Part shown: positions 1 to 62,375 of the stretch, piece by piece
How the letters are laid out: each line of letters opens with the position of its first letter
How positions within the stretch are numbered: position 1 is the first letter of the stretch
IMG/VR virus record: IMGVR_UViG_3300042695_000799
DNA from: a virus
DNA: 62,375 nt
Reading direction: 5' to 3' (one strand)
Notes under the pieces: generated by a model
Database searches by the model: none
What the model was told of the DNA's origin: nothing
Seen by the model: only the letters and a program-made list of their open reading frames with translations
Translations under genes and position numbers: made by a program

Positions 1-127
1 AAATTCAAGTTCAGGCTTTGTTTAACAGTTCAATCGCAGCGATGCGGCGCATGGATGCAGGGGTGACCAGTTCCGGCGGATTTAACGCAATCTGCAGAAA
101 GTCTACATCATCTTCAATTGGTTACGA
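1..127. repeat. Terminal duplication identical to 62249-62375 (circular-assembly overlap or terminal redundancy)
   Basis: Direct reading: aaattcaagttcaggc...tcttcaattggttacga occurs at both window ends, 127/127 identical. Confidence 0.95.
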
Positions 128-173
128 ATTGCGACTAGAGTTTGTTGCCGTTAGCGGCAGCGTCAGCGTTTAA
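1..173 (+). CDS. 3' end of the junction-spanning gene that starts at 61906; stop TAA at 171-173
   Basis: Frame of the 61906 ORF is open to 62375; carried across the overlap it reads ...SSIGYELRLEFVAVSGSVSV* ending at 173. Confidence 0.6.
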   Translation, partial: IQVQALFNSSIAAMRRMDAGVTSSGGFNAICRKSTSSSIGYELRLEFVAVSGSVSV

Positions 174-176
174 CGC

Positions 177-204
177 TTGCCAACCCGTCCCGGTGTGCTA
201 TGAT
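177..204 (+). promoter_or_regulatory. sigma70-type promoter P1 (TTGCCA, 16-nt spacer, TG-extended TATGAT)
   Basis: TTGCCA 177-182; TG 196-197; TATGAT 199-204; lies directly after the junction gene stop. Confidence 0.5.
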
Positions 205-579
205 TGGCGCATCGGGAGCAATCTCCGACCTTGCTACGCTTTAGAGGTTTAACCATGCTCTAACCTAGCGCCCGCTAAGGGGGCCAATCCTAGCCAACCG
301 ATAGATACCGGCGCCGTGCTTTCTGCAAGGCACGACGCAATTTAATCCATTCCCTTGACTTTGCTCCCATGAACTTACCCCTAACCAGCTACGCGGGAAT
401 TGATTTTGCTCAGCTTAACGGAAATGAAGTAACGTTTTCTGCCGCTTTACGTGAACGCGGCTGGAAAGGTGTTTACGAGTAACATCAAGGAATTAACGTT
501 TACAAGATCAAGAATCGGCCAGGCGAAACGGTTTTAGGTATGACGATTTTTGAAGGTGGTCTGGCTTGCAAGCATTATC

Positions 580-609
580 TTGCCACCACCGCCTAACCCG
601 TGCTACAAT
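580..609 (+). promoter_or_regulatory. sigma70-type promoter P2 (TTGCCA, 18-nt spacer, TG-extended TACAAT)
   Basis: TTGCCA 580-585; TG 601-602; TACAAT 604-609; shares cTTGCCA and aacccgTGCTAyrAT with P1. Confidence 0.5.
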
Positions 610-621
610 TCACCCATCGGG

Positions 622-655
622 CCACGGTCCGCCGGAGCCTATCCGGCAACTCATT
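622..655 (+). repeat. Intergenic hairpin repeat, copy A (CCACGGTCC GCCGGA-gccta-TCCGGC AACTCATT)
   Basis: Stem 631-636/642-647, loop 637-641; same element at 1259, 60180, 60489. Confidence 0.85.
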
Positions 656-672
656 CTACTGCATTGACAGTC

Positions 673-930
673 ATGTTTTACGTTCAAGCAACGCTTCAGC
701 AACCTAAGGGAACTTTAAGCGTGAGCAAAGACCAGCCTTCTAGATTCCCTAGGGAAGCTTATGTTTGCTGGGATACCTTGCTGTCGCGAGGAGATATTCC
801 TTGTTTCCGGTGCATTGACGATCCAGCGATAAGGCCAGTATCAAGAGAAGAGGCAGAACGACTAATGCTTAGATGCCAAGAAGTTCATGGAGCAATGTAT
901 GACCATAACTTGCGAATTGTACCTGCTTAA
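673..930 (+). CDS. hypothetical protein (85 aa, start MFYVQ)
   Basis: In frame with ORF 550..930; ATG at 673 chosen because promoter P2 and hairpin copy A lie inside the longer ORF. Confidence 0.55.
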   Translation: MFYVQATLQQPKGTLSVSKDQPSRFPREAYVCWDTLLSRGDIPCFRCIDDPAIRPVSREEAERLMLRCQEVHGAMYDHNLRIVPA

Positions 931-942
931 CCCTTCATCTCA

Positions 943-1254
943 TTGACCCTCGTGGCAAACGCTAACCTCCTAGTCACAACCGTCTACACCGACCCCTCCA
1001 TCGGCTTGACCGTCCAGGCCTGGCAAAGATCCCCTTGTTCTTGGTATCTCCTTTTTCGGGTAAAGGATCAGTATTCACTAACGCTTAATGAAACAGCGGT
1101 TTTCTATATGTTCCGCAGGTTGACTGAATGGCATGAGCAGCCTGCCGGCGGATGGGCACATTGGGCATGGCATCCAATCGGCCATCGCATGGTCCCCCCG
1201 TCAGCGCTGGCTGCCGTAGAAGCCTGGTTAAGCGAACAAGAGGCAGCCGCCTGA
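943..1254 (+). CDS. hypothetical protein
   Basis: ORF track (non-ATG start); ends ...gccgccTGAccc directly at hairpin copy B. Confidence 0.5.
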   Translation: MTLVANANLLVTTVYTDPSIGLTVQAWQRSPCSWYLLFRVKDQYSLTLNETAVFYMFRRLTEWHEQPAGGWAHWAWHPIGHRMVPPSALAAVEAWLSEQEAAA

Positions 1255-1258
1255 CCCT

Positions 1259-1291
1259 CACGGCCCGCCGGAGCCTATCCGGCAACTCATT
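1259..1291 (+). repeat. Intergenic hairpin repeat, copy B
   Basis: CACGGCCC GCCGGA-gccta-TCCGGC AACTCATT; stem 1267-1272/1278-1283. Confidence 0.85.
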
Positions 1292-1316
1292 TTCACTGCA
1301 TTAACCCCCATCACCA

Positions 1317-1517
1317 ATGCTAATAAACCACAAATGGATAAAAGAACAAATGGACCTAACCAGAGGAGAGTTAGACAGAGAAAACAATCAAGATCCCGGC
1401 TACTCAGGCCCAATCACTGACGCTTACCTAGTTGGTTACGGCAGGCATCCTAGGCTTGCCGAGCATACCGAACAAAGCAGGCGAAAAGAGTTAGTAATGC
1501 GTGGCTGGATCGACTAA
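1317..1517 (+). CDS. hypothetical protein (66 aa)
   Basis: ORF track; ATG about 25 nt after hairpin copy B, the same layout as the other copies. Confidence 0.5.
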   Translation: MLINHKWIKEQMDLTRGELDRENNQDPGYSGPITDAYLVGYGRHPRLAEHTEQSRRKELVMRGWID

Positions 1518-1526
1518 CCTACCCTC

Positions 1527-2282
1527 ATGCCAAACAAAACCGTCACCGTAACCGGCCTACAAGAAGCGCTGGATTCGTTGACGGTTTTTCAGCGTGTGCG
1601 CATTCCCGGCAGTGTTGTTTGGAGCTTAAGCCAGTTTGGATTTACTCTGAGAGAAAACGAACAGGAAGTAATTAAAAATACATTCAAAAATAAAAACCAG
1701 TTTACAATCAATTCGCCATTATTTAAAAAGCCCACAAAAGAAAACCCTAAACTTGTTTTCTTCTTGCGTGATAATGCACCTAGGGGCATTTCTCCTGATC
1801 GCTACCTTGCCCCACAGGTTACAGGTGGCGAAGTTTATGTCACGCGATTTAGCCGCGCCTTAAGACGAGCTGGAGCGATTGGATCTAATGAATACATTTT
1901 GCATTGGACCAATCCCGCTTACAAGCCAACGCCGGGATTTATCTCAGCACTTACATCCGCAATTGGCCGCAACACCGGCCCGGTTCGCGCTGGAAGACAG
2001 TATGCACGAAACATAAAAGCACAAAGCAAGTATTTCATGCTCGGCAGGCAGCAGCCAAGGAAAACAAGCAACGCCGTCCGATCGCCGCGCAAGTTTGTAG
2101 ATACAGGCTACAAAGGCCCCGGTATTTACACCCGCAAAAGCGACAAGTTAAGCCTGATCTATCGCGTGATTAGCAAGCCAGCAACTGTTCCAAAGATTTA
2201 CGATTGGTCTGAACGGCGTATGCAACAATTGGCGGATCAGCACTTACCTAAACTCTTGCTTGATAAGTTGGCTGAATTTTAG
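1527..2282 (+). CDS. hypothetical protein (251 aa, basic)
   Basis: ORF track; contains a clearly AT-rich internal patch (about 1620-1760); no motif recognised. Confidence 0.6.
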   Translation: MPNKTVTVTGLQEALDSLTVFQRVRIPGSVVWSLSQFGFTLRENEQEVIKNTFKNKNQFTINSPLFKKPTKENPKLVFFLRDNAPRGISPDRYLAPQVTGGEVYVTRFSRALRRAGAIGSNEYILHWTNPAYKPTPGFISALTSAIGRNTGPVRAGRQYARNIKAQSKYFMLGRQQPRKTSNAVRSPRKFVDTGYKGPGIYTRKSDKLSLIYRVISKPATVPKIYDWSERRMQQLADQHLPKLLLDKLAEF

Positions 2283-2296
2283 GACTTGAGTGAAGC

Positions 2297-2347
2297 GATC
2301 TAAGGAATAATTTTGGAACCGGCGATCGACGATCTAAGGAAATAATT
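2297..2347. repeat. Two direct copies of GATCTAAGGAA(A)TAATT
   Basis: 2297-2312 and 2331-2347. Confidence 0.8.
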
Positions 2348-2388
2348 CAAGACAGGCGGGGTGCAATCCATGGACGCTAGGGAAAGCT

Positions 2389-2412
2389 CCGCCCGCCCGC
2401 CCCGCCCGCCCC
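2389..2412 (-). other. C-tract on the plus strand; G-quadruplex-capable G-runs on the minus strand
   Basis: ccgcccgcccgccccgcccgcccc; the complement has five G3-4 runs separated by single C. Confidence 0.6.
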
Positions 2413-2415
2413 GAC

Positions 2416-2511
2416 AGTACAAACCAACTAGAGTACAAACCAACTAGAGTACAAACCAACTAGAGTACAAACCAACTAGAGTACAAACCAACTAGAGTAC
2501 AAACCAACTAC
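2416..2511. repeat. Iteron-like tandem array, 6 x 16 bp (AGTACAAACCAACTAG)
   Basis: Units start at 2416, 2432, 2448, 2464, 2480, 2496; five are perfect and the last ends in C instead of G. Confidence 0.95.
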
Positions 2512-2553
2512 GTTAAGTATTGTTACAGTCTGCCGCTGCTGTCGTTTTTAATC

Positions 2554-2583
2554 TAGAATCAAGGGGAACGGGCAACCGTTTCA
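2554..2583 (+). promoter_or_regulatory. -10-like TAGAAT followed by a conserved GNRA-loop leader hairpin (copy 1)
   Basis: TAGAAT 2554-2559; gggAACGG-gcaa-CCGTTtc 2564-2582; near-identical block at 6103-6132. Confidence 0.45.
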
Positions 2584-2605
2584 CTTTATCCTTATCCTGT
2601 CCCTA

Positions 2606-2869
<264 letters not shown>

Positions 2870-2967
2870 AAACCACTTGCATCCTGCTCCAAATAGAGTA
2901 GGATTCTCGCAGCCGGGAACCTTCCCGGTTCCATGCCTTGACTTTCCCCCATCATCTCACTCTTCCC

Positions 2968-4014
2968 ATGTCACATGAGTTTTCTTCCGGCGTCTCTACT
3001 AATAACGAAGCATTCTGGCACGGTTTAGGCACTGTGGTTCCCGGCAACCTATCGGCCCGTGAAGGCTTCAAGCTTGCACAGGCAGACTGGAAGGTCATCT
3101 CCTCACCTGCTTGGCAAGGCATACCAAGCCTTGGCGGTGGCTCGGATCCTCAGGCTTGGCGCCAGATACCCGGATACCAGCACCTTACTAGGTCGGATAA
3201 TGGCGCGAGTCTCGCCGTACACAGTGAGACTTATCGTATTATCCAGAACGAGGAACTTATCAGGGTAGCAGAAGCCTTTGAAGCATACGGTAGGTTGTCT
3301 GCTGTATGCGTTCTGCGCGATGGTGCAAGGGTTACGTTCTGCAGTGAAATTACAGACGCTACGGCCGAAGTCTTACCAGGCGATGCCGTTAGGTGCTACC
3401 TTGTTGGGATCACTTCCCACGACGGTAAAGTAGCTTTCCAGGTGCTATTCTCGCCGGTTCGCGTGGTATGCAATAACACTATGTCACAAGCTATCGGTAT
3501 CGCAGATAATGGCGCTGCATCGCATAGAATTAAGATCCGTCATACATTAAACTCTGAGAGTTTAATCCGGCAGATCCCGCAACTTATTGACATTCAAACT
3601 AGACAGTTTAAAGGCGGAGTTGATGAACTCCGCGCCATGGCCGCGAAACCATGTGCTATGACAGAGTTTCGTGATTACGTTTCGGCCGTTTTTGCCGATC
3701 AACTTAAGGGTAAGATCAATGACAAACGTGGCGATGATTCTACCTCCCGTGACAAGAAACTAGAGGATTTACCACTGTGGGAGATGGTATCCCGTAAGTT
3801 TGAAGGTGCGGCAATCGGCAGCAGTATCCCTGGCGTGGAAGGTACGGTCTGGCAAGCGTACAACTCTATCACTGAATTTCTCTCCCATGATGTAGGTAAG
3901 GCACGCGATAAAATGAAGGCTGCAGCAGACAGAATGGAATCGCTTTACTGGGGTAGGTCTGCCGACCTTCTAACTAATGCCCATAACTTAGCGCTGGCTG
4001 CTACTCGCAGCTGA
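2968..4014 (+). CDS. DUF932-like phage/plasmid protein
   Basis: AFWHGLGTV..., YRIIQNEEL..., GITSHDGKVAFQVLFSPVRVVCNNTM resemble the DUF932 family; ATG 2968 preferred over TTG 2938. Confidence 0.6.
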   Translation: MSHEFSSGVSTNNEAFWHGLGTVVPGNLSAREGFKLAQADWKVISSPAWQGIPSLGGGSDPQAWRQIPGYQHLTRSDNGASLAVHSETYRIIQNEELIRVAEAFEAYGRLSAVCVLRDGARVTFCSEITDATAEVLPGDAVRCYLVGITSHDGKVAFQVLFSPVRVVCNNTMSQAIGIADNGAASHRIKIRHTLNSESLIRQIPQLIDIQTRQFKGGVDELRAMAAKPCAMTEFRDYVSAVFADQLKGKINDKRGDDSTSRDKKLEDLPLWEMVSRKFEGAAIGSSIPGVEGTVWQAYNSITEFLSHDVGKARDKMKAAADRMESLYWGRSADLLTNAHNLALAATRS

Positions 4015-4021
4015 GCCTAGC

Positions 4022-4051
4022 CTATTCTGTGGCGCTGCTATTCTGTGGCGC
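4022..4051. repeat. Direct repeat CTATTCTGTGGCGC x2 (16-bp period), with a third partial CTATTCT at 4061
   Basis: 4022-4035 and 4038-4051, just upstream of the gene at 4084. Confidence 0.8.
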
Positions 4052-4083
4052 CATTCTTTACTATTCTCGTTTCGTTCTGAACC

Positions 4084-4884
4084 ATGCTCAACCGTCAACC
4101 CACAACCCTAGCCTCATGGGATCCTGGCCTTTACCGCAATCTATGGCGGTGCGCTATTGATCGTGCAAGGGCCCTAGCCAGTGAACTGCCCAGGGACGAT
4201 GACAGAATGAGAAGAGAGATCGATGCTGGCAATTCGGCTTGGAATCTTTACCAGGCCAAACTAAAGCCCGCATTCTCTCCGCAGTACCCTGAGCCCATAA
4301 ATTGTGATACATTGCATTTTGACAGTTTAACCTTAAACAGGGGCAGGCATATTGAATTATCAGTAGATTCTAAGCCTATGGCAATGCCCGCTTATCTAGA
4401 GTCTGCAATTTATGATCAGGACAAAGGTTGGCAGGACAAAGTAGCAGAATGGTTAAAGATAAACAGTGATGATTGCTTTAATTATGTTTATTACATGCTA
4501 AGATTAAACGGTGAGAGTGATCTCAGTGGTGAGATAGAGGCAACCTATTTTGTGCGCGATAAAGGTGATGGCTACTGGCAGCCATGCTACCTTGTGATAA
4601 ATGACAGCGTTTATGATCTCACCGATACCAATATTGCTGAGTGTGGCATTCTCGACACTACCATAGGTTGGTGGGTTTGTACGCTTGATAATGAACCATT
4701 GCCGGATGAGTGCCGGACTGATAGATTCTCTCAAGGCTACTCCTGTAATCCTACAGCAGAGCTAGAAAGGCAATTGATAGGCGAGCCTGTCTATCACTGG
4801 GGGCATAATTGTTTTGTTGGCAGGCTAAAGACTTATCCGTATCCCGTCAAGCTATGGCCTGAGGTTTCTAGTTATGGTGCCTGA
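4084..4884 (+). CDS. hypothetical protein (266 aa)
   Basis: ORF track; AT-rich central part; no motif recognised. Confidence 0.6.
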   Translation: MLNRQPTTLASWDPGLYRNLWRCAIDRARALASELPRDDDRMRREIDAGNSAWNLYQAKLKPAFSPQYPEPINCDTLHFDSLTLNRGRHIELSVDSKPMAMPAYLESAIYDQDKGWQDKVAEWLKINSDDCFNYVYYMLRLNGESDLSGEIEATYFVRDKGDGYWQPCYLVINDSVYDLTDTNIAECGILDTTIGWWVCTLDNEPLPDECRTDRFSQGYSCNPTAELERQLIGEPVYHWGHNCFVGRLKTYPYPVKLWPEVSSYGA

Positions 4885-5536
4885 ACTTAATCCTACCATT
4901 TCCCCATCGCATCCTCCCATCATGCTTAAGCTAATCGCAGAATCGCCCATTGTTTCCACTGATACCCTCAGGCCGGATCATTTATGTGCCGCGCTAATCG
5001 GTGAAGCTGACAGGTTAGGTATCACGCTGGAGCGCAACCTATGGCAGCCAGCCGTTGCAATCGTGGCCCATGGTCAATACAGTGGCATATGTCTAGACTT
5101 GCCGCCTAAACTTGACGAGTTGTCAGGCGAAATAGTTTCGGAGTTGTTTGATGCGCTAAACTGGGCCACCCCTTCCGGCTGCTACCTAGGCGCAAGTGAA
5201 GGTGATGGCGCTTGTTTTTTATGGACCCTAACGCTTGACGCGCAATGTGAAGCGATAAACGCAGACCCTAGCGGTAAGTTTGAGGCTAAAACTTTAGACG
5301 TACCGAAACATTGGCTTTCTGCTATAGTCAACAATGATGAAACGTCTTTCGATTACTACAATGATAAACGCGATTATATTAGATACCAGGCATTCTGTGA
5401 TGGGGAATTGTCCGATGGTTGGCACGTTTCATCATACGATGATGAAGGTGATTTTATGACGGATCACGACGCACAACCCTATGGCGTATTAGCTTGCGAT
5501 GCAGTTAAATGCTTAGCCATGCGGATAAAGCCATAA
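4874..5536 (+). CDS. hypothetical acidic protein (220 aa)
   Basis: ORF track; 11-nt overlap with the upstream gene; D/E clearly exceed K/R by eye. Confidence 0.6.
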   Translation: MVPELNPTISPSHPPIMLKLIAESPIVSTDTLRPDHLCAALIGEADRLGITLERNLWQPAVAIVAHGQYSGICLDLPPKLDELSGEIVSELFDALNWATPSGCYLGASEGDGACFLWTLTLDAQCEAINADPSGKFEAKTLDVPKHWLSAIVNNDETSFDYYNDKRDYIRYQAFCDGELSDGWHVSSYDDEGDFMTDHDAQPYGVLACDAVKCLAMRIKP

Positions 5537-5578
5537 TTTAATCACCATTACAACCCAACCACACTGCAACTCAAAACC

Positions 5579-5899
5579 GTGGACAATTCTGACCAAACCC
5601 GCGCCAGATTAGCAGCATTATTTGATGCACCATCGGCACCGGAATCACAGCCAACGACACAGCAAGCGACACGGCCAGTAAATAAGTTCTCAGTCTGGCA
5701 GCCTGAGGCTAGGATTCGAGCCTATACGCTCCTTCTAACCTTGGAGCGCATAGGCGGCGATGATGCTGCCCTTTCTAGATTTGGCCAGCTAGCGGAGCAG
5801 ATAGGCTCCGCAATGGAGCAGGAGGAAAGGGCACAAGCGAGCCGGGAGGCAAGCCAGAATATGCTTACGCTATCAGCCGCGCTACATTGTGGCCGCTGA
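5579..5899 (+). CDS. hypothetical protein (106 aa, GTG start)
   Basis: ORF track. Confidence 0.5.
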   Translation: MDNSDQTRARLAALFDAPSAPESQPTTQQATRPVNKFSVWQPEARIRAYTLLLTLERIGGDDAALSRFGQLAEQIGSAMEQEERAQASREASQNMLTLSAALHCGR

Positions 5900-6003
5900 T
5901 GGGAACGCTTTTAATTTGTATCATCGGTGCCTGCTACATCCTGCCAGTTCCCCTTCTCCTGCTCCGCTCTGCCTTTATCGTATGGGGTAAGCATAAAGAT
6001 TAA
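5899..6003 (+). CDS. Possible 34-aa hydrophobic micro-protein (MGTLLICIIGACYILPVPLLLLRSAFIVWGKHKD)
   Basis: TGATG overlap with the upstream stop; a single hydrophobic span; followed by a terminator. Confidence 0.3.
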   Translation: MGTLLICIIGACYILPVPLLLLRSAFIVWGKHKD

Positions 6004-6027
6004 GATTGTCTGAATTGAATCGCTTCC

Positions 6028-6055
6028 AGGTTCCCGCCCATGGGGAACCTTTTTT
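6028..6055 (+). terminator. Intrinsic terminator
   Basis: aGGTTCCC-gcccatg-GGGAACCt followed by TTTTTT (6050-6055). Confidence 0.75.
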
Positions 6056-6102
6056 AATTGTTAAGATTGGCAACGGTTCGGCCGTTGCGGTCGATTCTGT
6101 TG

Positions 6103-6132
6103 TATGATGAAAGGGAACGGGAAACCGTTTCT
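6103..6132 (+). promoter_or_regulatory. -10-like TATGAT followed by the conserved GNRA-loop leader hairpin (copy 2)
   Basis: TATGAT 6103-6108; gggAACGG-gaaa-CCGTTtc 6113-6131; a 7-bp hairpin GCAACGG-ttcgg-CCGTTGC lies at 6070-6088 just upstream. Confidence 0.45.
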
Positions 6133-6149
6133 CATTTGCCTTAATTCCG

Positions 6150-6305
6150 ATGAGCACGCCTATTGCAGACTTGTTCGCTGATAGAATCGCAGACCTTAAG
6201 CAACGGTCTGACGAAACTGATCGCAGCATTCAACGACACTTGGTCGACACCAATCAACTGATCACCACACTAGAGGAGATCGATAAGGATTACCCTGAAG
6301 ACTGA
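6150..6305 (+). CDS. Possible 51-aa protein (MSTPIADLFADRIADLKQRS...)
   Basis: Manual translation; sits between leader hairpin copy 2 and the terminator at 6331. Confidence 0.35.
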   Translation: MSTPIADLFADRIADLKQRSDETDRSIQRHLVDTNQLITTLEEIDKDYPED

Positions 6306-6330
6306 CTAACGCAATTCCCGCAGACTCTCA

Positions 6331-6358
6331 GCCCCGGCACAGCAACCGGGGCATTTTT
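6331..6358 (+). terminator. Intrinsic terminator
   Basis: GCCCCGG-cacagcaa-CCGGGGC followed by aTTTTT. Confidence 0.75.
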
Positions 6359-6486
6359 GTGTCATAGATTATTGGGGTCCCTTGGAGCAGGCTATAACGG
6401 GGATTGATTCTATCCGCACACACTGTCTACTTAGCCGCAGTGCAGCCTTGCTATTTTGCGAATGCGATTCCTGAGACGTAAATAAC

Positions 6487-6510
6487 AAATTTGCAACCTC
6501 ACGCAAATTT
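6487..6510. repeat. Inverted repeat AAATTTGC-8 nt-GCAAATTT in the terS-upstream noncoding region
   Basis: 6487-6494 and 6503-6510; the first TTGCAACC box overlaps it (6491-6498). Confidence 0.8.
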
Positions 6511-6623
6511 CACTACAAATCAATGAGTCTCATGGGATTGAAAAAACGATTAAAACGCTAGATTTTTGCTTAATTTCCCAGATTGCGCTCCACCACTGCC
6601 CCAGGTCGCCTTAAATGATAAAT

Positions 6624-6652
6624 TTGCAACCTTTTTGCAACCTACCTATAAT
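6624..6652 (+). promoter_or_regulatory. Near-consensus sigma70 promoter for the packaging/structural block
   Basis: TTGCAA 6624-6629, 17-nt spacer, TATAAT 6647-6652; GTG of terS at 6676. Confidence 0.6.
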
Positions 6653-6675
6653 CGCCCTAATGCAACCCCTTAAAT

Positions 6676-7266
6676 GTGGCCCTAATCTCCAAAAGCGAAG
6701 CGGCCAGGCGCCTCGGCCGCGATCCAGCCAAGATCACCAAGCTGATCAAAGATAAAAAATTGCGCACGTTTAAGCCCATGGGCCAGCGCGAGCAAGTTGA
6801 CGAAGACGATGTTGAGAAAATACGAATTGACCTAAAGCTTGGCGAAAAATTTACGCCAAACACTATGCGCCCCATCGAACCAGGCAATCCAGGAGCAGAG
6901 CGCAATGCACGATCAACCGTGCCAGCAAATAAAAAAAAGATTGCCGATCTAACCGAGGAAGACTTAAATCTATTTGATAGCAAAGGAAACCTAGACGCAA
7001 TAGCCTGCCGCGCATGGGGCGAGTTTGAAAAATCACGCAAACTCAATATTGAACGCCTAGCCTTGGAGGGTGAATACGTGCTCGCCGCCGAAGTAGGGCC
7101 ACGATTTGAACGCGCAATGCTCACAATTCAAAAAGGCGTGCTAGCAACGCCAAGTAGGCTTAAGGCGCTGCAACCCGACCTATCTCAAGCGGTTCTTGAT
7201 TCTCTCGATAGATTGCTGCGCGAGGCGCTAGAAAAAGCTGTGGATGATTCAATCAATGGAAACTAG
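6676..7266 (+). CDS. terS: Terminase small subunit (Nu1-like, N-terminal HTH)
   Basis: LISKSEAARRLGRDPAKITKLIKDKKL HTH-like N-terminus; position directly upstream of GpA-type TerL. Confidence 0.65.
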   Translation: MALISKSEAARRLGRDPAKITKLIKDKKLRTFKPMGQREQVDEDDVEKIRIDLKLGEKFTPNTMRPIEPGNPGAERNARSTVPANKKKIADLTEEDLNLFDSKGNLDAIACRAWGEFEKSRKLNIERLALEGEYVLAAEVGPRFERAMLTIQKGVLATPSRLKALQPDLSQAVLDSLDRLLREALEKAVDDSINGN

Positions 7267-7474
7267 ACCGCTTCCCTGCCCATTTTGCGGCCACATTGGC
7301 GTCAGCATTGTCGAGTCCGATACCCATAAGTGGCGTGCAGCCCAATGCAACAACTGCGGCGCTCGCGCCGGAGATGTCCGCTGGCTATGGAAGGAAAAGG
7401 ATCCCGACGCGGAGGCCGAAACCAGGGCAATGATCGAGTGGAACAGGCGACACGAAGCGATCAATGCCAATTAA
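7244..7474 (+). CDS. Lar-like restriction-alleviation zinc-ribbon protein
   Basis: CPFCG...19 aa...CNNCG...MIEWNRR matches the Lar family pattern; overlaps both terS and terL. Confidence 0.55.
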   Translation: MIQSMETRPLPCPFCGHIGVSIVESDTHKWRAAQCNNCGARAGDVRWLWKEKDPDAEAETRAMIEWNRRHEAINAN

Positions 7475-9401
7475 AAGCGTTGACGATTTACTGCGGCAAT
7501 CAATTCAACCGCTAAAACCAAAAGAAAAGCTATCGCGCAGCGACTGGGCCGAGCGTCATTTTCAAGTAACTAAAGGCAGCAGCACTGGCAGATGGAAAAC
7601 AAGACCATATCAAAGGGAAATCCTTGACGCATGGGATGACCCCAGGATATGGCGCACATCAATTATGAAAAGCAGTCGCGTAGGAGCGACAACCTTACTC
7701 AACATTGACGAATGCTTTTCGATCCACTGGGAGCGGTGTGATACATGCACTGTCCAACCAACCACTGGCGATGCCGAAAAATACAGCAGGGACACGTTTG
7801 ATGATTTAATTGAAAACGTGGACGTATTAAGACAGCTATTTTCAAAATGCAAGCACCGCGACGGCACGAACTCAATTCTTGAAAAATACATTAACGGCGC
7901 ATCGCTAAAGTTTATTGGCGCCAATAGTCCCAACGGTTTTCGTCGTGTCACCTATCGCATTGTCCGAGCCGATGAAACCAGCGCTTACAAGGCTGGCGGC
8001 GCAGGCAAGGAAGGCGATCAAATTGAGCTACTTTTGAACAGAACGATTGACTATCACGATCGTTTGTTTATTGATTGCAGCACCCCAACGATCGAAGGCT
8101 TTGATCGCATTGAAGATGCGTTTAAGTTAGGGGATCAACGACACCGCTACCTTCCGTGTCCGCATTGCGGCTGGTATCAAACGCTTTCCGCTGCAGCGTT
8201 TACACCAGGCGCCGACAAAAGCAAGCCCGGTGGTTTTTGGTGGGAGCCCGGTAAACCAACAAGCGTAGTTTACATTTGCGAGCGTTGCGACAAGCCGATC
8301 CAGCACAGCCAAAAGTTTGAGATGGATCTACATGGCGAATGGCGCCCAAGCGCACCGCCAAACATCGACCCAAACGGCAGGGAACACCGCAGTTATCACA
8401 TCTGGGCGGGCATATCTTATCAAGCTAACGCAAGCTGGGCTAACATTGTTGCCGAACACGAAAAAAATCAAAACCAACCTGAGAAGGTCCAAGTATTTAT
8501 TAACACTTGGCTTGGTTTGCCCTACCGCGAAGATGCGTCAACACGCTTAGCCGCCGAAGGTTTAATGTCAAGGCGAGGTAACTACGCAAGCGGAGAGGTA
8601 CCCGATGGTGTGCTAATGATTTGCATTGGCGTTGACATGCAAGATGATCGAGCAGAAGTTTTTGTTTGGGGTTTTGGCCCAGGCAACTCACCAGACCAAG
8701 CGACCGCCGAGCCGGAAAGGTGGTTAATCAAGCATGATGTAATTAGCTGCAGATATGACACCGCGGAAGTCTATAAACAACTTGACACCTATCTTTTTGA
8801 TAGCTATTCCCTAAGTAACGGCTACGGACTTAAGCCCGCCGTCATGGCGGTTGACTCCGGCGACGGCGAGCACTCTTCGTATGTCTACGAATACGCAAAC
8901 AACCGCGCCAATCAAGGCGTCATCGCAACCAAGGGCATGGATCAAATAGGCAAGCCAGCGATTAACAATGGAAAGCGCACTCAGTATGACTACAAAGGGC
9001 GCCCAAGCAAGACAAGCGCTTTAGTGTTCCAGGTTGGCACTGACCTTGTTAAAACAATCTTGATGGCACAACTAAAACATGGCCTGACATCTGGCGCTGG
9101 TGCAATTCATTTTCCAAGAGACACAAGTAAAGAGTTTTTTGAGCAACTTGTTTCTGAGCGCCGTCATCACAAAATTGAAAACGGCCAACCCAAGGCGACA
9201 TGGGTGCGCAAACCGGGAATCAAGGCCGAAGCCCTTGACGGAACTGTTTACGCTTACGCAGCATTTCACCACGCAAAGAAAAAATACAATCCCAAAACAA
9301 TGTGGGCGCAGCTTGCCGAAGACGCGGCCAGTGGCGGTAAATCCAAGCCCGAGGCATCCCCGGTGGCCTTTAACCTCCTAGAGGGGCAGCAGGTTTACTA
9401 A
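7464..9401 (+). CDS. terL: Terminase large subunit, lambda GpA family
   Basis: 645 aa; RWKTRPYQREILDAW, CPHCG...CERC zinc motif, gene order TerS-TerL-gpW-portal. Confidence 0.85.
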   Translation: MPIKSVDDLLRQSIQPLKPKEKLSRSDWAERHFQVTKGSSTGRWKTRPYQREILDAWDDPRIWRTSIMKSSRVGATTLLNIDECFSIHWERCDTCTVQPTTGDAEKYSRDTFDDLIENVDVLRQLFSKCKHRDGTNSILEKYINGASLKFIGANSPNGFRRVTYRIVRADETSAYKAGGAGKEGDQIELLLNRTIDYHDRLFIDCSTPTIEGFDRIEDAFKLGDQRHRYLPCPHCGWYQTLSAAAFTPGADKSKPGGFWWEPGKPTSVVYICERCDKPIQHSQKFEMDLHGEWRPSAPPNIDPNGREHRSYHIWAGISYQANASWANIVAEHEKNQNQPEKVQVFINTWLGLPYREDASTRLAAEGLMSRRGNYASGEVPDGVLMICIGVDMQDDRAEVFVWGFGPGNSPDQATAEPERWLIKHDVISCRYDTAEVYKQLDTYLFDSYSLSNGYGLKPAVMAVDSGDGEHSSYVYEYANNRANQGVIATKGMDQIGKPAINNGKRTQYDYKGRPSKTSALVFQVGTDLVKTILMAQLKHGLTSGAGAIHFPRDTSKEFFEQLVSERRHHKIENGQPKATWVRKPGIKAEALDGTVYAYAAFHHAKKKYNPKTMWAQLAEDAASGGKSKPEASPVAFNLLEGQQVY

Positions 9402-9435
9402 CCTAGACTAGAATCACCCCATAAGCGCAGCACCA

Positions 9436-9999
9436 GTGAGCACGATCCCGTCCCAATTCAGAGCGGGGGATTTTGTTTCCTGGGTCGAAAGCAATGCCCC
9501 AGCGGGAGCAACAGCCATCCGCGCCTACCTGCGGACCAATGCGGCGTCAGGAGCGGTCTTAGACGCCACGGCAAGCGGCAACGACTGGGCCTTTCAGGTT
9601 TCCGCTGCTACTTCCGCCACGCTGACCGCTGGAGCCTACCTGGCGCAGTTTGTGGCAACAGTGGCGACCAACCCGGTCACGTACCGCGAGGCATCGTTTG
9701 CCGTGCTGCCAAACTTGGCCTTTACCGGCAGCCCGACTGCAATTGAAACGCGAAGCGCGTTAAGGATTCGATACGATGAAATACAGGAAGCAATTCGGAT
9801 AGTAGCGACCAGCGCCCAAGAATATCAAATTGGCGTTGGCGGCGGTGGCCGCAAAGTTCGCCGCGCTGATTTACCAGAGCTAAGAAAAGAACGCGATGAA
9901 ATACGCGCTCAATTAACAGCCGAAGAACGCGCCTCTGACCTCGCCAACGGCAAAGGCGATCCCGATTCTCTCTACACTAGGTTCACCGCAAGTTATTGA
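9436..9999 (+). CDS. Head-tail joining protein with a gpW-like C-terminal region
   Basis: C-terminus YQIGVGGGGRKVRRADLPELRKERDEIRAQL resembles gpW; located between TerL and portal as in lambda. Confidence 0.45.
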   Translation: MSTIPSQFRAGDFVSWVESNAPAGATAIRAYLRTNAASGAVLDATASGNDWAFQVSAATSATLTAGAYLAQFVATVATNPVTYREASFAVLPNLAFTGSPTAIETRSALRIRYDEIQEAIRIVATSAQEYQIGVGGGGRKVRRADLPELRKERDEIRAQLTAEERASDLANGKGDPDSLYTRFTASY

Positions 10000-10000
10000 T

Positions 10001-11506
10001 ATGGGACTTCGCACTTGGGTCAAAGGTCAAATTAAACAAATGCTTGGTATTCCCCAAGCAAAATTTGAAGCAGCTAGATCCGGCAGACTAAGTGAAGATT
10101 TTTTTCGCCCGCACACTAGCGCAAACGCTGAGATTCGATTTGACCTGCAAACACTGCGAAACTCAGCGCGAGCCTTGTCGCGTGATAATCCGCTGGTGCG
10201 CGGGATTAAGCGGACGTTTCGCGTAAACGTAATTGGTTCGCGTGGTATTCAATACAGGCCGCAAGTCAAGTTATTGTCTGGCGAAGGCTTAGATGAACGC
10301 CGCAATACAATCTTGACCGAAGAATACAGAAAATGGTGTCGTCAAGATTGCTGTGATGTAACCGGAAAAAATAGCATGTTAGATTTTCAACTGCACATTC
10401 CTTCTGCGTTAATTGATTCAGGCGAATTGTTTTTTAGGATTCATCGTGGAATTAAGCTTGGCCGGAGTACGGTGCCGTTGGCACTGGAAATGATTGAAGC
10501 GGATCAAATTGACGTTGAATACAATTTTCTTTCTGATCGCCCTAGCCACCGCTGGATTATGGGCATTGAGGTTAACGAGTGGAATCGCCCTACTCGTTAC
10601 GCAATTCTAACCCAGCATCCCGGCGACCGCGAGCTACGCAATCCAAACGTAACCGTTAAACACGTTTTTGTTTCCGCCGCTGATATTATTCACGTTTATG
10701 GCATTGAAGAACGTGTTAATCAAATGCGTTGCGAGCCATTGCTAACACCTGTCGTAATCACAGCTCACAACCTGCGCGAATACCAAAAATCTCACCTTGT
10801 CAAAAAACGATCTCAGTCCAATCAGCTTGGCTGGATTCAAACTCCTGAAGGTTTTCAGTCTGAAAAACTGGTTGACAATAAACGCACCGTGGCATCAGAG
10901 GCTGGCCAGTGGCGCCGCCTAAACCCCGGCGAAATTCCAATTCCGCCCGACTACGGTCCCGAAGATACAGTATATCCCGACGTCGTAAAAGATTCGCTCC
11001 GCACAATGGCGGTAGGAACGGGCAGCAATTACAGCACCGTATCCGGCGACTTCTCTGAGGGCAGCTATGCTTCCTTGCGGATTTCAGTATTTGAAAACCG
11101 TGACTACTGGAAAATGTTGCACACCGCCGTCATTGAGCAATTTTGTCAGCGCATCAACGAAGAATGGCTGTACGCTGCTGTAATGTCTGGCACTTTGCCG
11201 TCGCCTATTTTTGATGATTTTTGGTTTAGACCTGATCGTTATACTAATCCCAAATGGCAACCGCGTTCCTGGGGGCTGCTGGATACTAGCAAAGATATTC
11301 AAGCCTACAAAGAGGCCCGCGAACTACAGCTTGAAACGCACAGCACGCAAATGAGTAATTACAGCGGCGAAGATTTTATTGGCACAATCGACGAGATTGA
11401 GTTTGAAAATAGATACAAAGATGGCAAGGGTCTGCTTAGTGCCATTGATGATCCGGCTAAAGCGCTAGAGGCCAAAAAGCCAACTGTGCCCTCAAGACCT
11501 GCTTAG
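10001..11506 (+). CDS. Portal protein, lambda family
   Basis: 501 aa; position after TerL/gpW and before the head protease. Confidence 0.8.
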   Translation: MGLRTWVKGQIKQMLGIPQAKFEAARSGRLSEDFFRPHTSANAEIRFDLQTLRNSARALSRDNPLVRGIKRTFRVNVIGSRGIQYRPQVKLLSGEGLDERRNTILTEEYRKWCRQDCCDVTGKNSMLDFQLHIPSALIDSGELFFRIHRGIKLGRSTVPLALEMIEADQIDVEYNFLSDRPSHRWIMGIEVNEWNRPTRYAILTQHPGDRELRNPNVTVKHVFVSAADIIHVYGIEERVNQMRCEPLLTPVVITAHNLREYQKSHLVKKRSQSNQLGWIQTPEGFQSEKLVDNKRTVASEAGQWRRLNPGEIPIPPDYGPEDTVYPDVVKDSLRTMAVGTGSNYSTVSGDFSEGSYASLRISVFENRDYWKMLHTAVIEQFCQRINEEWLYAAVMSGTLPSPIFDDFWFRPDRYTNPKWQPRSWGLLDTSKDIQAYKEARELQLETHSTQMSNYSGEDFIGTIDEIEFENRYKDGKGLLSAIDDPAKALEAKKPTVPSRPA

Positions 11507-11536
11507 CCTTTGCGCTGAGTATGAGTATTCTTAGAG

Positions 11537-13672
11537 ATGCCCTCGCGCACCGTGCCTCAGGCTGGCGTCCGACTTGAGCCAATGAATGACGGTGATGCCA
11601 GCGCATCCATCGGCATTTTTGGCGAAATTGGTTGGGATGTAACCGCTGAAGATGTAGCCGCTGCCGTTGCACAGGCAAAAGGCAAGCCACTAAATGTTGA
11701 CATCTTTAGCTACGGCGGAGATGCCCTGCAGGGTCTTGCAATTTACCAAATTCTTTCAGCGCACGACGCTGAGGTAACAACTAATGTTCTTGGCGTTGCC
11801 GCTAGCGCGGGAAGCGTAATTGCGATGGCTGGCAAATACCGCAAGGTGGCCGTCAACGCCGCTTTAATGATTCATAGCCCTTGGTCAGTTACCGTTGGAG
11901 ACGCAAGCGAGCACCGTAAATCAGCAAACATGCTTGACGGTCTTGAGTCCGCGTATCTCTACACGTATTCCACTGCGACCGGCATCCCCGCCGCCGACAT
12001 TCAGCCTTACTTAGCAGAAGAACGCTGGATGTACGGCGAAGAAGCAATGGCCCTCGGTTTCGCCACTGAAGCCCCCGAGCCCATCAAAGCCTTTGCCAGC
12101 ATTGCGCCCCCGCCCGCCGATCGTTTCCGCCAAATTCCCGCCGATCTAAAAGCCATGGCGGGTATCAGCGTGGAAGCCCCGGCTGAAATCGTTGATCCCG
12201 CCAACCCCCCCGAGGATCCCAAGCCTAAAGTCGCAACCGCCGACCTAACGGCCGCGCTTGAGTCTGTGGCGCGAGCCATAAATCCCACCCCACCGACTAT
12301 GACTAGCCTTAGCGCTGAACAGCTTACCTCACAAACCGCCGCTCTCCCGATGACCGTTGAAACCACCCAAGCGGATGCGGCGCTCGCGGAGCGCGAGCGC
12401 ATCCAGTCCATTCAAGGAATGGTCGCCTCAAAGGGCCTTCCCGACGAGTTTGCCCTTGAATTAGTCAACAGCGGAAGGTCCGTGGCTGAAGCCCGTCACG
12501 CCGTTCTTGATCGACTGCCTAGCGTAACCCGCCACTCCACTGAACGCGGAGCCGTGGCCAGTCTCACCGCAAGCGGCATTGATCTTTCCGAAAAAGATTG
12601 CAAGGTCTACAGCCTTCAAAACGTTTTTCGGCACCTAGCCGAGCCCACCAATGCAGCCTATCGCAACGCGATCGGCTTTGAGATGGAGCTGCATGACGAG
12701 CTTCAAAAAAATCACGCCCGGTCCGCTGCTGGCGTCCTTGTTCCTCACAACATTTTCGCCGTCAATGCTCGCCCGCCCGGCTTCCGTCCGCAAGCCGTTC
12801 AGCGCACAGACAGCTTTAGCGCTGGCGGGGCCCTTGTGCCAACCGATCGCCTTGACGGTCAGTTCGTAGACCTTCTGCGCAATATGTCGGCCTTTATGAG
12901 GACTGGAATTACTGTCCTAAACGGCCTTTCTGGCAACGTTGAAATTTCCAAGCAGACTGGCCCTAGTACCACTTTCTGGGTAGGCGAAGGCGGCGATGTC
13001 AACGAAAGCGACCTCTCTTACGGCCTGGTCAATATGTCGCCCAAAACCTTGGGCGCCCGAGTTGCTATTTCGCGTCGAGCCTTGATTCAAACAAGTCCTG
13101 ACATTGAAAACCTTAACCGCAATGACGTGCTCAAGCAAATTAGCTTGGGCATTGACAAGGCGATTGGCTACGGCACCGGATCTTCGTCTCAGCCGCTAGG
13201 CATTAAGGGCATAACTGGGGTTGGCGGCGTCACGTTTTCTGGCGGCAAGACTGCAACATTCAACACCCTGCAGGGCGGCGGAACCGGAAGTTGCGGCACT
13301 TGGGAGCAGTGGGTACAACTTGAAACCGAGCTGTCCAGCGTTAACATTGAGGCCGACACAATGGTTCACCTCTTCAACGGAGCAATGCGCGGCGGGCTCA
13401 AAACCACTCTCCGCGATTCCGTGGCTGGTGCTGACTACATCTTTGCTGAAGACAAAACCGTAAACGGTTATAGCACTATCGTCAGTAACCAGATTCAGTC
13501 AAACGATGCCTTCTTCGGGGACTGGCCCGAAGCCCTTCTTGGCTTCTGGTCTGGCGTGGATCTCGTCGTGGATCCCTACACTCGCTCTAGTCGCGGAGAA
13601 GTTGTCTACACCGCGTTCCAGGACACCGACTTTGGCCTTCGGCGTCCCGAAGCGTTTGTGGTTGGTAGCTGA
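11537..13672 (+). CDS. Fused S49/ClpP-like prohead protease, scaffold-like linker and HK97-fold major capsid protein
   Basis: N-terminus IFSYGGDALQGLAIYQIL...GVAASAGSVIAMAG (ClpP/S49); C-terminus GALVPTDRLDGQFVDLLRN...LGARVAISRRAL... (HK97-type capsid); no stop between them. Confidence 0.8.
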   Translation: MPSRTVPQAGVRLEPMNDGDASASIGIFGEIGWDVTAEDVAAAVAQAKGKPLNVDIFSYGGDALQGLAIYQILSAHDAEVTTNVLGVAASAGSVIAMAGKYRKVAVNAALMIHSPWSVTVGDASEHRKSANMLDGLESAYLYTYSTATGIPAADIQPYLAEERWMYGEEAMALGFATEAPEPIKAFASIAPPPADRFRQIPADLKAMAGISVEAPAEIVDPANPPEDPKPKVATADLTAALESVARAINPTPPTMTSLSAEQLTSQTAALPMTVETTQADAALAERERIQSIQGMVASKGLPDEFALELVNSGRSVAEARHAVLDRLPSVTRHSTERGAVASLTASGIDLSEKDCKVYSLQNVFRHLAEPTNAAYRNAIGFEMELHDELQKNHARSAAGVLVPHNIFAVNARPPGFRPQAVQRTDSFSAGGALVPTDRLDGQFVDLLRNMSAFMRTGITVLNGLSGNVEISKQTGPSTTFWVGEGGDVNESDLSYGLVNMSPKTLGARVAISRRALIQTSPDIENLNRNDVLKQISLGIDKAIGYGTGSSSQPLGIKGITGVGGVTFSGGKTATFNTLQGGGTGSCGTWEQWVQLETELSSVNIEADTMVHLFNGAMRGGLKTTLRDSVAGADYIFAEDKTVNGYSTIVSNQIQSNDAFFGDWPEALLGFWSGVDLVVDPYTRSSRGEVVYTAFQDTDFGLRRPEAFVVGS

Positions 13673-13674
13673 TC

Positions 13675-13908
13675 ATGCAAAGAGTAAAAATCACTAGCCC
13701 GACATGGGTTGGTGGCGAAATGAAACAGGCTGGCGACATTTTGCCCGTGTCCGACAACGACGCAAAAGAGTTGTTCCGCATTGGCCGTGCTCAGCCATCA
13801 CCACTGCCACGGGAGGAGACGCAGCCCATTGCGCCCCCACCCGCAACCGAGCCACTTGTTCACCCACCCGGCCATAGCGCCAAACGCCCCCCCGCCCCAT
13901 CCAGATAA
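13675..13908 (+). CDS. hypothetical small head-module protein
   Basis: ORF track; MQRVKITSPTWVGGEMKQAGDILPVSDNDAKELFRIGRA, then a Pro-rich tail. Confidence 0.55.
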   Translation: MQRVKITSPTWVGGEMKQAGDILPVSDNDAKELFRIGRAQPSPLPREETQPIAPPPATEPLVHPPGHSAKRPPAPSR

Positions 13909-14298
13909 ATGGCCATCCAACCCCGCAACCTCGAAGTCCTCCAGCACTTTTCACTGGCTCCCACGGCCACAAGAAGCACTACGTTTACGGGCGCAACAAC
14001 CAACGTTGCCAACCTTGCCGCTTTTGATGGTGACATTCAAATTACGCTGGATTCCAGTGTTGTAACTGGCGCCGGTAGTATTACCTGCGTAATTCAGCAC
14101 TCCGTTGATGGCAGCACCAACTTTGAAGCTGTAACCGGCGGTGCGTTTACGGCTGTCACCTCCGCCGCCGCTTCTAACCAAATTTTAACGCTTAGCAAAG
14201 ACGACATCAGGCAGTACATCCGCGTTGTCGGTACTGTTTCCGGCACCGCCTCCGCCGCTTACAGCGTCAACGGTTACGGCGTTGCTAAGTATCAGTGA
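13909..14298 (+). CDS. putative virion structural (decoration-like) protein
   Basis: ORF track; position after the capsid gene; Ala/Thr/Ser/Gly/Val-rich (beta-rich) composition. Confidence 0.45.
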   Translation: MAIQPRNLEVLQHFSLAPTATRSTTFTGATTNVANLAAFDGDIQITLDSSVVTGAGSITCVIQHSVDGSTNFEAVTGGAFTAVTSAAASNQILTLSKDDIRQYIRVVGTVSGTASAAYSVNGYGVAKYQ

Positions 14299-14330
14299 TC
14301 CCTAGATATTAACACCATAGCGGAACCGAC

Positions 14331-14732
14331 ATGGCTTTTCAATTTTCAACAGGAGCCCGCAACGCGGCGCTTGATGCAATCGAAACAGCAGCGGGAACGG
14401 CACCGACGCTGACCATCCGCTCGGGCTCTGTCCCAGCAAACTGTGCGGCTGCTCGGACGGGCACAGTGTTGGCAACGTTCGTTCTGCCGTCTGATTGGCT
14501 TGCGGCGGCGTCTGGTGGCACCAAGGCGCTGTCGGGCACGTGGCAAGACTTAGCAGCGGATGCTACTGGCACAGCGGCTCATTTCAGTGTCGATCAAGGC
14601 GCCACTTGTCATATTCAGGGCACGGTGACTGCAACCGGCGGCGGCGGCGACATGACTCTGGACAACACCTCAATCGCTGCGGGCCAACAGGTGAACATCA
14701 CGGCCTTCACGCTCACCGCAGGCGGCGCCTGA
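14331..14732 (+). CDS. putative virion structural protein
   Basis: ORF track; Ala/Gly/Thr-rich. Confidence 0.45.
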   Translation: MAFQFSTGARNAALDAIETAAGTAPTLTIRSGSVPANCAAARTGTVLATFVLPSDWLAAASGGTKALSGTWQDLAADATGTAAHFSVDQGATCHIQGTVTATGGGGDMTLDNTSIAAGQQVNITAFTLTAGGA

Positions 14733-14770
14733 TGGCACCTTCTTGGCCGCGCCACTTATGGGGGTAAGAA

Positions 14771-15229
14771 ATGGCAACCCGAGAGCAAAAAATCGCAGCA
14801 AAGGTGGCGGAGTTCGCCGGGATAGCGGAAGCGGATGTTGCCGCCGCGCTTAACGCATTAGACCACAGCCTACCAACCAAAAGGTGTGACGTAGCTACTT
14901 ATGACGCCAGGGAAATCCTGCTTTCTACGGGTGAGTGGGGGGCGGTGGTCCTTGCCGCTGAAAACACCGCAGTCCCTGGGCAAGTGCGCGGTGCGTGCAT
15001 TGTTCTGCGTGATGCAATTATCCAGACTTCGACAATCCGAATTAGTGTGCCCAGGATATATGACGCAACAGTTACCTTGCTTGGCGGCCTTGTTGTCGCC
15101 GGGGTTTTGACTGACGCCACCCGCGACGCATTGATGGGACTAGCAGAAGTAAATCAGTCATGGGCTGAAACGGAAGGCGTTGGTGAAGTAACGGTCCGAG
15201 ACATCGGAATCGCAAGAGGGAACATCTGA
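14771..15229 (+). CDS. hypothetical structural-module protein
   Basis: ORF track; TGATG junction to the next gene. Confidence 0.5.
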   Translation: MATREQKIAAKVAEFAGIAEADVAAALNALDHSLPTKRCDVATYDAREILLSTGEWGAVVLAAENTAVPGQVRGACIVLRDAIIQTSTIRISVPRIYDATVTLLGGLVVAGVLTDATRDALMGLAEVNQSWAETEGVGEVTVRDIGIARGNI

Positions 15230-15648
15230 TGGCTACCGCAAAATGGAGCACACCTAGCGCAAGGTCAAGCAACCTTGCTGGCACCACGTTCAACTCGCTG
15301 GCAAACGGCTCTGCCGGATCGGCGATCAGCTATGACAACAGCACGGCGCGCGACCTTTACACGGCGGTCACGGTCAAGCTGGGGTCGCTTACCCCGGCGA
15401 CGGGCGGGTCGATCACGCTGCGCGTCTATGCCGGTGACGGGACCGACGCGCCGGACCTTAACGGGGGGGTATTCGACAGCTATGTCGCGCCGCTGACGAC
15501 AACCGCAGGCGCAAAGGTTGCCATTATCCCGATGGTCAGGCTCTATCCTTTCCCGGTCACGTTGCAGATCGTGAACAACGCGGGCGTCTCGACAGCGGCC
15601 AGCGGCAACGAACTTTACATCCGCCCCTACAACGAGGATGTCAGCTGA
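15229..15648 (+). CDS. putative virion structural protein
   Basis: ORF track; TGATG junctions on both sides. Confidence 0.5.
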   Translation: MATAKWSTPSARSSNLAGTTFNSLANGSAGSAISYDNSTARDLYTAVTVKLGSLTPATGGSITLRVYAGDGTDAPDLNGGVFDSYVAPLTTTAGAKVAIIPMVRLYPFPVTLQIVNNAGVSTAASGNELYIRPYNEDVS

Positions 15649-16439
15649 TGCCGCGCGGGGTGTCGTCACTGGACGAAGCGCGGTTGCAGGGGCGGTTGTG
15701 GTCGCCCGCTCTGCTGGGCACACCCCGCCATACTTTCTCCTTTGACGCTGCACTGCCACGGTGCATCAGCGTGGAAAGCAACGGCAAGATTTCTTCCATT
15801 CAAGACGCCTTCGGGCGAACGGGCAGTTTCACTCAAGCTACGGATGCCAACAGGCCGATATACACGCCCGGTGCTGGATCAGATCAGGCTTCGCTGGCAT
15901 TCAGCAATTCGATCCAAAATTCCCTGATCAGCAACAATCTTTTCTTTTCCGGCGCTTTCCAAAGCGTGCTTGTGGTGGTCAGAACATCAAACCCAAGCGT
16001 CGTAAGTACATTCGTCATTGATAGTGGCCCTGATAGTATTGCAAGGCGGAGTATTACTGTCTCGGGCACAGCAGGGCAGCTACAAATGGCGCGGGGTACG
16101 GCGATCACTTCCTCAGCCCCCACATTCGGGTGGCAGGCCGCTGTAGCGGTCTTTAACGGATCAAGTTCATTCCTGAACGTAAACGGCAGTCAGGTTACAG
16201 GGACACAAACCACAGACCCAACATCGAGCACTTCGTACTCTATTGGTTCCCGTTTCACCGGCCCGAATCCGGTCCAATGCTTCAGCGGCGATATTGCCGC
16301 ACTGGTTCATTTCAACGGCGTGTGGACAGCCGATGAGGTTGCCTTGTTGCAGGGATACTTTGCCTGGCGCGGCGGGTTCCAGAACTTGCTGACCGCATCG
16401 CACCGATTCCGCAACCGCTCGCCCTTGATCGGAGCCTGA
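15648..16439 (+). CDS. putative fibre/lectin-fold (LamG-like) protein
   Basis: C-terminus ...EVALLQGYFAWRGGF resembles the motif ending LamG-like phage fibre proteins. Confidence 0.4.
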   Translation: MPRGVSSLDEARLQGRLWSPALLGTPRHTFSFDAALPRCISVESNGKISSIQDAFGRTGSFTQATDANRPIYTPGAGSDQASLAFSNSIQNSLISNNLFFSGAFQSVLVVVRTSNPSVVSTFVIDSGPDSIARRSITVSGTAGQLQMARGTAITSSAPTFGWQAAVAVFNGSSSFLNVNGSQVTGTQTTDPTSSTSYSIGSRFTGPNPVQCFSGDIAALVHFNGVWTADEVALLQGYFAWRGGFQNLLTASHRFRNRSPLIGA

Positions 16440-16440
16440 C

Positions 16441-17403
16441 ATGCTGCGCATCCGGGCACCGCAACTCGGGACAGGGACGGGCGGCGGTGGTGGTGTCACC
16501 GGCACCGCAAGCGGTACGATCAGCCTTACCGGGGCTGCAACCGGCACCGTCACGATCTCCGGCCCCGCCAGTGGCATTCTGGACTTTACCGGCGCAGCCA
16601 CCGGCACCGTTGCCAATTCCGGTATTGCCAGCGGCACTCTGCCGCTTACGGGGACGGCAACGGCAACCGCGCCGATCACCGGCACAGCCTCTGGCACGCT
16701 GCCCCTGTCCGGCACGGCCACAGGCGTCATCGGCAATGCCCCTGCTACTGCTACCGCGTCCGGCACGCTGCCGCTCGCAGGGACGGCAACGAGTAGGGTC
16801 AACATCAATGGCTTCTCCAATGGCACTCTGCCCCTCACTGGCGCCGTGGCTGCAACCGCCCCAATCAGTGGGATTGCCGGTGGCACGTTATCACTCACGG
16901 GCATCGGATCGGGCACTGTTGCCAGCCCCTCAACTTTCGGCGTTGCCAGCGGAACGCTAAATCTTTCAGGCACCGCAGCCGCCACCGCAATCGTCTCGGG
17001 AGCCATCATTGGCTCACTGCCTCTCGCTGGAGTCTCAACCAGCAGCACTATCACCATTTTTGGCGTCGTTACTGGATCTCTATCTTTTTCGGGTTTCTCA
17101 ACAGGCGTTGTTAGCAGCGCCTCGGTAGCGGTAACATTTTCCGAGGACTTAGATTTGTTTTTTGATGATTTTGGCGTCCCTGTTACTATTGGCGCGATTC
17201 GTGGCAAATGCATTAAAGATATGTCAGGCTTTGGCATTCTTGACGATCGCATCGTTGATCCAGGTCACGTAATCCTGGTCAGAACCGATGTTTTCAATAA
17301 TTTACTCTCAGGCACAAGCGTAAACGTTGCAGGTAAATCTTTCAATGTAAACTCTGCGATGCCGGTTGAGGATGGTGCGTTTTCGCTGGTCACCCTCAAG
17401 TAG
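16441..17403 (+). CDS. Repeat-rich fibre-like protein (about 12 SGTLPLxGTAT-type units)
   Basis: Repeated GTASGTLPLTGTATATAPITGTASGTLPLSGTATG... visible in the translation. Confidence 0.6.
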   Translation: MLRIRAPQLGTGTGGGGGVTGTASGTISLTGAATGTVTISGPASGILDFTGAATGTVANSGIASGTLPLTGTATATAPITGTASGTLPLSGTATGVIGNAPATATASGTLPLAGTATSRVNINGFSNGTLPLTGAVAATAPISGIAGGTLSLTGIGSGTVASPSTFGVASGTLNLSGTAAATAIVSGAIIGSLPLAGVSTSSTITIFGVVTGSLSFSGFSTGVVSSASVAVTFSEDLDLFFDDFGVPVTIGAIRGKCIKDMSGFGILDDRIVDPGHVILVRTDVFNNLLSGTSVNVAGKSFNVNSAMPVEDGAFSLVTLK

Positions 17404-17450
17404 ACCATTGCAACGACCTCCAGCCCCCCAGCACTACCTAGACTTACCCC

Positions 17451-17630
17451 ATGAACGACCAGTCCCGAGGCGGAATCTACATCGTCAGCCCCAAGACGGG
17501 CGAAGCGGAGGCGATCACGTCTGAAGAATTGGCAGCCAGCCAAGCCTTGGTCTCCGAGCCTGCGCCAGCACCAGCCAAGCCTACTACCCGCAAAGTCTCC
17601 GAGGAATTAACCGATGCCACTCAGAAGTAA
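17451..17630 (+). CDS. Possible 59-aa protein (MNDQSRGGIYIVSPKTGEAEAITSEEL...)
   Basis: Manual translation; fills the gap 17404-17613; 17-nt overlap with the next gene. Confidence 0.3.
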   Translation: MNDQSRGGIYIVSPKTGEAEAITSEELAASQALVSEPAPAPAKPTTRKVSEELTDATQK

Positions 17631-18801
17631 GCAACGGGTTTTGCTCGTCAAAACCGAAGGCGCAAACTACGGCATTGACTCGTCCCCGACTGGCGCCAAT
17701 GCGCTGATGATCAACGACGATCTTCAGCTTTCCCCCTTGTCTGGAGCAACTGTCCAGCGCCGCATTCTTCGGCCTTATCGCGGCGCGTATGAATCGGCAA
17801 TCGTAAATACTCAAGTTGGCATTACTTTTTCTGTAGAACTTGCTGGCTCCGGCGCTGCTGGCACCGCACCTGGCCTCGCTGACGTACTTCGTGCTTGCGC
17901 AACCGCTCAGACTGTTACGCCAACACCACTGACCGGCATTGCAACCGCAGGCGCTGCCAACAGTATTACTCTTGCCGCAGGCACTAGCGCAGTAAATGAT
18001 TTCTACTGCGGGCAAATCATTTCAATCTCCAGTGGAACAGGTAGCGGTCACTCCGGGCTGATCATTGCCTATAACGGCACCAGCAAAGTTGCCACTGTTG
18101 CGCCCATCTCGGCAACGTTTGTCCCTGGCGCATCCAGTCAGTACACCATTGCCGCAAACGTTTCGTATCGGCCGGTCACTGTTACCGATGGCGTCTCCGA
18201 CACGTCTGCAACATTTACCTACAACATTGACGGCGTTCAACACAAGCTCTTGGGTTGTCGAGGCACGGCAACCTTGAACATGGCCCTTGGTGAGTTTGGC
18301 GCAATAAACTTTACGATGACGGGTATTTACACCACTCCAACCGATACGGCACAGTCCACATATACGATTGCCTACGCTAACCAGGAGGTTCCGCTTGTTT
18401 ACCGAGCCGACAACGTTCGCGCTACTCGATTCTTTGGTTACGCTGGTTGCTTCCAAAGCATCAGCCTTGATTTTGGCAATACCGTCAACTACCGCGAGTT
18501 GATTGGTTGCACCAAGCAAGTTGGGATACCCGATGGACAGTCAAGTGGGACCGTGATGATGGAGGCAACCTCTATCGCCAACTTTGACCCGTTCACCGCT
18601 GCACTGTCTGATGGCACGTATGGCCCATTGAGCAGTGTGATCCACGGTCCCGCCGGCAACCGCGTTTCGCTGGTAGTCCCTCGCTGCGACCTTGGCCAAC
18701 CCAGTTACACCCCAGTAGACGGCTACGAAATGCTCAACCTGCCCTACACGGCGATTCCAAGTCTTGCTGGTAACGACGACTTTTACCTTGTTTATAGCTA
18801 G
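17614..18801 (+). CDS. putative major tail protein (tube or sheath-like, 395 aa)
   Basis: Size and position two genes upstream of the chaperone/tape-measure genes. Confidence 0.4.
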   Translation: MPLRSKQRVLLVKTEGANYGIDSSPTGANALMINDDLQLSPLSGATVQRRILRPYRGAYESAIVNTQVGITFSVELAGSGAAGTAPGLADVLRACATAQTVTPTPLTGIATAGAANSITLAAGTSAVNDFYCGQIISISSGTGSGHSGLIIAYNGTSKVATVAPISATFVPGASSQYTIAANVSYRPVTVTDGVSDTSATFTYNIDGVQHKLLGCRGTATLNMALGEFGAINFTMTGIYTTPTDTAQSTYTIAYANQEVPLVYRADNVRATRFFGYAGCFQSISLDFGNTVNYRELIGCTKQVGIPDGQSSGTVMMEATSIANFDPFTAALSDGTYGPLSSVIHGPAGNRVSLVVPRCDLGQPSYTPVDGYEMLNLPYTAIPSLAGNDDFYLVYS

Positions 18802-19244
18802 TGGCCGATTCAATCCGCGAGACAATCCTGAAAACAATTAGCTCGCGGGTTGCAACGGCTGAGGGCATTGTTGGGTCAGATCGCAGCCGCACGGAGATGT
18901 TGCAGCAAGGGGAATTGCCTCGGAGTATTGTTCAACCTTTAACTGAGACACCAACGCAAAATATATCAGCTTGCAAAATAGATAAAAAGCTGCTTGTTGC
19001 AATACTGGTTTGTGTTCATGCTGAAATATCTGACGAAACGGCTGATCCAATCATAACAAGCATACACAAAAAGTTAATGCCAACCGTCAATGGGTTTGTT
19101 GATACGACCCTTGGCGGGCTACCTGGCGTTCAAGACATTAGGGAGGCAGGCATTAACTTCAAGCCGGATGCTGTGGACGGCATCGCGGCAATGACCTATG
19201 AGGTGACATTCCGCCACTCCATAGGCGACCCAACTGTGCTATAA
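18801..19244 (+). CDS. putative tail protein (147 aa; tube or tail-completion)
   Basis: taGTG junction with the upstream gene; position before the chaperones. Confidence 0.35.
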   Translation: MADSIRETILKTISSRVATAEGIVGSDRSRTEMLQQGELPRSIVQPLTETPTQNISACKIDKKLLVAILVCVHAEISDETADPIITSIHKKLMPTVNGFVDTTLGGLPGVQDIREAGINFKPDAVDGIAAMTYEVTFRHSIGDPTVL

Positions 19245-19245
19245 T

Positions 19246-19578
19246 TTGCAAGCAACGCTCACCCTGCTCTCAATGTTTAAGAAGCAAACTGGCGGCTCTT
19301 ATTGGTGGCCTGGTGTAATCAGAACCCCAAGTGAAGCCACTGAAGGCGAGTTTGACGAAGCGCAGGTCAAGCTGAAAATCAAGCGCATTGGCTTCAAGCA
19401 AAGCCAAGCGTATTCCGATGACAAAGAACTTCTCAAGAATGTCATCCTCGGCTGGTCTGAGATTGAGGAAGATTTTAGCCCTGAAAAACTGGAAGAGTAC
19501 CTTGACGATCAGTTTATTGGGGCCTCGTTTGGCCGCATCTATTTCGATGCGCTGCAAAAAGCCAGAACGGGAAACTAA
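19246..19578 (+). CDS. Tail assembly chaperone (lambda gpG analogue)
   Basis: Position immediately before the tape measure; ends at the slippery site; alternative ATG start at 19273. Confidence 0.65.
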   Translation: MQATLTLLSMFKKQTGGSYWWPGVIRTPSEATEGEFDEAQVKLKIKRIGFKQSQAYSDDKELLKNVILGWSEIEEDFSPEKLEEYLDDQFIGASFGRIYFDALQKARTGN

Positions 19579-19919
19579 CGGACTTCGTTGAGCTTTGCCT
19601 TTCCGGCGGCGGCAAGAGCGACGGGCTCAGCGAAGATATGAAGGTGCTGGGTATAAGCAAGATTGTTTTACCTAAATCCGCTGATGCCGAACCTCAGGGG
19701 CCGCTAGAGGTGTGGGATGATTGCTGGGAATCAGCAATGATGTTCCTACGCCTCGGTCCTGCCGACTGGGTTTACGCAGGCATGGGGTCTTGTGTTGGCA
19801 TCAACAAGCAAACACTGCAATGGTACATGGAGGTATTTGCAGCGGAGAATAAGCGCGAAATGCTTGAAGATCTTCAGGTCATGGAGCGCCATGCTGTAAA
19901 GCTAATGAATAAATCTTGA
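19246..19919 (+). CDS. Tail assembly chaperone -1 frameshift fusion (gpGT analogue), join 19246..19575,19575..19919
   Basis: The -1 frame is continuous with ORF 19638..19919, which ends 14 nt before the tape measure. Confidence 0.6.
19569..19575 (+). other. Programmed -1 ribosomal frameshift heptamer G GGA AAC
   Basis: Zero-frame codons GGA AAC then TAA (19576-19578); I translated the -1 frame from 19569 to the ATG at 19638 and found no stop. Confidence 0.65.
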
Positions 19920-19932
19920 TTAGAATGGGGCC

Positions 19933-22900
19933 ATGACCTCTAATCGCACGGTCAAGTTTGAGTTTCAGGTTGAAGCTGACGACAGGCAGCTTGGCCGGTT
20001 TCGTGATGCGCTAGGCAAAATAAACTCGGCAACAGCGGTAAGCGAAAGTGTTCTCAGTGGCCTAAGGAAAGAGCTTGTTGCACTTTCTCAGACTACTGTT
20101 CAAACGGAAAACGGTCTGCAAGCTCAGATTGCTGCTTTGCGGGATGCGAGCAGAAACGCAGACTTGACCAAGAGTGAGTACACGTCGCTACGGCTTGAGG
20201 TCAGCAAACTTGAAAAAGAATACAAACTTTTAACAACCAACATTGTTGGCCTTGATAAGACTTACAAGGTTGCAACTCAGAGTGCCAGGCAATTCTCCCA
20301 AGAACAAATAGCCGCCGCCCAACGCACAAACAATTTCTATCTCAACAATTCCGGTCAGCGTTCCGCCGATGCGGCCAATCGCGCTCAATTCTTAGCTGGA
20401 ACTTCCGGCGCTGCAAACATATTCCCAGTTGACCCAACAAGTCAATTAGGTTTTCAGCAACGCATTGCAAATCTAAGACAAGAGGCAACTCTCGTTGGCA
20501 TGGGAACAGATGCCTACAAAGAGCGTGCGCTTGCAATTAACAAACTTGAACAAGAGTACGAACAACTTGCGCGAGTCGAGGATCAGTCAACTATTGATCG
20601 CCGAAGCCGCGCTAGCCGCAGGCAGCGAATCCGCGAAATAGGCAACGTCGCCAGCAACGTCGCCATCGGCGGCTTCTTTGGTGGCCCCGAGGGCTTGGCC
20701 GGATCAGCCGCAGGCGCCCTTGCTGGCTCTTTTTTTGGCCCTGGAGGTATGGTCGCAGGCGCCCAGCTAGGTGCCTCCGTTGGCCTTGCCGCTCAGCAGG
20801 CACGCATACAAGCAACCGCCGTAGCCGATATGGTTGCGCAGTTGAACCTTGCAAAAACAGCCCTTGCTCAAGTTTCGGCTAATCAGGCAGACTACAATCA
20901 AAAACTTGAGTTTTCTCGTCAAGTCTCAACCGACTACAGCGTTGGACTGCAGGCCACAATTGAGGGATACTCTAAGGTCACAGCCGCTGCCGCTGCTAAT
21001 GGTTTAACGCTGAAAGAAACTGAAACAATCTACAAGGGCTTACTTGCTTCCGGTGTTGCATTTGGTGCATCGCAAGACGATTTGCAGTCAATTATTACGG
21101 CGACTACGCAGATTTTATCAAAGGGCAAACTGTCTGCAGAAGAGGTTTCCGGCCAACTTGGCGAGCGCATCCCCGGCGCAGTCGCAAAATTAGCTCAAGT
21201 GACCGGCAGATCACTAAAGCAACTGGCTGATGATTTCCAAAATGGCAAAGTAAACATTGCTGACTTTGTTAAGTTTGCAGAAGGGCAGCTCAATAATTAC
21301 GATAAAGCCGCTAAACTGATTGGTTCTTCGCCGGAAAAAGCTGGCGAAAGGCTGAATCTTGCGTTGACACGCATGGCGGAATCTTACGGCGGATTCTTTC
21401 AATCGGTTGGAGCTGGTTTTCAAGATTTTGCGACAAGATTTATCAATTGGATCAACTCTCAGTCGCAGGGCATTAAAACTATGGTTGGCCTGCTCAATTG
21501 GGCTGGCCGCGAAGTTTACAAGTTTCAAACAAATACACCCGCAGTTAGAGCGTTCCAAAGCCTAGGCTCGCAGCTTTCCGGGTCACACCAAGCTCGCCCA
21601 CCTGCGGGGTTTGTGCGAAATCCTGCTGATCCATACGGTATAAGTACGACGCCATTCATCCAGGCACCTGTCTTCGGCAGAGCGCCCAAGGCGCCGAAAA
21701 GCAACTTCTTTGCTGATAGACTCCGTGAAGGCGAGCGGCTGTTTCCAGACCTTAAGTCAACCCTATTCAATCAAAGCACTTCTACCCCTGCCCTTGGCGA
21801 TTTAACCGCCGCCGACGACAAAGCTAGCAAAGCCGCCGACACCGCAGCCAGGAAAGCGCAAGCCGAAGCCGACAGGGCAACTCAGTTACAAGAAAAACTT
21901 GATTCTGAACAGCGCCGCCGCGATGAGCTGCTGGCCAACAACGCAATTCGGCTTGCGGATCAAGTTTTCCAGCACAGAATGGATTTGCTGCGTCAAGAAT
22001 ATGACTTAAAGCAGCAATTAGTCGAGGCAACTCGCTCAGCGGAAGAAGCTGGCATGACCGGCGTTGCCCGCAATATGCAGGGCACAATCAATCAAATTCT
22101 TAGCCTTTATGATCGCCTAAAGCAAGGCAGACTTAATGATGCGCTTGACCTTAAGTTGGCTGATCAGCGGATTACGACCGAGCGTAAGAGTGCTGAAAAT
22201 ACTGCAAGGTATCGGGAGGTTCCGCAGTCGGCGGTGGGAATGCGGGGTGGTAGCGCGTTTTCCGGCGGAGCTACAACCCGCTGGATCCGAGACAAGGATG
22301 CGGAGCAAAGCGGCTATGACGTTGTATTACCTGGTGGCGTTGGTGGCCGTGTCCCGAACCCCGTCAGCGGGCTCAAGGTTACCGGCAAAGGCTTTCAAGG
22401 TAGCGGCAGAGGTGCCACGGGGCGCGGGTACGGCAGCTATGTGTCTGGTGAATTTGTAGGCATTGACGGCAAAAGGTATGAAATGCTACTGGGACACTTT
22501 GATAAAATTGAAGTCGAAGTTGGTGACATTTTATCTAAGGGGCAAACCATCGGAAGACAGGGTGAAACTGGCCGCACTTTTGGCACTCATGTAACCTCGC
22601 ATGTGAACGCTCTTGACGGTGGCGACGCTTGGAACGCATTGCGCAGGGACGTAGTTCAGCCATGGGTAAGTGGATGGGGTGGCACCAAAGCAACCCCAGG
22701 CTCCACCCAAGCCCGCACCCAACCCGGCGCAGCTCAAGGCATCAACCGCAACATCGTTGACACCGGCAACACCGATATTGCCACTGCGGATAAAGCGGCA
22801 TTAGTTGCCAAACAAAAGCAAAACGCGCAATACTTGCTTCAGACTGCAGAGAAGCAAGCTGAAGCCTTAATCGAAAACACTACAACCTCGTACCGCGATC

Positions 22901-24096
22901 AAACGCAAGCACTGCAAGATCAGCTACAGGAGTTCCGCGAGCGCAATCGCTTGCAAATGGAAGGCGTCAAGCCGGAAATCATTGATCAGCAAATGCAGCT
23001 TAGCAAGCTCACCCGCGATTATGCGAGGGAAAGTGAAGCCTTAAGCAGTGCGTTAAAAGGTATTGGCGAACGAAACAAGGACAATGCTAGCCTGTTTGAC
23101 ACTTTCACAGGCGGCTTGGGGAAGCTAAAGGCTGCCTACGACGAAAATCGTCAAGCACTAGAAGCCCTAAGCAAAGCCCAAAACGACGAACGCAACATCT
23201 TCAGCTTTGACAAAAGCGCCAAGGCCGGAATCGACGGTTACATTGAATCCATCGGCACCCTAAACAACGCCACGTCAAACTTGGTGCAAAGCGGTTTTAA
23301 TGGAATCAGCACAGCCCTCAAAGAACTCCAGTCAACTGGATCAACCGATTTCAGGAAATTTGCGCTTAGCCTTATTTCGGACATGCAGGATATTATCACT
23401 CAGCAATTTATTGTTGCTAATTTAGCAAAACTGCTTCGCGGCCTTTTTGGCGGCGGCGGATTCTCGTTTAGCGGCGCCAGCCCTGTTGGGTTTCCCGGTG
23501 GCGGCGGTGTTGACTTTGCCGGGGCCATGAACATGCCCGCGCTCGCGTTCGCCAACGGCGGCGTGATGACCTCCAACGGCCCCCTCAAGCTGCAGACCTA
23601 CGCCCGTGGCGGGATCGCCGACAGGCCCCAGCTAGCCTTTTTTGGCGAGGGCTCAAAGCCCGAAGCGTTCGTCCCCCTGCCTGACGGCAGGCGCATCCCG
23701 GTGGCGCTCTCCTATCCTGCTATCCCAGGCACCCCTGGCGGCAGCGGTGGCGATGGCGCCGAAAGTGGCCCAGGCGGCGCAACAAGCAACAGATTTGAGC
23801 GCACCGACACAATAATTAACAATGCCGGTAAATTTGAGCGCACCGATTCCATGGTTACCCGCATGATTGAGTCGGCGCGACAGGAATCAGCAGACAACGC
23901 CACTGCTGCTGCGATTGCCGCCAGTGGCGGCGGCGTCGTCAAGGTGCAAGTAGAATCAACTGTAGTTAATAGCATTGAAACCGTAACAATGGATCAGGTT
24001 CAACGTGTTGCCGACGCAGCTTCCGCACGTTCCACCGCACGCCATGACGCGGCAATGCGCAACAATCCCGCAGAGCGCAGGAGAAGGGGATTCTGA
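19933..24096 (+). CDS. Tape measure protein with an internal M23-like peptidase segment
   Basis: 1387 aa, coiled-coil/Ala-Gln-rich, Gly-rich hydrophobic patches; LLGHFDKIEVEVGDILSKGQTIGRQGETGRTFGTHVTSHV resembles the M23 core. Confidence 0.8.
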   Translation: MTSNRTVKFEFQVEADDRQLGRFRDALGKINSATAVSESVLSGLRKELVALSQTTVQTENGLQAQIAALRDASRNADLTKSEYTSLRLEVSKLEKEYKLLTTNIVGLDKTYKVATQSARQFSQEQIAAAQRTNNFYLNNSGQRSADAANRAQFLAGTSGAANIFPVDPTSQLGFQQRIANLRQEATLVGMGTDAYKERALAINKLEQEYEQLARVEDQSTIDRRSRASRRQRIREIGNVASNVAIGGFFGGPEGLAGSAAGALAGSFFGPGGMVAGAQLGASVGLAAQQARIQATAVADMVAQLNLAKTALAQVSANQADYNQKLEFSRQVSTDYSVGLQATIEGYSKVTAAAAANGLTLKETETIYKGLLASGVAFGASQDDLQSIITATTQILSKGKLSAEEVSGQLGERIPGAVAKLAQVTGRSLKQLADDFQNGKVNIADFVKFAEGQLNNYDKAAKLIGSSPEKAGERLNLALTRMAESYGGFFQSVGAGFQDFATRFINWINSQSQGIKTMVGLLNWAGREVYKFQTNTPAVRAFQSLGSQLSGSHQARPPAGFVRNPADPYGISTTPFIQAPVFGRAPKAPKSNFFADRLREGERLFPDLKSTLFNQSTSTPALGDLTAADDKASKAADTAARKAQAEADRATQLQEKLDSEQRRRDELLANNAIRLADQVFQHRMDLLRQEYDLKQQLVEATRSAEEAGMTGVARNMQGTINQILSLYDRLKQGRLNDALDLKLADQRITTERKSAENTARYREVPQSAVGMRGGSAFSGGATTRWIRDKDAEQSGYDVVLPGGVGGRVPNPVSGLKVTGKGFQGSGRGATGRGYGSYVSGEFVGIDGKRYEMLLGHFDKIEVEVGDILSKGQTIGRQGETGRTFGTHVTSHVNALDGGDAWNALRRDVVQPWVSGWGGTKATPGSTQARTQPGAAQGINRNIVDTGNTDIATADKAALVAKQKQNAQYLLQTAEKQAEALIENTTTSYRDQTQALQDQLQEFRERNRLQMEGVKPEIIDQQMQLSKLTRDYARESEALSSALKGIGERNKDNASLFDTFTGGLGKLKAAYDENRQALEALSKAQNDERNIFSFDKSAKAGIDGYIESIGTLNNATSNLVQSGFNGISTALKELQSTGSTDFRKFALSLISDMQDIITQQFIVANLAKLLRGLFGGGGFSFSGASPVGFPGGGGVDFAGAMNMPALAFANGGVMTSNGPLKLQTYARGGIADRPQLAFFGEGSKPEAFVPLPDGRRIPVALSYPAIPGTPGGSGGDGAESGPGGATSNRFERTDTIINNAGKFERTDSMVTRMIESARQESADNATAAAIAASGGGVVKVQVESTVVNSIETVTMDQVQRVADAASARSTARHDAAMRNNPAERRRRGF

Positions 24097-24575
24097 TGGC
24101 GACCGAAACAGAGTACGCAGTAGTTATTTACCTTCAGTTTGTTACGCGAGAGGGCGCGCCGACTGGCTATGCTTTTCAGCAGTTTTACCCCGGCCAGGCG
24201 CGAACTTATGACGGGGCGAGCTACTTCTATAAAGATTTTCAGTATTCAGGCCCTATGAGAGAATCCGGCTTTGCCAATGCGGAAGCGTTTCTTGTTTTTA
24301 ACGCAGAAACTCTTACCCTAAACGTTTGGAAGCAGGCTTGCGACGATTTGTGGGTTGCCAAAATTCGCACAGTTTGGCTAGACTTAGAAACACTAGAAGA
24401 AACCAGCGTGACCACGCTTCAGGTCTATTCCGTGCAAACATACCAAAACGATGGGCAAGTTGTTACACTGACGGTAGGCTCCCCCCTGGACGCTATTGGC
24501 GCCGACTTTCCGGCGCGAGTATTGACGACCGCCTTGGTAGGCAACCTGCCTCCATCGGCAGATATGAGGTTCTAA
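24096..24575 (+). CDS. minor/distal tail protein
   Basis: TGATG junction after the tape measure; taATG junction to the next gene. Confidence 0.5.
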   Translation: MATETEYAVVIYLQFVTREGAPTGYAFQQFYPGQARTYDGASYFYKDFQYSGPMRESGFANAEAFLVFNAETLTLNVWKQACDDLWVAKIRTVWLDLETLEETSVTTLQVYSVQTYQNDGQVVTLTVGSPLDAIGADFPARVLTTALVGNLPPSADMRF

Positions 24576-27500
24576 TGCTTGGCAAACGACGCCAACGCCC
24601 ACTACTGCTAATTGATCAGCAGATCATGGAAGCACTGGGCCTCAGTGAGGCCCAGTATCGGCAGTACGAGGCCGAAGCCGCAAGAATGAGCCGCACCAGG
24701 CCATTGTCCGGCCCGGTGGCGCTTGATCCGGTGACGATGATCTTGATAAACCTGGCGATCAGCGCGGCCCTGTCCGCCGCCACTTACCTGTTGACTCCAC
24801 GGCTGAAACGCGGCAGTGGCCCACCAAATGCACGCCAAGAAATTGATCAGCGCGGCGCCGATCTGGTGTCCCGCACCGAGTTCACGGCTCGCAGCGGTAT
24901 CAGCTCCAGCCAGAATACCGCCAATATCGGCAGCACGATCCCAGTTGTCTGGGCCAAGCGTGAAGTGATTGATGGAGTTACCTACGGCGGTGTGCGCGTA
25001 AATTGCACGCTGCTTTGGAGCCAAATGCTCAGCCTCGGCGGCAGTCAAATGCTGAGAGCAATCTATATGGTTGGCGAAGCTCCGATCGCCGGCATTGATC
25101 CAAGCCAGATCGCGTTTGGCGAAAACCTGCTTAGCTCTTTTGATCCCGCCTACGACTCCGAAAGCAGCGCCCGAACTACTATTTATCACCGACCTGGCGG
25201 CGGGCGGATCCGTGCATCCGATCGCGCCGCCGGCCGCCTAGCAGCCAACGACCCAGGCAATGCCGAAGCAAACGGTGGCGCAGACGTTTTTCAAGTGCGG
25301 GGGTTAAACAATGAATGGGCTTCCGCGACATCTTATTGCTACTCGCCAACCGGGCAAACCACGTTTGGCGTTTATTCGCCAATTGGCAACGGGCTTGCTT
25401 ATCGCGTTAGTCCAGTATTGAGGCCAGCGACAAACTTTAACACAGTCCCAGCGCCAAGGGGCTACCCTGATCACGTTAAGATTCAGTGCTCGCCAGATAA
25501 CTCTGCCCTAGTTCAGCGGCAGAAAAACAACAGTATCAATCAAAGCCGTGGCGGCCTAACGGCGCATCGCCGCAATGGCTCTGCAATCACCAGTAACGAA
25601 CTGCTAGTAGGCGACGAAGTTGACTATACGCTAGACAGCGGAACCTCCGCGGCCGAGTCGTTTGCGAGTGGCAATTACTCCGAATTAAAAAGTGATATTG
25701 CTGCGGCGGTGGGAGGTCGCCAGCGTCAATGGGATGGCGCGATTGCCGTGGGCGATGTTTACCGCATTGGCTCGGCATTGGCAGTGTGCAAGTCAAGGTC
25801 GCCATCTGATGACGTTTTCCGCAGTAGCGTTGAAAGCCAGCCGATTGGCGGCGGCGTTTCTGTCACTGCTACATTTCAGGTCACATCGGCTGGCGTCGCG
25901 GACTTTCCTGGCACAAGTGGTACTCGGGCCGGAACGGCGGCGCCGCATATCCTGAGATACGCCAGTGCCACGATAGCAATTGCGCAGCCGGCGCAAGTGA
26001 TTGAGGTCAACGGAAAATCTTCCGTAGGGATCAGAGTGGCAGGTTTTTGCAATATCCAGGATGCGCCTAACTATCACAGGATTGACTTGAATGCGTGCCT
26101 GATTTGGGACACGATGTTACTGCAGCAAAATGAACTACCGCAGACAACGGTATTTCAAAATGGCTCTACCACGCTACCGGAAACCCGCTACACATTTTGG
26201 CGATTCCGTTACCGCATTACTGGCAGCGGCTCGCAGTGGTCGCAGTTCCCGCAGTTGTTTGGGGTTTCCGGTAGCACGCAGCAAGCGCAATTCTGGTGGA
26301 ACCGTATTGAGTTTCCGTCCCGTCAGCGCTGGGAGTTCAGTTATTTACCTGTGAGTGGCTGGGAGGTTCGCAGCGGTGTTGCATCTGGCGATTTGGTTGT
26401 TATTGACGCACGCCTGTCATCGGTGCTCACATTCAGCGATGGCGCAGCAGTCATCCGACTCCCTGGCACCATGGTAGCTCGGCAACAGAGTGAGTTTCAA
26501 ATGCCTTGCACGATTTCGGTTGCTGGAGACATTGGCATTCCTTATGTAGATGGCAGCAACATTGTAGATGGTTGGGCGCGGCTAGCCGAGCAGTTTCCTT
26601 ATGAAGAGTTTGTGGCAAGTTGCAGCGCCCCAGAGCACGAAATAACGCATATTAACGTGATTGACGTAGCGGCGACTCCGCCCTCCTACGACAATATCTG
26701 CCTGCTTGGTGCTTGCGTTCGCGGTGCGTCACAGCAAACAACAACTCTAGGTCAGCTTAGCGCTTTTGTTGATTCCGCGATTGACAGCTCTCATTCGTTC
26801 CCAGGTTTATTGGCTAAAGCACTGCTAAATGATCGCTATGGAGTTGGCGCCATGTTTAGCCCGCTTCAGGTAGACACAGCCTCGTTTGACTCCGCCGCCG
26901 CATGGTGCAGAGAGAGAGGATATTTCTGGGATGGGGCGCTCCCCGAGCCTGTCAACATTAGGCAGTGGGGTAACGATACGGCAGCGCTTTTCTTGCTTGA
27001 TCTGGTGCCCCGTAATGGCGTTTGCTACCTAGAGCCGGCGATCCTTTTTGACGAAGAGGAGGCGGTAGGTGAAAGCGATCTCGTCAATATGGGAACCATA
27101 GTTCCCGGTTCTTTTGGTGAGACTTATTTTCCGCAGCAGGAACGTCAGCCAATTCGGGTGTCGGTGCGCTGGCGGGAACAGCGCCAAGCCGAGGGTGACG
27201 GCAGTAACCGGGGCATGTTTCCCGTAATCCGAGAGGTCACCGTACGAGAGGCCGGAACCCTGGCTAATGCGCCACTTGAAACGATTGACATGAGCGAATT
27301 TTCTACATCGGAAATCCATGCAATTGATGTAGCAAAGTCAAAGTGCAGGCTAAAGCGTCTTTGCACGCATCAAGTTAGGTACGCAGTCATTCCTCAACGC
27401 GCCAATTTTTCTCCGGCTAGATGTTTTCGGCTTGCCGCTGAAACAGTCTCATACGTCTCCCCTTGCAATGGTGCCATCCTGGATGATGGCACAATTATCA

Positions 27501-28627
27501 GCAACCCAGCCCTGAGTGACGGAACTTACAGCGTGCTCTTGCAGGGTGGCGGCGCTACACAAGAAACTGAAATTACCGTCGTTAACGGTCGCGCCATCAA
27601 TCAACCCAGCGCTATGTTTACAGTTGCCGAACTTGCTGCAACAGAAAAAACCTATAAGGTTTCAACGATGGGCTTTAATGATAATGGCGATATAGAGGTG
27701 ACTGCGCTTTACTGGCCTACTGACAGCTCTCGCCGTAGCCTGGTTTCCGCCGGTTGGGATGTGGCCTCCAACTGGGTTATTGAGGGCGCCATTGGCAGCG
27801 GAACACTATCAGGATCCCTGGCTCCCTCGTTCTCCGGGGCCTCGATCACTGGCCCCGGAACTCTGACCGTTGGGACTGCGGCCAGTTATTCAGCAATTGT
27901 TTCTGGCACTGGCACCGGATTTACTTACAGCTGGAGTGGCGCTGGCCTGACCTTTGGTAGCGCCAGCAGCGCAGTAACCACCATTACCGCTAGCAGCGCC
28001 GGCAACAAAACCGCCAGCTGCGCGGTTTCCAGGGATGATGTTACATTTACGGCGACCCATCCGATCCTGGCCGCAACCGCAACCGCAGCTACCACGATAG
28101 GAAGTGTTACCGTGTCGGGCTCCGGCGGCGGCGCTGGCCCTCTCACTGCCAATTATTCGGCTGCGATTAGTGGCACGGCGGCGGACTTGATTTATGGATG
28201 GTCGGCGCCTAAGATCCCATTAGCTGGCACAGTTTCGTTTTCGTCGGCCTCCGCTTCCACTGTTACCGCCGTCCTAACCGGCGCCGGTACTTATGCGCTG
28301 CAGTGCAGGGTGTCAAGCTACGGCGCAACTGATCGCGTGATTGAGCGCAGTTGCACGTTTACACTAGCAACTGATACATGCAATGCCACTGCTCACGGGC
28401 TTGCAGTTGACGACGAAATTACGTTTTCACTATTGAGCGGCGTACTGCCAACACCACTCTTGGAGCGCACTCCTTACTACGTCCGTTCCGGCGGGTTGAC
28501 CGCTGACGCGCTTACGCTGGCCTTGGTTCCCGGTGGTGCGGCAGTGGATCTAGGTGGTACGGCCAGTGGCGCCTATACTTTAACCCGAACAGGCAAGACC
28601 GATCTAATTGAGGTATTAGTGACATGA
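24575..28627 (+). CDS. Tail-tip/host-specificity protein (1350 aa) with two C-terminal Ig-like (PKD/Big-type) repeats
   Basis: ATG 24575 overlaps the upstream stop; the 24326 start in the ORF track is an in-frame shadow; repeats ...YSAIVSGTGTGFTYSWSG... and ...YSAAISGTAADLIYGWSA... Confidence 0.65.
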   Translation: MLGKRRQRPLLLIDQQIMEALGLSEAQYRQYEAEAARMSRTRPLSGPVALDPVTMILINLAISAALSAATYLLTPRLKRGSGPPNARQEIDQRGADLVSRTEFTARSGISSSQNTANIGSTIPVVWAKREVIDGVTYGGVRVNCTLLWSQMLSLGGSQMLRAIYMVGEAPIAGIDPSQIAFGENLLSSFDPAYDSESSARTTIYHRPGGGRIRASDRAAGRLAANDPGNAEANGGADVFQVRGLNNEWASATSYCYSPTGQTTFGVYSPIGNGLAYRVSPVLRPATNFNTVPAPRGYPDHVKIQCSPDNSALVQRQKNNSINQSRGGLTAHRRNGSAITSNELLVGDEVDYTLDSGTSAAESFASGNYSELKSDIAAAVGGRQRQWDGAIAVGDVYRIGSALAVCKSRSPSDDVFRSSVESQPIGGGVSVTATFQVTSAGVADFPGTSGTRAGTAAPHILRYASATIAIAQPAQVIEVNGKSSVGIRVAGFCNIQDAPNYHRIDLNACLIWDTMLLQQNELPQTTVFQNGSTTLPETRYTFWRFRYRITGSGSQWSQFPQLFGVSGSTQQAQFWWNRIEFPSRQRWEFSYLPVSGWEVRSGVASGDLVVIDARLSSVLTFSDGAAVIRLPGTMVARQQSEFQMPCTISVAGDIGIPYVDGSNIVDGWARLAEQFPYEEFVASCSAPEHEITHINVIDVAATPPSYDNICLLGACVRGASQQTTTLGQLSAFVDSAIDSSHSFPGLLAKALLNDRYGVGAMFSPLQVDTASFDSAAAWCRERGYFWDGALPEPVNIRQWGNDTAALFLLDLVPRNGVCYLEPAILFDEEEAVGESDLVNMGTIVPGSFGETYFPQQERQPIRVSVRWREQRQAEGDGSNRGMFPVIREVTVREAGTLANAPLETIDMSEFSTSEIHAIDVAKSKCRLKRLCTHQVRYAVIPQRANFSPARCFRLAAETVSYVSPCNGAILDDGTIISNPALSDGTYSVLLQGGGATQETEITVVNGRAINQPSAMFTVAELAATEKTYKVSTMGFNDNGDIEVTALYWPTDSSRRSLVSAGWDVASNWVIEGAIGSGTLSGSLAPSFSGASITGPGTLTVGTAASYSAIVSGTGTGFTYSWSGAGLTFGSASSAVTTITASSAGNKTASCAVSRDDVTFTATHPILAATATAATTIGSVTVSGSGGGAGPLTANYSAAISGTAADLIYGWSAPKIPLAGTVSFSSASASTVTAVLTGAGTYALQCRVSSYGATDRVIERSCTFTLATDTCNATAHGLAVDDEITFSLLSGVLPTPLLERTPYYVRSGGLTADALTLALVPGGAAVDLGGTASGAYTLTRTGKTDLIEVLVT

Positions 28628-29004
28628 CCGTACCGTTTCCCGCAATCAGGCCAATTGGCCGCGACTTTACACCCCCGTCTATTCCCGTGCGGCAACGCCG
28701 CTCGCTTGCCGGGGTTACGTTCACCCAGCAGTTGGGCAGTTTGGCCGTTGACGCGGAACTTTCTTTGCGGTTTGCCAATCGCCCTGATACTGAGTGGGAA
28801 CTGATTAGCGCCGCCTGGGCCGCCGGCCGCAACGGCATGGCTGAGGTGATTTTGCCGCCCGAGGTCTGGGCTCCCGGCGAGGCGCCAATCCTGCCTGGCC
28901 TGCAGTGGCGGTTTGTGCCAGACCAGCGGCCAAGTAAAAGCCAGGACCGCGAGCGACCGGGGCGGTTTGACACAGTAGTGCAACTGCGGGCAATTGCTGC
29001 CTAG
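28624..29004 (+). CDS. tail/baseplate-associated protein
   Basis: ATGA junction; structural block. Confidence 0.45.
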   Translation: MTVPFPAIRPIGRDFTPPSIPVRQRRSLAGVTFTQQLGSLAVDAELSLRFANRPDTEWELISAAWAAGRNGMAEVILPPEVWAPGEAPILPGLQWRFVPDQRPSKSQDRERPGRFDTVVQLRAIAA

Positions 29005-29024
29005 CATAGGGTAAAGGGGTTCTC

Positions 29025-29411
29025 ATGGCGTCAAACGTTTTAACCAGCCGAGACGCTGAGTTGAGGTTAGACGGAGTTGCCGCCGCCAAGGCAACCGACG
29101 TAAACCTAACGCTTGCCTCTGACCTGCTGGAAGATACGGCGCTTGGCCAAAAAAAGCGGACCCGCGTTTACGGTTTGCGCGATTACAGCGGTTCTTGCAC
29201 TTTGCTGTACGATCGCAGCAGCCAGGCCGGCATAATTCTGCGGCAGGCGATTGACGCAACGGACGAAGACCATGAGTTTATGTTATATTTGATTGACAAG
29301 AACATTGGCGGCACCGTGCTGTTCGGTCAGGTCAACATGTCCGCACAGGTGGGAAACATCGTGACACTTCAGGTCAGCATAAGTTTTAACGAAATTGAAG
29401 GAAACGTGTAA
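29025..29411 (+). CDS. tail-tube-fold-like protein (128 aa)
   Basis: ATDVNLTLASDLLEDTALGQKKRTRVYGLRDYSGSCTLLYD resembles major-tail (TP901-1-type) N-terminal patterns. Confidence 0.35.
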   Translation: MASNVLTSRDAELRLDGVAAAKATDVNLTLASDLLEDTALGQKKRTRVYGLRDYSGSCTLLYDRSSQAGIILRQAIDATDEDHEFMLYLIDKNIGGTVLFGQVNMSAQVGNIVTLQVSISFNEIEGNV

Positions 29412-30454
29412 TGGCCTTACTGGGCAGCGGAGGGGAACTAGAACTGAGCCGCGAAGCGCCTCCTTTAACAATTGTTACTGACGCACGATTTGACAGCGGA
29501 AAGTTATGGCTGGCTGAACCGGGCTACTGGCCCGGTGATCGTGTTTTACTGAGCTGCCCTAGGGGTCTGCCTCTTGATGTCGCAGGCAACGGCTACGCCG
29601 ATTGCCCTGATGGCCACCGCCACTGGGGCGGGCAGGGTGTTGCGGGGCCTGCCACTGCGCACCGTACAGGCGATTCGGGTCCGTATTGGGCGGCAAGCGA
29701 TTCTGCGCCGTTCTGGGAGGTCGCATCAGGAACAGGCTTGACAACGCAGCTCGATTGCTACGTTGGCCGCGATACGCTGGGCCGACTTTCTTTTTACAAT
29801 AGCGAAATAAATGCTGTCAATGGCGGCACAACTGGTAAATTCGTATTAACGGGTGTTGAGTTTGGCGCATTGATCATTAGCTCCTATTCAGCGGATGCAG
29901 CATTTCAGGCGGCTTTGGCTACTCTTGCCCAAACCGTGCAAGCCTTACTGCCGTTTAACAGTCCAGAACAGCCGGTTGAAAAAGTTGCCGCAATTCCCGA
30001 ACCGCTAGCCTCCCCGGATTTGATTGGTTGGAAGATTCAAGCAAACTTAGCGCAGTGGACCCTTGACCAAGAAAGTGGGACGCAAGATACGACCGCTCTT
30101 AGCGAGAGCTACGGAGACTCAGTAAAAGCCCTAGTGCGGGGCAGTGGGACGCTTCAGTTCGACGTTGACCGCACTTACCGCAGCGGCTACCAGGACACTA
30201 CCGCGCTTTTGCGCTTGGTGATGATGCTAAATCGCGGCTGCCGCACTCGGGCGAAGTTTTTCCTGTGTCGAAACCAGGCATCCGATCCAGTAGTTGCCAG
30301 TCCCGTGCGCGAGCCAAAACTGGGGGGAGCGCTTTGGTATGAAGCTGATTTATTGTTAGCGAAAACCGGCGTTCAAACCGCAGCCTCAGAGTTTATCACT
30401 GGCAGCGCAGCTTTCCTGGTCCTGGGCGAAACCCAGCTTAGGATGGGTGCCTAG
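29411..30454 (+). CDS. tail/baseplate protein (347 aa)
   Basis: taATG junction; structural block. Confidence 0.45.
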   Translation: MALLGSGGELELSREAPPLTIVTDARFDSGKLWLAEPGYWPGDRVLLSCPRGLPLDVAGNGYADCPDGHRHWGGQGVAGPATAHRTGDSGPYWAASDSAPFWEVASGTGLTTQLDCYVGRDTLGRLSFYNSEINAVNGGTTGKFVLTGVEFGALIISSYSADAAFQAALATLAQTVQALLPFNSPEQPVEKVAAIPEPLASPDLIGWKIQANLAQWTLDQESGTQDTTALSESYGDSVKALVRGSGTLQFDVDRTYRSGYQDTTALLRLVMMLNRGCRTRAKFFLCRNQASDPVVASPVREPKLGGALWYEADLLLAKTGVQTAASEFITGSAAFLVLGETQLRMGA

Positions 30455-30479
30455 AATTACAGTAGCCATGCAGTATTAA

Positions 30480-33400
30480 GTGACGATCATTAAAAGGGCA
30501 GGCGAATCCGGTAGTTGGCCGCTGACTAACAGTCAGGCCACGGTAAAACAGCAACTTAGTGCCCTGCTTGACGCTGTACGGCAGTTGGTTGGAAACGCCA
30601 ATATCGCCTCCGGTAGCAGCGAATCCACGGACCCGCTGACAGCTCCATTTCATTTGTATGTTGACTTTGATCGTGGTTCCGATATTTACGTTACTGGTGA
30701 TTACAACTCATTTGAAGTAACAGGCACTGACGAAGAGATCATTGCTCAAAAGCTGAAGCGTGTCCGCAACCAAAGAATGGTTGCGGGTTACACCAAGGCG
30801 CGACCGTTCAAGACGCTAAACCGCGCAAAACTAGAAGCAGCGATTATTACGTCGCTTGCATGGTACACGTTCACTGATGAACGCGCCCACAGGGATTGCG
30901 TCATCATCCACATGGGTTCCGGCCCGCAGCCGATCTACAATCACCCCGGCACTCACTCCAGCGCTGCTGCGATCACCGCCTGGGGGGACGGCAAAGTCCC
31001 GACATGGCAAGAACTGATTGCGTTTAACAACGACGCAATTGGCTCCGTGCTTCTTCCGCGTGGCGCGGCCTTTCATGGTGAAGACCTAAGAAAATGCGTT
31101 CAGGTGCCGATGTGGGCGCCTCCCGCCGCTGATATTGCCCCTGACTACAGCAACATCAGAACAATCCTCAGCCTAACCCCTGACGTTCACGCTGTAGATT
31201 TCACGTTCCGCGACCCCATTGGCCAGTCCGAATCCCTGCACTTACTCTACGGCCTGGGCTATGCAAGCCAAGATGAACTGAACCAGTTCTACGGCAAGGT
31301 TCGGACAGCTCTTGGCACTAGCGCCAATCTTTCTTCCGGCTTGGCGGTGGCCCGCCTCTCTGAATACCAAGTCGTCGGCCCGATTGCCGGCGCCCCTGCC
31401 CGCACATGGGACACCGTTAAGAGCGCATCGGCTTACCCAGAGCGAATCAGCATACGCTCTCAGTGGGGCATGGGCGCCCTGTTTATTGACGGTCGAAAGC
31501 TGCAAGGTCTGCGCTCAACCGTGACGGCGCAGTACACAGGTGTTGAGCAGCAGACTGACCTCAATAGTATCCAGATTTATTCCGGCGGTTCCTGGGTCAC
31601 GCCTGCAACCTATCAAGCGTATATTGATTCGCAACCGAACGACACCAGGACCAAGCCAGAGCGGATGCACTGCCAGGTACTCGCCGTAGGCCCTGCATTC
31701 GTTTCAACTGTTTCAATGTTCGGGGTTTGCCCTGCTGTCCAAGTGTACGCAGACCTCGGGGCTGAAGTTACGAGTTCAAACGGTAATTTTACGTTTGGTG
31801 AATGTGCAGCGATTGCTCGTGGCTACAAAGATGCGGCATTCCCGCAGGATAAAAACTGGGGAGTTGATCGCATAAGCGCACCCTTAAATCCGTCAGCACT
31901 ACCATCCGCTGTCTCCAGGATACCCCTTGGTACGGTGTCTGCCGTTTCCGGCGCCACTATAACTCTTGCCGTAGCATTGGCCGCTGGCGCATCTAACAAT
32001 ATCCCAGCCGTACTAGAGGCCGCTGGCTACTCGCTTGCGGGTGGCAATTACATCTGGGTAGAAAACCCAGTGGGCGATGACTGGAGGGCCTTGCTAACTG
32101 GCTCAGCGTGGTCCACCAGCAACCCTAGTGTCATCAATATCACCGCCGCATTGGCAGAGGGCAACGGCGACGCGGCCCCCGTGCCGGTCGCAAACGGAAG
32201 CAGTTTGGCAATCGGAAAGAAGGTTTACATTAGGCGAGTTGTCGATTCTCGCACGACCGCTCAGCGGCGTTCGTCACTGCGGCTGATTAACACGGCGCCA
32301 ACTCGCGTTCCGCCTCGCGGCACGGTGCTACAAACTACACCGGCTGGCACTGGCATCAGTCGCGTGCTCGCACCTGAAACTACCGCCAATACTGGGGGTG
32401 AAGTTTTAATTGTCAACCGTCAGGGCGGCACGATCGGCGCGGTAACCTCCACCGCTGAAATTACAATCCGGCGCGGTGCCGCATCGGTCAATTACGCGGG
32501 CTCCACGTACTTCAGGAAGGGTCAAGTTGTTAAAGCTCTTAACAAGCATTGGCAAGCCAAGGCCGATCTCGTCAGTGCAGGATCAACGCCTGACCCTGCT
32601 CTATGGGGCGAGATTTACCGGCACATGCCGGAGCAGTACAACCCTTCCGACAAGGCTGAAAACGAATGCCCGCAGATCAAGTTTGACGTTGATACTGATC
32701 CGCTAGACAATACTACAGCTTGCGGAATTAACTGGGCAACAATCTTTACATCCGCCGGTTCAGTTCGGGATCAATTTCGTTCCGGTGTAGACGCATTAGG
32801 GATTTACGCCTTCCTGCGGGCTCTTGGCTTTTCCGATGGGGCGGCATGGGCTGCGCTGACCCCGCGCACGTCAGAGGCTTTAAGGCTTCTCAACCCAGCC
32901 TCGTCTACGGATTTTCCGACTGCCCCAAGCGGCGGTGCCGCCTCGGGCCGCGCAAACTGGTCTGTTGAGTTTCGACGCGCAACCACAGTTAGCCTGCTTG
33001 GATTTACCTACGACGTTGGCGCTGGAATGGGTGTCACCTATTCCAAGGCGCTACCCCAGGCACAGAAGACAATTAGCCCCGAAAACCTATTTTCAACGTA
33101 TTTTACATCGCAAGGTGGCGGCAGGGCGATCGTTCGCGGCACCAACGAGGAGGGTCAAGAGGTCACCGTTCGGGGCCTAATCGACGCAGAGACAGGAGAG
33201 CTTACCCTGGCCGGCGACCTTGGCGGCAATGACATTGACTCACCGCAAAAACTTGAAAACGGCTCCATCATAGGCACGGTTGATTTTTCCAGCGTAACTG
33301 ATCTAACAGGGGGCAATGCTGTAGGCGCCAGGGCTTCAACCACCCGCTATGGCTTCAATGCGCTGGCGCCACTAGCCGAGGCGCTCAAAACCGGATCTGC

Positions 33401-35207
33401 GGCTCCGCTCGCCACGAATGATGCCGGTATCAACGCAGCGCCCGAGGGGGTGACAGTGCCGTTCTTAAATGCCTGGAAGAGCGCCAATCAGCTTGTATCC
33501 GCGCTAGCCACCGAAGTAGAAATCTTCGTCAAAGCGGGCGCAACAGATCGCTCCCTGGCTAGTATGCTAGCAACACCCCCAACGGCAGCAGCAAACGCCA
33601 TTCCCTCATTAGCCCGAGCGGCTGAGTATGCCAACTACGTGCTTGCTGGCAGCGAGCAAACGGCGGTGGTCAAGCTTGCCGCCTCTGGGGCAGCCGATGC
33701 TGATGCCGCGAGAGCGGACGGAACAGGGTATTACTACCCTAACGCAACATGGACATGCAATGTCAGGCTTGAGGCGTGGAACAGCAGCTTTACAGCAATG
33801 CCGTTCCCAAGCAACTCTCCATCAAGTACCCTAGGCGCAACAAATTTCTTTGCTGGTGAAGGTTATGGCGATGCAACACTAATCCCGCAGTTCATCCCAT
33901 TCCGAATACTTGTACGCGGTAGCAGTGCCGGCACTGATAGCAATGGAACAAGGCTGCATATTGCCTGCAGTCCATACACAATGGCTTTTCAAAAGTCGGT
34001 TGAGTCCAAGGGTGGCTTTGCCTTCCTTGGCCTTGCCGAAGTTATAAAATGGGTTGCTGGTAACGTCAGCGTTCGAGCGCCACTCTTTATTGCAGGGTCT
34101 GGCGGTGATCCTCTGACCCCAAGTCAGATAGTAGGTCTTACATATTCAGCCAATACTGCTACAAACGTTGATAACCTGCTTAACAGTATCAGGGTAGCAA
34201 CGAGTTTTAATGGTGCCTTTAGCACTTGGATTAGTGGCGGCGCAGTAATTCAACTGGCTGGGCGTGCCACTGATCTGGCATGGGTAAAGGACTTTATTTT
34301 CGGTCCCGGCCTTCCATCGCATAAGGAAAACCTAGGCCTCGCACGTTCTCCTTACATTGACATTCAGACAGAAGTTCCTTTCAGGTTTAGCAGCATCTAC
34401 CTCCGTGGAAATACTGTAATCACCAGTAATGGTATAGGGTTGCCATCAACCGGAACTGGGTGGCCAATCGAAAATTCAAACGTTCGGCATTATGGGTCAG
34501 TCCTTCAGCAAACACCTTGGACATTCCGGCAGTTCTATCATACGTTCATAGGATGCAGCAAGCCTGGCGTTAAGCTAAACCTAATACAGGTTGGCCGTAC
34601 CATTTTCGTGCGCTCGTCGCAGGCTCCAATCGATAGCGGCTGGAACTCCTCTACATTCCGCAATTACTTTAAGGACTTGACAGGCAGGTATCTCCCTAAT
34701 CACATCCATCTGGTTAAGAGTGACGGGACCGAACCCGCTTCTGGTGATCTTGACAATGGGCCATTTGTGGATCAATTCATCCACGCTCCATCATCAATTT
34801 CAATTGACGTGATATTCTTCAATGCGGGCCTTGACGGAACTGCGCCCACCAGCCCAGGTTTTGTGGGCCGGTTTGGGTCCAATGGCCACAACAACACCAA
34901 GGCAAGAGGTATTTTACTGGGCAACCAGTTTGACGATCCCGAGGGTGGAGTGATGCAGTTGAGTCAAAGCGAGGCAACCATCTGGATTGAAGCGGGCGCT
35001 TCAGCGTCAGGCTTGGCAGCATCTCGAATCTCTTTCATAGCCACCGGAAACACAACAACCTTTGGGCAAGGTTTTCCGGCTGGAGCAAACCCTGTTATTA
35101 CGACCACTGACAGCGTAGTTGATCTTAATGTCGGTGGCCGTAGCTGGAAGTCGGGAATCGACACCCAGTACGGTTCTATCATCAAATCCAGAAACGTCAC
35201 CATCTAG
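30480..35207 (+). CDS. Giant tail fibre/tailspike-like protein (1575 aa, GTG start)
   Basis: Longest ORF in the window; last large gene of the tail block; Ser/Thr/Gly/Ala/Asn-rich. Confidence 0.6.
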   Translation: MTIIKRAGESGSWPLTNSQATVKQQLSALLDAVRQLVGNANIASGSSESTDPLTAPFHLYVDFDRGSDIYVTGDYNSFEVTGTDEEIIAQKLKRVRNQRMVAGYTKARPFKTLNRAKLEAAIITSLAWYTFTDERAHRDCVIIHMGSGPQPIYNHPGTHSSAAAITAWGDGKVPTWQELIAFNNDAIGSVLLPRGAAFHGEDLRKCVQVPMWAPPAADIAPDYSNIRTILSLTPDVHAVDFTFRDPIGQSESLHLLYGLGYASQDELNQFYGKVRTALGTSANLSSGLAVARLSEYQVVGPIAGAPARTWDTVKSASAYPERISIRSQWGMGALFIDGRKLQGLRSTVTAQYTGVEQQTDLNSIQIYSGGSWVTPATYQAYIDSQPNDTRTKPERMHCQVLAVGPAFVSTVSMFGVCPAVQVYADLGAEVTSSNGNFTFGECAAIARGYKDAAFPQDKNWGVDRISAPLNPSALPSAVSRIPLGTVSAVSGATITLAVALAAGASNNIPAVLEAAGYSLAGGNYIWVENPVGDDWRALLTGSAWSTSNPSVINITAALAEGNGDAAPVPVANGSSLAIGKKVYIRRVVDSRTTAQRRSSLRLINTAPTRVPPRGTVLQTTPAGTGISRVLAPETTANTGGEVLIVNRQGGTIGAVTSTAEITIRRGAASVNYAGSTYFRKGQVVKALNKHWQAKADLVSAGSTPDPALWGEIYRHMPEQYNPSDKAENECPQIKFDVDTDPLDNTTACGINWATIFTSAGSVRDQFRSGVDALGIYAFLRALGFSDGAAWAALTPRTSEALRLLNPASSTDFPTAPSGGAASGRANWSVEFRRATTVSLLGFTYDVGAGMGVTYSKALPQAQKTISPENLFSTYFTSQGGGRAIVRGTNEEGQEVTVRGLIDAETGELTLAGDLGGNDIDSPQKLENGSIIGTVDFSSVTDLTGGNAVGARASTTRYGFNALAPLAEALKTGSAAPLATNDAGINAAPEGVTVPFLNAWKSANQLVSALATEVEIFVKAGATDRSLASMLATPPTAAANAIPSLARAAEYANYVLAGSEQTAVVKLAASGAADADAARADGTGYYYPNATWTCNVRLEAWNSSFTAMPFPSNSPSSTLGATNFFAGEGYGDATLIPQFIPFRILVRGSSAGTDSNGTRLHIACSPYTMAFQKSVESKGGFAFLGLAEVIKWVAGNVSVRAPLFIAGSGGDPLTPSQIVGLTYSANTATNVDNLLNSIRVATSFNGAFSTWISGGAVIQLAGRATDLAWVKDFIFGPGLPSHKENLGLARSPYIDIQTEVPFRFSSIYLRGNTVITSNGIGLPSTGTGWPIENSNVRHYGSVLQQTPWTFRQFYHTFIGCSKPGVKLNLIQVGRTIFVRSSQAPIDSGWNSSTFRNYFKDLTGRYLPNHIHLVKSDGTEPASGDLDNGPFVDQFIHAPSSISIDVIFFNAGLDGTAPTSPGFVGRFGSNGHNNTKARGILLGNQFDDPEGGVMQLSQSEATIWIEAGASASGLAASRISFIATGNTTTFGQGFPAGANPVITTTDSVVDLNVGGRSWKSGIDTQYGSIIKSRNVTI

Positions 35208-35209
35208 CC

Positions 35210-35386
35210 ATGCCCCTCCCATCTGATTCCGATTACATCTCGCTCGCGCCTCCAGAGGTGCAGGCCCACTCCAGCTTGTTCCGCACGCTGCTGGCGATGA
35301 ACGACGACCCCTACGCGCCCCATTCCTATCAGCCACAAATGATCCAAAACATTGAAGAAGGCCTTGTCATCCCACAAGAAGGATGA
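35210..35386 (+). CDS. Possible 58-aa protein (MPLPSDSDYISLAPPEVQAHSSLF...)
   Basis: Manual translation; ATG 3 nt after the fibre stop. Confidence 0.3.
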   Translation: MPLPSDSDYISLAPPEVQAHSSLFRTLLAMNDDPYAPHSYQPQMIQNIEEGLVIPQEG

Positions 35387-35421
35387 CCGACACCAGCACC
35401 GCATTAGGGTGTGTTTGATCC

Positions 35422-35452
35422 GTAGCCTGCCGTACTCCGCTGTAGCCTGCCG
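35422..35452. repeat. Direct repeat GTAGCCTGCCG x2 (20-bp period) upstream of a TAGAAT box (35472-35477)
   Basis: 35422-35432 and 35442-35452; in the noncoding gap before the lysis genes. Confidence 0.7.
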
Positions 35453-35501
35453 CAGGCAAGGAGCATGGACCTAGAATTAGGATACCAGAGCCAGGTTTGC
35501 C

Positions 35502-35879
35502 GTGGGTGCTTTAGAGCCAATAGCGCTCCTCGTTGCAGGCGCAATCGTGAAGTGGATATTTGATTTAGCGGCTGAGCGCACAAAAAAAGCAGACGAAATT
35601 GACAAAAGTCTTGCATCAGAAGGCAATAAATTGCGTGACAAAGTTGCGGAAATTGACAAAACGAACTCAACTGCTATTGCCACGCTTAATTCTGGAATTA
35701 ACCACGTAGCCGGAGAACTTTCTGGTATTCGTAGTGACATGAAGGATCATCGCGCTGTTGTCTTTCAACGCCTAGAGCGCAACGAGCAAGAGATTGGGAA
35801 TGTAAAAACGCTTGTGCAAAAAACCAACGTTCACGTTCAAGCCATTCAATGCAAGCTGAACGAAAAGCCAACGTTATGA
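35502..35879 (+). CDS. Lysis-cassette membrane/coiled-coil protein (holin or spanin-like)
   Basis: N-terminal hydrophobic segment LEPIALLVAGAIVKWIF, then a coiled coil; precedes the holin-like and endolysin-like genes. Confidence 0.4.
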   Translation: MGALEPIALLVAGAIVKWIFDLAAERTKKADEIDKSLASEGNKLRDKVAEIDKTNSTAIATLNSGINHVAGELSGIRSDMKDHRAVVFQRLERNEQEIGNVKTLVQKTNVHVQAIQCKLNEKPTL

Positions 35880-36112
35880 ATAAAGTAGAATCTATTATTG
35901 GTATTGGTTCCACATCTCTTTTGGCAGCCGTTATGGGTGCAATTTACATTGTTGATTGCCGCAGTTTTGCTAAAACCGGCGACGAGGCAAGCGCTTGCTA
36001 CCTGACTGGCCTGCCAATCATGGGAATTACCGTTGCTGGCTACGGTGGCTTCAAGGCTGGCTATAATACATATAACCCAGCTTTGCGCAAACCGGAGGAC
36101 GAGCAACAATGA
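35876..36112 (+). CDS. putative holin (two hydrophobic segments)
   Basis: IIGIGSTSLLAAVMGAIYIV and LTGLPIMGITVAGYGGF; ATGA junctions on both sides. Confidence 0.5.
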   Translation: MNKVESIIGIGSTSLLAAVMGAIYIVDCRSFAKTGDEASACYLTGLPIMGITVAGYGGFKAGYNTYNPALRKPEDEQQ

Positions 36113-36777
36113 TCTCTGATTACGTCACTTACTTTGATTCTGGCAAACCTCATCACCGTGCATGGTTGCAGGCGGTGCTGGATCGGTTGGCCGCTTTGGA
36201 CCCGAAAGCGTTAGATGCAAATGGAGAGCTAAGAAAGCTATGGGTAAGCGCGTCTAGTGTAAACTTAAAGGTTCCATATTTCAGCCAAAATGATAACGCA
36301 AGCGGCACGGGTTACAGGGAGTGCTTTAGCTCAAGCTGTGCAATGCTCGCTTCCTATTGGGGCAAGGTGTCAGGGGACGATGCCTACAACCAGATTCGAT
36401 CAAAATTCGGGGATTCGACCGATGCACAAGCGCAACTGTTGGCGCTGCGCTCGCTTGGGCTGGCGGCAAATTTCCGCACCGATGGCACACCTGAGCTGCT
36501 AAAGCAAGAATTAGACGCGGGTCGCCCAGTCGCAGTTGGCTGGCTGCATCAGGGACCGGTCAAGGCGCCTACCGGCTTTGGCCACTGGACGGTAGCCATC
36601 GGGCACCGCCCAAATTCTTGGCAAATGAACGATCCAAACGGTGAGGCTGATTTAGTTAATGGTGGCTACACACGCAGTCTCAATGGTGCTAACCTGAGCT
36701 ACAGCACTGCTAACTGGAATCCGCGCTGGATGGTGCGCGGGACCGGGGGGTGGATGCTAACCTGCAAACGACAGTGA
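36109..36777 (+). CDS. putative endolysin, C39-like (papain-fold) cysteine peptidase
   Basis: VPYFSQNDNASGTGYRECFSSSCAMLASYWG ... GHWTVAIGH (Cys/His pattern of the Peptidase_C39_2 type). Confidence 0.5.
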   Translation: MISDYVTYFDSGKPHHRAWLQAVLDRLAALDPKALDANGELRKLWVSASSVNLKVPYFSQNDNASGTGYRECFSSSCAMLASYWGKVSGDDAYNQIRSKFGDSTDAQAQLLALRSLGLAANFRTDGTPELLKQELDAGRPVAVGWLHQGPVKAPTGFGHWTVAIGHRPNSWQMNDPNGEADLVNGGYTRSLNGANLSYSTANWNPRWMVRGTGGWMLTCKRQ

Positions 36778-36816
36778 ATACAGGGCACATCGCATACCAT
36801 CAAGGGGTCCAAGCTT

Positions 36817-37206
36817 GTGTCAAAACGTGTTACCAAGCATCGGTTCCGGCGAGCAATTATCAACGCCTGGGAGGAGTGCTGCGCCTACTGTGGATGCAAG
36901 CCAAGCAGCATAACACTAGATCACGTAACCCCCAAGGTAGGGGGTGGAACTACTCAATGGTCTAATTTGGTCCCAGCTTGCGCTTCGTGCAATGGATCTA
37001 AAGGGCATTCTGATGTATGGGACTGGTATCGGTTGCAGTTATTTTACTGTGCAGCTAGGGAGCAAAAGATCAAGGATTGGCTGACCAATGAAAAACCCCC
37101 GCCGGTTGGCGAGGGTTACGGGGTTAACGAAAGGGGCGATCAGGCGGCGGGAGGCTCGGTGCTTTCCGAGGGGTTGGCTGCCCCGCCAGTCGTGTCGTCT
37201 TCGTAG
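36817..37206 (+). CDS. HNH endonuclease
   Basis: CAYCG...LDHVTPKVGGGTTQWSNLVPACASCNGSKG. Confidence 0.8.
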   Translation: MSKRVTKHRFRRAIINAWEECCAYCGCKPSSITLDHVTPKVGGGTTQWSNLVPACASCNGSKGHSDVWDWYRLQLFYCAAREQKIKDWLTNEKPPPVGEGYGVNERGDQAAGGSVLSEGLAAPPVVSSS

Positions 37207-37589
37207 ACTGGAGCCAGCATGATGCGGCCACCTTCCAAGAGTTCAATGGTAAACTCGTAGCCAGCTTCCGCCCCCTGGAGGGCGGTGTAGCCAGCGCTGA
37301 CAATCAGGTTGCCATTGGCCTGCACCTTAGCTTTGTAGCTGAGCTGGCGGCCGGGGCGGGACGCTACGGCGGGGGCAAGAACCAGGCCCCTGGCCTCCAG
37401 CAGCGCTTCGTAGAATGCAGTGTATTCAATGCGCTCGGTGCCGTCTTTTTTGGTCACAGAGTAGCCGGTTTCGCGGGCTATTTGGTCCTTAGGAGTGGCA
37501 TCGCCAAGCTCTTCGACTTTGGCGAGCAGTTCTTTGCCGGTGAGTTGGGCCACGTTGGAGCGGTAAGGTTTGTTGAACCCCTGAATCAT
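37140..37589 (-). CDS. cyAbrB-type transcriptional regulator (C-terminal AbrB/SpoVT domain)
   Basis: LTGKELLAKVEELGD...ETGY...FYEALLEARG...LSYKAKVQANGNLIVSAGYTAL...GYEFTIEL matches cyanobacterial cyAbrB architecture. Confidence 0.7.
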   Translation of the reverse strand: MIQGFNKPYRSNVAQLTGKELLAKVEELGDATPKDQIARETGYSVTKKDGTERIEYTAFYEALLEARGLVLAPAVASRPGRQLSYKAKVQANGNLIVSAGYTALQGAEAGYEFTIELLEGGRIMLAPVYEDDTTGGAANPSESTEPPAA

Positions 37590-38557
37590 ACCATATCAAA
37601 CAGCGATACCTGCTTTCCGCCTTGCCCATTTTGCGCGGTTATCGACGCTGCGGTTGCCGCGACAGGAAGACCGGCCATCAGGCGGCGCAGGCGGTTGCGA
37701 GCACGTAGCTCGATGCCTTGCAGTGTGGCGCGGCTAAGGCCGGTGCGCTCCTCAATCTCAGACCACGGCTGAGTCGTATCCCCGTGACGGCTCAGCAGCA
37801 CTTCTCGGGCTTGCGAGTCAACCTGTTCGGCCAGAAAACCGTCTACCCGCTCAATGGCGTGCTGGTCGCTTAGCCAGTCCAAGTGCTCGTCGGCGGTCAT
37901 GGCGGCGGGATCGGCGATCAGATCACCCAAGCAGCCGCCGCCTTCCCCTCCCGGCAGTTGCTCGTCTAGGCTGCCAACATAGCGAGAGCGCTGAACCACT
38001 TCAGCAAGAGCTTTTAGGTCAAAGTTAAGATGTTTTGCAATTTCAGCAGACGATGGCTTGCGACCTAAGGCTTGAGATAAAGATTGCTGGGCATTGCTAA
38101 CCTTGATTAGCTTGTTATGAATTGGCACCGGCAAGCGTATTATGGGATCATCCCACTTTACCGAATTTTGTATTTCCTGCCTAATCCAAAAAAAGGAATA
38201 AGTTGAAAACTTATAGCCTCTTGTGGGATCAAACTTATCCACTGCGCGAGAAAGGCCAATGTTGCCCTCCTGTATCAGATCAAGTAACTGTAGCGTGCGA
38301 CGGTCGGCCTGGAATTTTTTAGCTATTTTTACCACAAGGCGCAGGTTTGATTGTATGAATTTTTGCTTAGCTCTAACACCAAGCCTAATTAAGCGGCGCT
38401 GCTCTGCTGTTATTTTTTCACCCTCGGATTCACGCTTAACAAGTCCTAGCATGATAGATATTTCACGGCTTAGCTCAATCTCCTGCTTAGATGTTAACAG
38501 TGGGTAGCGGCCAATCTGCTTTAGGTAATCGCGCAAGGCTGGATCGGATTGCCTCAT
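37586..38557 (-). CDS. sigma-70 family sigma factor (group-2-like), paralogue 1
   Basis: DLIQEGNIGLSRAVDKFDPTRGYKFSTYSFFWIRQEI (region 2); C-terminal HTH LSRATLQGIELRARNRLRRL (region 4.2). Confidence 0.9.
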   Translation of the reverse strand: MRQSDPALRDYLKQIGRYPLLTSKQEIELSREISIMLGLVKRESEGEKITAEQRRLIRLGVRAKQKFIQSNLRLVVKIAKKFQADRRTLQLLDLIQEGNIGLSRAVDKFDPTRGYKFSTYSFFWIRQEIQNSVKWDDPIIRLPVPIHNKLIKVSNAQQSLSQALGRKPSSAEIAKHLNFDLKALAEVVQRSRYVGSLDEQLPGGEGGGCLGDLIADPAAMTADEHLDWLSDQHAIERVDGFLAEQVDSQAREVLLSRHGDTTQPWSEIEERTGLSRATLQGIELRARNRLRRLMAGLPVAATAASITAQNGQGGKQVSLFDMV

Positions 38558-39414
38558 TGCACTTGCTCCTGTAACAGAAGTCTGATACGGTTTTGAATTT
38601 TGGTCAGCCTTTGGTTCATTCTTTGCCTTGAAACACTGTGTAACTGCCCCAGCTCAACAAGGCTGTGCGCGTGGTAGCCGTCAAAGCCAAAACGCCTGAC
38701 GATTAAATCACGATCACCCTCGGAAAGGGTTAAAATTAAATTAGCTAAAGAAGAGTAATCAGCCAACGGGATTTCGTTGTCTTCATTGGGATTAGGTAAA
38801 TTGTCAATCATCTCACTCCCGCTTTCGGACTGCACGTTTAGCGACGATACCGGAGCCATTGCCGCCGCAATAGAAGTGAAGCTCTTTTCGCTTAAACCGG
38901 AAGCCCGCATCAGCTCAGCGCTAGTTGGGGTGCGACTTAATGCTATTGTTAGTCTTTTGTTTTCTTTTTGAACCCTTGCCCAGTCTAAGTGGCAATGCTC
39001 AGGCAACCTTATTAGTTGGTCGCTGTCGTGGATGCCTCTCCTGATTCCCTGCACAATCCAGGGTCTTGAGTAAGTTGAAAACTTATAGCCTCTTGTAGGG
39101 TCAAACTTTTCGGCGGCACGCTTCAGGCCAGCAGCCCCATACTGAATCAAGTCTTCAATACTGTTCAACTTACATGAACCAGCGTAGAGCTTGGCCACGG
39201 AAACGACAAGCCGCAGGTTACATAGTACCATGCGGTCAAGCGAGCGCTGTCCTTTTGTAATTACTTTTAACTGTTTACGAGTAGGTCTGCGGCTGCCAAC
39301 TTCTTCAGAAGTTTTAATGCCAGCCTGAATAAACCTGCCTAAGTCAATCTCTTCAGCGGCGGTCAACAACTGCCATTTCCCGATCTTGCCTAAGTATTGA
39401 CCAAGTGTATCCAT
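38554..39414 (-). CDS. sigma-70 family sigma factor, paralogue 2 (more diverged)
   Basis: DLIQYGAAGLKRAAEKFDPTRGYKFSTYSRPWIVQGI; C-terminal VSRQRMNQRLTKIQNRIR. Confidence 0.85.
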   Translation of the reverse strand: MDTLGQYLGKIGKWQLLTAAEEIDLGRFIQAGIKTSEEVGSRRPTRKQLKVITKGQRSLDRMVLCNLRLVVSVAKLYAGSCKLNSIEDLIQYGAAGLKRAAEKFDPTRGYKFSTYSRPWIVQGIRRGIHDSDQLIRLPEHCHLDWARVQKENKRLTIALSRTPTSAELMRASGLSEKSFTSIAAAMAPVSSLNVQSESGSEMIDNLPNPNEDNEIPLADYSSLANLILTLSEGDRDLIVRRFGFDGYHAHSLVELGQLHSVSRQRMNQRLTKIQNRIRLLLQEQVQ

Positions 39415-39416
39415 AA

Positions 39417-40073
39417 TCAGACCCTAGCCAGTGTTACACCGGCTTCTTGTCCTTGGTATTTTCCGTCACCGTAAGGGGTCTCGCAGGCAACTCCTTCGTA
39501 GAAGAGTGCCTGGCAGATCCCTTCGTTGGCGTAGATGCGGCAGTCGGCGCCTGATGAATTGCTCATCTCCAGGGTTAGGTGCCCTTCCCAGCCAGCTTCG
39601 CCGGGGGTAAGGTTGACAATAACGCCGCAGCGGGCGTAGGTGGACTTGCCGATGAACTGGGCGGTGATGTTGGCAGGAAGCTTGAGGCGCTCTATGACCA
39701 CGCCGAGGGCGTAGGTGTGGCCGGGGAGGATGAAATACGAACCCTGCCTGTCGTGGCTTAACTTTGCTTGGACTAAGCAGCGTTCGTCAAAGTTCTTGGG
39801 GTCAACAATTAAGCCAGGAACGTGTTGGAAGATTCGGAAATCGTGAGGCGAGAGAGTGAGGTCGTAGCCGTAAGAGGAGCAACCGTGGCTGATTACTTGG
39901 CGCCCTTGAACTTCTCGGATCTTCCCTGGCTCAAACGGGGAGATCATGTCCTCGGCGGCGAGCTGGCGGATGCGCCAGTCTGGGATGGAGCTGGCGGGTG
40001 GCGACCATCGTATTCTGACACTGCCTTGGGGTAGGGGGACGTAGACTTCAGGTTGATCGTTTGATGGGGTCAT
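39417..40073 (-). CDS. dcd: dCTP deaminase (dUTPase-superfamily, short form)
   Basis: ISHGCSSYGYDLTLS, PGEAGWEGHLTLEMSN; start M24 of the ORF chosen for the ATGA junction at 40070-40073. Confidence 0.8.
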   Translation of the reverse strand: MTPSNDQPEVYVPLPQGSVRIRWSPPASSIPDWRIRQLAAEDMISPFEPGKIREVQGRQVISHGCSSYGYDLTLSPHDFRIFQHVPGLIVDPKNFDERCLVQAKLSHDRQGSYFILPGHTYALGVVIERLKLPANITAQFIGKSTYARCGVIVNLTPGEAGWEGHLTLEMSNSSGADCRIYANEGICQALFYEGVACETPYGDGKYQGQEAGVTLARV

Positions 40074-40351
40074 GGGTTTCGTGAAGGTGGATTTGTAATG
40101 CGATTGGATGGCTTGCGGCCTGGCTCGGCAACAACTTCCCACCCATGGGAGCGAACGCCTGGCGGGTGGTTCTTGCGTGATCGCCCATGCCAGCGGATCC
40201 GCCCAGATTTGCGCATGGCTTGCATCCGTGCGTCAACGGTCCGCCACTTGCCGCCAGCCAGATCAATCAGTGCTTGGTTGTTGGTTGCATGGCCGGAGGA
40301 GGACCGCACAAAAGCGCAGATGGCGTCGTCAAGGATGCTGTGGTCAACCAT
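40070..40351 (-). CDS. hypothetical protein (possible winged-helix)
   Basis: ORF track, internal start MVDHSILDD; ATGA junction downstream. Confidence 0.45.
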   Translation of the reverse strand: MVDHSILDDAICAFVRSSSGHATNNQALIDLAGGKWRTVDARMQAMRKSGRIRWHGRSRKNHPPGVRSHGWEVVAEPGRKPSNRITNPPSRNP

Positions 40352-40586
40352 GAAGCACCTCCCGCACGGTTGGCCCGGCCCCCGGCGTGTGGCACCCCAC
40401 CCCGTCAAGAAAGTCGGCGGTGGTGCTACTGCCGTGAAGCTCCCTGAGAATGGCGGCCAGTTCGTGGGCGACGGCGGCGGAGCTTACTCGGCAGGCATTG
40501 CACGGGGCTTGGCGGGGCTTCGCTCCAGGCAAGACGGCAACGCACACTGCCAGGGCTAGGCGGTCGGCGAGGGTGAGGTTAGTCAT
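40344..40586 (-). CDS. hypothetical protein
   Basis: ORF track; overlapping junctions. Confidence 0.45.
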   Translation of the reverse strand: MTNLTLADRLALAVCVAVLPGAKPRQAPCNACRVSSAAVAHELAAILRELHGSSTTADFLDGVGCHTPGAGPTVREVLHG

Positions 40587-40774
40587 TCTGCTTCAGTTTC
40601 GGTGGTGTAGGTAAAAACAGTGTAGCGAGTAATTGTGTAATCCATGTGACACTCCCCGCAAGTTACTTCGGCTGTATCGCATAGCTCAAAATCGTGGCTA
40701 ATATCCCGGGGCTCTGTATTGACCCACCCGCAAATGGGGCGGACAGGGTTGAGATTGTCGTGGCAAGTGATCAC
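40583..40774 (-). CDS. hypothetical small Cys-rich protein
   Basis: ICGW...CDTAEVTCGEC; ATGA junctions. Confidence 0.45.
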   Translation of the reverse strand: MITCHDNLNPVRPICGWVNTEPRDISHDFELCDTAEVTCGECHMDYTITRYTVFTYTTETEAE

Positions 40775-41913
40775 GCCTCCACCTCCCCGGCCTGGGGTAT
40801 CGGGATGGCGCGGAATGGGCGCCAGTGGGTGTCCCCTTCCATTGCTTCCGAGTCAAGGGTCCAGCACGAGCGGATCTTGCGGGGCCAAAACGCGGAAGGT
40901 GAAAACCACCAACACCTCCCCTCCGCATCGCAATCCCCTCCCTCTGACTCGGGGCGCCGGTCCGGCAGCCGCTCACTCACCGCCACCGGCACCACCGCCG
41001 GGGCAGGCGCGGAGAGCTGCTGGAGCCAGGTGGCGGCGCGGTCAAGCTCTACAGCCGCGTCTAGCCAATCCCCGTGGTCCGAGCCCTTGTCCATGGCATA
41101 GCGCTCAAGCCTCCGCAATTCAGCCACCAACAACCCCACTTCCTCCCCCGGTTCCGGCGCTGGCGGGGCGGCACTGCTCTTCAATCGCTCCAACAAGGCG
41201 TGATGATTGCCGCTGTTGGGGCGATAGTCGGAATTGCCAACGCAAAAGTCAAGTGCTTCGATCAGGCGCTGAGTATCAGATGCTGTGAGGCAGGGGCTTG
41301 TAACTTCACCTGAAGCTCTTTCCGCTTCCACCACGGGAAGTACCAGTGCTTTGGCTGCAATTACAAGGTCGAACCGTGGCCCCCGGCCCTCTCCTTGAGC
41401 GACGTACTGAATGCGCGCCAACTCTCGGATGAACTCAGCCCATGTTGACTCCGGCGCTGGCGGGGTGGCGGGACGGGCAGCCAGCACCGCCCGGAGACCC
41501 CGAAGGTAGATCTCATCGACCGTTCCGCCCTCGGTATGGCAGGCCTGGTAGAAGGTCTGCAACAACTTGAGATCGCCCCCTTGGTGCTCGGGGTCGATGT
41601 AGTTGGCGGGCAAAGATGACGAGGCGGGTGGGCGGCCCCAGTGGGCGAGGGCGGCAGCAACCAGAGCTTTGTCGCTGGAGTTTGGCAGGTAGCCCCTGCC
41701 GAAATCCTCCCACCACTGGTGAATGAAGGCTTCAATCTCCTGTTCACCCACCTCCCCCACCTCCAACTGGGTCAGGGCGGCGGGCGGCTGCCACAGGCTG
41801 TCGGGGTGTCTCAGGATCGCCTGGGCAAGATCAGCGGCTTCTAGTTGATACAAGCCGCTAACCTTTTGGATGATCGCGGCCAGCTGGTCAATGTGTTTGA
41901 GGTTGGTAATCAT
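40771..41913 (-). CDS. multidomain hypothetical protein with a C-terminal DUF551-like module
   Basis: PPAP-type linkers; C-terminus SERLP...GRCWWF...THWRPFRAIPIP. Confidence 0.55.
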   Translation of the reverse strand: MITNLKHIDQLAAIIQKVSGLYQLEAADLAQAILRHPDSLWQPPAALTQLEVGEVGEQEIEAFIHQWWEDFGRGYLPNSSDKALVAAALAHWGRPPASSSLPANYIDPEHQGGDLKLLQTFYQACHTEGGTVDEIYLRGLRAVLAARPATPPAPESTWAEFIRELARIQYVAQGEGRGPRFDLVIAAKALVLPVVEAERASGEVTSPCLTASDTQRLIEALDFCVGNSDYRPNSGNHHALLERLKSSAAPPAPEPGEEVGLLVAELRRLERYAMDKGSDHGDWLDAAVELDRAATWLQQLSAPAPAVVPVAVSERLPDRRPESEGGDCDAEGRCWWFSPSAFWPRKIRSCWTLDSEAMEGDTHWRPFRAIPIPQAGEVEA

Positions 41914-42047
41914 CGTTTGTCAGCATTACTAGCGATTGAACCAATGAAGAACGCAAAAGAGACGATGGCCGATACCGGGGACCATGCAATAATCGAAGCA
42001 GAAAAAAGAATCGCGCCGCAAAGCGTATAAAGTTGTTTATCAGTCAT
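41910..42047 (-). CDS. 45-aa hydrophobic micro-protein
   Basis: Manual translation MTDKQLYTLCGAILFSASIIAWSPVSAIVSFAFFIGSIASNADKR; ATGA overlaps at both ends. Confidence 0.5.
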   Translation of the reverse strand: MTDKQLYTLCGAILFSASIIAWSPVSAIVSFAFFIGSIASNADKR

Positions 42048-42220
42048 CCAGCCACCTCCGGCGCTGGCGGGGTGAGCTGGGCGGGCTGGGTGGCGTTATG
42101 CCGCGCCTCCAGTGCATCCACTCGCGCCAGTAGGTGCAGTAACACCAAGGCCTCAGTAACACCAGCTGCTGCAGCCTGCTTAAGCCAAGCTGTGATTTCA
42201 GGAGTTAATGGCTTGCTCAT
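42044..42220 (-). CDS. hypothetical protein (start MSKPLTPEIT)
   Basis: Internal ATG gives an ATGA junction with the upstream stop at 42217. Confidence 0.45.
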   Translation of the reverse strand: MSKPLTPEITAWLKQAAAAGVTEALVLLHLLARVDALEARHNATQPAQLTPPAPEVAG

Positions 42221-42399
42221 TCTATTCCTCTGATTGGCATTGATTTGCATTGTTGATTTAAGGGCGCAACATCACGCGCATGGACCTTGGCTTGCACTTT
42301 GTCCCTGTGAATTAAAACCTGCGCTAGCACAAGTGCTCCGATAAGGCAAGCTATTGAAAGAATTGCAGCGGGGGTTCGGGTGTTTGAATTGGCCATCAA
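42217..42399 (-). CDS. small membrane protein
   Basis: AAILSIACLIGALVLAQVLI hydrophobic span; ATGA junction with ssb. Confidence 0.45.
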   Translation of the reverse strand: MMANSNTRTPAAILSIACLIGALVLAQVLIHRDKVQAKVHARDVAPLNQQCKSMPIRGIE

Positions 42400-42755
42400 A
42401 AAGGCACCTCTTCATCAGAAGGCGAACCACCATTGAAATCATTTCCATCACTTTTGCTGCCCAGCAATTCAAGCCGGTCAACCCTGACTACCATTTTTCG
42501 GCGTTCTTCACCGCTAGTCTTGTCGGTCCATTTTTCAGTTTTAATTGATCCGATTACAGCAATCTGTTTGCCTTTCCGAACATAGTCGCCTGCAACCTGA
42601 GCTTGCTTACCCCAAATTTCAAGATTAAACCATTCAGGCTCAGAATCGCGGCCAGTGCTGACGGCAAGGGTTAGATTGGCAACCATTGTGCCGCTTTCAA
42701 AGTAGCGAACTTCAGGGTCGCGGCCGGCTCGGCCGATCAAGGTAATGATGTTCAT
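42396..42755 (-). CDS. ssb: single-stranded DNA-binding protein
   Basis: MNIITLIGRAGRDPEVRYF...NLTLAV...WFNLEIWGKQA and acidic tip DEEVPF. Confidence 0.9.
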   Translation of the reverse strand: MNIITLIGRAGRDPEVRYFESGTMVANLTLAVSTGRDSEPEWFNLEIWGKQAQVAGDYVRKGKQIAVIGSIKTEKWTDKTSGEERRKMVVRVDRLELLGSKSDGNDFNGGSPSDEEVPF

Positions 42756-43396
42756 TGGGGATTTTCGGGGTTGGGTTGCGGGTGGCTTAAAACTGTTTGC
42801 GCAGGGGCAAGCGCAGCCCAGTCTTCGAGGCGCAAAGATTGAATCATTGCCGCTCCCTTGCGGATGGCATCGCCAAAAGCTCGGGCATCGTCTTCAGCCT
42901 CCATTCCATCGGATGGGTTTTGGTCCGAGAGGACAACTTGATGACCACAAGCCTTGAGGAGTTCATTGAACGCTGCAAAGCCTTGACCATCCGAAGGCGT
43001 GTAGACGCTGCCTCCGGGTTCAACCATAAAATCGCCTCCAATGGGTTGCTCGTCCACTGTATCGTCCCGCCTTCCACGGCTTGGAGATACAAGCTCCCCA
43101 ATTGAAGCGCCCAGGCATGGCGTGTCACGGATGTCCTTAATAGTGAGCAAGGCTTCGGTGATTCGTGTTTGCCACTGGACAACATCAATGAGGCCGATGA
43201 CTCGCCCCTCCGCAAGAGCGAGGGCATGGAGTTCGGATCGCAGGCTGACCGCAATCTCCTGCGCCTCCTTAAGATGTCCAATCGCTGCAGAAAGGTGGTC
43301 ATTGACCCTTGATAAATGCGTAGATGAAATCGGCATGGCCTTGGTGGGTGAGTTGAGTGGACATTTGAGTTTGATTGTCAAAGCCAAACTCTGCAA
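42752..43396 (-). CDS. hypothetical protein (start uncertain, alternative 43336)
   Basis: ORF track; 5' end overlaps the recT 3' end. Confidence 0.45.
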   Translation of the reverse strand: MQSLALTIKLKCPLNSPTKAMPISSTHLSRVNDHLSAAIGHLKEAQEIAVSLRSELHALALAEGRVIGLIDVVQWQTRITEALLTIKDIRDTPCLGASIGELVSPSRGRRDDTVDEQPIGGDFMVEPGGSVYTPSDGQGFAAFNELLKACGHQVVLSDQNPSDGMEAEDDARAFGDAIRKGAAMIQSLRLEDWAALAPAQTVLSHPQPNPENPQ

Positions 43397-44342
43397 TTAA
43401 AGCAGCCGTTAGCTCGTCAACTTTTTCTTTTGAAAGGCCGTTGACGGTGCGGATTAACTGCTGTTTGTCGCGGAGTTTTAGGAGTGCAGGAGCAGCAAGA
43501 GGATCGGCAGCGACAGGAGTAGCAGTAGAAACGGATTTAGGAATACTGGGGTCATGGTCGGGATTCGGTTGGATCGCTTCAGGTACTCCATCGCCAACTG
43601 AGTCGAGGGCGGAAGTGGGGCCGTCCGTTGGGACATCCGAATCCACTCCTCTCGTAACTCCATTATCTCTTTTTCCCTCTCGAATACTTCTTGCTTCGTC
43701 AGAAACTTTCCTGGTGGGATCGGCGGCGGGTTCTGTTGTGTCATCTAAAGTCTCGGGTAATTGTGGTTCGGAAACTGAAACTTGAACAGGTTCAACGTCA
43801 ATCGCTTCTTCTTTGGTAATGATGCCAAGGCTAATTTCAGGGCAATAAACCCTAGCCCAAAACGCGCCAGCTCGATAGCGGAGCATTTGACCTGGAAACG
43901 TCTGCCATTTGCTTCCTTGACGACTAAACCAGCCTTCGGCCTCGGCCATGGCGATAGTGATTTTTTCTCCGCGCAACACTTCGCCCGTCGCAAGATCGTT
44001 GGCCTCAGCGTAGCAACTGCTTGGATTTTCGTCATCATCAAAGATAAAGCGCAGCGGAGAGAATCGCCCACAAGCATTAACGGTGCCAATCAAGAACGAA
44101 CTAGACCATGACGGCCTTCCGTTGATTGGCGTCATGTTCTGCATCACCGTGAGCGGTGAAATACCCATGCGACCGGCAAGTTCAAGCGCAATCAGGCTGT
44201 TGGATAAACCTTGTTGCCCTTGGTAAATCTTTGGAACTAATGCGCTTGACGCAAGCGCTTTAGCCATGCGCTGTGCGTTATCGAAGGCGGTGAAATTTGA
44301 AAAAACGTGGCTATCGGAAACAGCCAATGCAGAGTCAGTCAT
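43299..44342 (-). CDS. recT: RecT-family single-strand annealing protein
   Basis: AQRMAKALASSALVPKIYQG...LELAGRMGISPLTVMQNMTPINGRPSWSS pattern; adjacent to the exonuclease. Confidence 0.7.
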   Translation of the reverse strand: MTDSALAVSDSHVFSNFTAFDNAQRMAKALASSALVPKIYQGQQGLSNSLIALELAGRMGISPLTVMQNMTPINGRPSWSSSFLIGTVNACGRFSPLRFIFDDDENPSSCYAEANDLATGEVLRGEKITIAMAEAEGWFSRQGSKWQTFPGQMLRYRAGAFWARVYCPEISLGIITKEEAIDVEPVQVSVSEPQLPETLDDTTEPAADPTRKVSDEARSIREGKRDNGVTRGVDSDVPTDGPTSALDSVGDGVPEAIQPNPDHDPSIPKSVSTATPVAADPLAAPALLKLRDKQQLIRTVNGLSKEKVDELTAALIAEFGFDNQTQMSTQLTHQGHADFIYAFIKGQ

Positions 44343-45232
44343 TAGAAAAGTTGGATTTCGTCGGAGGGGTCGATTTCACTTTCACCGGAGGCACCGCCGC
44401 CGGTCAGGGTGAATCTAGGGCGCGTAATTGTGGTTTCTCCGTGGCTTGGATATAAACCACTTTCGTCACACATAAGGATTTTATCAATAGCTGAACTTCT
44501 GCGTTCGCGACCAAGCTCAAGATAGTCTTTATCAACAAGAATTAACGCGCAATCGTGAGGCCATTTCCATTCGTAGGCTATAAAGCCACAGCGAGTAGGC
44601 GGCTTTTTGTGTAATAAATTAAAACCTTTTCTATAGTGATCAAGCTGAACGTCGTAACCAAGGGAGTAGGCTTGACGTTCAAATAGGCTAGGCTTGGCTG
44701 TAGCGCCTTTTTTAAGGTCAAATAATGAACCGTCCTCGGGCTCTAAGTCTGGTTTGTACTTGCACTCAATACCGTGTACTTCATCAATCCAAAAGTATGC
44801 AATCTGCGACTGGCGCTGCATTGCGAGAACAGGGCCAACGAAAGCATCTGCGCAAAGGACTTCACGGATCTTTAAAGCAATATCAAGCCATTCTTGACTA
44901 ATTACATCACGCTCGCCTACGCTATTGTTAAAATTATCCCAAAATTGAATTGCTTCAACGGTAGCGTCACTGGGCTTTTTGGCGCTAAGTTGAGTAGATG
45001 TTGGCTTCTTTGGAGCGTCGTCGGGAATGACAACGTATTTTTGGTTAAATTCTTCAGGACAAGTAATTAAACAATCAACCAGTGAGCCTTGGCGCATTGC
45101 ATCTGTTGGAATAAATGGCACACGATTAGGGTCAACGTGTTTTGCCCAATAAGACCTTGGCGTGCTAGTCGCCATGGTCTTAATACTGGTTGAACCTAGC
45201 GCGGGGTGTGCGTGGTATTCGGAGTCTTTCAT
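44342..45232 (-). CDS. PD-(D/E)XK exonuclease (RecE/Cas4-like recombination exonuclease)
   Basis: KYKPDL...LFDLKKG (D...D/ExK); partner of RecT. Confidence 0.65.
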   Translation of the reverse strand: MKDSEYHAHPALGSTSIKTMATSTPRSYWAKHVDPNRVPFIPTDAMRQGSLVDCLITCPEEFNQKYVVIPDDAPKKPTSTQLSAKKPSDATVEAIQFWDNFNNSVGERDVISQEWLDIALKIREVLCADAFVGPVLAMQRQSQIAYFWIDEVHGIECKYKPDLEPEDGSLFDLKKGATAKPSLFERQAYSLGYDVQLDHYRKGFNLLHKKPPTRCGFIAYEWKWPHDCALILVDKDYLELGRERRSSAIDKILMCDESGLYPSHGETTITRPRFTLTGGGASGESEIDPSDEIQLF

Positions 45233-45591
45233 GGCTCCACCAACCTGATCGGTGCAAGCCTGGACTTACGCTGGTCAGAAATTCCGCTAGGTAGCAGGAA
45301 CTCGCTGAGCAGGGGACCGGCTACGTCGGGCAGCCAATCAAAGTCGTCCGGGGTGCTTGCGCAACGGAATCTAAACGTACCCGAATTGTAGTAAGCACCT
45401 GAGGCGTGATGCAGTGTAAACTGAATGCCGACGTAGCCCGTTGCCTGGATAATCGGCGAGCTTACATCGGTTGTAACACTGAGGCCAAAGTCCCCCAGTT
45501 CGCGGGAAGGATCTTCCTGCCAGTTCGCAAGGGCGCGAAACAGGGCTTCTTCTCTTCGGAGATCAAGCCAGTTTCCCAAAAATCCAAGCAT
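45229..45591 (-). CDS. hypothetical protein
   Basis: ORF track; ATGA junction. Confidence 0.5.
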   Translation of the reverse strand: MLGFLGNWLDLRREEALFRALANWQEDPSRELGDFGLSVTTDVSSPIIQATGYVGIQFTLHHASGAYYNSGTFRFRCASTPDDFDWLPDVAGPLLSEFLLPSGISDQRKSRLAPIRLVEP

Positions 45592-45643
45592 GGGTGAGGC
45601 GTTTGGCGGACCCCCTTATATTCGCATGGGTGAACGCGAATTG

Positions 45644-45994
45644 TCAAGGGGCTAGAAGGGAGCTTGCATCCTCAACTGATCGAGCAATGCCCGCAATGCC
45701 GCCGTGGGCCTCAACCATGGCCAGGAAGCGCTGCTGTTGTTCCGTGGCACGGCCGGCGGGCGTCTTGACCTCAAGCGCAGTGAATACAGCTACTTGGCGG
45801 CCTACCATCTCGGGCGTGATCGTGATAGTGTGAAAACCAATTAGATCAGAACCGCCTGGGTTGCCAACGCCGTAACGAATTACTCTGCCCTCCTTCGTTT
45901 GGCACTGGCCGCAGTTATTACGCAGCAGGCGAGTAGGGCCTTTGGAGTGGGCGAGAATTATTGATTGCTGTATCGCTTGTTCGGATTGGGACAT
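45644..45994 (-). CDS. VRR-NUC domain nuclease
   Basis: GGSDLIGF...FTALEVKTPAGRATEQQQRFL. Confidence 0.75.
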   Translation of the reverse strand: MSQSEQAIQQSIILAHSKGPTRLLRNNCGQCQTKEGRVIRYGVGNPGGSDLIGFHTITITPEMVGRQVAVFTALEVKTPAGRATEQQQRFLAMVEAHGGIAGIARSVEDASSLLAP

Positions 45995-46013
45995 AGGGAA
46001 GGTTAGTCATGCG

Positions 46014-47576
46014 CTACCCCCTCACCTTCCCCATGCGTGCGCGGTGGATGTGATCGGCCCATGAGGGTTTGTAGCCTTTCATTGCGGCAACTCGTCTAAG
46101 GTCTTCAAGGGTTTGCGCTCCTGAGGATGCACGTTTGAAAGCGCCATCGTAGGGACGCAATGAGTCTAGGCGGGCGACGATTGAAGTATCCAGTCGCTCT
46201 CGGCTCATAGTGCCCCGATGAATCTCAATGGCGCCAACACGACTGCGCGATAGCAATACGTGACCGTCTTCGGGGTTGCTGGCAACATAAAACAAGCCGG
46301 GTTCAGTGGTGGTGGATACTTGATCGCCAGGGCGCATCCCTTTCGGCGCCAGTTCGGCCAGATCACCAGCAACTGTTGCAATGTCGTCAACAGGTTTGAC
46401 CTCAAACTCAGTGCCACATTCGGAGCAGACGGTAGACCCAATAGAATTAGCGGCGTAGCACACTTTACAGACTCGCAATCCTGGGGCATCTTTGGCGCGT
46501 TTTACTCTACCGTCAAGGCTCCACGGGCGCGGCGCTGTGGGTAGATCAAGCCGTACGGCATTACCAACAAAGTCTAGGATTATTGCTTTGCTGCCATCAG
46601 GCTTGGGCCTTAATACTCTGCCGCATTGCTGTAACCATAAAGCCGTCGATTGCGTTGGGCGGAGCATAAGCCCGCCAGATACGGATGGCACGTCAACTCC
46701 CTCTGAAATAAGCTCGCATTGACATAACACCTTGAGTTCACCGCTAGTTAAGTCGGCAAACAATTTATCTTGCAATGCTTTGTCGGTTTTGCCGGTAATC
46801 GCGGCTGCGGCAATGCCAGCCTGATTAAAGTCGGCGGCAACATTTTCAGCATGGGCAACCGTGCAACAGTTGGCAATTGCAGTTTTGCCGTCAAGATGCT
46901 TGCGGTACGCTTCAATGACATCGCCCATAATCGCGGGCTTGTCAAGCATCGCAGCGGAAATTTCTGGCGCGTAGTCACCGGCTCGAACTTTCAGGTTGCC
47001 ACTGATATTGACTGGCCAGGAGTGAACTACGGATTGCGCTAGGAAGCCGTTATCAGTAAGCCATTTCGCATCGGGGCCAAGCACTAATTCTTGCATGTAG
47101 CCGCCCTTGCCTTCGCCCAATCCTTTGCCGTCAAGGCGCTCGGGAGTTGCGGTAAATCCAATAAGGTAGGCATCGGGGAATGCGTCAACCACCTTGCCCC
47201 ATTTATTATTGCAAGTTAAGTGGTGGGCTTCGTCAACAATGATTAGATCAGGTGCAGGATAATCTTGTAGCCTGCGAACAACAGTGTCAACGCTGCCGAC
47301 TTGTACTTTGTGGTCGGTTTGTGGCTTACCTGATTGGATAATGCCGTGCTTGATGTTCCATCCGGCTACGGTTTTGCTGAGTTGTTGAATCAGTTTGCGG
47401 CGATGGGCAAGGATCCAAACGGTTTTGTTTTTAATGTCTGCATCGGCGGCGATTGAGGATAGGATTGCGGACTTGCCGCCGCCGGTTGGTAAAACGACGC
47501 AGATTCTCCGCGCTCGGGTTATTGCTAAGCGTGTATCCGCTTTCAGGGTTTGTTGGTAGGGGCGGAGGGTGATCAC
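46014..47576 (-). CDS. SF2 DEAH-box DNA helicase with a C-terminal zinc ribbon
   Basis: LPTGGGKS, IIVDEAHH, GFTATPER, QQCGRVLR; CKVCY...CSECG. Confidence 0.85.
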   Translation of the reverse strand: MITLRPYQQTLKADTRLAITRARRICVVLPTGGGKSAILSSIAADADIKNKTVWILAHRRKLIQQLSKTVAGWNIKHGIIQSGKPQTDHKVQVGSVDTVVRRLQDYPAPDLIIVDEAHHLTCNNKWGKVVDAFPDAYLIGFTATPERLDGKGLGEGKGGYMQELVLGPDAKWLTDNGFLAQSVVHSWPVNISGNLKVRAGDYAPEISAAMLDKPAIMGDVIEAYRKHLDGKTAIANCCTVAHAENVAADFNQAGIAAAAITGKTDKALQDKLFADLTSGELKVLCQCELISEGVDVPSVSGGLMLRPTQSTALWLQQCGRVLRPKPDGSKAIILDFVGNAVRLDLPTAPRPWSLDGRVKRAKDAPGLRVCKVCYAANSIGSTVCSECGTEFEVKPVDDIATVAGDLAELAPKGMRPGDQVSTTTEPGLFYVASNPEDGHVLLSRSRVGAIEIHRGTMSRERLDTSIVARLDSLRPYDGAFKRASSGAQTLEDLRRVAAMKGYKPSWADHIHRARMGKVRG

Positions 47577-47866
47577 GATAAGCGTTGAATGTAAGAGGGC
47601 AGTTCATCATCGGGATAACCGTCCAATACGTCAAGCAGGGTGTAATCGGCTAGGTAAACTTTACTTGTAACATGGCCGGTCATACTGTAACGATTTGGCC
47701 AACCCATTCTTTCCAAGCAGACTTCTATTTTACGAAATTGCTGCACGCAATCTAGGCTTACGCTAGGTCCGGTGTAAAGCGGGATGCAAAAACGATTGCC
47801 TTCAATGTTGAGCTTGAATATGTATCGAAGATCGCCGGTCGAGGCGTCAAACGCTGGGATGTTCAT
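47573..47866 (-). CDS. hypothetical protein
   Basis: ORF track; ATGA junctions on both sides. Confidence 0.5.
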   Translation of the reverse strand: MNIPAFDASTGDLRYIFKLNIEGNRFCIPLYTGPSVSLDCVQQFRKIEVCLERMGWPNRYSMTGHVTSKVYLADYTLLDVLDGYPDDELPSYIQRLS

Positions 47867-48438
47867 GGTTTACAACCCCAAAGGATCGCGTCAATCTTAG
47901 CATGTAATTCGGCAACGGTGCCATCGTTGGTCAATTCATGGTCAACCGCAACGTCGTCGAGTTCGCCTTCAGAGGTGTGAGAGCTGGTAACTTTGGCGGA
48001 CTGGCGGGTGATGCGCCATACCTGGGCGCCGGGGATGGATTTGATTGTTTTGTATTCATTCAAAAATCGGCAGTCATCGGTTACAACGTATTTGTAGTTT
48101 TGCGCGGTGGCTTCCCATGCCGCGATCCAGACTTGATCGTGAACACAATTGCGGCCCCATTCGGTTCCAAGGTATTGCATCAACTTGCGTGCTGTTGGAG
48201 CACCTGGCACTCGTAGGATGGGAGCTTCCTTGCCGTCTTGCAGAAGGTAAGCGATGTCTTTCGGCAAAACATTAAATGAGCGTAAAAACGCTGTTACCAT
48301 ATCCCGCATAGGTTCGGCAAGCGGAACTATCGCGTACCCCCAGTAGTCGGATAAGTGGCGAGCAACGGTAGTTTTTCCGCTGCCCATTGCTGGGGCAATT
48401 AGGGCTATGGCTGGGGGGCGGAAGTCAGTCATTAGCAA
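47863..48438 (-). CDS. deoxynucleoside monophosphate kinase
   Basis: P-loop APAMGSGKTTVA; LGTEWGR; VVTDDCRFLNE; HTSEGEL. Confidence 0.7.
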   Translation of the reverse strand: MLMTDFRPPAIALIAPAMGSGKTTVARHLSDYWGYAIVPLAEPMRDMVTAFLRSFNVLPKDIAYLLQDGKEAPILRVPGAPTARKLMQYLGTEWGRNCVHDQVWIAAWEATAQNYKYVVTDDCRFLNEYKTIKSIPGAQVWRITRQSAKVTSSHTSEGELDDVAVDHELTNDGTVAELHAKIDAILWGCKP

Positions 48439-48862
48439 TTACCACACACAAGAGTCTGTGTTTCCACGTAAAGCGTATAGCGCCCAGGGCTGCCCTCCAC
48501 CACCTCACACGCCAGGCGGTTCCACGGGGCCGCTTTTTTGTGGCTGTTGGCTGGGTGGTGACCGGCCTCAGTGCATAGTTGCAGCTAAAATCAATGCCAG
48601 ATCCCCAATAATCGCCGTTTTCATCGCAGCGATCTTCGTCTAGCTCACCTTCTGGGTGCTTTACGTCTACTTGAGTTGCTTTAGCCGTGACGGTGAAAGC
48701 AACAACGCCTTCCACTTCGTCCCGCCATGTGTCGTCTAAATAACCTTGAATTGCCTCTTTGGCGGCCTCGTCGCGTTCTTTTTCGGTGGCGTAGAACGTA
48801 GGGCCACAACCCTCGGGGTCGTAAAGACCGTAGATGTGGTCTTTGTCTGGGGTGTTTTTCAT
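48425..48862 (-). CDS. hypothetical protein (C-terminal about 45 aa look non-native)
   Basis: ORF track; the 3' end overlaps the kinase start. Confidence 0.4.
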   Translation of the reverse strand: MKNTPDKDHIYGLYDPEGCGPTFYATEKERDEAAKEAIQGYLDDTWRDEVEGVVAFTVTAKATQVDVKHPEGELDEDRCDENGDYWGSGIDFSCNYALRPVTTQPTATKKRPRGTAWRVRWWRAALGAIRFTWKHRLLCVVIAND

Positions 48863-48864
48863 GG

Positions 48865-49119
48865 TTAAGCTGCGTTAAAACTTGCCAGCACTACGCCCTG
48901 AGGAACCCCAGAGGCGGCGGTGCCAATCAGCTCAACAGTTACTTCGTCAATGGTTTGGCACCAAGACGTGTAGTTACCTGGCCATGTGCTAGGTAGATCT
49001 TCTTCGTCGCCGCTAGGGTGGATAACTCTAGCGGCTGCTTCGTTTTCTGCGCAAACTATGGCGGCGTTGTAAACGTCATAGCTGCAATTGCTGGTTTGGC
49101 TGATTTTGTAGAGATTCAT
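48865..49119 (-). CDS. hypothetical protein (start MNLYKISQ)
   Basis: Internal ATG avoids overlap with the upstream gene; MNLYKISQ...YDVYNAAIVCAENEAAAR resembles a common small phage family. Confidence 0.5.
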   Translation of the reverse strand: MNLYKISQTSNCSYDVYNAAIVCAENEAAARVIHPSGDEEDLPSTWPGNYTSWCQTIDEVTVELIGTAASGVPQGVVLASFNAA

Positions 49120-49144
49120 GGTTGGGGTGGGGTGGGGTGGGAGG

Positions 49145-49363
49145 TCAAGCGACAGCCGGTTCGTGATGCACGCACCCAAAGTCAGGGCCGGTCCAGAAGC
49201 TGCCGCCTTCGCTATAGGCATACACAAGCATGTCGGCGCCGCGCCTTTGGCCCCAATCCTCAGTTAGCTTGTCGCTGCGGCAGATGCCGCCAGCTCTTGT
49301 GTCTTCATTGCAAGGGTCTATAGCGCATGGTTCCCAGCGTTCGCAGGTTTTGCAGCGATTCAT
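49145..49363 (-). CDS. small Cys-rich protein
   Basis: CKTCERWEPC...C...C; ATGA junction upstream. Confidence 0.5.
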   Translation of the reverse strand: MNRCKTCERWEPCAIDPCNEDTRAGGICRSDKLTEDWGQRRGADMLVYAYSEGGSFWTGPDFGCVHHEPAVA

Positions 49364-49872
49364 GGTTGGTGGCTAGGGGATGATGGGCGAGCTGGGAACA
49401 CCACTGAGGGCGGATTGGCGAGTCGAGCCTGTTTCAGGCTGTCGAGCAGTGCTGCCCGGCTGCTCAGTAACAGCAGGATGAGATCAGCCTGTGACATCCC
49501 GGACCCGAATGCGTCATAGGCCAGTTTGTCGGTGTTGAGATAGTCGCCCAGCATCTCCGGCGTGAGCGGTAACGAGGGCTCTGCTCCTTTCTTCGGCACC
49601 GGGCTGTAGAGCTGTCCGAGTGTGACGCGCTGGTCGGGCCCCTGCTGCCTGAGCCAATCGACAACCTCCATGGATACACGCTCTGCAGTTACATCGATGT
49701 ACGCACACTCAAGCCGCAAGGTGGCGCAGGGAGACCCAGCTTCAAAGTCAACTGAATGCACTCGGAGCAGAGGCTCACCGCTCAGCCGAACCGGCTGCTG
49801 AGGTTGTCCGATATGCCAGCGGGTCGCGGAGTCGTCGTCTCCAATCAAGCGAAATTGGGCCATGGGAAGCAT
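49360..49872 (-). CDS. hypothetical protein
   Basis: ORF track. Confidence 0.5.
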   Translation of the reverse strand: MLPMAQFRLIGDDDSATRWHIGQPQQPVRLSGEPLLRVHSVDFEAGSPCATLRLECAYIDVTAERVSMEVVDWLRQQGPDQRVTLGQLYSPVPKKGAEPSLPLTPEMLGDYLNTDKLAYDAFGSGMSQADLILLLLSSRAALLDSLKQARLANPPSVVFPARPSSPSHQP

Positions 49873-49923
49873 GTGATGGGGAGATGTGCCGGATGGGCTC
49901 CGGCGTGGCGTGGTGTTGGTTGT

Positions 49924-50232
49924 TCATGGTTGGTCGGGGGTGGGATAAGCATTGACCCAGGGGTAGCGCTCTCGCCATTCGCGACGGAGCTGTTGCTTGG
50001 ATAAACGAAGGCTCCAAGACAAAGCTGCCCTTCGGTGGTGATCAAGTGGTTCACTCTTTAAGTGAAACACCCTATGGCACAGCGTTTTTTTCCCAAGCGC
50101 ATTGCCGTAGAAAAGCCACCAAGTAATAAACTCGTCTCCAATTAACGCAGTCTTTGCCCAACTGAAAATGGGTCGGTGCGGGTCGGTGCGATTACGAGGA
50201 AACACTTGATCTTTGACTTGTTCGTTTTTCAT
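49924..50232 (-). CDS. hypothetical protein
   Basis: ORF track. Confidence 0.45.
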   Translation of the reverse strand: MKNEQVKDQVFPRNRTDPHRPIFSWAKTALIGDEFITWWLFYGNALGKKTLCHRVFHLKSEPLDHHRRAALSWSLRLSKQQLRREWRERYPWVNAYPTPDQP

Positions 50233-50237
50233 GGCAA

Positions 50238-50786
50238 TTAAAAAGCGTGCTTGAGTTTAACAAGATCAGAGCTGTAGCCAGCCTGATAAAATGATTCAGG
50301 CTTGCGAAGCATCAAGCCTTCGCCGCCGCGATCCTTGACCTCCTTAAGAGTGGCAACCATGTCATCAACTGATTTGATTCGCTTGTATGGCGCGCATTCA
50401 ATGCGGTCAAAGTCGGCGTCCTGCACGGCGGCGTGGGCTTGCTCAATGCGCAATTCCCACGGGCACTCAGTGTCCTCAGTAGAATCAAAAACAATAATTC
50501 TCATGCTTGGCGTAACATGCCTAAGGCCAAAGCGGGCAACACTGGCGCAGCGGCGTTCGCCGTCAATGCCGTCGTAAAGCTCACAGTCAAGCGCAATGAT
50601 TGGCATGGATTCGTACCAATCGTCTGGCAACAAAATCTCATAGCCTTGACGGCTCCAAGCGTGTTTGCCGTCCCAATAAAGACGAACTCCACGGTACTTC
50701 TCTTGGCAGTACCAGTCAACGTATTGGCTTAGGTCGTCAAGATCGGCGTCGGTGCCGTGCATTAAAGAAAACATTGTGTTAAGCAA
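50238..50786 (-). CDS. ATP-dependent ligase-like nucleotidyltransferase domain protein (182 aa, no OB domain)
   Basis: Motif I-like EKYRGVR, III-like LDCELY, IV-like EGLMLRK, V-like LVKLK at the extreme C-terminus. Confidence 0.55.
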   Translation of the reverse strand: MLNTMFSLMHGTDADLDDLSQYVDWYCQEKYRGVRLYWDGKHAWSRQGYEILLPDDWYESMPIIALDCELYDGIDGERRCASVARFGLRHVTPSMRIIVFDSTEDTECPWELRIEQAHAAVQDADFDRIECAPYKRIKSVDDMVATLKEVKDRGGEGLMLRKPESFYQAGYSSDLVKLKHAF

Positions 50787-50809
50787 AACACGGTGTTAAG
50801 TGGAATATG

Positions 50810-51097
50810 TCAGCCGATCTTTGCATACCTATGGGTTTCAAAGATGCGGGCTAACGCTTGCACTTGCTCGTGACTATCGAGGATGATCTCTTTAATTGAA
50901 TCGCCTCTTGCGATTGTGATGCGGAGACCTCCGGGCGATAGTGACGCTCTGGCAATGCTGCCATCTTGGGACGCGCCTAAATTGGCTTCTATGGTCACTT
51001 CTTGGAGTTTGGCCATGTCGTGATTCAATGCAGTGTGAAACAAAAGTCGCCTTGCGGGCGATGCGTAAATCGTAGAGCCAATGGGCCAGGGTGTCAA
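50810..51097 (-). CDS. hypothetical protein
   Basis: ORF track; ATGA junction. Confidence 0.45.
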   Translation of the reverse strand: MTPWPIGSTIYASPARRLLFHTALNHDMAKLQEVTIEANLGASQDGSIARASLSPGGLRITIARGDSIKEIILDSHEQVQALARIFETHRYAKIG

Positions 51098-51522
51098 CCC
51101 TTGGCTCGCTCCATCATGGCATCGGCGCTGGCCCTGCCGACCTCTTTGGCGACCAAATCAAAAAACCGCTCTTGACGATCAACGCCGCGCAGTTTGTCTT
51201 CAATTTCCGCTTGCTGTCGATAAGCACGACGCACGCTGTATTTATGCTTCATCGGAATACGCCGCGGGTCGCTATCGGAAAGCTCTTCGTAGTCTTCCCT
51301 CAAGTATCTGCAGCTAATCTCCGCTTCAATGATCAGGCGACTTAGATCGGCGTCGGAAAGGTCGGGGAGTTCATCAACAAAGACGCTTTTCTTTAATACG
51401 TCACTGTAAAAAACTAGTTTATTTTGCCGAACGTAGTCAAGGTGCATTGTGTTTAACATGAAGTGTTGCGGGGGTATTGTAGCATGGGTTAAATGTCGGG
51501 GAGGGATTCGATCTCGGTCCAC
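51094..51522 (-). CDS. hypothetical protein (alternative start 51459)
   Basis: ORF track. Confidence 0.45.
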   Translation of the reverse strand: MDRDRIPPRHLTHATIPPQHFMLNTMHLDYVRQNKLVFYSDVLKKSVFVDELPDLSDADLSRLIIEAEISCRYLREDYEELSDSDPRRIPMKHKYSVRRAYRQQAEIEDKLRGVDRQERFFDLVAKEVGRASADAMMERAKG

Positions 51523-51674
51523 CTCTCGCCTTGGTACTTACGCCAAGCGCGGCCTTCTTCGCAAATGGCGATAAGAACGTAAAAGGGATCGCCGTTTTTT
51601 GGTGATAGGCTTGCTTGCGTGATGCTTTTGAAGTGGCGGCGGCGGGGTGAGGGGGTGGGCTTCACTGTGGACAT
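51489..51674 (-). CDS. hypothetical protein (start MSTVKPTP)
   Basis: Internal ATG placed 11 nt after the stop of the 51686 gene. Confidence 0.4.
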   Translation of the reverse strand: MSTVKPTPSPRRRHFKSITQASLSPKNGDPFYVLIAICEEGRAWRKYQGERWTEIESLPDI

Positions 51675-51685
51675 CAGAGTGTTTG

Positions 51686-51907
51686 TTACCAGAGCCACCG
51701 GCTTACCAGTCGCCGCTCCATTTTGGATCTGACAAGTGTGGGCCAGCAAGGTCGCCGGGGAATGCCGGTAGGAACATCCTTCCAGTTGCAGTGAACGCAA
51801 AGTTGCCCGGTTACTTGTTCTTGTTCCAGTGTGTTGCGAATCAACACATCACCAACATAATTGCCGTCTTGACTTGTTGGTAGCCTGTCGTAGATCCAGG
51901 TTGTCAC
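51686..51907 (-). CDS. DUF551-like small protein
   Basis: WIYDRLPTSQDGNYVGDVLI...NWKDVPTGIP. Confidence 0.45.
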   Translation of the reverse strand: MTTWIYDRLPTSQDGNYVGDVLIRNTLEQEQVTGQLCVHCNWKDVPTGIPRRPCWPTLVRSKMERRLVSRWLW

Positions 51908-52293
51908 GCTTCTACCTCCTTAGCAGATAGCTCAAAGATGTATGCCTCAAGGCAAGCATTCAAAAACACCAAGCCGGCCAAGAAAAAATTACCGTGTGCA
52001 GCAAGTGCTACGACAAGCGCAAAACAAGTAATTCTAAATAAAACGGCAGGAACCGACCTGCCTTTTTTGCCAAGCTCAAGGCGGGCGGGCGAGTTAAATG
52101 CAATTAACAAATAACAGACAAACCCAAACACGATCCAGAATCGCGTGAGGTTTTCGGCCCATTGAATTCCCTGGAATAGCCAAAGATAGGCAACCCCAAG
52201 CTGAAGCGTGTTCCAAAAGATCCAACTAAGAACGCGACGGAATTTAGCCATGATTAAAAAGAATTGCAAAGCTGCGGAACGGGGGCCAGTCAA
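51904..52293 (-). CDS. multi-pass membrane protein
   Basis: Several hydrophobic spans (LQLGVAYLWLF, FWIVFGFVCYLLIAF, ITCFALVVALAA, FFLAGLVFLNA). Confidence 0.55.
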   Translation of the reverse strand: MTGPRSAALQFFLIMAKFRRVLSWIFWNTLQLGVAYLWLFQGIQWAENLTRFWIVFGFVCYLLIAFNSPARLELGKKGRSVPAVLFRITCFALVVALAAHGNFFLAGLVFLNACLEAYIFELSAKEVEA

Positions 52294-52317
52294 GCGGGGT
52301 GGCTGGGCGGGTTAAGT

Positions 52318-52872
52318 TTAGCATGTTGCCTCCAGTAACTCAATGGCGGATTGCAGTGTGTCATGGTCGGGGTATTTGCCGTCGCGCATTGCTTCCTTGA
52401 GATCGCGGATAGTTAGCGTCTTTTTGTCAATTGGGGTGGGCTTCCAGTTTGGTGTGTGCGCCCAGCCAGCGCCAGCGGGTAGGCAGTAACTGCCACCAAC
52501 CCAAACGCGCGTGGACCATGATCCATCTTCCAAATACTGAATCAAGCCGTTATCATCACCATCCTCTTTGGTCGGCAGCCGATCCGTGATTGGCTCAGGC
52601 CAAGAGTCGGCGAGGGTGAAGCGTTTATTGTTATAGGTGATTGCAACAACTTCGTTAGTGGTGGTAGATACGGCGTAGGCGTGCTGGTAGTACTGTTTGC
52701 CGTTGATGGCGATTTTCGCGGGCTCCCTCCAGGAGAAATCGCTTAACTCAAGAGTGCCAAGGTGGTATTTCCAGGAAAAGGGAAAGGTGGTGGTGTCCAT
52801 TTCGGGTTTTGGGTTAATTGGGATGTCTACGAATGTCATATTCGGTTTCAATGCCGATACAATAACTTCCAT
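52318..52872 (-). CDS. hypothetical protein with a C-terminal DUF551-like module (start uncertain; alternatives 52839 and 52800)
   Basis: ITDRLPTKEDGDDNGLIQYLEDGSW...GWAHTPNWKPTP. Confidence 0.5.
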   Translation of the reverse strand: MEVIVSALKPNMTFVDIPINPKPEMDTTTFPFSWKYHLGTLELSDFSWREPAKIAINGKQYYQHAYAVSTTTNEVVAITYNNKRFTLADSWPEPITDRLPTKEDGDDNGLIQYLEDGSWSTRVWVGGSYCLPAGAGWAHTPNWKPTPIDKKTLTIRDLKEAMRDGKYPDHDTLQSAIELLEATC

Positions 52873-53008
52873 CGGGGTTATACCAGTTGTTTTCTTTTTT
52901 CAGCCGAATGGGTATGGTGGATCTATCATTTTGGGCAACAGTATCAATACTGCCATTCCTAAGGCGCACCATGTCGCCTGGTTTTAAGTTTGTGCAGTCG
53001 ATGGTCAT
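52814..53008 (-). CDS. hypothetical protein
   Basis: ORF track; ATGA junction upstream. Confidence 0.4.
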   Translation of the reverse strand: MTIDCTNLKPGDMVRLRNGSIDTVAQNDRSTIPIRLKKENNWYNPDGSYCIGIETEYDIRRHPN

Positions 53009-53286
53009 AGCGATTTCCGCGATTTATTGAGTTTGCTGTGCAGGGTCCACTCTTCTCCCTGCATTAGGCGGGCGGCTCCACGAACAATAGAAACCGGGCG
53101 AGGGCTTAGCTCGATTTGCATTTTTTCAAAAACGCGGCCGGTGTCGTCGGAGACGCGCCAGCATGGAAACACAACGCCGTTTTCGGCAACGCGCATGATG
53201 GATTCAATTAACTTGACACGGTAATCAGGTGTAGCGGGGCGCACAAAAGCGATGTCGCCTGGACTGAAGCGGAGGGTGGGGGTCAC
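53005..53286 (-). CDS. hypothetical protein
   Basis: ORF track. Confidence 0.45.
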   Translation of the reverse strand: MTPTLRFSPGDIAFVRPATPDYRVKLIESIMRVAENGVVFPCWRVSDDTGRVFEKMQIELSPRPVSIVRGAARLMQGEEWTLHSKLNKSRKSL

Positions 53287-53323
53287 GGGGGTTGGAGCAA
53301 GTGGGTTAGGCGGTAAAACTAAA

Positions 53324-53980
53324 TCATTTAATGTTCGCTGTCAATACAGCTTCTGGGTTTTCAAAACCAAGTAGCGGCAGGAAGAAAAATGGCAAACTTT
53401 TTGCACGCATAACTTCGGCGCCTTGGATTTCATTTGTTGCCCCTGCGGCGGCCCGTGCGGCGGCCCGTGCGGCGGCCCGTGCGGCGGCCCGTGCGGCGGC
53501 CCCTGCGGCGGCCCGTGCGGCGGCCCGTGCGGCGGCCCATGCGGCGGCCCATGCGGCGTCCCGTGCGGCGGCCCCTGCGGCGGCCCATGCGGCGTCCCGT
53601 GCGGCGGCCCGTGCGGCGGCCCAGTCTTTTGCGGTCATACAGTCAAGATGCCGCCAAAATGCAAGCACCACTTGCGCCTGGTCCCCTAAAACCTGTTCGG
53701 GATTGCGAATGACGCTAGTAGGCGCACCATCTTGTCTGTCATTGACAATTCGCAGCAGCACTGAGTGTGAGCGACTGATACTAAACAACTCGGCAACACG
53801 TTTATCTGCTTTTTCTTGTTCAAGGTTGTTTAGATCATCAGCAGACATGCCGTCAAGAAAATGCAGCGCCTGACCTTGCGCGCACATGCAAGAGCCATCA
53901 TCGCTAACGAGACTCCCTTTGAATGGGATACTGCCGGGCCAGTAGTCCAGCAATTCTTCAACTGTGGCTGGGGTGGTCAT
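53324..53980 (-). CDS. hypothetical protein with a C-terminal (AARA)n / DAAWAAA helical repeat
   Basis: WAAARAAARDAAWAAAGAAARDAAWAAAWAAARAAARAAAGAAARAAARAAARAAARAAAGA. Confidence 0.6.
   Translation of the reverse strand: MTTPATVEELLDYWPGSIPFKGSLVSDDGSCMCAQGQALHFLDGMSADDLNNLEQEKADKRVAELFSISRSHSVLLRIVNDRQDGAPTSVIRNPEQVLGDQAQVVLAFWRHLDCMTAKDWAAARAAARDAAWAAAGAAARDAAWAAAWAAARAAARAAAGAAARAAARAAARAAARAAAGATNEIQGAEVMRAKSLPFFFLPLLGFENPEAVLTANIK
53443..53622. repeat. 15 tandem copies of a 12-bp unit NTGCGGCGGCCC
   Basis: Counted units from 53443 to 53622; variants at the first base and G>T in two units. Confidence 0.9.
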
Positions 53981-54009
53981 GGGGGTTGGAGTATAGTGGG
54001 ATAAAAGAA

Positions 54010-54258
54010 TTAGCGCCTTCTGGTTGCGGTTGAAATGGTACCGTAACCGGAACCGGAACCGGAACCGTCACCGTAACCGTAACCGTCACCGTAACCGTAA
54101 CCGTAACCGGAACCGTCACCGTAACCGTAACCGTAACCGGAACCGTCACCGTAACCGTAACCGGAACCGTCACCGTAACCGGAACCGTAACCGTCACCGT
54201 CACCGTCACCGTAACCGTCACCGTCACCGATCGGCCTGACTACTTGGATGGGTGTCAT
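54010..54258 (-). CDS. Gly/Tyr/Asp/Ser low-complexity protein (82 aa)
   Basis: MTPIQVVRPIGDGDGYGDGDGDGYGSGYGDGSGYGYGDGSGYGYGYGDGSGYGYGYGDGYGYGDGSGSGSGYG...; TGATG junction with the upstream gene selects this frame. Confidence 0.5.
   Translation of the reverse strand: MTPIQVVRPIGDGDGYGDGDGDGYGSGYGDGSGYGYGDGSGYGYGYGDGSGYGYGYGDGYGYGDGSGSGSGYGTISTATRRR
54039..54229. repeat. Hexanucleotide-based repeat tract (ACCGTA/ACCGTC/ACCGGA units, about 190 bp)
   Basis: Direct reading; several overlapping frames stay open across the tract. Confidence 0.85.
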
Positions 54259-54590
54259 CACAATCCCCATCCTTGAGGAACAGGAACCATGAACAGCACG
54301 GACCCAGCTGGCACAATTACGGGATAGGGCATGGCTACAATTGTGGCCTTGCTTGATTTTGGGTCTGCTAGTACACCTTCAAACCCAATAGATTCGTAAC
54401 GCCGTAAGTTCACGGCATCGGCTAATGTGTACTGCCCATCGGAGAGGGACCAATCGCCGGCATAAATAAAGCCGCGATCAATTACGAATACAGCCCTTGT
54501 TCCCGCTGGCAAGGTTGTTGGGCTTGCGGCGGTTTCTGGCACGTACTTAACGCCGTTGATGTCAAGTGTTTGGTAGGGGGTGTTGGTCAT
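54258..54590 (-). CDS. hypothetical protein, first gene of the leftward block
   Basis: ORF track. Confidence 0.55.
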   Translation of the reverse strand: MTNTPYQTLDINGVKYVPETAASPTTLPAGTRAVFVIDRGFIYAGDWSLSDGQYTLADAVNLRRYESIGFEGVLADPKSSKATIVAMPYPVIVPAGSVLFMVPVPQGWGL

Positions 54591-54635
54591 AAGAAACGGG
54601 GCGGGATTGAGCGCCCTCTGGGGGTGCCTGCAGGG

Positions 54636-54664
54636 AGACTAGCATGGAGTGTACGCGGTTGCAA
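54636..54664 (-). promoter_or_regulatory. Candidate leftward promoter (TTGCAA, 17 nt, TAGTCT)
   Basis: Minus strand: TTGCAA 54664-54659, TAGTCT 54641-54636; about 45 nt upstream of the ATG at 54590. Confidence 0.3.
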
Positions 54665-54708
54665 GCGGATGGGCTATGGTTGCGGACAAGTCGCCCCCAT
54701 CGAACCCG

Positions 54709-54864
54709 ATGCAGACCTTCACCATGCGCCTCAGTCCGCGCATCCTGCAGTGGATTGACACCCAGCGGGAGCAGGAGGAATCCCGCTCCAGCGTGGTCCG
54801 CAGAACGCTGATCGCAGCCATGAAGGAGCAGGCCCAGGGCGGCGAGGCGGGCCGTGCCGATTGA
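54709..54864 (+). CDS. ribbon-helix-helix (CopG/Arc-like) regulator
   Basis: MQTFTMRLSPRILQWIDTQREQEESRSSVVRRTLIAAM (beta strand, helix, helix pattern); internal ATG of ORF 54649. Confidence 0.55.
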   Translation: MQTFTMRLSPRILQWIDTQREQEESRSSVVRRTLIAAMKEQAQGGEAGRAD

Positions 54865-57508
54865 TGACACTCGCAAGCTCGCCAATGGGAAATGGTTTGA
54901 AATCTTAACAAAACTTGGGGGAATAGATTCAGGTTTTCTTCAGGATCGGCATGGGCCATGTCCTTTGTGCGCTGGCGAGGATCGCTGGCGCTGGGATGAC
55001 CGAGATGGCGATGGCGGTGGATTTTGTAATCGCTGCGGAGGGAAGCGGGAATCTGGTGGCGCAATAAGTGGCTTTGATCTTTTGATGCGCTCCAAGAACT
55101 GGAGTTTTAAGGAAGCAGTTAATGAAGTAACACAGTTCGTAGGTGACGCAGTGGCTTCAGCAACAACCAAGAAGCCGCGAAAGCCCGCCAGAATCCCCGA
55201 AAAACCACCGATTGACGCTTTGCCGCCCGCACTGGGTCGAGCGGTTGCGCAGTGGTGCTTAAGGGATCTCAATGGTGAGCAACTTTACTGGATGCAACGA
55301 TACGAAGATGCCAGTAAGCCGGATAAACGCGGCAAGCCAAAGAAAACCCTTGTTCACCGCACTTGGCTTGATGGCGGCTGGCATTTCCCGAAACGCACTG
55401 ATCCGTTTACATCGGAGTGGCCATCGCCTAGACCGTTGCTTGGGCAGCATGAATTAAAACGTAGGCCGGATGCGCCCGTTTTAGTGGTTGAGGGTGAAAC
55501 AAGTTACGATGCTGCTTGTCTTTTGTTTCCACAGCATGTAATAATTACGTGGTCAAACGGATCTAAAAACGTTGGCCACGTTGATTGGTCACCGCTGGCT
55601 GGGCGCTCCGTTACGATTTGGCCCGACAATGATGACGACGGGAAGCAGTGTACCGCCAAGTTGATAGGAATACTGCAGGCTTTAGGTAGTGAGCATATCG
55701 CGGCTGTCAATCCGCCGCCAGATTCCCCGGCTGGCTGGGATTTAGCTGATGCGGGGGATTGGGATGAAGGGATGGCGGCTGAGTATTTGGCGGCAAACAC
55801 GGGTGAGGCTGGGGGTGGAGAGCCGCCTGATAGCCCACCTGAACCGCCGCAGCAGCCCAGTAATGGCGACACCAGGTCCAAGCGTCCGTTTGGATTGCTG
55901 GGATTTGCTGGCGACAACTTTTATTATCAACCGGATGAATCTGGACAGGTAACAATTATTGCAAGAGTAAAGCATACTGCGGTTAACATGCTTGGACTTG
56001 CACGGCTTTCGTATTGGTCTAAAGAATATCCACGTTTTGATAAAAACGGAAGTTATCTAGGGATTGACTGGCAAGCTGCTTTTGATGATTTATTTGCGTC
56101 TCAGTACCGTGTTGGATTTTTTGATCCTGACCGGGTGCGTGGCCTGGGTGCTTGGTGGGACAATGGCCGAGTTGTGCTTCATCTTGGCGATCGACTTATT
56201 GTTGACGGGGGCGTTCATTATTTAAGTAAACCATTTGAATCAAATTACTGTTACCAACGTCTACGCCGCCTTGAAGGTCCAGGTAACGCCAAACCACTTG
56301 AAGACCATGAATCATCTCAGATACTGGAAATTGCGTCATGTTTCCAATGGGAGGAGCCATCGTCAGCGTTTCTGCTTTCGGGCTGGCTGACGCTTGCTCC
56401 AATTTGCGGCAGCCTTGCCTGGCGTCCGCACGCATGGTTAACCGCTGCATCGGGGGCTGGCAAGTCAACAATCCTTGAGCGCTTTGTTGGGGTACTTGTC
56501 GGTGATATGTTCATTCAGCCGGAAGGCGGCGCTACTGAGCCAGGTATTCGGCAGGAGTTAATGTCATCTGCCGTGGCGGTAGTGCTTGACGAAGCGGAAA
56601 CCAATAAAGAAAAGGATAAGTCGCGTATTCAGTCCATACTTGATTTCGCTAGATCCTGCAGCTCGGAGGGGAAGGGCAGGATTATGAAGGGCAGCGCTGA
56701 TCAGACCGGCGCTAAAAAGTTTACAGCTAGGGCGATGTTTTTAATGTCTTCAGTTGCTACAGCACTTAAGGAGGGTGCTGATAAATCGCGTTTTACCCAG
56801 CTTACTTTGCGTAAGAACGAAAAACTTACACAGGCGCAGGCTACTGAACGCTGGTTGGAGTTGGATCGAGTTTTGCGCGCTACCATAACAGAGGAGTTTG
56901 CATTGCGTTTAATCGCTCGCACTGTTAACTTAATCCCAATGATCAGGGAGGCCGCGCAGGTTTTTGCGATTGCAGCGGCGGAGCACCTTGGCACGCAACG
57001 GCTTGGCGATCAATATGGCGCTTTGATGGCTGGTGCGTGGTCGCTTACGTCTCAAGCGGTGCCGACCTTGGACGAGGCGCGCGACTGGCTTAGGTCCAAT
57101 CCTCTTACAGCTCAGGCGGAGGGCTCTGAAGTTGAAGATGAAAAATCCTGCCTGCAGACCATATTAGAGCACCAGATCAGGGTGGATATTGATGGTGGCG
57201 CCAAAAATCGTACTGTGCTTGGGTTGCTGAAAATCATTCAAAGCGGCTTACTGGTGGGGGAAGAGGGCATTGACGAACCAAAGGCAACCAAGGCTTTGGG
57301 GCGCATCGGCATCGCTGTTCGGGATGATCGGCTGGAGATTTCTAACACGGCCAAGGGGTTGAAGCGTCTTTTACGGGATACACCTTGGGAATCGTGCTGG
57401 CCAACGGTGCTTGGCCGGATGAACGGTGCCTCTAAGCCAGGCCCCGTTTGGTTCCCAGAAATCGGCACTTCACGCGCAACGTCCTTGCCTATGCCCGCGC
57501 TGAGATAG
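54854..57508 (+). CDS. Primase-helicase (zinc-binding domain, Toprim, P-loop helicase)
   Basis: CPLCAGEDRWRWDD...CNRCGG; VLVVEGETSYDAA and IWPDNDDDG (Toprim); AASGAGKST Walker A, AVVLDEAE Walker B. Confidence 0.85.
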   Translation: MPIDDTRKLANGKWFEILTKLGGIDSGFLQDRHGPCPLCAGEDRWRWDDRDGDGGGFCNRCGGKRESGGAISGFDLLMRSKNWSFKEAVNEVTQFVGDAVASATTKKPRKPARIPEKPPIDALPPALGRAVAQWCLRDLNGEQLYWMQRYEDASKPDKRGKPKKTLVHRTWLDGGWHFPKRTDPFTSEWPSPRPLLGQHELKRRPDAPVLVVEGETSYDAACLLFPQHVIITWSNGSKNVGHVDWSPLAGRSVTIWPDNDDDGKQCTAKLIGILQALGSEHIAAVNPPPDSPAGWDLADAGDWDEGMAAEYLAANTGEAGGGEPPDSPPEPPQQPSNGDTRSKRPFGLLGFAGDNFYYQPDESGQVTIIARVKHTAVNMLGLARLSYWSKEYPRFDKNGSYLGIDWQAAFDDLFASQYRVGFFDPDRVRGLGAWWDNGRVVLHLGDRLIVDGGVHYLSKPFESNYCYQRLRRLEGPGNAKPLEDHESSQILEIASCFQWEEPSSAFLLSGWLTLAPICGSLAWRPHAWLTAASGAGKSTILERFVGVLVGDMFIQPEGGATEPGIRQELMSSAVAVVLDEAETNKEKDKSRIQSILDFARSCSSEGKGRIMKGSADQTGAKKFTARAMFLMSSVATALKEGADKSRFTQLTLRKNEKLTQAQATERWLELDRVLRATITEEFALRLIARTVNLIPMIREAAQVFAIAAAEHLGTQRLGDQYGALMAGAWSLTSQAVPTLDEARDWLRSNPLTAQAEGSEVEDEKSCLQTILEHQIRVDIDGGAKNRTVLGLLKIIQSGLLVGEEGIDEPKATKALGRIGIAVRDDRLEISNTAKGLKRLLRDTPWESCWPTVLGRMNGASKPGPVWFPEIGTSRATSLPMPALR

Positions 57509-57575
57509 GCGGTTTTTGTATCAAGCTGATACTAACGGTCGAGCCTTTTCTGGGGCACCGTTAGGCGTTCGTTAT

Positions 57576-57772
57576 GCCGAGATCCACTGCAGCGCAAGGC
57601 TTCTGACGGTCATAACGGCCTAACGGTCGCCGCATGAGAGATATATAGGGACCAATGGGAACCCCTTAAGCAAGGAACCCCTGTATAGCCCCCCTTACTT
57701 ACTTACTTACTTATATTTCTGTGTTATGAGTGTTAGAGTGTTAGGAAGCCTGTAGTACCAGTGGATCTCGGC
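57576..57772. repeat. 14-bp perfect inverted repeat GCCGAGATCCACTG / CAGTGGATCTCGGC flanking about 170 bp
   Basis: 57576-57589 and 57759-57772. Confidence 0.9.
57694..57713. repeat. (CTTA)x5 microsatellite
   Basis: cttacttacttacttactta read at 57694-57713. Confidence 0.95.
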
Positions 57773-57887
57773 CTAACGGTGGCGTTAGGGGGCCGTTAGG
57801 AGTCGCGGGGAACCGTTTGGCCCAGCGCCCTTGACAAACCGCGCCCATAAATGCGAACATGGAACCGGACCCACCCTGTTTTGTTTT

Positions 57888-58142
57888 ATGCCTGCTCTGC
57901 TACCTCCACCCGAAAGGGATCCAGATGGATCTGAGTTAATGGATTCTCTTCGTGCTCGCATCGGGCCAGGTAAATACCATTCAGTTTTAAGCAGTGCAAG
58001 AGATGCCCAATACCATGATGCAGTAACTGAAGTTAATGAACTTTTAGAAAATCGCCGCAACTCTGGTGGCTGTTCCACGCAGGAACTGGAACAACTGGAA
58101 GCAATCGCCCGTGACTTGCAATCCTTGGCGAGGGGGTTCTGA
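57888..58142 (+). CDS. hypothetical protein (start MPALLPPP)
   Basis: Internal ATG of ORF 57831; TGATG junction with dnaN. Confidence 0.45.
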   Translation: MPALLPPPERDPDGSELMDSLRARIGPGKYHSVLSSARDAQYHDAVTEVNELLENRRNSGGCSTQELEQLEAIARDLQSLARGF

Positions 58143-59296
58143 TGGGGCTCGATGTCACACTGCCCCAGGACCGGCTAGAAGCCGTTTTAAGGGCCGCCGG
58201 TAGGGCCGTGTCCGCTCGGGCGCCTCAACCCGTGCTCGCGGGGCTCCTGCTTACGGCTGGCGAGGGGCGACTGAGTGCCACTGGGTACGACCTAGCGCTG
58301 GGCGTGCTCTCTCAGGTGCCCGCTGTGGTCGCCGAGGTGGGCTCAGTGGTTGCGCCTAGCCGGATGCTTGCGGCGCTAGTTGGGACGCTGCCAGCAGGCT
58401 CCATGGTGCGTCTCCAGGACTCGGGGACCGGCGCGTTGGCGATTGAGGCTGGCGAAGGCCGGTATTCAATTGCATTGTCATATGAGCCCGAGGATTACCC
58501 TGTACTGCCAACAATTGCGGCTGTCGAGCCATTTGGCTTGCCATTTGGGCAGGTTAAGCGGGCTCTAAATGCTGTTTTGTATGCTTGTGGTAAAGAAGAA
58601 TTTCAACAGCTTTTACAAGGTGTTGAAATTTGCCGAACCGGAACCGATCTGCGTTTAACTGGAGGAATCAATTCACGCAGTAGTATCTTTGAATTACCAG
58701 GAATCCTTGAGACTGGCAAGGATGCGTCATTTGTAATTCCAGGACCGGCGGCAAAAGAGTTATTAAAGCTAGGACTGGCTGACGACGATTTATTGTTGAT
58801 CTCACACACTAATAGTTTTGCTTGTTTTGATGCAAGCGATACAGTCATTATTACCAATTTAATGGCTGGAGCTTACCCACCATTTTACAGTGTTGTTCCA
58901 GGCAACTGTAACACTGAAATAATTTGCGACCGGCAAGCAGCGATTTCAGCAATTGAACGAGTTTCGGTCGTGGCCGCCGCCGAGACTGGCAAGATTGCAT
59001 TTACTTACAACTCCAGAACTGGCGACGCTTCAATCAGTGTAGCAAACGGCGCGGGTTCTGCCGCCGATTTAATTGCAACTGAAACTGGAAGCAAGGGTGA
59101 AGATTTTAGCGTGGTTTTTAATTCAACTTTCATCCTAGACGCATTGCGCCACGCTGAAGCTAAATTGATTTCAATCTCATTTAATGAAAACAAACTGACT
59201 AAAGACGGGTTAGAAGCTAAATTGATTAAGATTTCTCCAGTCGGCATGGCATTACACAATCAATTGGTAGCAACGATCGGGCAGCCTGCCACGTAG
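58142..59296 (+). CDS. dnaN: DNA polymerase III beta sliding clamp
   Basis: 384 aa; LEAVLRAAGRAVSARAPQPVLAGLLLTAGEGRLSATGYDLALG typical DnaN N-terminus. Confidence 0.85.
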   Translation: MGLDVTLPQDRLEAVLRAAGRAVSARAPQPVLAGLLLTAGEGRLSATGYDLALGVLSQVPAVVAEVGSVVAPSRMLAALVGTLPAGSMVRLQDSGTGALAIEAGEGRYSIALSYEPEDYPVLPTIAAVEPFGLPFGQVKRALNAVLYACGKEEFQQLLQGVEICRTGTDLRLTGGINSRSSIFELPGILETGKDASFVIPGPAAKELLKLGLADDDLLLISHTNSFACFDASDTVIITNLMAGAYPPFYSVVPGNCNTEIICDRQAAISAIERVSVVAAAETGKIAFTYNSRTGDASISVANGAGSAADLIATETGSKGEDFSVVFNSTFILDALRHAEAKLISISFNENKLTKDGLEAKLIKISPVGMALHNQLVATIGQPAT

Positions 59297-59336
59297 CAAC
59301 TGTTGCAGTTTGCGAACTGGCACCGTGAACTGTTGA
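59296..59336. promoter_or_regulatory. Palindrome GCAACtGTTGC plus a second GAACTGTTGA box (operator-like)
   Basis: 59296-59306 and 59327-59336, also cgaactgg at 59313. Confidence 0.35.
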
Positions 59337-59391
59337 CGGTTCCCGGTGCGTGGGTTTATGGTTGGTGCATCGGAGGCGAAGGCTTCCGACC

Positions 59392-59679
59392 ATGTTGTTT
59401 TTCTTGCTTTCAACCATGAATCAAGCCAATCGCGCAATTTTTGAATTGCATCTTACGCGAGCTTACGCTGATTTGTTTGTCAATGATAGTGAATATGCTT
59501 ATTCAGCGGCACACTGCACTCCTTCTGAATTGGCTTACAAAATGACTCTTGGCCTTGCTAAGAATGAAGCAAATAAAGACGGTGAAGGCATTAAGCGTGT
59601 TTGTAAGCTGCTTGGCATTAAATACACTTACAAAGCAATTGACGAATACTTAAATGCTCCTGAAGCAGTAGAGGCTTGA
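59392..59679 (+). CDS. hypothetical protein (start ambiguous: 59350 GTG, 59392 or 59416 ATG)
   Basis: ORF track. Confidence 0.45.
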   Translation: MLFFLLSTMNQANRAIFELHLTRAYADLFVNDSEYAYSAAHCTPSELAYKMTLGLAKNEANKDGEGIKRVCKLLGIKYTYKAIDEYLNAPEAVEA

Positions 59680-59682
59680 GCA

Positions 59683-59871
59683 ATGAACATTAACACCACT
59701 TGGGCTGAACACCACGGCACCGCCGCAGTTGAAGCCTTGATCGCACGGCACCCTAGCATTGATGCCAATGCAATTCGCGCCGATCCGCCCCCAGTAGTCC
59801 GGGGGCACACAAAGCATTCCCCCATCGCTCCCCAGCACCATGGCCTTACCCTCTCCCCCGGTCTTTCCTGA
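59683..59871 (+). CDS. hypothetical protein (62 aa)
   Basis: ORF track; ATG 4 nt after the upstream stop. Confidence 0.4.
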   Translation: MNINTTWAEHHGTAAVEALIARHPSIDANAIRADPPPVVRGHTKHSPIAPQHHGLTLSPGLS

Positions 59872-60175
59872 ATGTGTTAGCAGCGCCGCGCAAGCCCGCA
59901 AGATGGGCTTAAAGGTAGGCGACACGATTCAAAGCCTGGAAAGATGCCAAAAGTACGACTTGTACGAATGGCACGAACTCCGAATAACCCTCATTCGGAT
60001 AGACCAGTATTACACCGACTGGATTGCCAGCGAACGCGACGACCGGCAAGGCCCCTGGTCAGATCCCTACAAGACCGAAAACGTGGCTCTGTGCTGCTAC
60101 ATATGGGAGCGGGTTGATACTCCGCCTGAGCACACCGACTTCATGGATTTGGCAGACGACCACCAATCCGCCTGA
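59840..60175 (+). CDS. hypothetical protein (alternative start 59903)
   Basis: ORF track; ends ...tccgccTGAccccc at hairpin copy C. Confidence 0.5.
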   Translation: MALPSPPVFPECVSSAAQARKMGLKVGDTIQSLERCQKYDLYEWHELRITLIRIDQYYTDWIASERDDRQGPWSDPYKTENVALCCYIWERVDTPPEHTDFMDLADDHQSA

Positions 60176-60179
60176 CCCC

Positions 60180-60212
60180 CACGCCCCGCCGGGGCTTGCC
60201 CGGCAACTCATT
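60180..60212 (+). repeat. Intergenic hairpin repeat, copy C
   Basis: CACGCCCC GCCGGG-gcttg-CCCGGC AACTCATT; stem 60188-60193/60199-60204. Confidence 0.85.
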
Positions 60213-60229
60213 CCACTACATTCAAACCA

Positions 60230-60484
60230 ATGGACCTTTCCAAGAACATGCAATCCGAAACTGACATGGGCATGTGGAGGCTTGAAAATAACCTCGCGGT
60301 CTCAAGACATTGGCACGGGAAGGAAGACCGTTACAACCGACCCGGGCTGGAAGCGGCCATTCTAAACGTAAAAAACAATCGTAATTTTTACGCAACTTAT
60401 GAAGCCTATAAACGGCATTGGTTTCATCTTGAGAGGGGCCTAGGCCTTTTCAGGGCCGCCGAAGCTGCGCATCAAGCCACCTAG
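60230..60484 (+). CDS. hypothetical protein (84 aa)
   Basis: ORF track; ATG 18 nt after copy C. Confidence 0.5.
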   Translation: MDLSKNMQSETDMGMWRLENNLAVSRHWHGKEDRYNRPGLEAAILNVKNNRNFYATYEAYKRHWFHLERGLGLFRAAEAAHQAT

Positions 60485-60488
60485 CCCC

Positions 60489-60520
60489 CACGGCCCGCCG
60501 GGAGCCAATCCCGGCAACCC
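60489..60520 (+). repeat. Intergenic hairpin repeat, copy D
   Basis: CACGGCCC GCCGGGA-gccaa-TCCCGGC AACCC; 7-bp stem 60497-60503/60509-60515. Confidence 0.8.
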
Positions 60521-60581
60521 TTCCCCATCGATCTCCTGTCCATGACTTGCGTCCTTCAGTTCCTAATGGTGGAGATTGACG

Positions 60582-60755
60582 ATGCCTGACCCCATCAGTG
60601 CTGAACTGAAAACGGCTCTGAATGCCGCCCACTTTGCTTTATTGGAAGCCGCAGATCACATCCGAAGGCGTGAAGGCTGGAGCCCTGCTTACCGCCGCGC
60701 ATCGAATGCCAGTGATGTTGCACAGCAAGCTCTAATCAAGCAGGCCAATGCCTGA
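60582..60755 (+). CDS. Possible 57-aa protein (MPDPISAELKTALNAAHFALLEA...)
   Basis: Manual translation; 8-nt overlap with the next gene. Confidence 0.4.
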   Translation: MPDPISAELKTALNAAHFALLEAADHIRRREGWSPAYRRASNASDVAQQALIKQANA

Positions 60756-60957
60756 CCCCACCAAATGGGCCCGCTACCGGGCCCGGCTGGTTGGCGATCT
60801 TCCCCCGGTGCCGCTGTGCCCCACCTGCGGACGAAAGATCCGTGGTGCGGGCCGTGATGGCCTCTGCTCCCGCTGCTGGGCTGTCACGCCAGCCGGCCGG
60901 GAAAACCTCAGGCAGCGAGTTGCTCGCTCTCGTCGGCGAGCTGCAGGGGCGAGCTGA
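60748..60957 (+). CDS. small zinc-ribbon protein
   Basis: CPTCG...CSRCW. Confidence 0.5.
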   Translation: MPDPTKWARYRARLVGDLPPVPLCPTCGRKIRGAGRDGLCSRCWAVTPAGRENLRQRVARSRRRAAGAS

Positions 60958-60972
60958 CGTGACGTGGGCGGG

Positions 60973-61413
60973 CTAAGCGGTAAAAGCTTCCAGCAGGCTG
61001 CCCTGCTCACTACCGATGCACGCGGGCGATAGCCACAGCCGCTCCCGGCGACCGTTCAATCCGTTGGTGCTGTAGCCAGCTCCACTGCCTGACTTCCCCT
61101 CGGTGACGGACCAGCCACAGGCCAGAAGAGCATCGTGCTCGGCGTCGTAGCCGCAGAGGATGACCCGCAGATCGCGGGGGGCAGCGGCACACCATTCGCG
61201 CACGGCCAGGCCCACATCGGCATCCACGTGGGCGTAGAGATCACCTGAGGTGGCATAGGGCGGATCCAGGAAGATCGCCCGCGTGCCATCGCCACCGGTG
61301 CCGCTGCGGGTGACCGATGGCTTTACCACCCCACCACCCATCGCCAGATATGACCAGCGCAACCGCCAACAAGCAGCAAGCCCAATTCCCCGACCACGTT
61401 GCCGGGGATCCAT
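60973..61413 (-). pseudogene. Truncated D12-class (Dam-like) N6-adenine DNA methyltransferase: C-terminal half only
   Basis: IFLDPPY catalytic motif and a Dam-like C-terminal tail (GRRERLWLSP); no AdoMet-binding N-terminal half; the only minus-strand ORF in a plus-strand block. Confidence 0.45.
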
Positions 61414-61868
61414 ATTGTCTCAATCGTGAAGAGTTTATTAGATTTGCAGGATTACAGGAGGATTACGATGCTTTCCTAAAGGTGCTGCAGAAAAAGGCGG
61501 CAGGCGGCAGACTGCCTGGGAACGGGCATAATTACGAGCCCGAGTGCCAGGCCTTCTGGGCCGCCATCGCTTCGTTTGAGGCGATGCGCAGGTTTCACTC
61601 AGATTCGGATTGCTGCGACTCTTGGTTCCGCATGGAAGCCAGCCGCTATGCCGCTGGCGGCTGCAAACTGGAATACAGGTACGAAAGTACCTCAGGCACG
61701 ACATTTACGGCCCTTGAATGGCGAAAGTACAACGACCCGGCGTCAGAGTTCGAGCCGGTCACTTTGCCGGAGCCGATGTTCGTTGTCTGCATTCCAGACA
61801 CACGCGACATGGCAGGTCGCACCCACTATGAAGCCCTCCGCCGGGGCGGAAGTTATCGCGACTTCTGA
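61350..61868 (+). CDS. hypothetical protein (start MTSATANK)
   Basis: ORF track, internal ATG. Confidence 0.5.
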   Translation: MTSATANKQQAQFPDHVAGDPYCLNREEFIRFAGLQEDYDAFLKVLQKKAAGGRLPGNGHNYEPECQAFWAAIASFEAMRRFHSDSDCCDSWFRMEASRYAAGGCKLEYRYESTSGTTFTALEWRKYNDPASEFEPVTLPEPMFVVCIPDTRDMAGRTHYEALRRGGSYRDF

Positions 61869-61890
61869 CCCACCCACGGCCCGACCCATT
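61868..61890 (+). repeat. Degenerate copy E of the intergenic repeat (5' arm only, no hairpin)
   Basis: tgaCCCACCCACGGCCCGACCCATTA directly after a stop codon. Confidence 0.4.
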
Positions 61891-61905
61891 ACTTTTCCAA
61901 TCACC

Positions 61906-62375
61906 ATGAACACCCCAAACTGGATTACAGATCGCCGTCCTGGCCCGCTTGATGCCGTAGACGGATTGGTTTACATGATTGGCTGCAGTACCACTAGCTC
62001 TAGGTGCGAGGTTGCGGCACCATGGCAACAAGTAGCGCAATCCAGCGACAAGTGGCGGCCAATTCCAACCGTTGCCGATGCTTTGGAGCCAGTTTGCGAA
62101 CCTTGCCTAGGTCGCGCATACATGACCGTTAACGACATTCTTGCTAAATTTGACTTTGAGCGTGTCGTCAAAATCATGGATGCAATTGATTGGAAATGGT
62201 GTATTCACTCAACCAATGAGTTTCGCCGTCCTATGATTGACGAAATGGAAATTCAAGTTCAGGCTTTGTTTAACAGTTCAATCGCAGCGATGCGGCGCAT
62301 GGATGCAGGGGTGACCAGTTCCGGCGGATTTAACGCAATCTGCAGAAAGTCTACATCATCTTCAATTGGTTACGA
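61906..62375 (+). CDS. DUF551-like N-terminal protein; the gene runs across the circular junction and ends at position 173
   Basis: MNTPNWITDRRPGPLDAVDGLVYMIG...DKWRPIP; no stop before the window end. Confidence 0.6.
   Translation, partial: MNTPNWITDRRPGPLDAVDGLVYMIGCSTTSSRCEVAAPWQQVAQSSDKWRPIPTVADALEPVCEPCLGRAYMTVNDILAKFDFERVVKIMDAIDWKWCIHSTNEFRRPMIDEMEIQVQALFNSSIAAMRRMDAGVTSSGGFNAICRKSTSSSIGY
62249..62375. repeat. Terminal duplication identical to 1-127
   Basis: Direct comparison of both ends. Confidence 0.95.

Follow-up and report, generated by a model that had tools for sequence, protein, structure and literature searches.

A box-and-hairpin element in the gaps between small genes of uncultured siphoviruses

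What is the role of a short hairpin-forming sequence that is repeated, in one orientation, in the gaps between small phage genes? The question is raised by IMG/VR virus record IMGVR_UViG_3300042695_000799, the whole of which (62,375 nucleotides) is called the window here. A first-pass annotation of this DNA described a repeated family with a conserved hairpin from five copies, A to E. The family is upheld and proves far larger than first seen: about 160 distinct copies, on the coding strand, are found on more than 130 IMG/VR contigs, and the element is common to well over 100 uncultured relatives of this phage.

Six copies in a circular genome

The window is a closed siphovirus genome of 62,248 bp, whose bases 1-127 are identical to 62249-62375. 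Its host is probably a Cyanobium-type picocyanobacterium. Because the ends overlap and the genome is circular, the copies that had been described as left-hand, and so as separate from those on the right, form one contiguous cluster of 3.3 kb. A covariance model search, which the first-pass annotation had suggested, recovers the copies of the relatives and also a sixth copy, F, in the window. With a model built from 73 relatives, all six copies in the window are found on the coding strand (Table 1), and copies A to D score 40-54 bits (E-values 1e-12 to 6e-9). Copies A to E lie where they had been placed: A (623-655), B (1259-1291), and C (60180-60212) have at most one mismatch to the consensus proposed at that time, for which no match is expected (100 shuffles), and D and E are found at their sites as well. 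The conserved box, the stop-codon context, the circular continuity, and copy F had escaped the first-pass annotation.

The hairpin of copy A appears in its MFE structure. Upstream of this copy a promoter scan recovers the promoter-like sequence P2, and copy A begins about 6 nt 3' of the predicted P2 start. This supports the earlier view that the P2 transcript would have copy A at its 5' end. The -10 module of P2 (22 nt) is also found in P1 (177-204); in P2 it separates the copy A box from the usual 'GCCTAACCC' stop context. Downstream of copy D, the ATG at 60542 starts a mini-ORF of 15 codons that overlaps the ATG of the next gene at 60582. Copy F has two ATGs, at 49872 and 49863, and the one at 49863 agrees with the family spacing of 24 nt. 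Copy E had been called degenerate, rightly, as it has no hairpin. The orthologous junction in a related locus, L121, keeps the full hairpin that is missing here, and copy E is an element that lost its 17-nt hairpin.

Table 1. Element copies and associated features of the window
Feature	Coordinates	Strand	Score (bits)	Parts and remarks
Copy A	622-672	+	44.5	box CCACGGTCC 622-630; hairpin 631-647 (GCCGGA/GCCTA/TCCGGC); leader 648-672; ATG 673; no upstream cistron
Copy B	1252-1316	+	54	stop TGA 1252-1254; box TCACGGCCC 1258-1266; hairpin 1267-1283; leader 1284-1316; ATG 1317
Copy C	60173-60229	+	44.7	stop TGA 60173-60175; box CCACGCCCC 60179-60187; hairpin 60188-60204 (GCCGGG/GCTTG/CCCGGC), G-C closing pair; leader 60205-60229; ATG 60230
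Copy D	60482-60541	+	40.4	stop TAG 60482-60484; box 60488-60496; 7-bp hairpin 60497-60515 (GCCGGGA/GCCAA/TCCCGGC); leader 60516-60541
Copy E	61866-61905	+	17.5	stop TGA 61866-61868; box CCACGGCCCG 61874-61883 fused to leader 61884-61905; ATG 61906; without hairpin, no structure on folding
Copy F (new)	49862-49926 (model match 49883-49918)	-	37.9	stop TGA 49926-49924; box CCACGCCAC 49913-49905; hairpin 49904-49888 (GCCGGA/GCCCA/TCCGGC), then leader; coding strand of its gene block
P2, promoter-like	580-609	+		TTGCCA-N18-TACAAT with upstream TG
Segment between E box and A box	61884-62375, on through the junction to 621	+		about 1.35 kb; absent from the L121 arrangement

Anatomy, conservation, and distribution

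The unit consists of a stop codon, 3-6 nt, the box CCACGGCCC, a G+C hairpin of 6-7 bp, a leader of about 24 nt, and ATG. The last codons and stop of unrelated upstream genes ('GCCGCCTGACCC') belong to the conserved unit, and 131 of 133 copies begin 0-18 nt (mode 3-6) past a stop codon on the same strand. The distance from hairpin to start codon is 11-35 nt with a mode of 23-25; the 15-25 nt to the next ATG given by the first-pass annotation is correct. Intergenic gaps have a median length of 55 nt (IQR 52-58). Leaders consist of 47% C, 26% A, and 12% G, and only 18 of 132 contain a Shine-Dalgarno-like motif. Although pairwise identity among leaders is about 37%, their length is kept, which points to selection on the distance between hairpin and AUG. 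On folding, the leader is predicted to be unstructured, and the adjoining hairpin has a median of -10.3 kcal/mol. Stop-codon readthrough and gene fusion were considered and rejected, since the downstream ATG shows no preference among the three frames relative to the upstream stop (35, 37, and 49 copies).

The hairpin loop is GCCYA, and loop length ranges from 4 to 7 nt. Covariation of the stem, which had been claimed without restriction, is narrower than that, because five of the six pairs are nearly invariant. It is real but modest, and it is carried by the closing pair, the seventh pair, and two compensated pairs of a subfamily. Among 119 distinct sequences the closing pair is AU in 90, GC in 24, GU in 2, and another combination in 1; in an independently ascertained set the counts are 38, 7, 1, and 1. 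The seventh pair is added on both arms in about 30 of 150 copies. In a rare subfamily (GCTT...AAGC / GCCT...AGGC), compensated changes are found at pairs 3 and 4. Overall 98-99% of stem cells are paired, and RNAalifold returns this helix only. When the scan is anchored on box and leader alone, with the hairpin left unconstrained, 23 of 23 matches keep the hairpin. As the stem is largely invariant, covariation by itself is a thin line of evidence. Stem mismatches are few (G.U roughly 5-7, A.C 4-5), and the similar frequency of the two types gives sense RNA no preference over DNA. In copy E and some relatives, the box, the leader, and the downstream gene are kept without the hairpin, indicating that the hairpin is sometimes dispensable.

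The family counts 147 matches in 94 sources. A further 70 matches are found in loci fetched via a neighbouring protein, and 69 of these 70 are on the strand of that gene. The 27-nt core, consisting of box and hairpin, is almost invariant; the proteins shared by these phages are 30-60% identical. No copy precedes structural genes. The genes separated by the element are small and non-structural, and its position in short gaps between small accessory genes, first described for the window, is borne out across the relatives.

Neither an 8-kb megablast query nor a blastn search with the consensus found a match among cultured phages. Known RNA families were rejected, as none of 4227 Rfam covariance models matches at its gathering threshold or at E<=1, and the element has no tRNA or tmRNA match. 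A search through the genomes of 185,579 species finds the exact core in five contigs only, none of them an array. Three of the five look genuine: two short contigs of Cyanobium MAGs and one contig of 1.7 kb. A host repeat, a REP element, and a CRISPR-repeat mimic are rejected on the same grounds, the core being essentially absent from these genomes and never arrayed. The cyanobacterial HIP1 octamer has no occurrence in the window, which is uninformative here. In the literature, the core sequence was found in no paper. The element forms a new family: sequence comparison detects no match to any of the known families tested. It is carried by a large clade of uncultured siphoviruses that probably have freshwater picocyanobacteria as hosts.

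Gene exchange at the junctions

The genes flanking the element are small, unannotated, and heavily shuffled. The 158 copies considered here precede 93 families of downstream genes (median 76 aa), and each of the 20 downstream families with at least two copies has more than one upstream family. In alignments between the window and its relatives, the HSP ends lie inside elements. The change of gene content at these junctions, considered when the elements were first described, is borne out by about 90 unrelated downstream families and by breaks of homology inside the elements themselves.

Two cases illustrate the pattern. The sole element of L121 consists of the left half of E and the right half of A, where the window has 1.35 kb in between. 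This segment (Table 1) holds the gene from 61906 to 173, P1, the ORF at 370-482, a mini-ORF, and P2. In another relative, L148, a two-gene cassette of 388 bp is 97% identical to the window, and its flanks are unrelated. Mosaic boundaries are also found at gene borders without an element (60748 and 60957). The hairpin variant is weakly linked to the upstream gene (24%) and to the downstream gene (17%), compared with a background of 12%. RecT and exonuclease genes are present in the window, and recombination proteins of the RecT/Exo type are encoded by these phages. Since the same 30-60 nt or so are present at every junction, they provide homology for the exchange of small genes, and the element marks points of such exchange among these phages.

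Possible functions and known systems

We give about an even chance to the explanation that the element is a 5'-UTR or intercistronic mRNA cassette, which serves the downstream cistron and is also a recombination linker. It would act in the sense-strand mRNA for the downstream cistron. Copy A has no upstream gene and starts just past the predicted P2 start, implying that the unit serves the gene that follows. The stable hairpin, probably along with the box as the site recognised by a sequence-reading factor, would bound an unstructured landing pad for the ribosome. The hairpin could also give a protected RNA end after processing; a role in RNA processing or stability would be compatible with the anatomy of the element. 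A polycistronic transcript would in this way consist of insulated units, one for each small gene, and the homology between elements would be where such genes are gained, lost, or swapped, both within a phage and from one phage to another. Strand bias and geometry suggest action at the RNA level, and both would be displayed by an oriented DNA site too. The near-invariance of box and loop is unexplained by a purely structural role; it would need a factor, or else very frequent exchange between phages.

Several known elements resemble this one in part. SAS and ESAS of Cluster K mycobacteriophages are repeated, asymmetric, and well-conserved motifs (Pope et al. 2011, PMC3203893). SAS has a 13-bp consensus, GGGATAGGAGCCC, which is similar to a ribosome-binding site and lies 3-8 bp upstream of start codons; about half of the SAS copies are preceded by an inverted repeat, and the ESAS repeats are 17 bp long and imperfect (PMC3203893). 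Both are suspected to concern translation initiation (PMC3203893). Like SAS and ESAS, nearly all of which share one orientation in the non-structural half of their genomes, the element is oriented with the genes, is confined to the non-structural part, stands before genes of many different families, and does not occur in the host. It has, however, no sequence similarity to SAS, its core is 11-35 nt from the start codon, and most of its leaders have no Shine-Dalgarno motif. Its stem, unlike the ESAS repeats, is 6-7 bp and nearly invariant, and it has in addition a box on the 5' side and a constant spacing to the preceding stop codon. The phages also belong to different lineages, with hosts of different phyla. 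The only match to the SAS consensus in the window, with two mismatches, is at 39572, away from the elements, and is no more than chance would give.

The first-pass annotation had drawn a parallel with PeSL cassettes of the T4-type phages RB49 and phi1, which combine a strong sigma-70-like promoter with a terminating stem-loop (Arbiol et al. 2010, PMC2839356). The parallel holds for shuffling. Both are conserved intergenic cassettes with a G+C stem-loop among small, functionally uncharacterised genes of hyperplastic or hypervariable regions, and in both indels and replacements between relatives are bounded by the cassettes. It fails for the promoter and the terminator. A sigma-70 promoter site is found at only one of 156 copies, where it is P2 itself (shuffled mean 0.4), and at least five T within 10 nt past the stem are found in one of 150 copies, so that an intrinsic terminator was rejected and the original remark that the hairpin has no U-tract and is not a classical terminator stands. 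Copy B is flagged as a terminator only through TTTT in its own leader, which is not a family feature. PeSL conservation extends over about 100 bp and is A+T-rich upstream, whereas the element is about 55 nt and C-rich.

The stoperators of mycobacteriophage L5 and of Cluster A, which PMC3203893 sets against SAS, share the arrangement. They too have many short asymmetric copies in small gaps, near stop or start codons and oriented with transcription. The stem of the element, however, shows paired changes, and no repressor or lysogeny module was identified in these phages. Stoperators are 13-bp duplex sites for a repressor and have no hairpin. In the early genes of phage T7, RNase III sites form a hairpin in each gap, as the element does, and the transcript is cut into stable monocistronic units. 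RNase III needs about two helix turns, roughly 20 bp; a stem of 6-7 bp would imply a different nuclease or no cleavage. The nut sites of lambda, in which boxA, a conserved linear box, is followed by boxB, a hairpin with a five-base loop, are read in nascent RNA. The element likewise has a box and a pentaloop hairpin, and one copy is promoter-proximal, but the window has six copies, compared with the one or two nut sites of a lambda-type genome, the hairpin loop does not resemble GNRA, and no N-like protein was identified in these phages. Integron attC sites are long imperfect palindromes used with an integrase, unlike the stem of only 6-7 bp seen here. The element is analogous to SAS/ESAS and PeSL and is a member of neither.

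A small Arg-rich zinc-ribbon protein is encoded within the element clusters (60748-60957 in the window). Of about 125 element loci, 36 carry its gene, and a canonical element lies within 6 kb in 47 of the 78 loci with the zinc-ribbon protein; this co-occurrence may reflect no more than a shared hypervariable region. As a lead only, the protein gives a weak profile match (E 0.006) to the zinc knuckle of ribosomal protein uS14. A cyAbrB-like regulator, at 37140-37589 in the window, is also encoded by these phages. It is conceivable, with a rather low probability, that the 27-nt core is the recognition site of a dedicated phage-encoded factor, the zinc-ribbon protein being a candidate. Such a system would work phage-wide in freshwater cyanophages, and would either co-regulate the hypervariable set of small early genes post-transcriptionally or actively mobilise them as cassettes in an integron-like manner without a tyrosine recombinase. 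The largest ORFs were also checked for a virion or single-subunit RNA polymerase, which was rejected: the three largest encode the tape measure, a tail protein, and the tail fibre.

The element may instead work as DNA. We consider it unlikely that it is an oriented, stoperator-like operator at which a phage protein, for example a dimer on GCCGGA/TCCGGC and the box, controls transcription of the small genes. An almost invariant core suits protein recognition, an inverted repeat is present, and many copies stand in short gaps in a single orientation to transcription, as in L5; G.U is not favoured above A.C in the stem, and both the cyAbrB-like regulator and the zinc-ribbon protein are encoded near elements. 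However, the seventh pair would shift the half-sites 2 bp apart and yet is common, loop length varies, and a single genome can hold several stem variants, as the window does with A/B, C, and D. An operator also leaves the selection on AUG spacing unexplained, and neither candidate protein is encoded in every element-bearing locus. A dedicated recombination site or small mobile element, similar to integron attC or to a MITE and selected to mobilise small-gene cassettes, possibly via a specific recombinase, seems to us quite unlikely. It would account for the extensive shuffling of neighbours, the indel bounded by two copies (E and A compared with L121), the L148 cassette amid unrelated flanks, and the inclusion of the upstream genes' last codons and stop in the conserved unit. 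But a scan of 41 non-structural ORFs turned up no integrase or transposase (ORFs of the structural region were scanned in part), the elements have neither terminal inverted repeats nor target duplications, the hairpin variant goes with neither flank, and some mosaic boundaries have no element. General RecT/Exo recombination on 30-60 nt of homology would suffice for the pattern.

Transcription offers two more explanations. The core could be a phage-specific promoter read by RNA polymerase with a phage sigma factor, with transcripts starting just past the hairpin. The window has two tandem genes of the sigma-70 family, with homologues in 16 related loci, the core is similar in length to the stretch from -35 to -10, every copy is oriented and has a gene downstream, and intergenic repeats of halovirus HF2 carry promoters (PMC8707807). 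Nevertheless, this is very unlikely. The closest similarity of both sigma factors is to the cyanobacterial RpoD/SigA family, which reads TTGACA/TATAAT-type sites, and the core has no TAnnnT hexamer. The near absence of sigma-70-like sites counts against it as well, and a duplex promoter would not be expected to show paired changes and insertions in both arms. A conventional promoter already stands directly upstream of copy A, and no copy precedes structural genes. Least probable of all is a nut-like or factor-loading RNA site that modifies the elongating RNA polymerase, or a terminator or attenuator without a U-tract. A linear box beside a short pentaloop hairpin, the promoter-proximal copy A, and small Arg-rich proteins encoded nearby would fit such a site, but a copy stands at nearly every cluster junction rather than one per operon, no boxA-like sequence was found at the elements, the loop GCCYA is not purine-rich, and there is no T tract. 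Cyanobacteria are not known to have Rho, which also counts against this explanation.

Whether or not it serves as the mRNA cassette and recombination linker that we favour, the element is of use in itself. Only a few cultured phage groups have been described as having conserved cassettes between small, functionally uncharacterised genes (PeSL in T4-type phages, SAS/ESAS in mycobacteriophages, and the halovirus repeats). The present one is unusually sharply defined, with a constant 27-nt core and fixed distances to stop and start codons. It is a ready marker for hypervariable accessory-gene regions, which the covariance model finds. It is also a defined object for studying how cistrons without Shine-Dalgarno motifs are expressed in cyanobacterial systems, and how small genes are exchanged among phages.

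Copies of the element and the phage that carries it

The window has six copies of the element (A to F). The first-pass annotation had placed copies A to E, all of which are present; no match to the 33-nt consensus is expected in shuffled sequence. A search with a covariance model (36 positions, built from 73 copies with 6-bp stems), also suggested there, gives scores of 40-54 bits for copies A-D and 17.5 bits for E (filters off) and adds copy F, which lies between two minus-strand ORFs in sense orientation like the other copies. In 94 sources the model gives 147 matches, of which 133 have distinct contexts. A neighbouring zinc-ribbon protein was used to fetch another 78 loci; these add 70 matches, 69 of which are on the strand of the zinc-ribbon gene. 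An exact-pattern IMG/VR scan for the hairpin and a window-type leader (the stretch from hairpin to start codon) finds three true relatives, and a scan for the box and outer stem finds at least 120 loci, most of the matches listed being obvious members. The element is not found in cultured phages or, as a sequence, in the searchable literature; it matches no Rfam family even at E<=1, and the genomes of 185,579 prokaryotic species are essentially free of it.

Features of the window (coordinates in nt)
Feature	Position	Strand	Description
P1	177-204		sigma-70-like promoter
Short ORF	370-482		37 codons
P2	580-609		sigma-70-like promoter
Copy A	623-655		33-nt consensus, at most one mismatch
Alignment ending in an element	973-1284		with locus L028
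Copy B	1259-1291		33-nt consensus, at most one mismatch
Tandem repeat	2416-2526		16-nt unit AGTACAAACCAACTAG, ~6.5 copies
Head protein ORF	11537-13672	+	711 aa
Tape measure	19933-24096		family scan
Sigma factor and AbrB-like genes	37140-39414	-	sigma genes are tandem paralogues
Copy F	49883-49918	-	covariance model, 37.9 bits
In-frame repeats	53439-53634, 54037-54241	-	inside ORFs
Copy C	60180-60212		33-nt consensus, at most one mismatch
Alignments bounded in elements	60170-60500/60525		with loci L004/L005
Copy D	60488-60515		7-bp stem
Mini-ORF	60542-60589		15 codons
Two-gene cassette	60571-60958		388 bp; L148 5824-6211, 97% identity
Zinc-ribbon gene	60748-60957	+	69 aa, Arg-rich, CPxCGR...LCSRCW
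Alignment ending in an element	61382-61883		with locus L121
Copy E	61874-61883		5' box alone retained

Bases 1-127 are repeated exactly and directly at 62249-62375. This makes the window a 62,248-bp genome that is either circularly closed or terminally redundant, and places copies A-E together in a single 3.3-kb cluster of small plus-strand genes across the junction.

No close relative of the phage is found among 50,697 cultured phage records. The large terminase shares 34-37% identity with its counterparts in Citrobacter phage phiNP, Synechococcus phage S-LBS1, and Rhodobacter phages. Family scans identify a siphovirus with tail proteins and a fusion of prohead protease and major head protein, in which a single ORF contains the protease domain (residues ~20-340) and the head protein domain (~230-710). 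Replication and recombination genes encode primase-helicase, DnaN, SSB, RecT, exonuclease, ligase, dCTP deaminase, and dNMP kinase. The two tandem sigma factors, whose genes share an 82-nt stretch of 74% identity, best match the cyanobacterial RpoD/SigA family, and a gene for a cyanobacterial-type AbrB-like regulator adjoins them. The gene repertoire resembles that described for Prochlorococcus siphovirus P-SS2 (PMC2784084), and Cyanobium MAG contigs account for two of the three genuine element matches in genomes, which makes a picocyanobacterial host likely.

Tandem repeats are also found. The AGTACAAACCAACTAG repeat occupies a non-coding gap just upstream of the structural genes and follows a G+C-rich stretch (2350-2415); it could represent iterons, a packaging site, or an origin site. 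The two long in-frame repeats (one with a 12-nt unit in ~17 copies, the other of GTAACC/GTCACC) would encode highly repetitive proteins.

Anatomy and conservation of the unit

Almost all copies (131 of 133) start 0-18 nt (mode 3-6) 3' of a same-strand stop codon, which is TGA in 101 of the 131 and most often TGAC. GCCGCCTGACCC, the last codons and stop of unrelated upstream genes, is often within the conserved unit. The start codon follows the hairpin at 11-35 nt (mode 23-25), and the gap between the two genes is 55 nt at the median (IQR 52-58). No cistron lies upstream of copy A, which starts ~6 nt past the predicted P2 transcription start; this links the unit to the gene downstream.

The first-pass annotation had described a stem that covaries between copies. 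Five pairs are in fact almost invariant, and 99.2% of cells are paired in 119 distinct sequences. Covariation is found at the closing pair (AU 90, GC 24, GU 2, other 1), in a seventh pair formed by additions to both arms in about 30 of 150 copies, and in a rare subfamily (GCTT...AAGC in three contexts, or GCCT...AGGC in L148) where pairs 3 and 4 change in a compensated manner relative to GCCG...CGGC. An independently ascertained set is 98.2% paired (closing pair AU 38, GC 7, GU 1, other 1), and a scan fixing only the box and leader finds the hairpin kept in 23 of 23 matches with loops of 4-7 nt. The closing-pair covariation, paired insertions, and compensated subfamily thus support the hairpin, though by few independent changes. 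In five window copies it is part of the minimum-energy fold with the leader predicted to be open; the median stem energy is -10.3 kcal/mol, and the hairpin helix is the sole structure found by RNAalifold.

Proteins common to the window and element-bearing loci, including the sigma factors, endolysin, SSB-region genes, and zinc-ribbon protein, are mostly 30-60% identical. The 27-nt core (box and hairpin) is nearly identical in all loci, and leaders keep a length of 23-25 nt although their identity is only ~37% between loci and 44% within a locus. This divergence around a constant core and spacing implies that the core sequence and hairpin-to-AUG distance are under selection, the leader sequence much less so.

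Leaders consist of 47% C, 26% A, and 12% G. A Shine-Dalgarno-like motif is found in 18 of 132, as CAGGAGGA directly 3' of the hairpin. In one subgroup of contigs (L119, L065, L115, and L074) an identical box and hairpin is followed at once by CAGGAGGA, with the start codon 11-15 nt past the stem; L119 has four copies in 1.7 kb (1037-2704). The window's predicted genes have no tblastn match in these loci at E <= 1e-8. Since such loci share the core without a window gene match, the core is used with two different kinds of leader. After copy D, the mini-ORF has a stop overlapping the next gene's ATG (ATGCCTGA) and a 7-codon counterpart in L005; it could be a longer-gene remnant or a coupling ORF.

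Gene content at the elements

As had been proposed, gene content changes at these junctions. Genes downstream of 158 copies belong to 93 families (median 76 aa, most without annotation), and each of the 20 downstream families that occur two or more times is paired with more than one upstream family. Alignments between the window and its relatives start or stop inside elements. In L121, one complete element comes after the homologue of gene 61317-61868. The left half of this element aligns to copy E up to the box, and the right half, which comprises the hairpin, leader, and first codons, to copy A; in the window, these parts are separated by 1.35 kb containing a gene, P1, a short ORF, and P2. 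Another example is the two-gene cassette in L148, a viral contig that shares nothing else with the window within 6 kb either side. The hairpin variant is only weakly linked to either flank. RecT/Exo genes are encoded by the phage.

The zinc-ribbon gene is the most frequent neighbour of the element (36 of ~125 loci). Its family profile has a weak match to the zinc knuckle of ribosomal protein uS14 type Z (E 0.006), and the protein is possibly a nucleic-acid binder.

Function of the element and known systems

The best-supported reading is that the element is a sense-strand 5'-UTR or intercistronic cassette serving the downstream cistron. We infer an RNA-level mechanism, in which a stable structural boundary at a fixed distance would front an unstructured landing pad without a Shine-Dalgarno sequence, the boundary probably doubling as a recognition site. 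An oriented DNA operator is a rival: G.U and A.C mismatches in the stem are about equally rare, which fits DNA and sense RNA alike. Others are a dedicated recombination site, a nut-like or attenuator site, and a phage-specific promoter. Neither SAS nor boxA consensus sequences are at the elements, and a T-rich tail is found in 1 of 150 copies, confirming that the element is no classical terminator. No phage RNA polymerase is encoded, and both phage sigma factors are RpoD-like, which argues against the G+C-rich core as their promoter. A sigma-70 site is found in 1 of 156 element regions, namely P2 upstream of copy A. A readthrough or fusion signal was also rejected (frames 35/37/49).

A 22-nt module, GTGCTAyrATTssCsCATCGGG, is common to P1 and P2 and has no further copies in the window or fetched loci. 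Between P1 and the short ORF are ~160 nt of untranslated sequence, possibly a leader or small RNA.

Among known systems, the element comes closest to SAS/ESAS of Cluster K mycobacteriophages (PMC3203893) and to the PeSL cassettes of T4-type phages (PMC2839356). The element is like both in distribution and evolutionary role, and to this extent the earlier analogy with T4 stem-loops stands; it does not extend to promoters and terminators. Because it lacks the defining sequence features of SAS/ESAS and the defining promoter/terminator features of PeSL, the element belongs to neither family and is a new example of such elements. Through its conservation, the cassette would also be a homology patch for small-gene exchange.

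What the first reader, a model, noticed from the sequence alone, without database searches (positions are those of the whole stretch)
37140..39414. Transcription-takeover cassette: two tandem sigma-70 paralogues plus a cyAbrB-type regulator at the 3' end of the leftward operon
Three regulators are chained dcd > sigma > sigma > cyAbrB. The sigma/sigma and sigma/cyAbrB junctions are ATGA overlaps (38554-38557, 37586-37589), and a 2-nt gap separates dcd from the first sigma.

Both sigmas keep the FDPTRGYKFSTYS core. They differ from each other in the helix that reads the -10 element (FFWIRQEIQNSV versus RPWIVQGIRRGI) and in region 4.2, so they could read different promoters.

The cyAbrB architecture (N-terminal LTGKELL...GY, C-terminal AbrB fold) is, to my knowledge, specific to cyanobacteria, where these proteins regulate carbon and nitrogen genes. 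A phage that carries a host-type global regulator together with two sigmas looks like a dedicated host-reprogramming module. I do not recognise this combination as described.
Basis: partly seen in the sequence, partly recalled or inferred. Interest (0 to 1): 0.75.

Follow-up and report, generated by a model that had tools for sequence, protein, structure and literature searches.

The report
Cyanophage twin-sigma plus cyAbrB regulatory cassette
An uncultured virus of small cyanobacteria ends its early operon with two of its own sigma factors and a copy of the host's cyAbrB DNA-binding regulator, and one sigma carries a tail that looks built to grip the DNA sliding clamp, which would tie late gene expression to DNA replication.

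Summary
On the minus strand, dcd, sigma A (38554-39414), sigma B (37586-38557) and a cyAbrB homologue (37140-37589) are chained by a 2-nt gap and two ATGA overlaps. A strong terminator follows.

The window is a complete, circularly assembled 62.2-kb siphovirus genome, distantly related to Synechococcus phages S-CBS1 and S-CBS3. Those phages carry one sigma at the same position.

The sigma-sigma-cyAbrB triplet is conserved under purifying selection in at least eight uncultured contig lineages. It is absent from 50,697 GenBank phage records.

New findings:
- **Old paralogues.** The two sigmas belong to a phage-specific sigma clade and diverged long ago.
- **Clamp-binding tail on sigma B.** All sigma B orthologues carry a disordered tail ending in Q-x-S-L-F-D-L, a near-consensus beta-sliding-clamp binding motif. 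This suggests replication-coupled transcription, as in T4 and Mu.
- **Changed cyAbrB.** The phage cyAbrB has lost the family's single conserved, glutathionylated cysteine.
- **cyAbrB is widespread in phages.** Homologues occur on about 146 IMG/VR viral contigs, in several gene contexts.

The mechanisms are inferred from sequence only. I class this as a new variant of known kinds, with fairly high interest.

The parts
39417..40142 (-). dCTP deaminase (dcd), the gene directly upstream of the cassette. The longest ORF has 241 aa from a GTG; other gene callers start at 40073 (218 aa).
   Evidence: Pfam PF22769 at 87.4 bits. TIGR02274 at 106.4 bits, above the 92.8 cut-off. PHROG 1663. It is present upstream of the sigmas in some relatives (L004, L007, L012) but not in L009 or L173.
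38554..39414 (-). Sigma A: a sigma-70-family factor of 286 aa. It has regions 1.2, 2 and 4 and a divergent region 3, and no C-terminal tail. It is the faster-evolving paralogue.
   Evidence: Pfam r1.2, r2 and r4. TIGR02937 at 63.7 bits, above the 42.9 cut-off. Its orthologue clade has 94% bootstrap support. dN/dS is 0.19 against L004. At E. coli-numbered positions it has W433P, R436V, T440R, E585Q and R588N.
37586..38557 (-). Sigma B: a sigma-70-family factor of 323 aa with regions 1.2, 2, 3 and 4, plus a C-terminal extension.
   Evidence: Pfam r1.2, r2 and r3. It aligns over its full length to M. tuberculosis SigA, including region 4. The AF2 model shows sigma-2, sigma-3 and a four-helix sigma-4 at residues 222-294. 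Its clade has 100% bootstrap support. dN/dS is 0.17. Region 4.2 reads SRATLQGIE: R584 is kept, with E585A, R586T, R588Q and Q589G.
37589..37675 (-). C-terminal tail of sigma B (residues about 295-323): a variable Ala/Pro-rich linker followed by the terminal QVSLFDMV, a candidate beta-sliding-clamp binding motif.
   Evidence: pLDDT is 31-38 over residues 301-323. 34 of 35 sigma B cluster representatives end in Q-x-[SL]-L-F-[DEN]-[LM], and one has the canonical QLSLF. Two more distant members end in QATLGV. Sigma A, host sigmas and S-CBS1/3 have no such motif. It is the only Q.[SD]LF in the phage proteome. It is the only C-terminal hit among 1,756 ORFs in 90 loci. The consensus QL[SD]LF is taken from PMC12867686.
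37140..37589 (-). Phage cyAbrB homologue (149 aa): the cyAbrB-specific N-terminal domain plus a C-terminal AbrB-like swapped-hairpin domain.
   Evidence: PF14250 at 57.2 bits. It is 54-58% identical to picocyanobacterial cyAbrB over both domains, with 27 invariant columns. In the AF2 model the C-domain matches MazE, SpoVT and AbrB-N. The conserved Cys is replaced by Thr. dN/dS is 0.23.
37094..37117 (-). Intrinsic terminator that closes the leftward operon.
   Evidence: A 10-bp stem with 7 GC pairs, a 4-nt loop, then TTTTCATTGG, 23 nt after the cyAbrB stop.
58142..59296 (+). Phage-encoded, very divergent DnaN (beta sliding clamp). It is a possible partner of the sigma B tail; the link is inferred, not shown.
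   Evidence: All three Pfam DNA_pol3_beta domains are found. It is at most 32% identical to any DnaN in GenBank phages, IMG/VR or JGI metagenomes. The canonical TDGHRL motif is replaced by TGGINSRSS.

Best explanation
This is a conserved phage regulatory cassette that closes the early/replication operon of an uncultured siphovirus of picocyanobacteria.

**Shown**
- It encodes two anciently diverged paralogues of a phage-specific branch of the sigma-70 family, plus a full-length homologue of the cyanobacterial cyAbrB regulator/nucleoid protein.
- The three genes are translationally coupled, co-inherited and under purifying selection.

**Inferred**
- Both sigmas bind host core RNA polymerase and redirect it to phage promoters. 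These promoters would differ from host promoters and from each other, giving a middle and late programme.
- Sigma B carries a beta-clamp-binding peptide on a flexible linker attached to region 4. Clamps loaded on replicating phage DNA (the host's, and perhaps the phage's own DnaN) would recruit or activate sigma B holoenzyme, tying late transcription to replication. This is what T4 gp45-gp33/gp55 and Mu MuC do.
- The phage cyAbrB has lost the redox-sensitive cysteine of the family. It would act as a constitutively active competitor or hetero-oligomer partner of host cyAbrB1/2 on AT-rich DNA. It would either relieve silencing of the comparatively AT-rich phage genome or rewire host cyAbrB-controlled genes.
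For: **Identity and layout:**. **Terminator:**

**Phage nature and completeness**
- Terminase, portal and a ClpP-capsid fusion are present.
- A 127-nt identical terminal repeat indicates a circular assembly of 62,248 bp.

**Conservation of the triplet**
- It is found in L003-L013 and L173/174.
- A sigma B-cyAbrB pair without sigma A occurs in L171/172.
- dN/dS is 0.17-0.23 for all three genes.

**Sigma phylogeny**
- All phage sigmas separate from host group-2 sigmas with 100% bootstrap support. The sigma A clade has 94% and the sigma B clade 100%.
- The two clades share the same internal topology.

**Residues that read the promoter**
- These differ between the paralogues.

**Sigma B tail**
- 34 of 35 cluster representatives keep Qx[SL]LF at the extreme C-terminus behind a variable linker.
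- The tail is predicted disordered, directly after a folded sigma-4.
- The motif is unique in the proteome and among 1,756 neighbouring ORFs.
- More distant members carry QATLGV at the same place, which resembles the hexapeptide class of clamp-binding motif.

**Precedents**
- The T4 clamp-binding motifs are linker-attached, and gp33 sits on the beta flap as sigma region 4 does (PMC7892883).
- Mu MuC has motifs QHDLF and QPDLF (PMC12867686).

**cyAbrB**
- A single Cys is conserved family-wide in 66 of 82 sequences, and is replaced by Thr in all triplet-clade proteins.
- That Cys is the glutathionylation site controlling oligomerisation and DNA binding in Synechocystis AbrB2 (PMC4264147).
- cyAbrB2 is an H-NS-like nucleoid protein on AT-rich DNA and IS elements. 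It binds cyAbrB1 and acts together with an alternative sigma (PMC11368403).
- The window's GC content is 48-61%.
Against: - Everything functional is inferred from sequence.
- No shared promoter motif was found in the window's intergenic regions, so no target promoters are known for either sigma.
- The clamp motif has V/I/A rather than L at position 2. It could instead be a degron or a docking peptide for another partner.
- Co-occurrence of a phage DnaN with sigma B could not be shown. The window's DnaN has no close relative anywhere, and its pocket region is divergent.
- The host range (freshwater picocyanobacteria) is inferred only from best hits.
- The cassette lies at the distal end of a long operon, and its timing of expression is unknown.
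- The DNA-binding residues of cyAbrB are not defined. The effect of the Cys-to-Thr change and of the basic-to-acidic change (KLGRK to ELLEGG) therefore cannot be predicted.
Confidence: 0.55

Rival explanations
1. The cassette is mainly a host-reprogramming module: the phage cyAbrB binds host carbon and nitrogen promoters as the host proteins do, and the two sigmas re-target RNAP to host metabolic genes as well as phage genes.
For: The phage protein keeps both cyAbrB domains and most invariant residues. Host cyAbrB2 controls CCM, NtcA-regulon and hox genes (PMC13249358). cyAbrB homologues occur in many phage lineages, in the way auxiliary metabolic genes do.
Against: The triplet-clade proteins are the most diverged from the host type: 54-58% identity, against 62-85% for other viral copies. 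They also carry charge reversals and have lost the regulatory Cys, which does not look like simple mimicry. The phage sigmas are far from host sigmas, at 37-42% identity and well below the host-family cut-offs. No host target is known.
Confidence: 0.2
2. This is an ordinary phage timing cassette with no replication coupling. Sigma A and sigma B simply drive middle and late promoters, as in an SPO1-like cascade. The sigma B tail is a degron or a docking peptide unrelated to the clamp. The AbrB-like protein is a phage transition-state repressor acting only on phage promoters.
For: The cassette sits at the end of the early operon, converging on the lysis and structural genes. The single sigma of S-CBS1/3 sits in the same way. 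AbrB/SpoVT/MazE-fold regulators are common in phages. The clamp link is based on a motif only.
Against: The strict conservation of Q, L and F, with free variation at position 2 and in the linker, mirrors the clamp-motif consensus exactly. An alternative known motif class occupies the same place in distant members. The regulator is a two-domain cyAbrB at about 55% identity to host proteins, not a generic AbrB.
Confidence: 0.2
3. One of the two sigmas is not a working initiation factor. It would be a decoy that sequesters host core RNAP, or an anti-sigma-like competitor, to shut off host transcription.
For: In the window's sub-lineage both sigmas have lost W433 of the tryptophan dyad used for DNA melting (sigma A has P, sigma B has F). 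Sigma A also has R436V. Sigma A evolves twice as fast as sigma B.
Against: More distant orthologues of both paralogues keep the canonical WW dyad and RQ. Both are under purifying selection along their whole length, including regions 2.4 and 4.2. Y430, W434 and Q437 are retained.
Confidence: 0.05

Closest known systems
Single group-2-like sigma factor ('rpsD4'/rpoD) of cyanosiphoviruses S-CBS1, S-CBS3, S-LBS1 and KBS-S-2A
   Same: It belongs to the same phage-specific sigma-70 branch, at 38-48% identity. It sits at the same position, at the 3' end of the leftward replication operon, converging on the HNH, lysis and tail genes. The portal and terminase are related.
   Different: Those phages are 30-35 kb and have one sigma, no cyAbrB and no C-terminal clamp-type tail. 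Here there are two old paralogues plus cyAbrB in a 62-kb genome.
T4 late transcription: gp55 (sigma-2-like), gp33 (flap-binding co-activator) and gp45 (sliding clamp)
   Same: In both, a promoter-recognition protein carries a linker-attached C-terminal clamp-binding peptide. In sigma B the peptide hangs from region 4, the module that occupies the beta flap as gp33 does (PMC7892883). The window's phage encodes its own clamp.
   Different: Sigma B is a single full-length sigma-70-family protein, not a split gp55/gp33 pair. The motif is of the bacterial beta-clamp type (QxSLF), not the T4 type. The clamp is a DnaN homologue, not gp45. No clamp loader was seen. Nothing has been tested experimentally.
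Phage Mu MuC/Mor activators with beta-clamp-binding motifs (PNAS 2026, PMC12867686)
   Same: Both have near-consensus QL[SD]LF-type motifs at protein termini that deviate only at position 2 (Mu: QHDLF and QPDLF; here QVSLF). In Mu they are used by a phage late-gene regulator acting with the bacterial clamp.
   Different: MuC is a DNA-binding activator that works with host sigma-70. Here the motif sits on the sigma factor itself, in a siphovirus of cyanobacteria.
Cyanobacterial cyAbrB1/cyAbrB2 (Sll0359/Sll0822; CalA/CalB)
   Same: They share the two-domain architecture, PF14250, and about 55% identity to picocyanobacterial members, with conserved LTGxELLxK...GY...KKDG...R...AFYEAL and GRxLS...VQxNGNL motifs.
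   Different: The gene is phage-encoded. The conserved glutathionylated Cys is replaced by Thr. The basic KLGRK turn is replaced by the acidic ELLE(D/G)G. There is an extra 15-aa N-terminus and an acidic, Pro-rich C-tail.
Phage- or plasmid-encoded homologues and antagonists of host nucleoid proteins (H-NS, Lsr2 and MvaT systems). This comparison rests on my own knowledge.
   Same: A mobile element carries a diverged copy of the host's AT-rich-DNA-binding silencer. cyAbrB2 has been proposed to be H-NS/Lsr2-like and to defend against foreign DNA (PMC11368403).
   Different: The protein fold is different (AbrB swapped hairpin). No anti-silencing activity has been shown for any cyAbrB.
SPO1 gp28 and gp33/34 sigma cascade. 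This comparison rests on my own knowledge.
   Same: In both, a phage encodes more than one sigma to time middle and late transcription by host RNAP.
   Different: The SPO1 sigmas are small, highly diverged and encoded in separate places. Here there are two tandem, translationally coupled, group-2-like paralogues.

Membership tests
Sigma-70 family (group-2-like) | Region 2 (core binding, -10 recognition) | tested here: met
   PF04542 scores 64.0 bits (sigma B) and 47.8 bits (sigma A) against a cut-off of 24. NLRLVV...DLIQ.G..GL.RA..KFD..RGYKFSTY is conserved.
Sigma-70 family (group-2-like) | Region 1.2 present, region 1.1 absent | tested here: met
   PF00140 scores 38.6 and 35.2 bits against a cut-off of 22, at residues 2-33. 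Both proteins start at region 1.2.
Sigma-70 family (group-2-like) | Region 3 | tested here: inconclusive
   Sigma B: PF04539 at 50.1 bits (met). Sigma A: no Pfam hit, but it aligns with sigma B and S-CBS3 through region 3.
Sigma-70 family (group-2-like) | Region 4 (flap binding, -35 helix-turn-helix) | tested here: met
   Sigma A: PF04545 at 24.7 bits against 24.1, a marginal pass. Sigma B: no Pfam hit, but it aligns through region 4 to M. tuberculosis SigA, and AF2 gives a four-helix sigma-4 at residues 222-294 with pLDDT 77-88.
Sigma-70 family (group-2-like) | Membership of the cyanobacterial RpoD/SigA subfamily (TIGR02997) or any host SigB-F equivalog | tested here: not met
   TIGR02997 scores 229 and 180 bits against a cut-off of 384.5, and all equivalogs are far below their cut-offs. 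Only the superfamily model TIGR02937 passes. The phage sigmas form their own clade.
cyAbrB family (PF14250 AbrB-like) | C-terminal AbrB-like swapped-hairpin domain | tested here: met
   PF14250 scores 57.2 bits against a cut-off of 25, at residues 58-117. The AF2 C-domain matches MazE, SpoVT and AbrB-N with probability 0.7-0.9 and TM 0.6-0.7. The E-values are weak because the domain has only about 45 residues.
cyAbrB family (PF14250 AbrB-like) | cyAbrB-specific N-terminal domain (LTGxELL...GY...KKDG...AFYEAL) | tested here: met
   The domain aligns without gaps, with invariant L16, G18, L21, L22, K24, R39, G42, Y43, K47, G50, R53, A58, A62 and L63. It is 54-58% identical to host-type proteins.
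cyAbrB family (PF14250 AbrB-like) | Single widely conserved, glutathionylatable cysteine (RxCGY) | tested here: not met
   Cys is present in 66 of 82 aligned sequences and is Thr in all 7 unique triplet-clade proteins. The window's protein has no Cys at all. The role of this Cys is taken from PMC4264147.
cyAbrB family (PF14250 AbrB-like) | DNA binding and hetero-oligomerisation with cyAbrB1/2 | not testable with these tools
   Needs EMSA, ChIP and two-hybrid assays.
Beta-sliding-clamp-binding proteins | Terminal or linker-exposed QL[SD]LF (or QLxLxL) motif | tested here: met
   The window has QVSLF at residues 316-320 of 323. 34 of 35 orthologue clusters have Qx[SL]LF, one has QLSLF, and two distant members have QATLGV. 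The tail is disordered. The consensus is taken from PMC12867686.
Beta-sliding-clamp-binding proteins | Physical binding to the clamp's hydrophobic pocket | not testable with these tools
   No multimer prediction or experiment was available.
T4-type clamp-activated late transcription (gp55/gp33/gp45) | Homology to gp55, gp33 or gp45 | tested here: not met
   The PHROGs and Pfam hits are to sigma-70 regions and DNA_pol3_beta, not to gp55, gp33 or gp45. The resemblance is in mechanism only.
MZA anti-phage system sigma (MzaA) | Score above the NF041931 cut-off, with the full-length architecture | tested here: not met
   NF041931 scores 132-138 bits against a cut-off of 800. The PADLOC hits cover only the sigma domain.
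dCTP deaminase | TIGR02274 equivalog score | tested here: met
   106.4 bits against a cut-off of 92.8.

The most novel reading that the evidence does not exclude
Sigma B is a complete sigma-70-family initiation factor that is recruited or activated directly by the beta sliding clamp through its C-terminal QxSLF peptide. Replication-coupled late transcription would then have been invented a third time, after T4 and Mu, and this time on the sigma itself. The gene is also inherited as a unit with a redox-blind phage copy of the cyanobacterial nucleoid protein cyAbrB, which would neutralise or take over host cyAbrB silencing of the AT-richer phage DNA.
Probability: 0.4. Interest if true: 0.85.

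Novelty: new variant of a known kind. Interest (0 to 1): 0.72.

Why it matters
- **Transcription in cyanosiphoviruses.** How these phages control transcription is essentially unknown. This cassette gives three concrete, clonable regulators conserved across a widespread uncultured lineage.
- **Generality of clamp-coupled transcription.** If the sigma B tail binds the sliding clamp, coupling late transcription to replication would extend beyond T4 and Mu to a full sigma factor. [quoted passage not shown]
- **A phage counter-measure.** If cyAbrB2 is the cyanobacterial counterpart of H-NS, phage-borne cyAbrB copies (about 146 viral contigs, several contexts) are the first candidates for a phage response to it. 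The natural Cys-to-Thr variant offers a ready-made test of redox control in this family.

Tried and rejected
1. **Near-identical DNA in GenBank phages.** Megablast of 36000-41000 found nothing.
2. **Promoter motifs.** A search for 10-mers shared among the window's 21 intergenic regions gave only GGTTCCCGGC. It has 12 sites against 5.2 expected, and one shuffle in 100 reached 12, so I rejected it. The sigma-70 consensus scan was at chance level.
3. **DnaN co-occurrence with sigma B.**
   - Two single-sequence scans found no relative.
   - Two profile scans found only DnaN at 32% identity or less, and none on contigs known to carry the triplet.
   - The look-up tools do not allow walking along the relatives' contigs, so the question stays open.
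4. **Solved cyAbrB structures.** No solved cyAbrB relative turned up by sequence; the best hit was 2glw at E = 0.11.
5. **Defence-system reading.** The MzaA hits reflect sigma-domain similarity only, so I rejected it.
6. **Prophage or temperate reading for this genome.** No integrase, tRNA or host flank was found, and the ends are a 127-nt assembly overlap. One relative (L009) does carry a serine recombinase.
7. **Recent tandem duplication of the sigmas.** I rejected this: they are 38% identical, each is as far from S-CBS3 as from the other, and the two clades have matching topologies.
8. **Rfam.** No RNA family matched.


Full report
**1. The observation**

Reading the bases confirms the junctions. 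There is ATGA at 38557-38554 and at 37589-37586, and a 2-nt gap between the dcd stop and the sigma A start.

Pfam places regions 1.2, 2 and 3 in sigma B and regions 1.2, 2 and (marginally) 4 in sigma A. It places the AbrB-like family PF14250 in the 149-aa protein at 57.2 bits against a cut-off of 25, and DCD in the upstream gene. NCBIfam agrees. Neither sigma reaches the cut-off of any host sigma subfamily; only the superfamily model passes.

A strong intrinsic terminator (10-bp stem, 7 GC pairs) sits 23 nt after the cyAbrB stop. Upstream genes are packed head to tail as far as about 54.9 kb. The cassette is therefore the 3' end of a roughly 17.7-kb leftward operon that converges on an HNH gene and the lysis and tail genes.

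**2. What the window is**

It is a phage genome. It has a lambda-type terminase, a portal, a ClpP-capsid fusion, long tail genes, a C39-peptidase lysis gene, a primase-helicase, SSB, helicases and a DnaN clamp.

The first and last 127 nt are identical. This is a circular assembly of 62,248 bp, so the genome is complete.

There is no tRNA, no Rfam hit and no integrase.

It has no near-identical relative in 50,697 GenBank phage records. Its portal is 36% identical to those of Synechococcus siphoviruses S-CBS1 and S-CBS3. Each of those phages has one sigma gene at the same place in the same architecture (PMC6157547). The best cellular hits of all three regulators are freshwater and marine picocyanobacteria: Cyanobium, Vulcanococcus, Synechococcus and Prochlorococcaceae MAGs.

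**3. Conservation**

The sigma A-sigma B-cyAbrB order recurs in at least eight distinct uncultured contig lineages: L003-L013 and L173/174. Sigma B identity to the window runs from 93% down to 51%. Some of these lineages have dcd and some do not, and one has a serine recombinase downstream.

The protein database holds the following clusters at 90% identity:

| Protein clade | Clusters |
|---|---|
| Phage-clade cyAbrB | 37 |
| Sigma A | 24 |
| Sigma B | 35 |

A more distant lineage (L171/172) has a sigma B-like gene followed by a divergent cyAbrB, with no sigma A. The sigma B-cyAbrB pair is therefore the conserved core.

dN/dS between the window and L004 is 0.19 for sigma A, 0.17 for sigma B and 0.23 for cyAbrB. 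All three genes are functional.

tblastn of the cyAbrB protein against GenBank phages finds only a 52-aa P-TIM68 protein matching the N-terminal domain. No paper in the library mentions a phage cyAbrB.

**4. The two sigmas**

- They are 38% identical to each other over 212 residues, and each is 38% identical to the S-CBS3 sigma.
- In a bootstrapped NJ tree all phage sigmas separate from host group-2 sigmas (100%). Sigma A orthologues (94%) and sigma B orthologues (100%) are separate clades with matching internal topology. Their relation to the single sigmas of S-CBS1/3 and of another viral lineage is unresolved.
- The duplication is therefore old, and the pair has been inherited together since. 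Sigma A evolves about twice as fast as sigma B.

Against E. coli sigma-70 (sequence recalled from memory, used only for numbering), both keep Y425, Y430, W434 and Q437.

- In the window's sub-lineage W433 is P in sigma A and F in sigma B, and T440 is R in sigma A and Q in sigma B.
- Distant orthologues of both keep YWWIRQ.
- Clade-wide differences lie in region 3.0 (sigma B has IQWDDxxxRLPxPIHNxLIK) and region 4.2. Sigma B has SRATLQGIE, keeping only R584 of the -35-contacting residues. Sigma A has SRQRxxQ.

Different promoter specificities are therefore likely. I could find no promoter motif.

**5. A new feature: the sigma B tail**

All sigma B orthologues extend about 30 residues beyond region 4.2. 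A variable Ala/Pro-rich linker is followed by an almost invariant extreme C-terminus: QVSLFDMV in the window, and QVSLFDL, QASLFDL or QLSLFNL elsewhere.

- The motif is present in 34 of 35 cluster representatives. It is absent from every sigma A, host sigma, S-CBS1/3 sigma and 'single' viral sigma.
- Two members at 47% identity end in QATLGV instead.
- AF2 predicts a normal four-helix sigma-4 (residues 222-294) followed by a disordered tail with pLDDT 31-38.
- The strict pattern Q.[SD]LF occurs once in the 18,889-residue proteome. A C-terminal match occurs only in sigma B orthologues among 1,756 ORFs from 90 loci.

The pattern is Q, L and F fixed, position 2 free, placed at a terminus on a flexible linker. 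That is the bacterial beta-clamp-binding motif QL[SD]LF as summarised in the 2026 Mu paper (PMC12867686).

In Mu, MuC motifs that deviate only at position 2 (QHDLF, QPDLF) bind the clamp and are needed for late transcription. In T4, clamp-binding motifs are attached by linkers to gp55 and gp33, and gp33 occupies the beta flap as sigma region 4 does (PMC7892883). Sigma B has the same geometry in a single polypeptide.

The window also encodes a very divergent DnaN and no recognisable DNA polymerase. I could not show that relatives carry this DnaN. The host clamp is at least as likely to be the partner. Clamp binding itself remains an inference.

**6. The cyAbrB homologue**

It aligns end to end with cyanobacterial cyAbrB proteins, with 27 invariant columns across both domains. 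It is 54-58% identical to host-type sequences. The AF2 model (pLDDT 74.5) shows a helix-helix-hairpin-helix N-domain and a C-domain whose best structural matches are MazE, SpoVT and AbrB-N.

Three differences hold across the clade:

- The family's single widely conserved cysteine (RxCGY, present in 66 of 82 sequences) is Thr in every triplet-clade protein.
- The basic KLGRK turn is replaced by the acidic ELLE(D/G)G.
- The termini are extended.

In Synechocystis that cysteine is glutathionylated, which changes oligomerisation, DNA binding and repression (PMC4264147). The phage protein should therefore be blind to this control.

cyAbrB2 has been characterised as an H-NS/Lsr2-like nucleoid protein. 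It coats AT-rich DNA and IS elements, binds cyAbrB1, and acts together with the alternative sigma SigE (PMC11368403). It also modulates CCM and nitrogen regulons (PMC13249358).

A phage copy could compete with, or co-oligomerise with, the host proteins. That would relieve silencing of the phage genome, whose GC content is 48-61%. Alternatively it could alter host regulons. The data do not distinguish these roles.

**7. cyAbrB in other phages**

A profile scan of IMG/VR found 146 viral contigs encoding cyAbrB relatives. The contexts vary:

- between the large terminase and the portal, about 3 kb downstream of a DnaN (L018, L043);
- in a RusA-cyAbrB-RecT-sigma-exonuclease operon (L027 and relatives);
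- next to the lysis gene (L031, L039), or after dcd (L035).

BFVD contains an annotated 'AbrB family transcriptional regulator' with the same two-domain fold from an uncultured Mediterranean phage.

Phage-borne cyAbrB is therefore widespread but, as far as I could find, undiscussed. It recurs with a phage sigma in two independent arrangements.

**8. Verdict**

The cassette is best described as a conserved regulatory module of a lineage of uncultured picocyanobacterial siphoviruses, and as a new variant of known kinds: phage sigma cascades, clamp-coupled late transcription, and phage copies of host nucleoid proteins.

The sequence-level facts are solid. The mechanisms (promoter switching, clamp coupling, cyAbrB interference) are inferences, with overall confidence of about 0.55.

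Noticed in passing
window 1-127 and 62249-62375: The 127 nt at the two ends are identical. The contig is a circular assembly, and the unique genome is 62,248 bp.
   Followed up: partly
window 2400-2526: About six perfect tandem copies of a 16-nt unit (AGTACAAACCAACTAG) lie in an intergenic gap upstream of a small ORF and a DUF932 gene. They look like iterons, so this may be an origin or a regulator-binding array.
   Followed up: no
window 611-655, 1247-1291, 60168-60212, 60475-60501: A repeat of about 45 nt (CCGCCTGACCC.CACGGCCCGCCGGAGCCTATCCGGCAACTCATT) contains a short hairpin. It is confined to the small-ORF region either side of the assembly junction and may be an early-region regulatory or terminator element.
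   Followed up: no
window 53403-53658 and 54013-54253: Long runs with 12-nt and 6-nt periods lie inside minus-strand ORFs at the 5' end of the leftward operon. They would encode low-complexity repeat proteins.
   Followed up: no
window 58142-59296: The phage DnaN is at most 32% identical to any other DnaN found. It lacks the canonical TDGHRL motif and has a 16-aa C-terminal extension. No DNA polymerase gene is recognisable in the genome.
   Followed up: partly
window 36817-37206 (+) against 37140-37589 (-): The HNH endonuclease ORF overlaps the 3' end of the cyAbrB gene convergently by 67 nt, and it contains the operon terminator. The same overlap is called in relatives (L006).
   Followed up: partly
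window 38196-38277 and 39068-39149: The two sigma genes share an 82-nt stretch at 74% DNA identity. It encodes the FDPTRGYKFSTYS core and is the only DNA-level trace of their paralogy.
   Followed up: yes
L018 4639-7823; L043 4374-8111: In an unrelated phage lineage a cyAbrB gene is wedged between the large terminase and the portal, about 3 kb downstream of a DnaN gene.
   Followed up: partly
Prochlorococcus phage P-TIM68, NC_028955.1 55841-56038: A T4-like cyanomyovirus encodes a 52-aa protein matching only the N-terminal domain of cyAbrB (35% identity; TM 0.91 to the model). This domain apparently also circulates on its own in phages.
   Followed up: no
window 11537-13672: A single 711-aa ORF fuses a ClpP-type prohead protease domain to an HK97-type major capsid domain.
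   Followed up: no
L009 10087-11340: One triplet-bearing relative has a large serine recombinase and a DNA methylase just downstream of cyAbrB. Part of the lineage may therefore be temperate, although the window itself shows no integrase.
   Followed up: no
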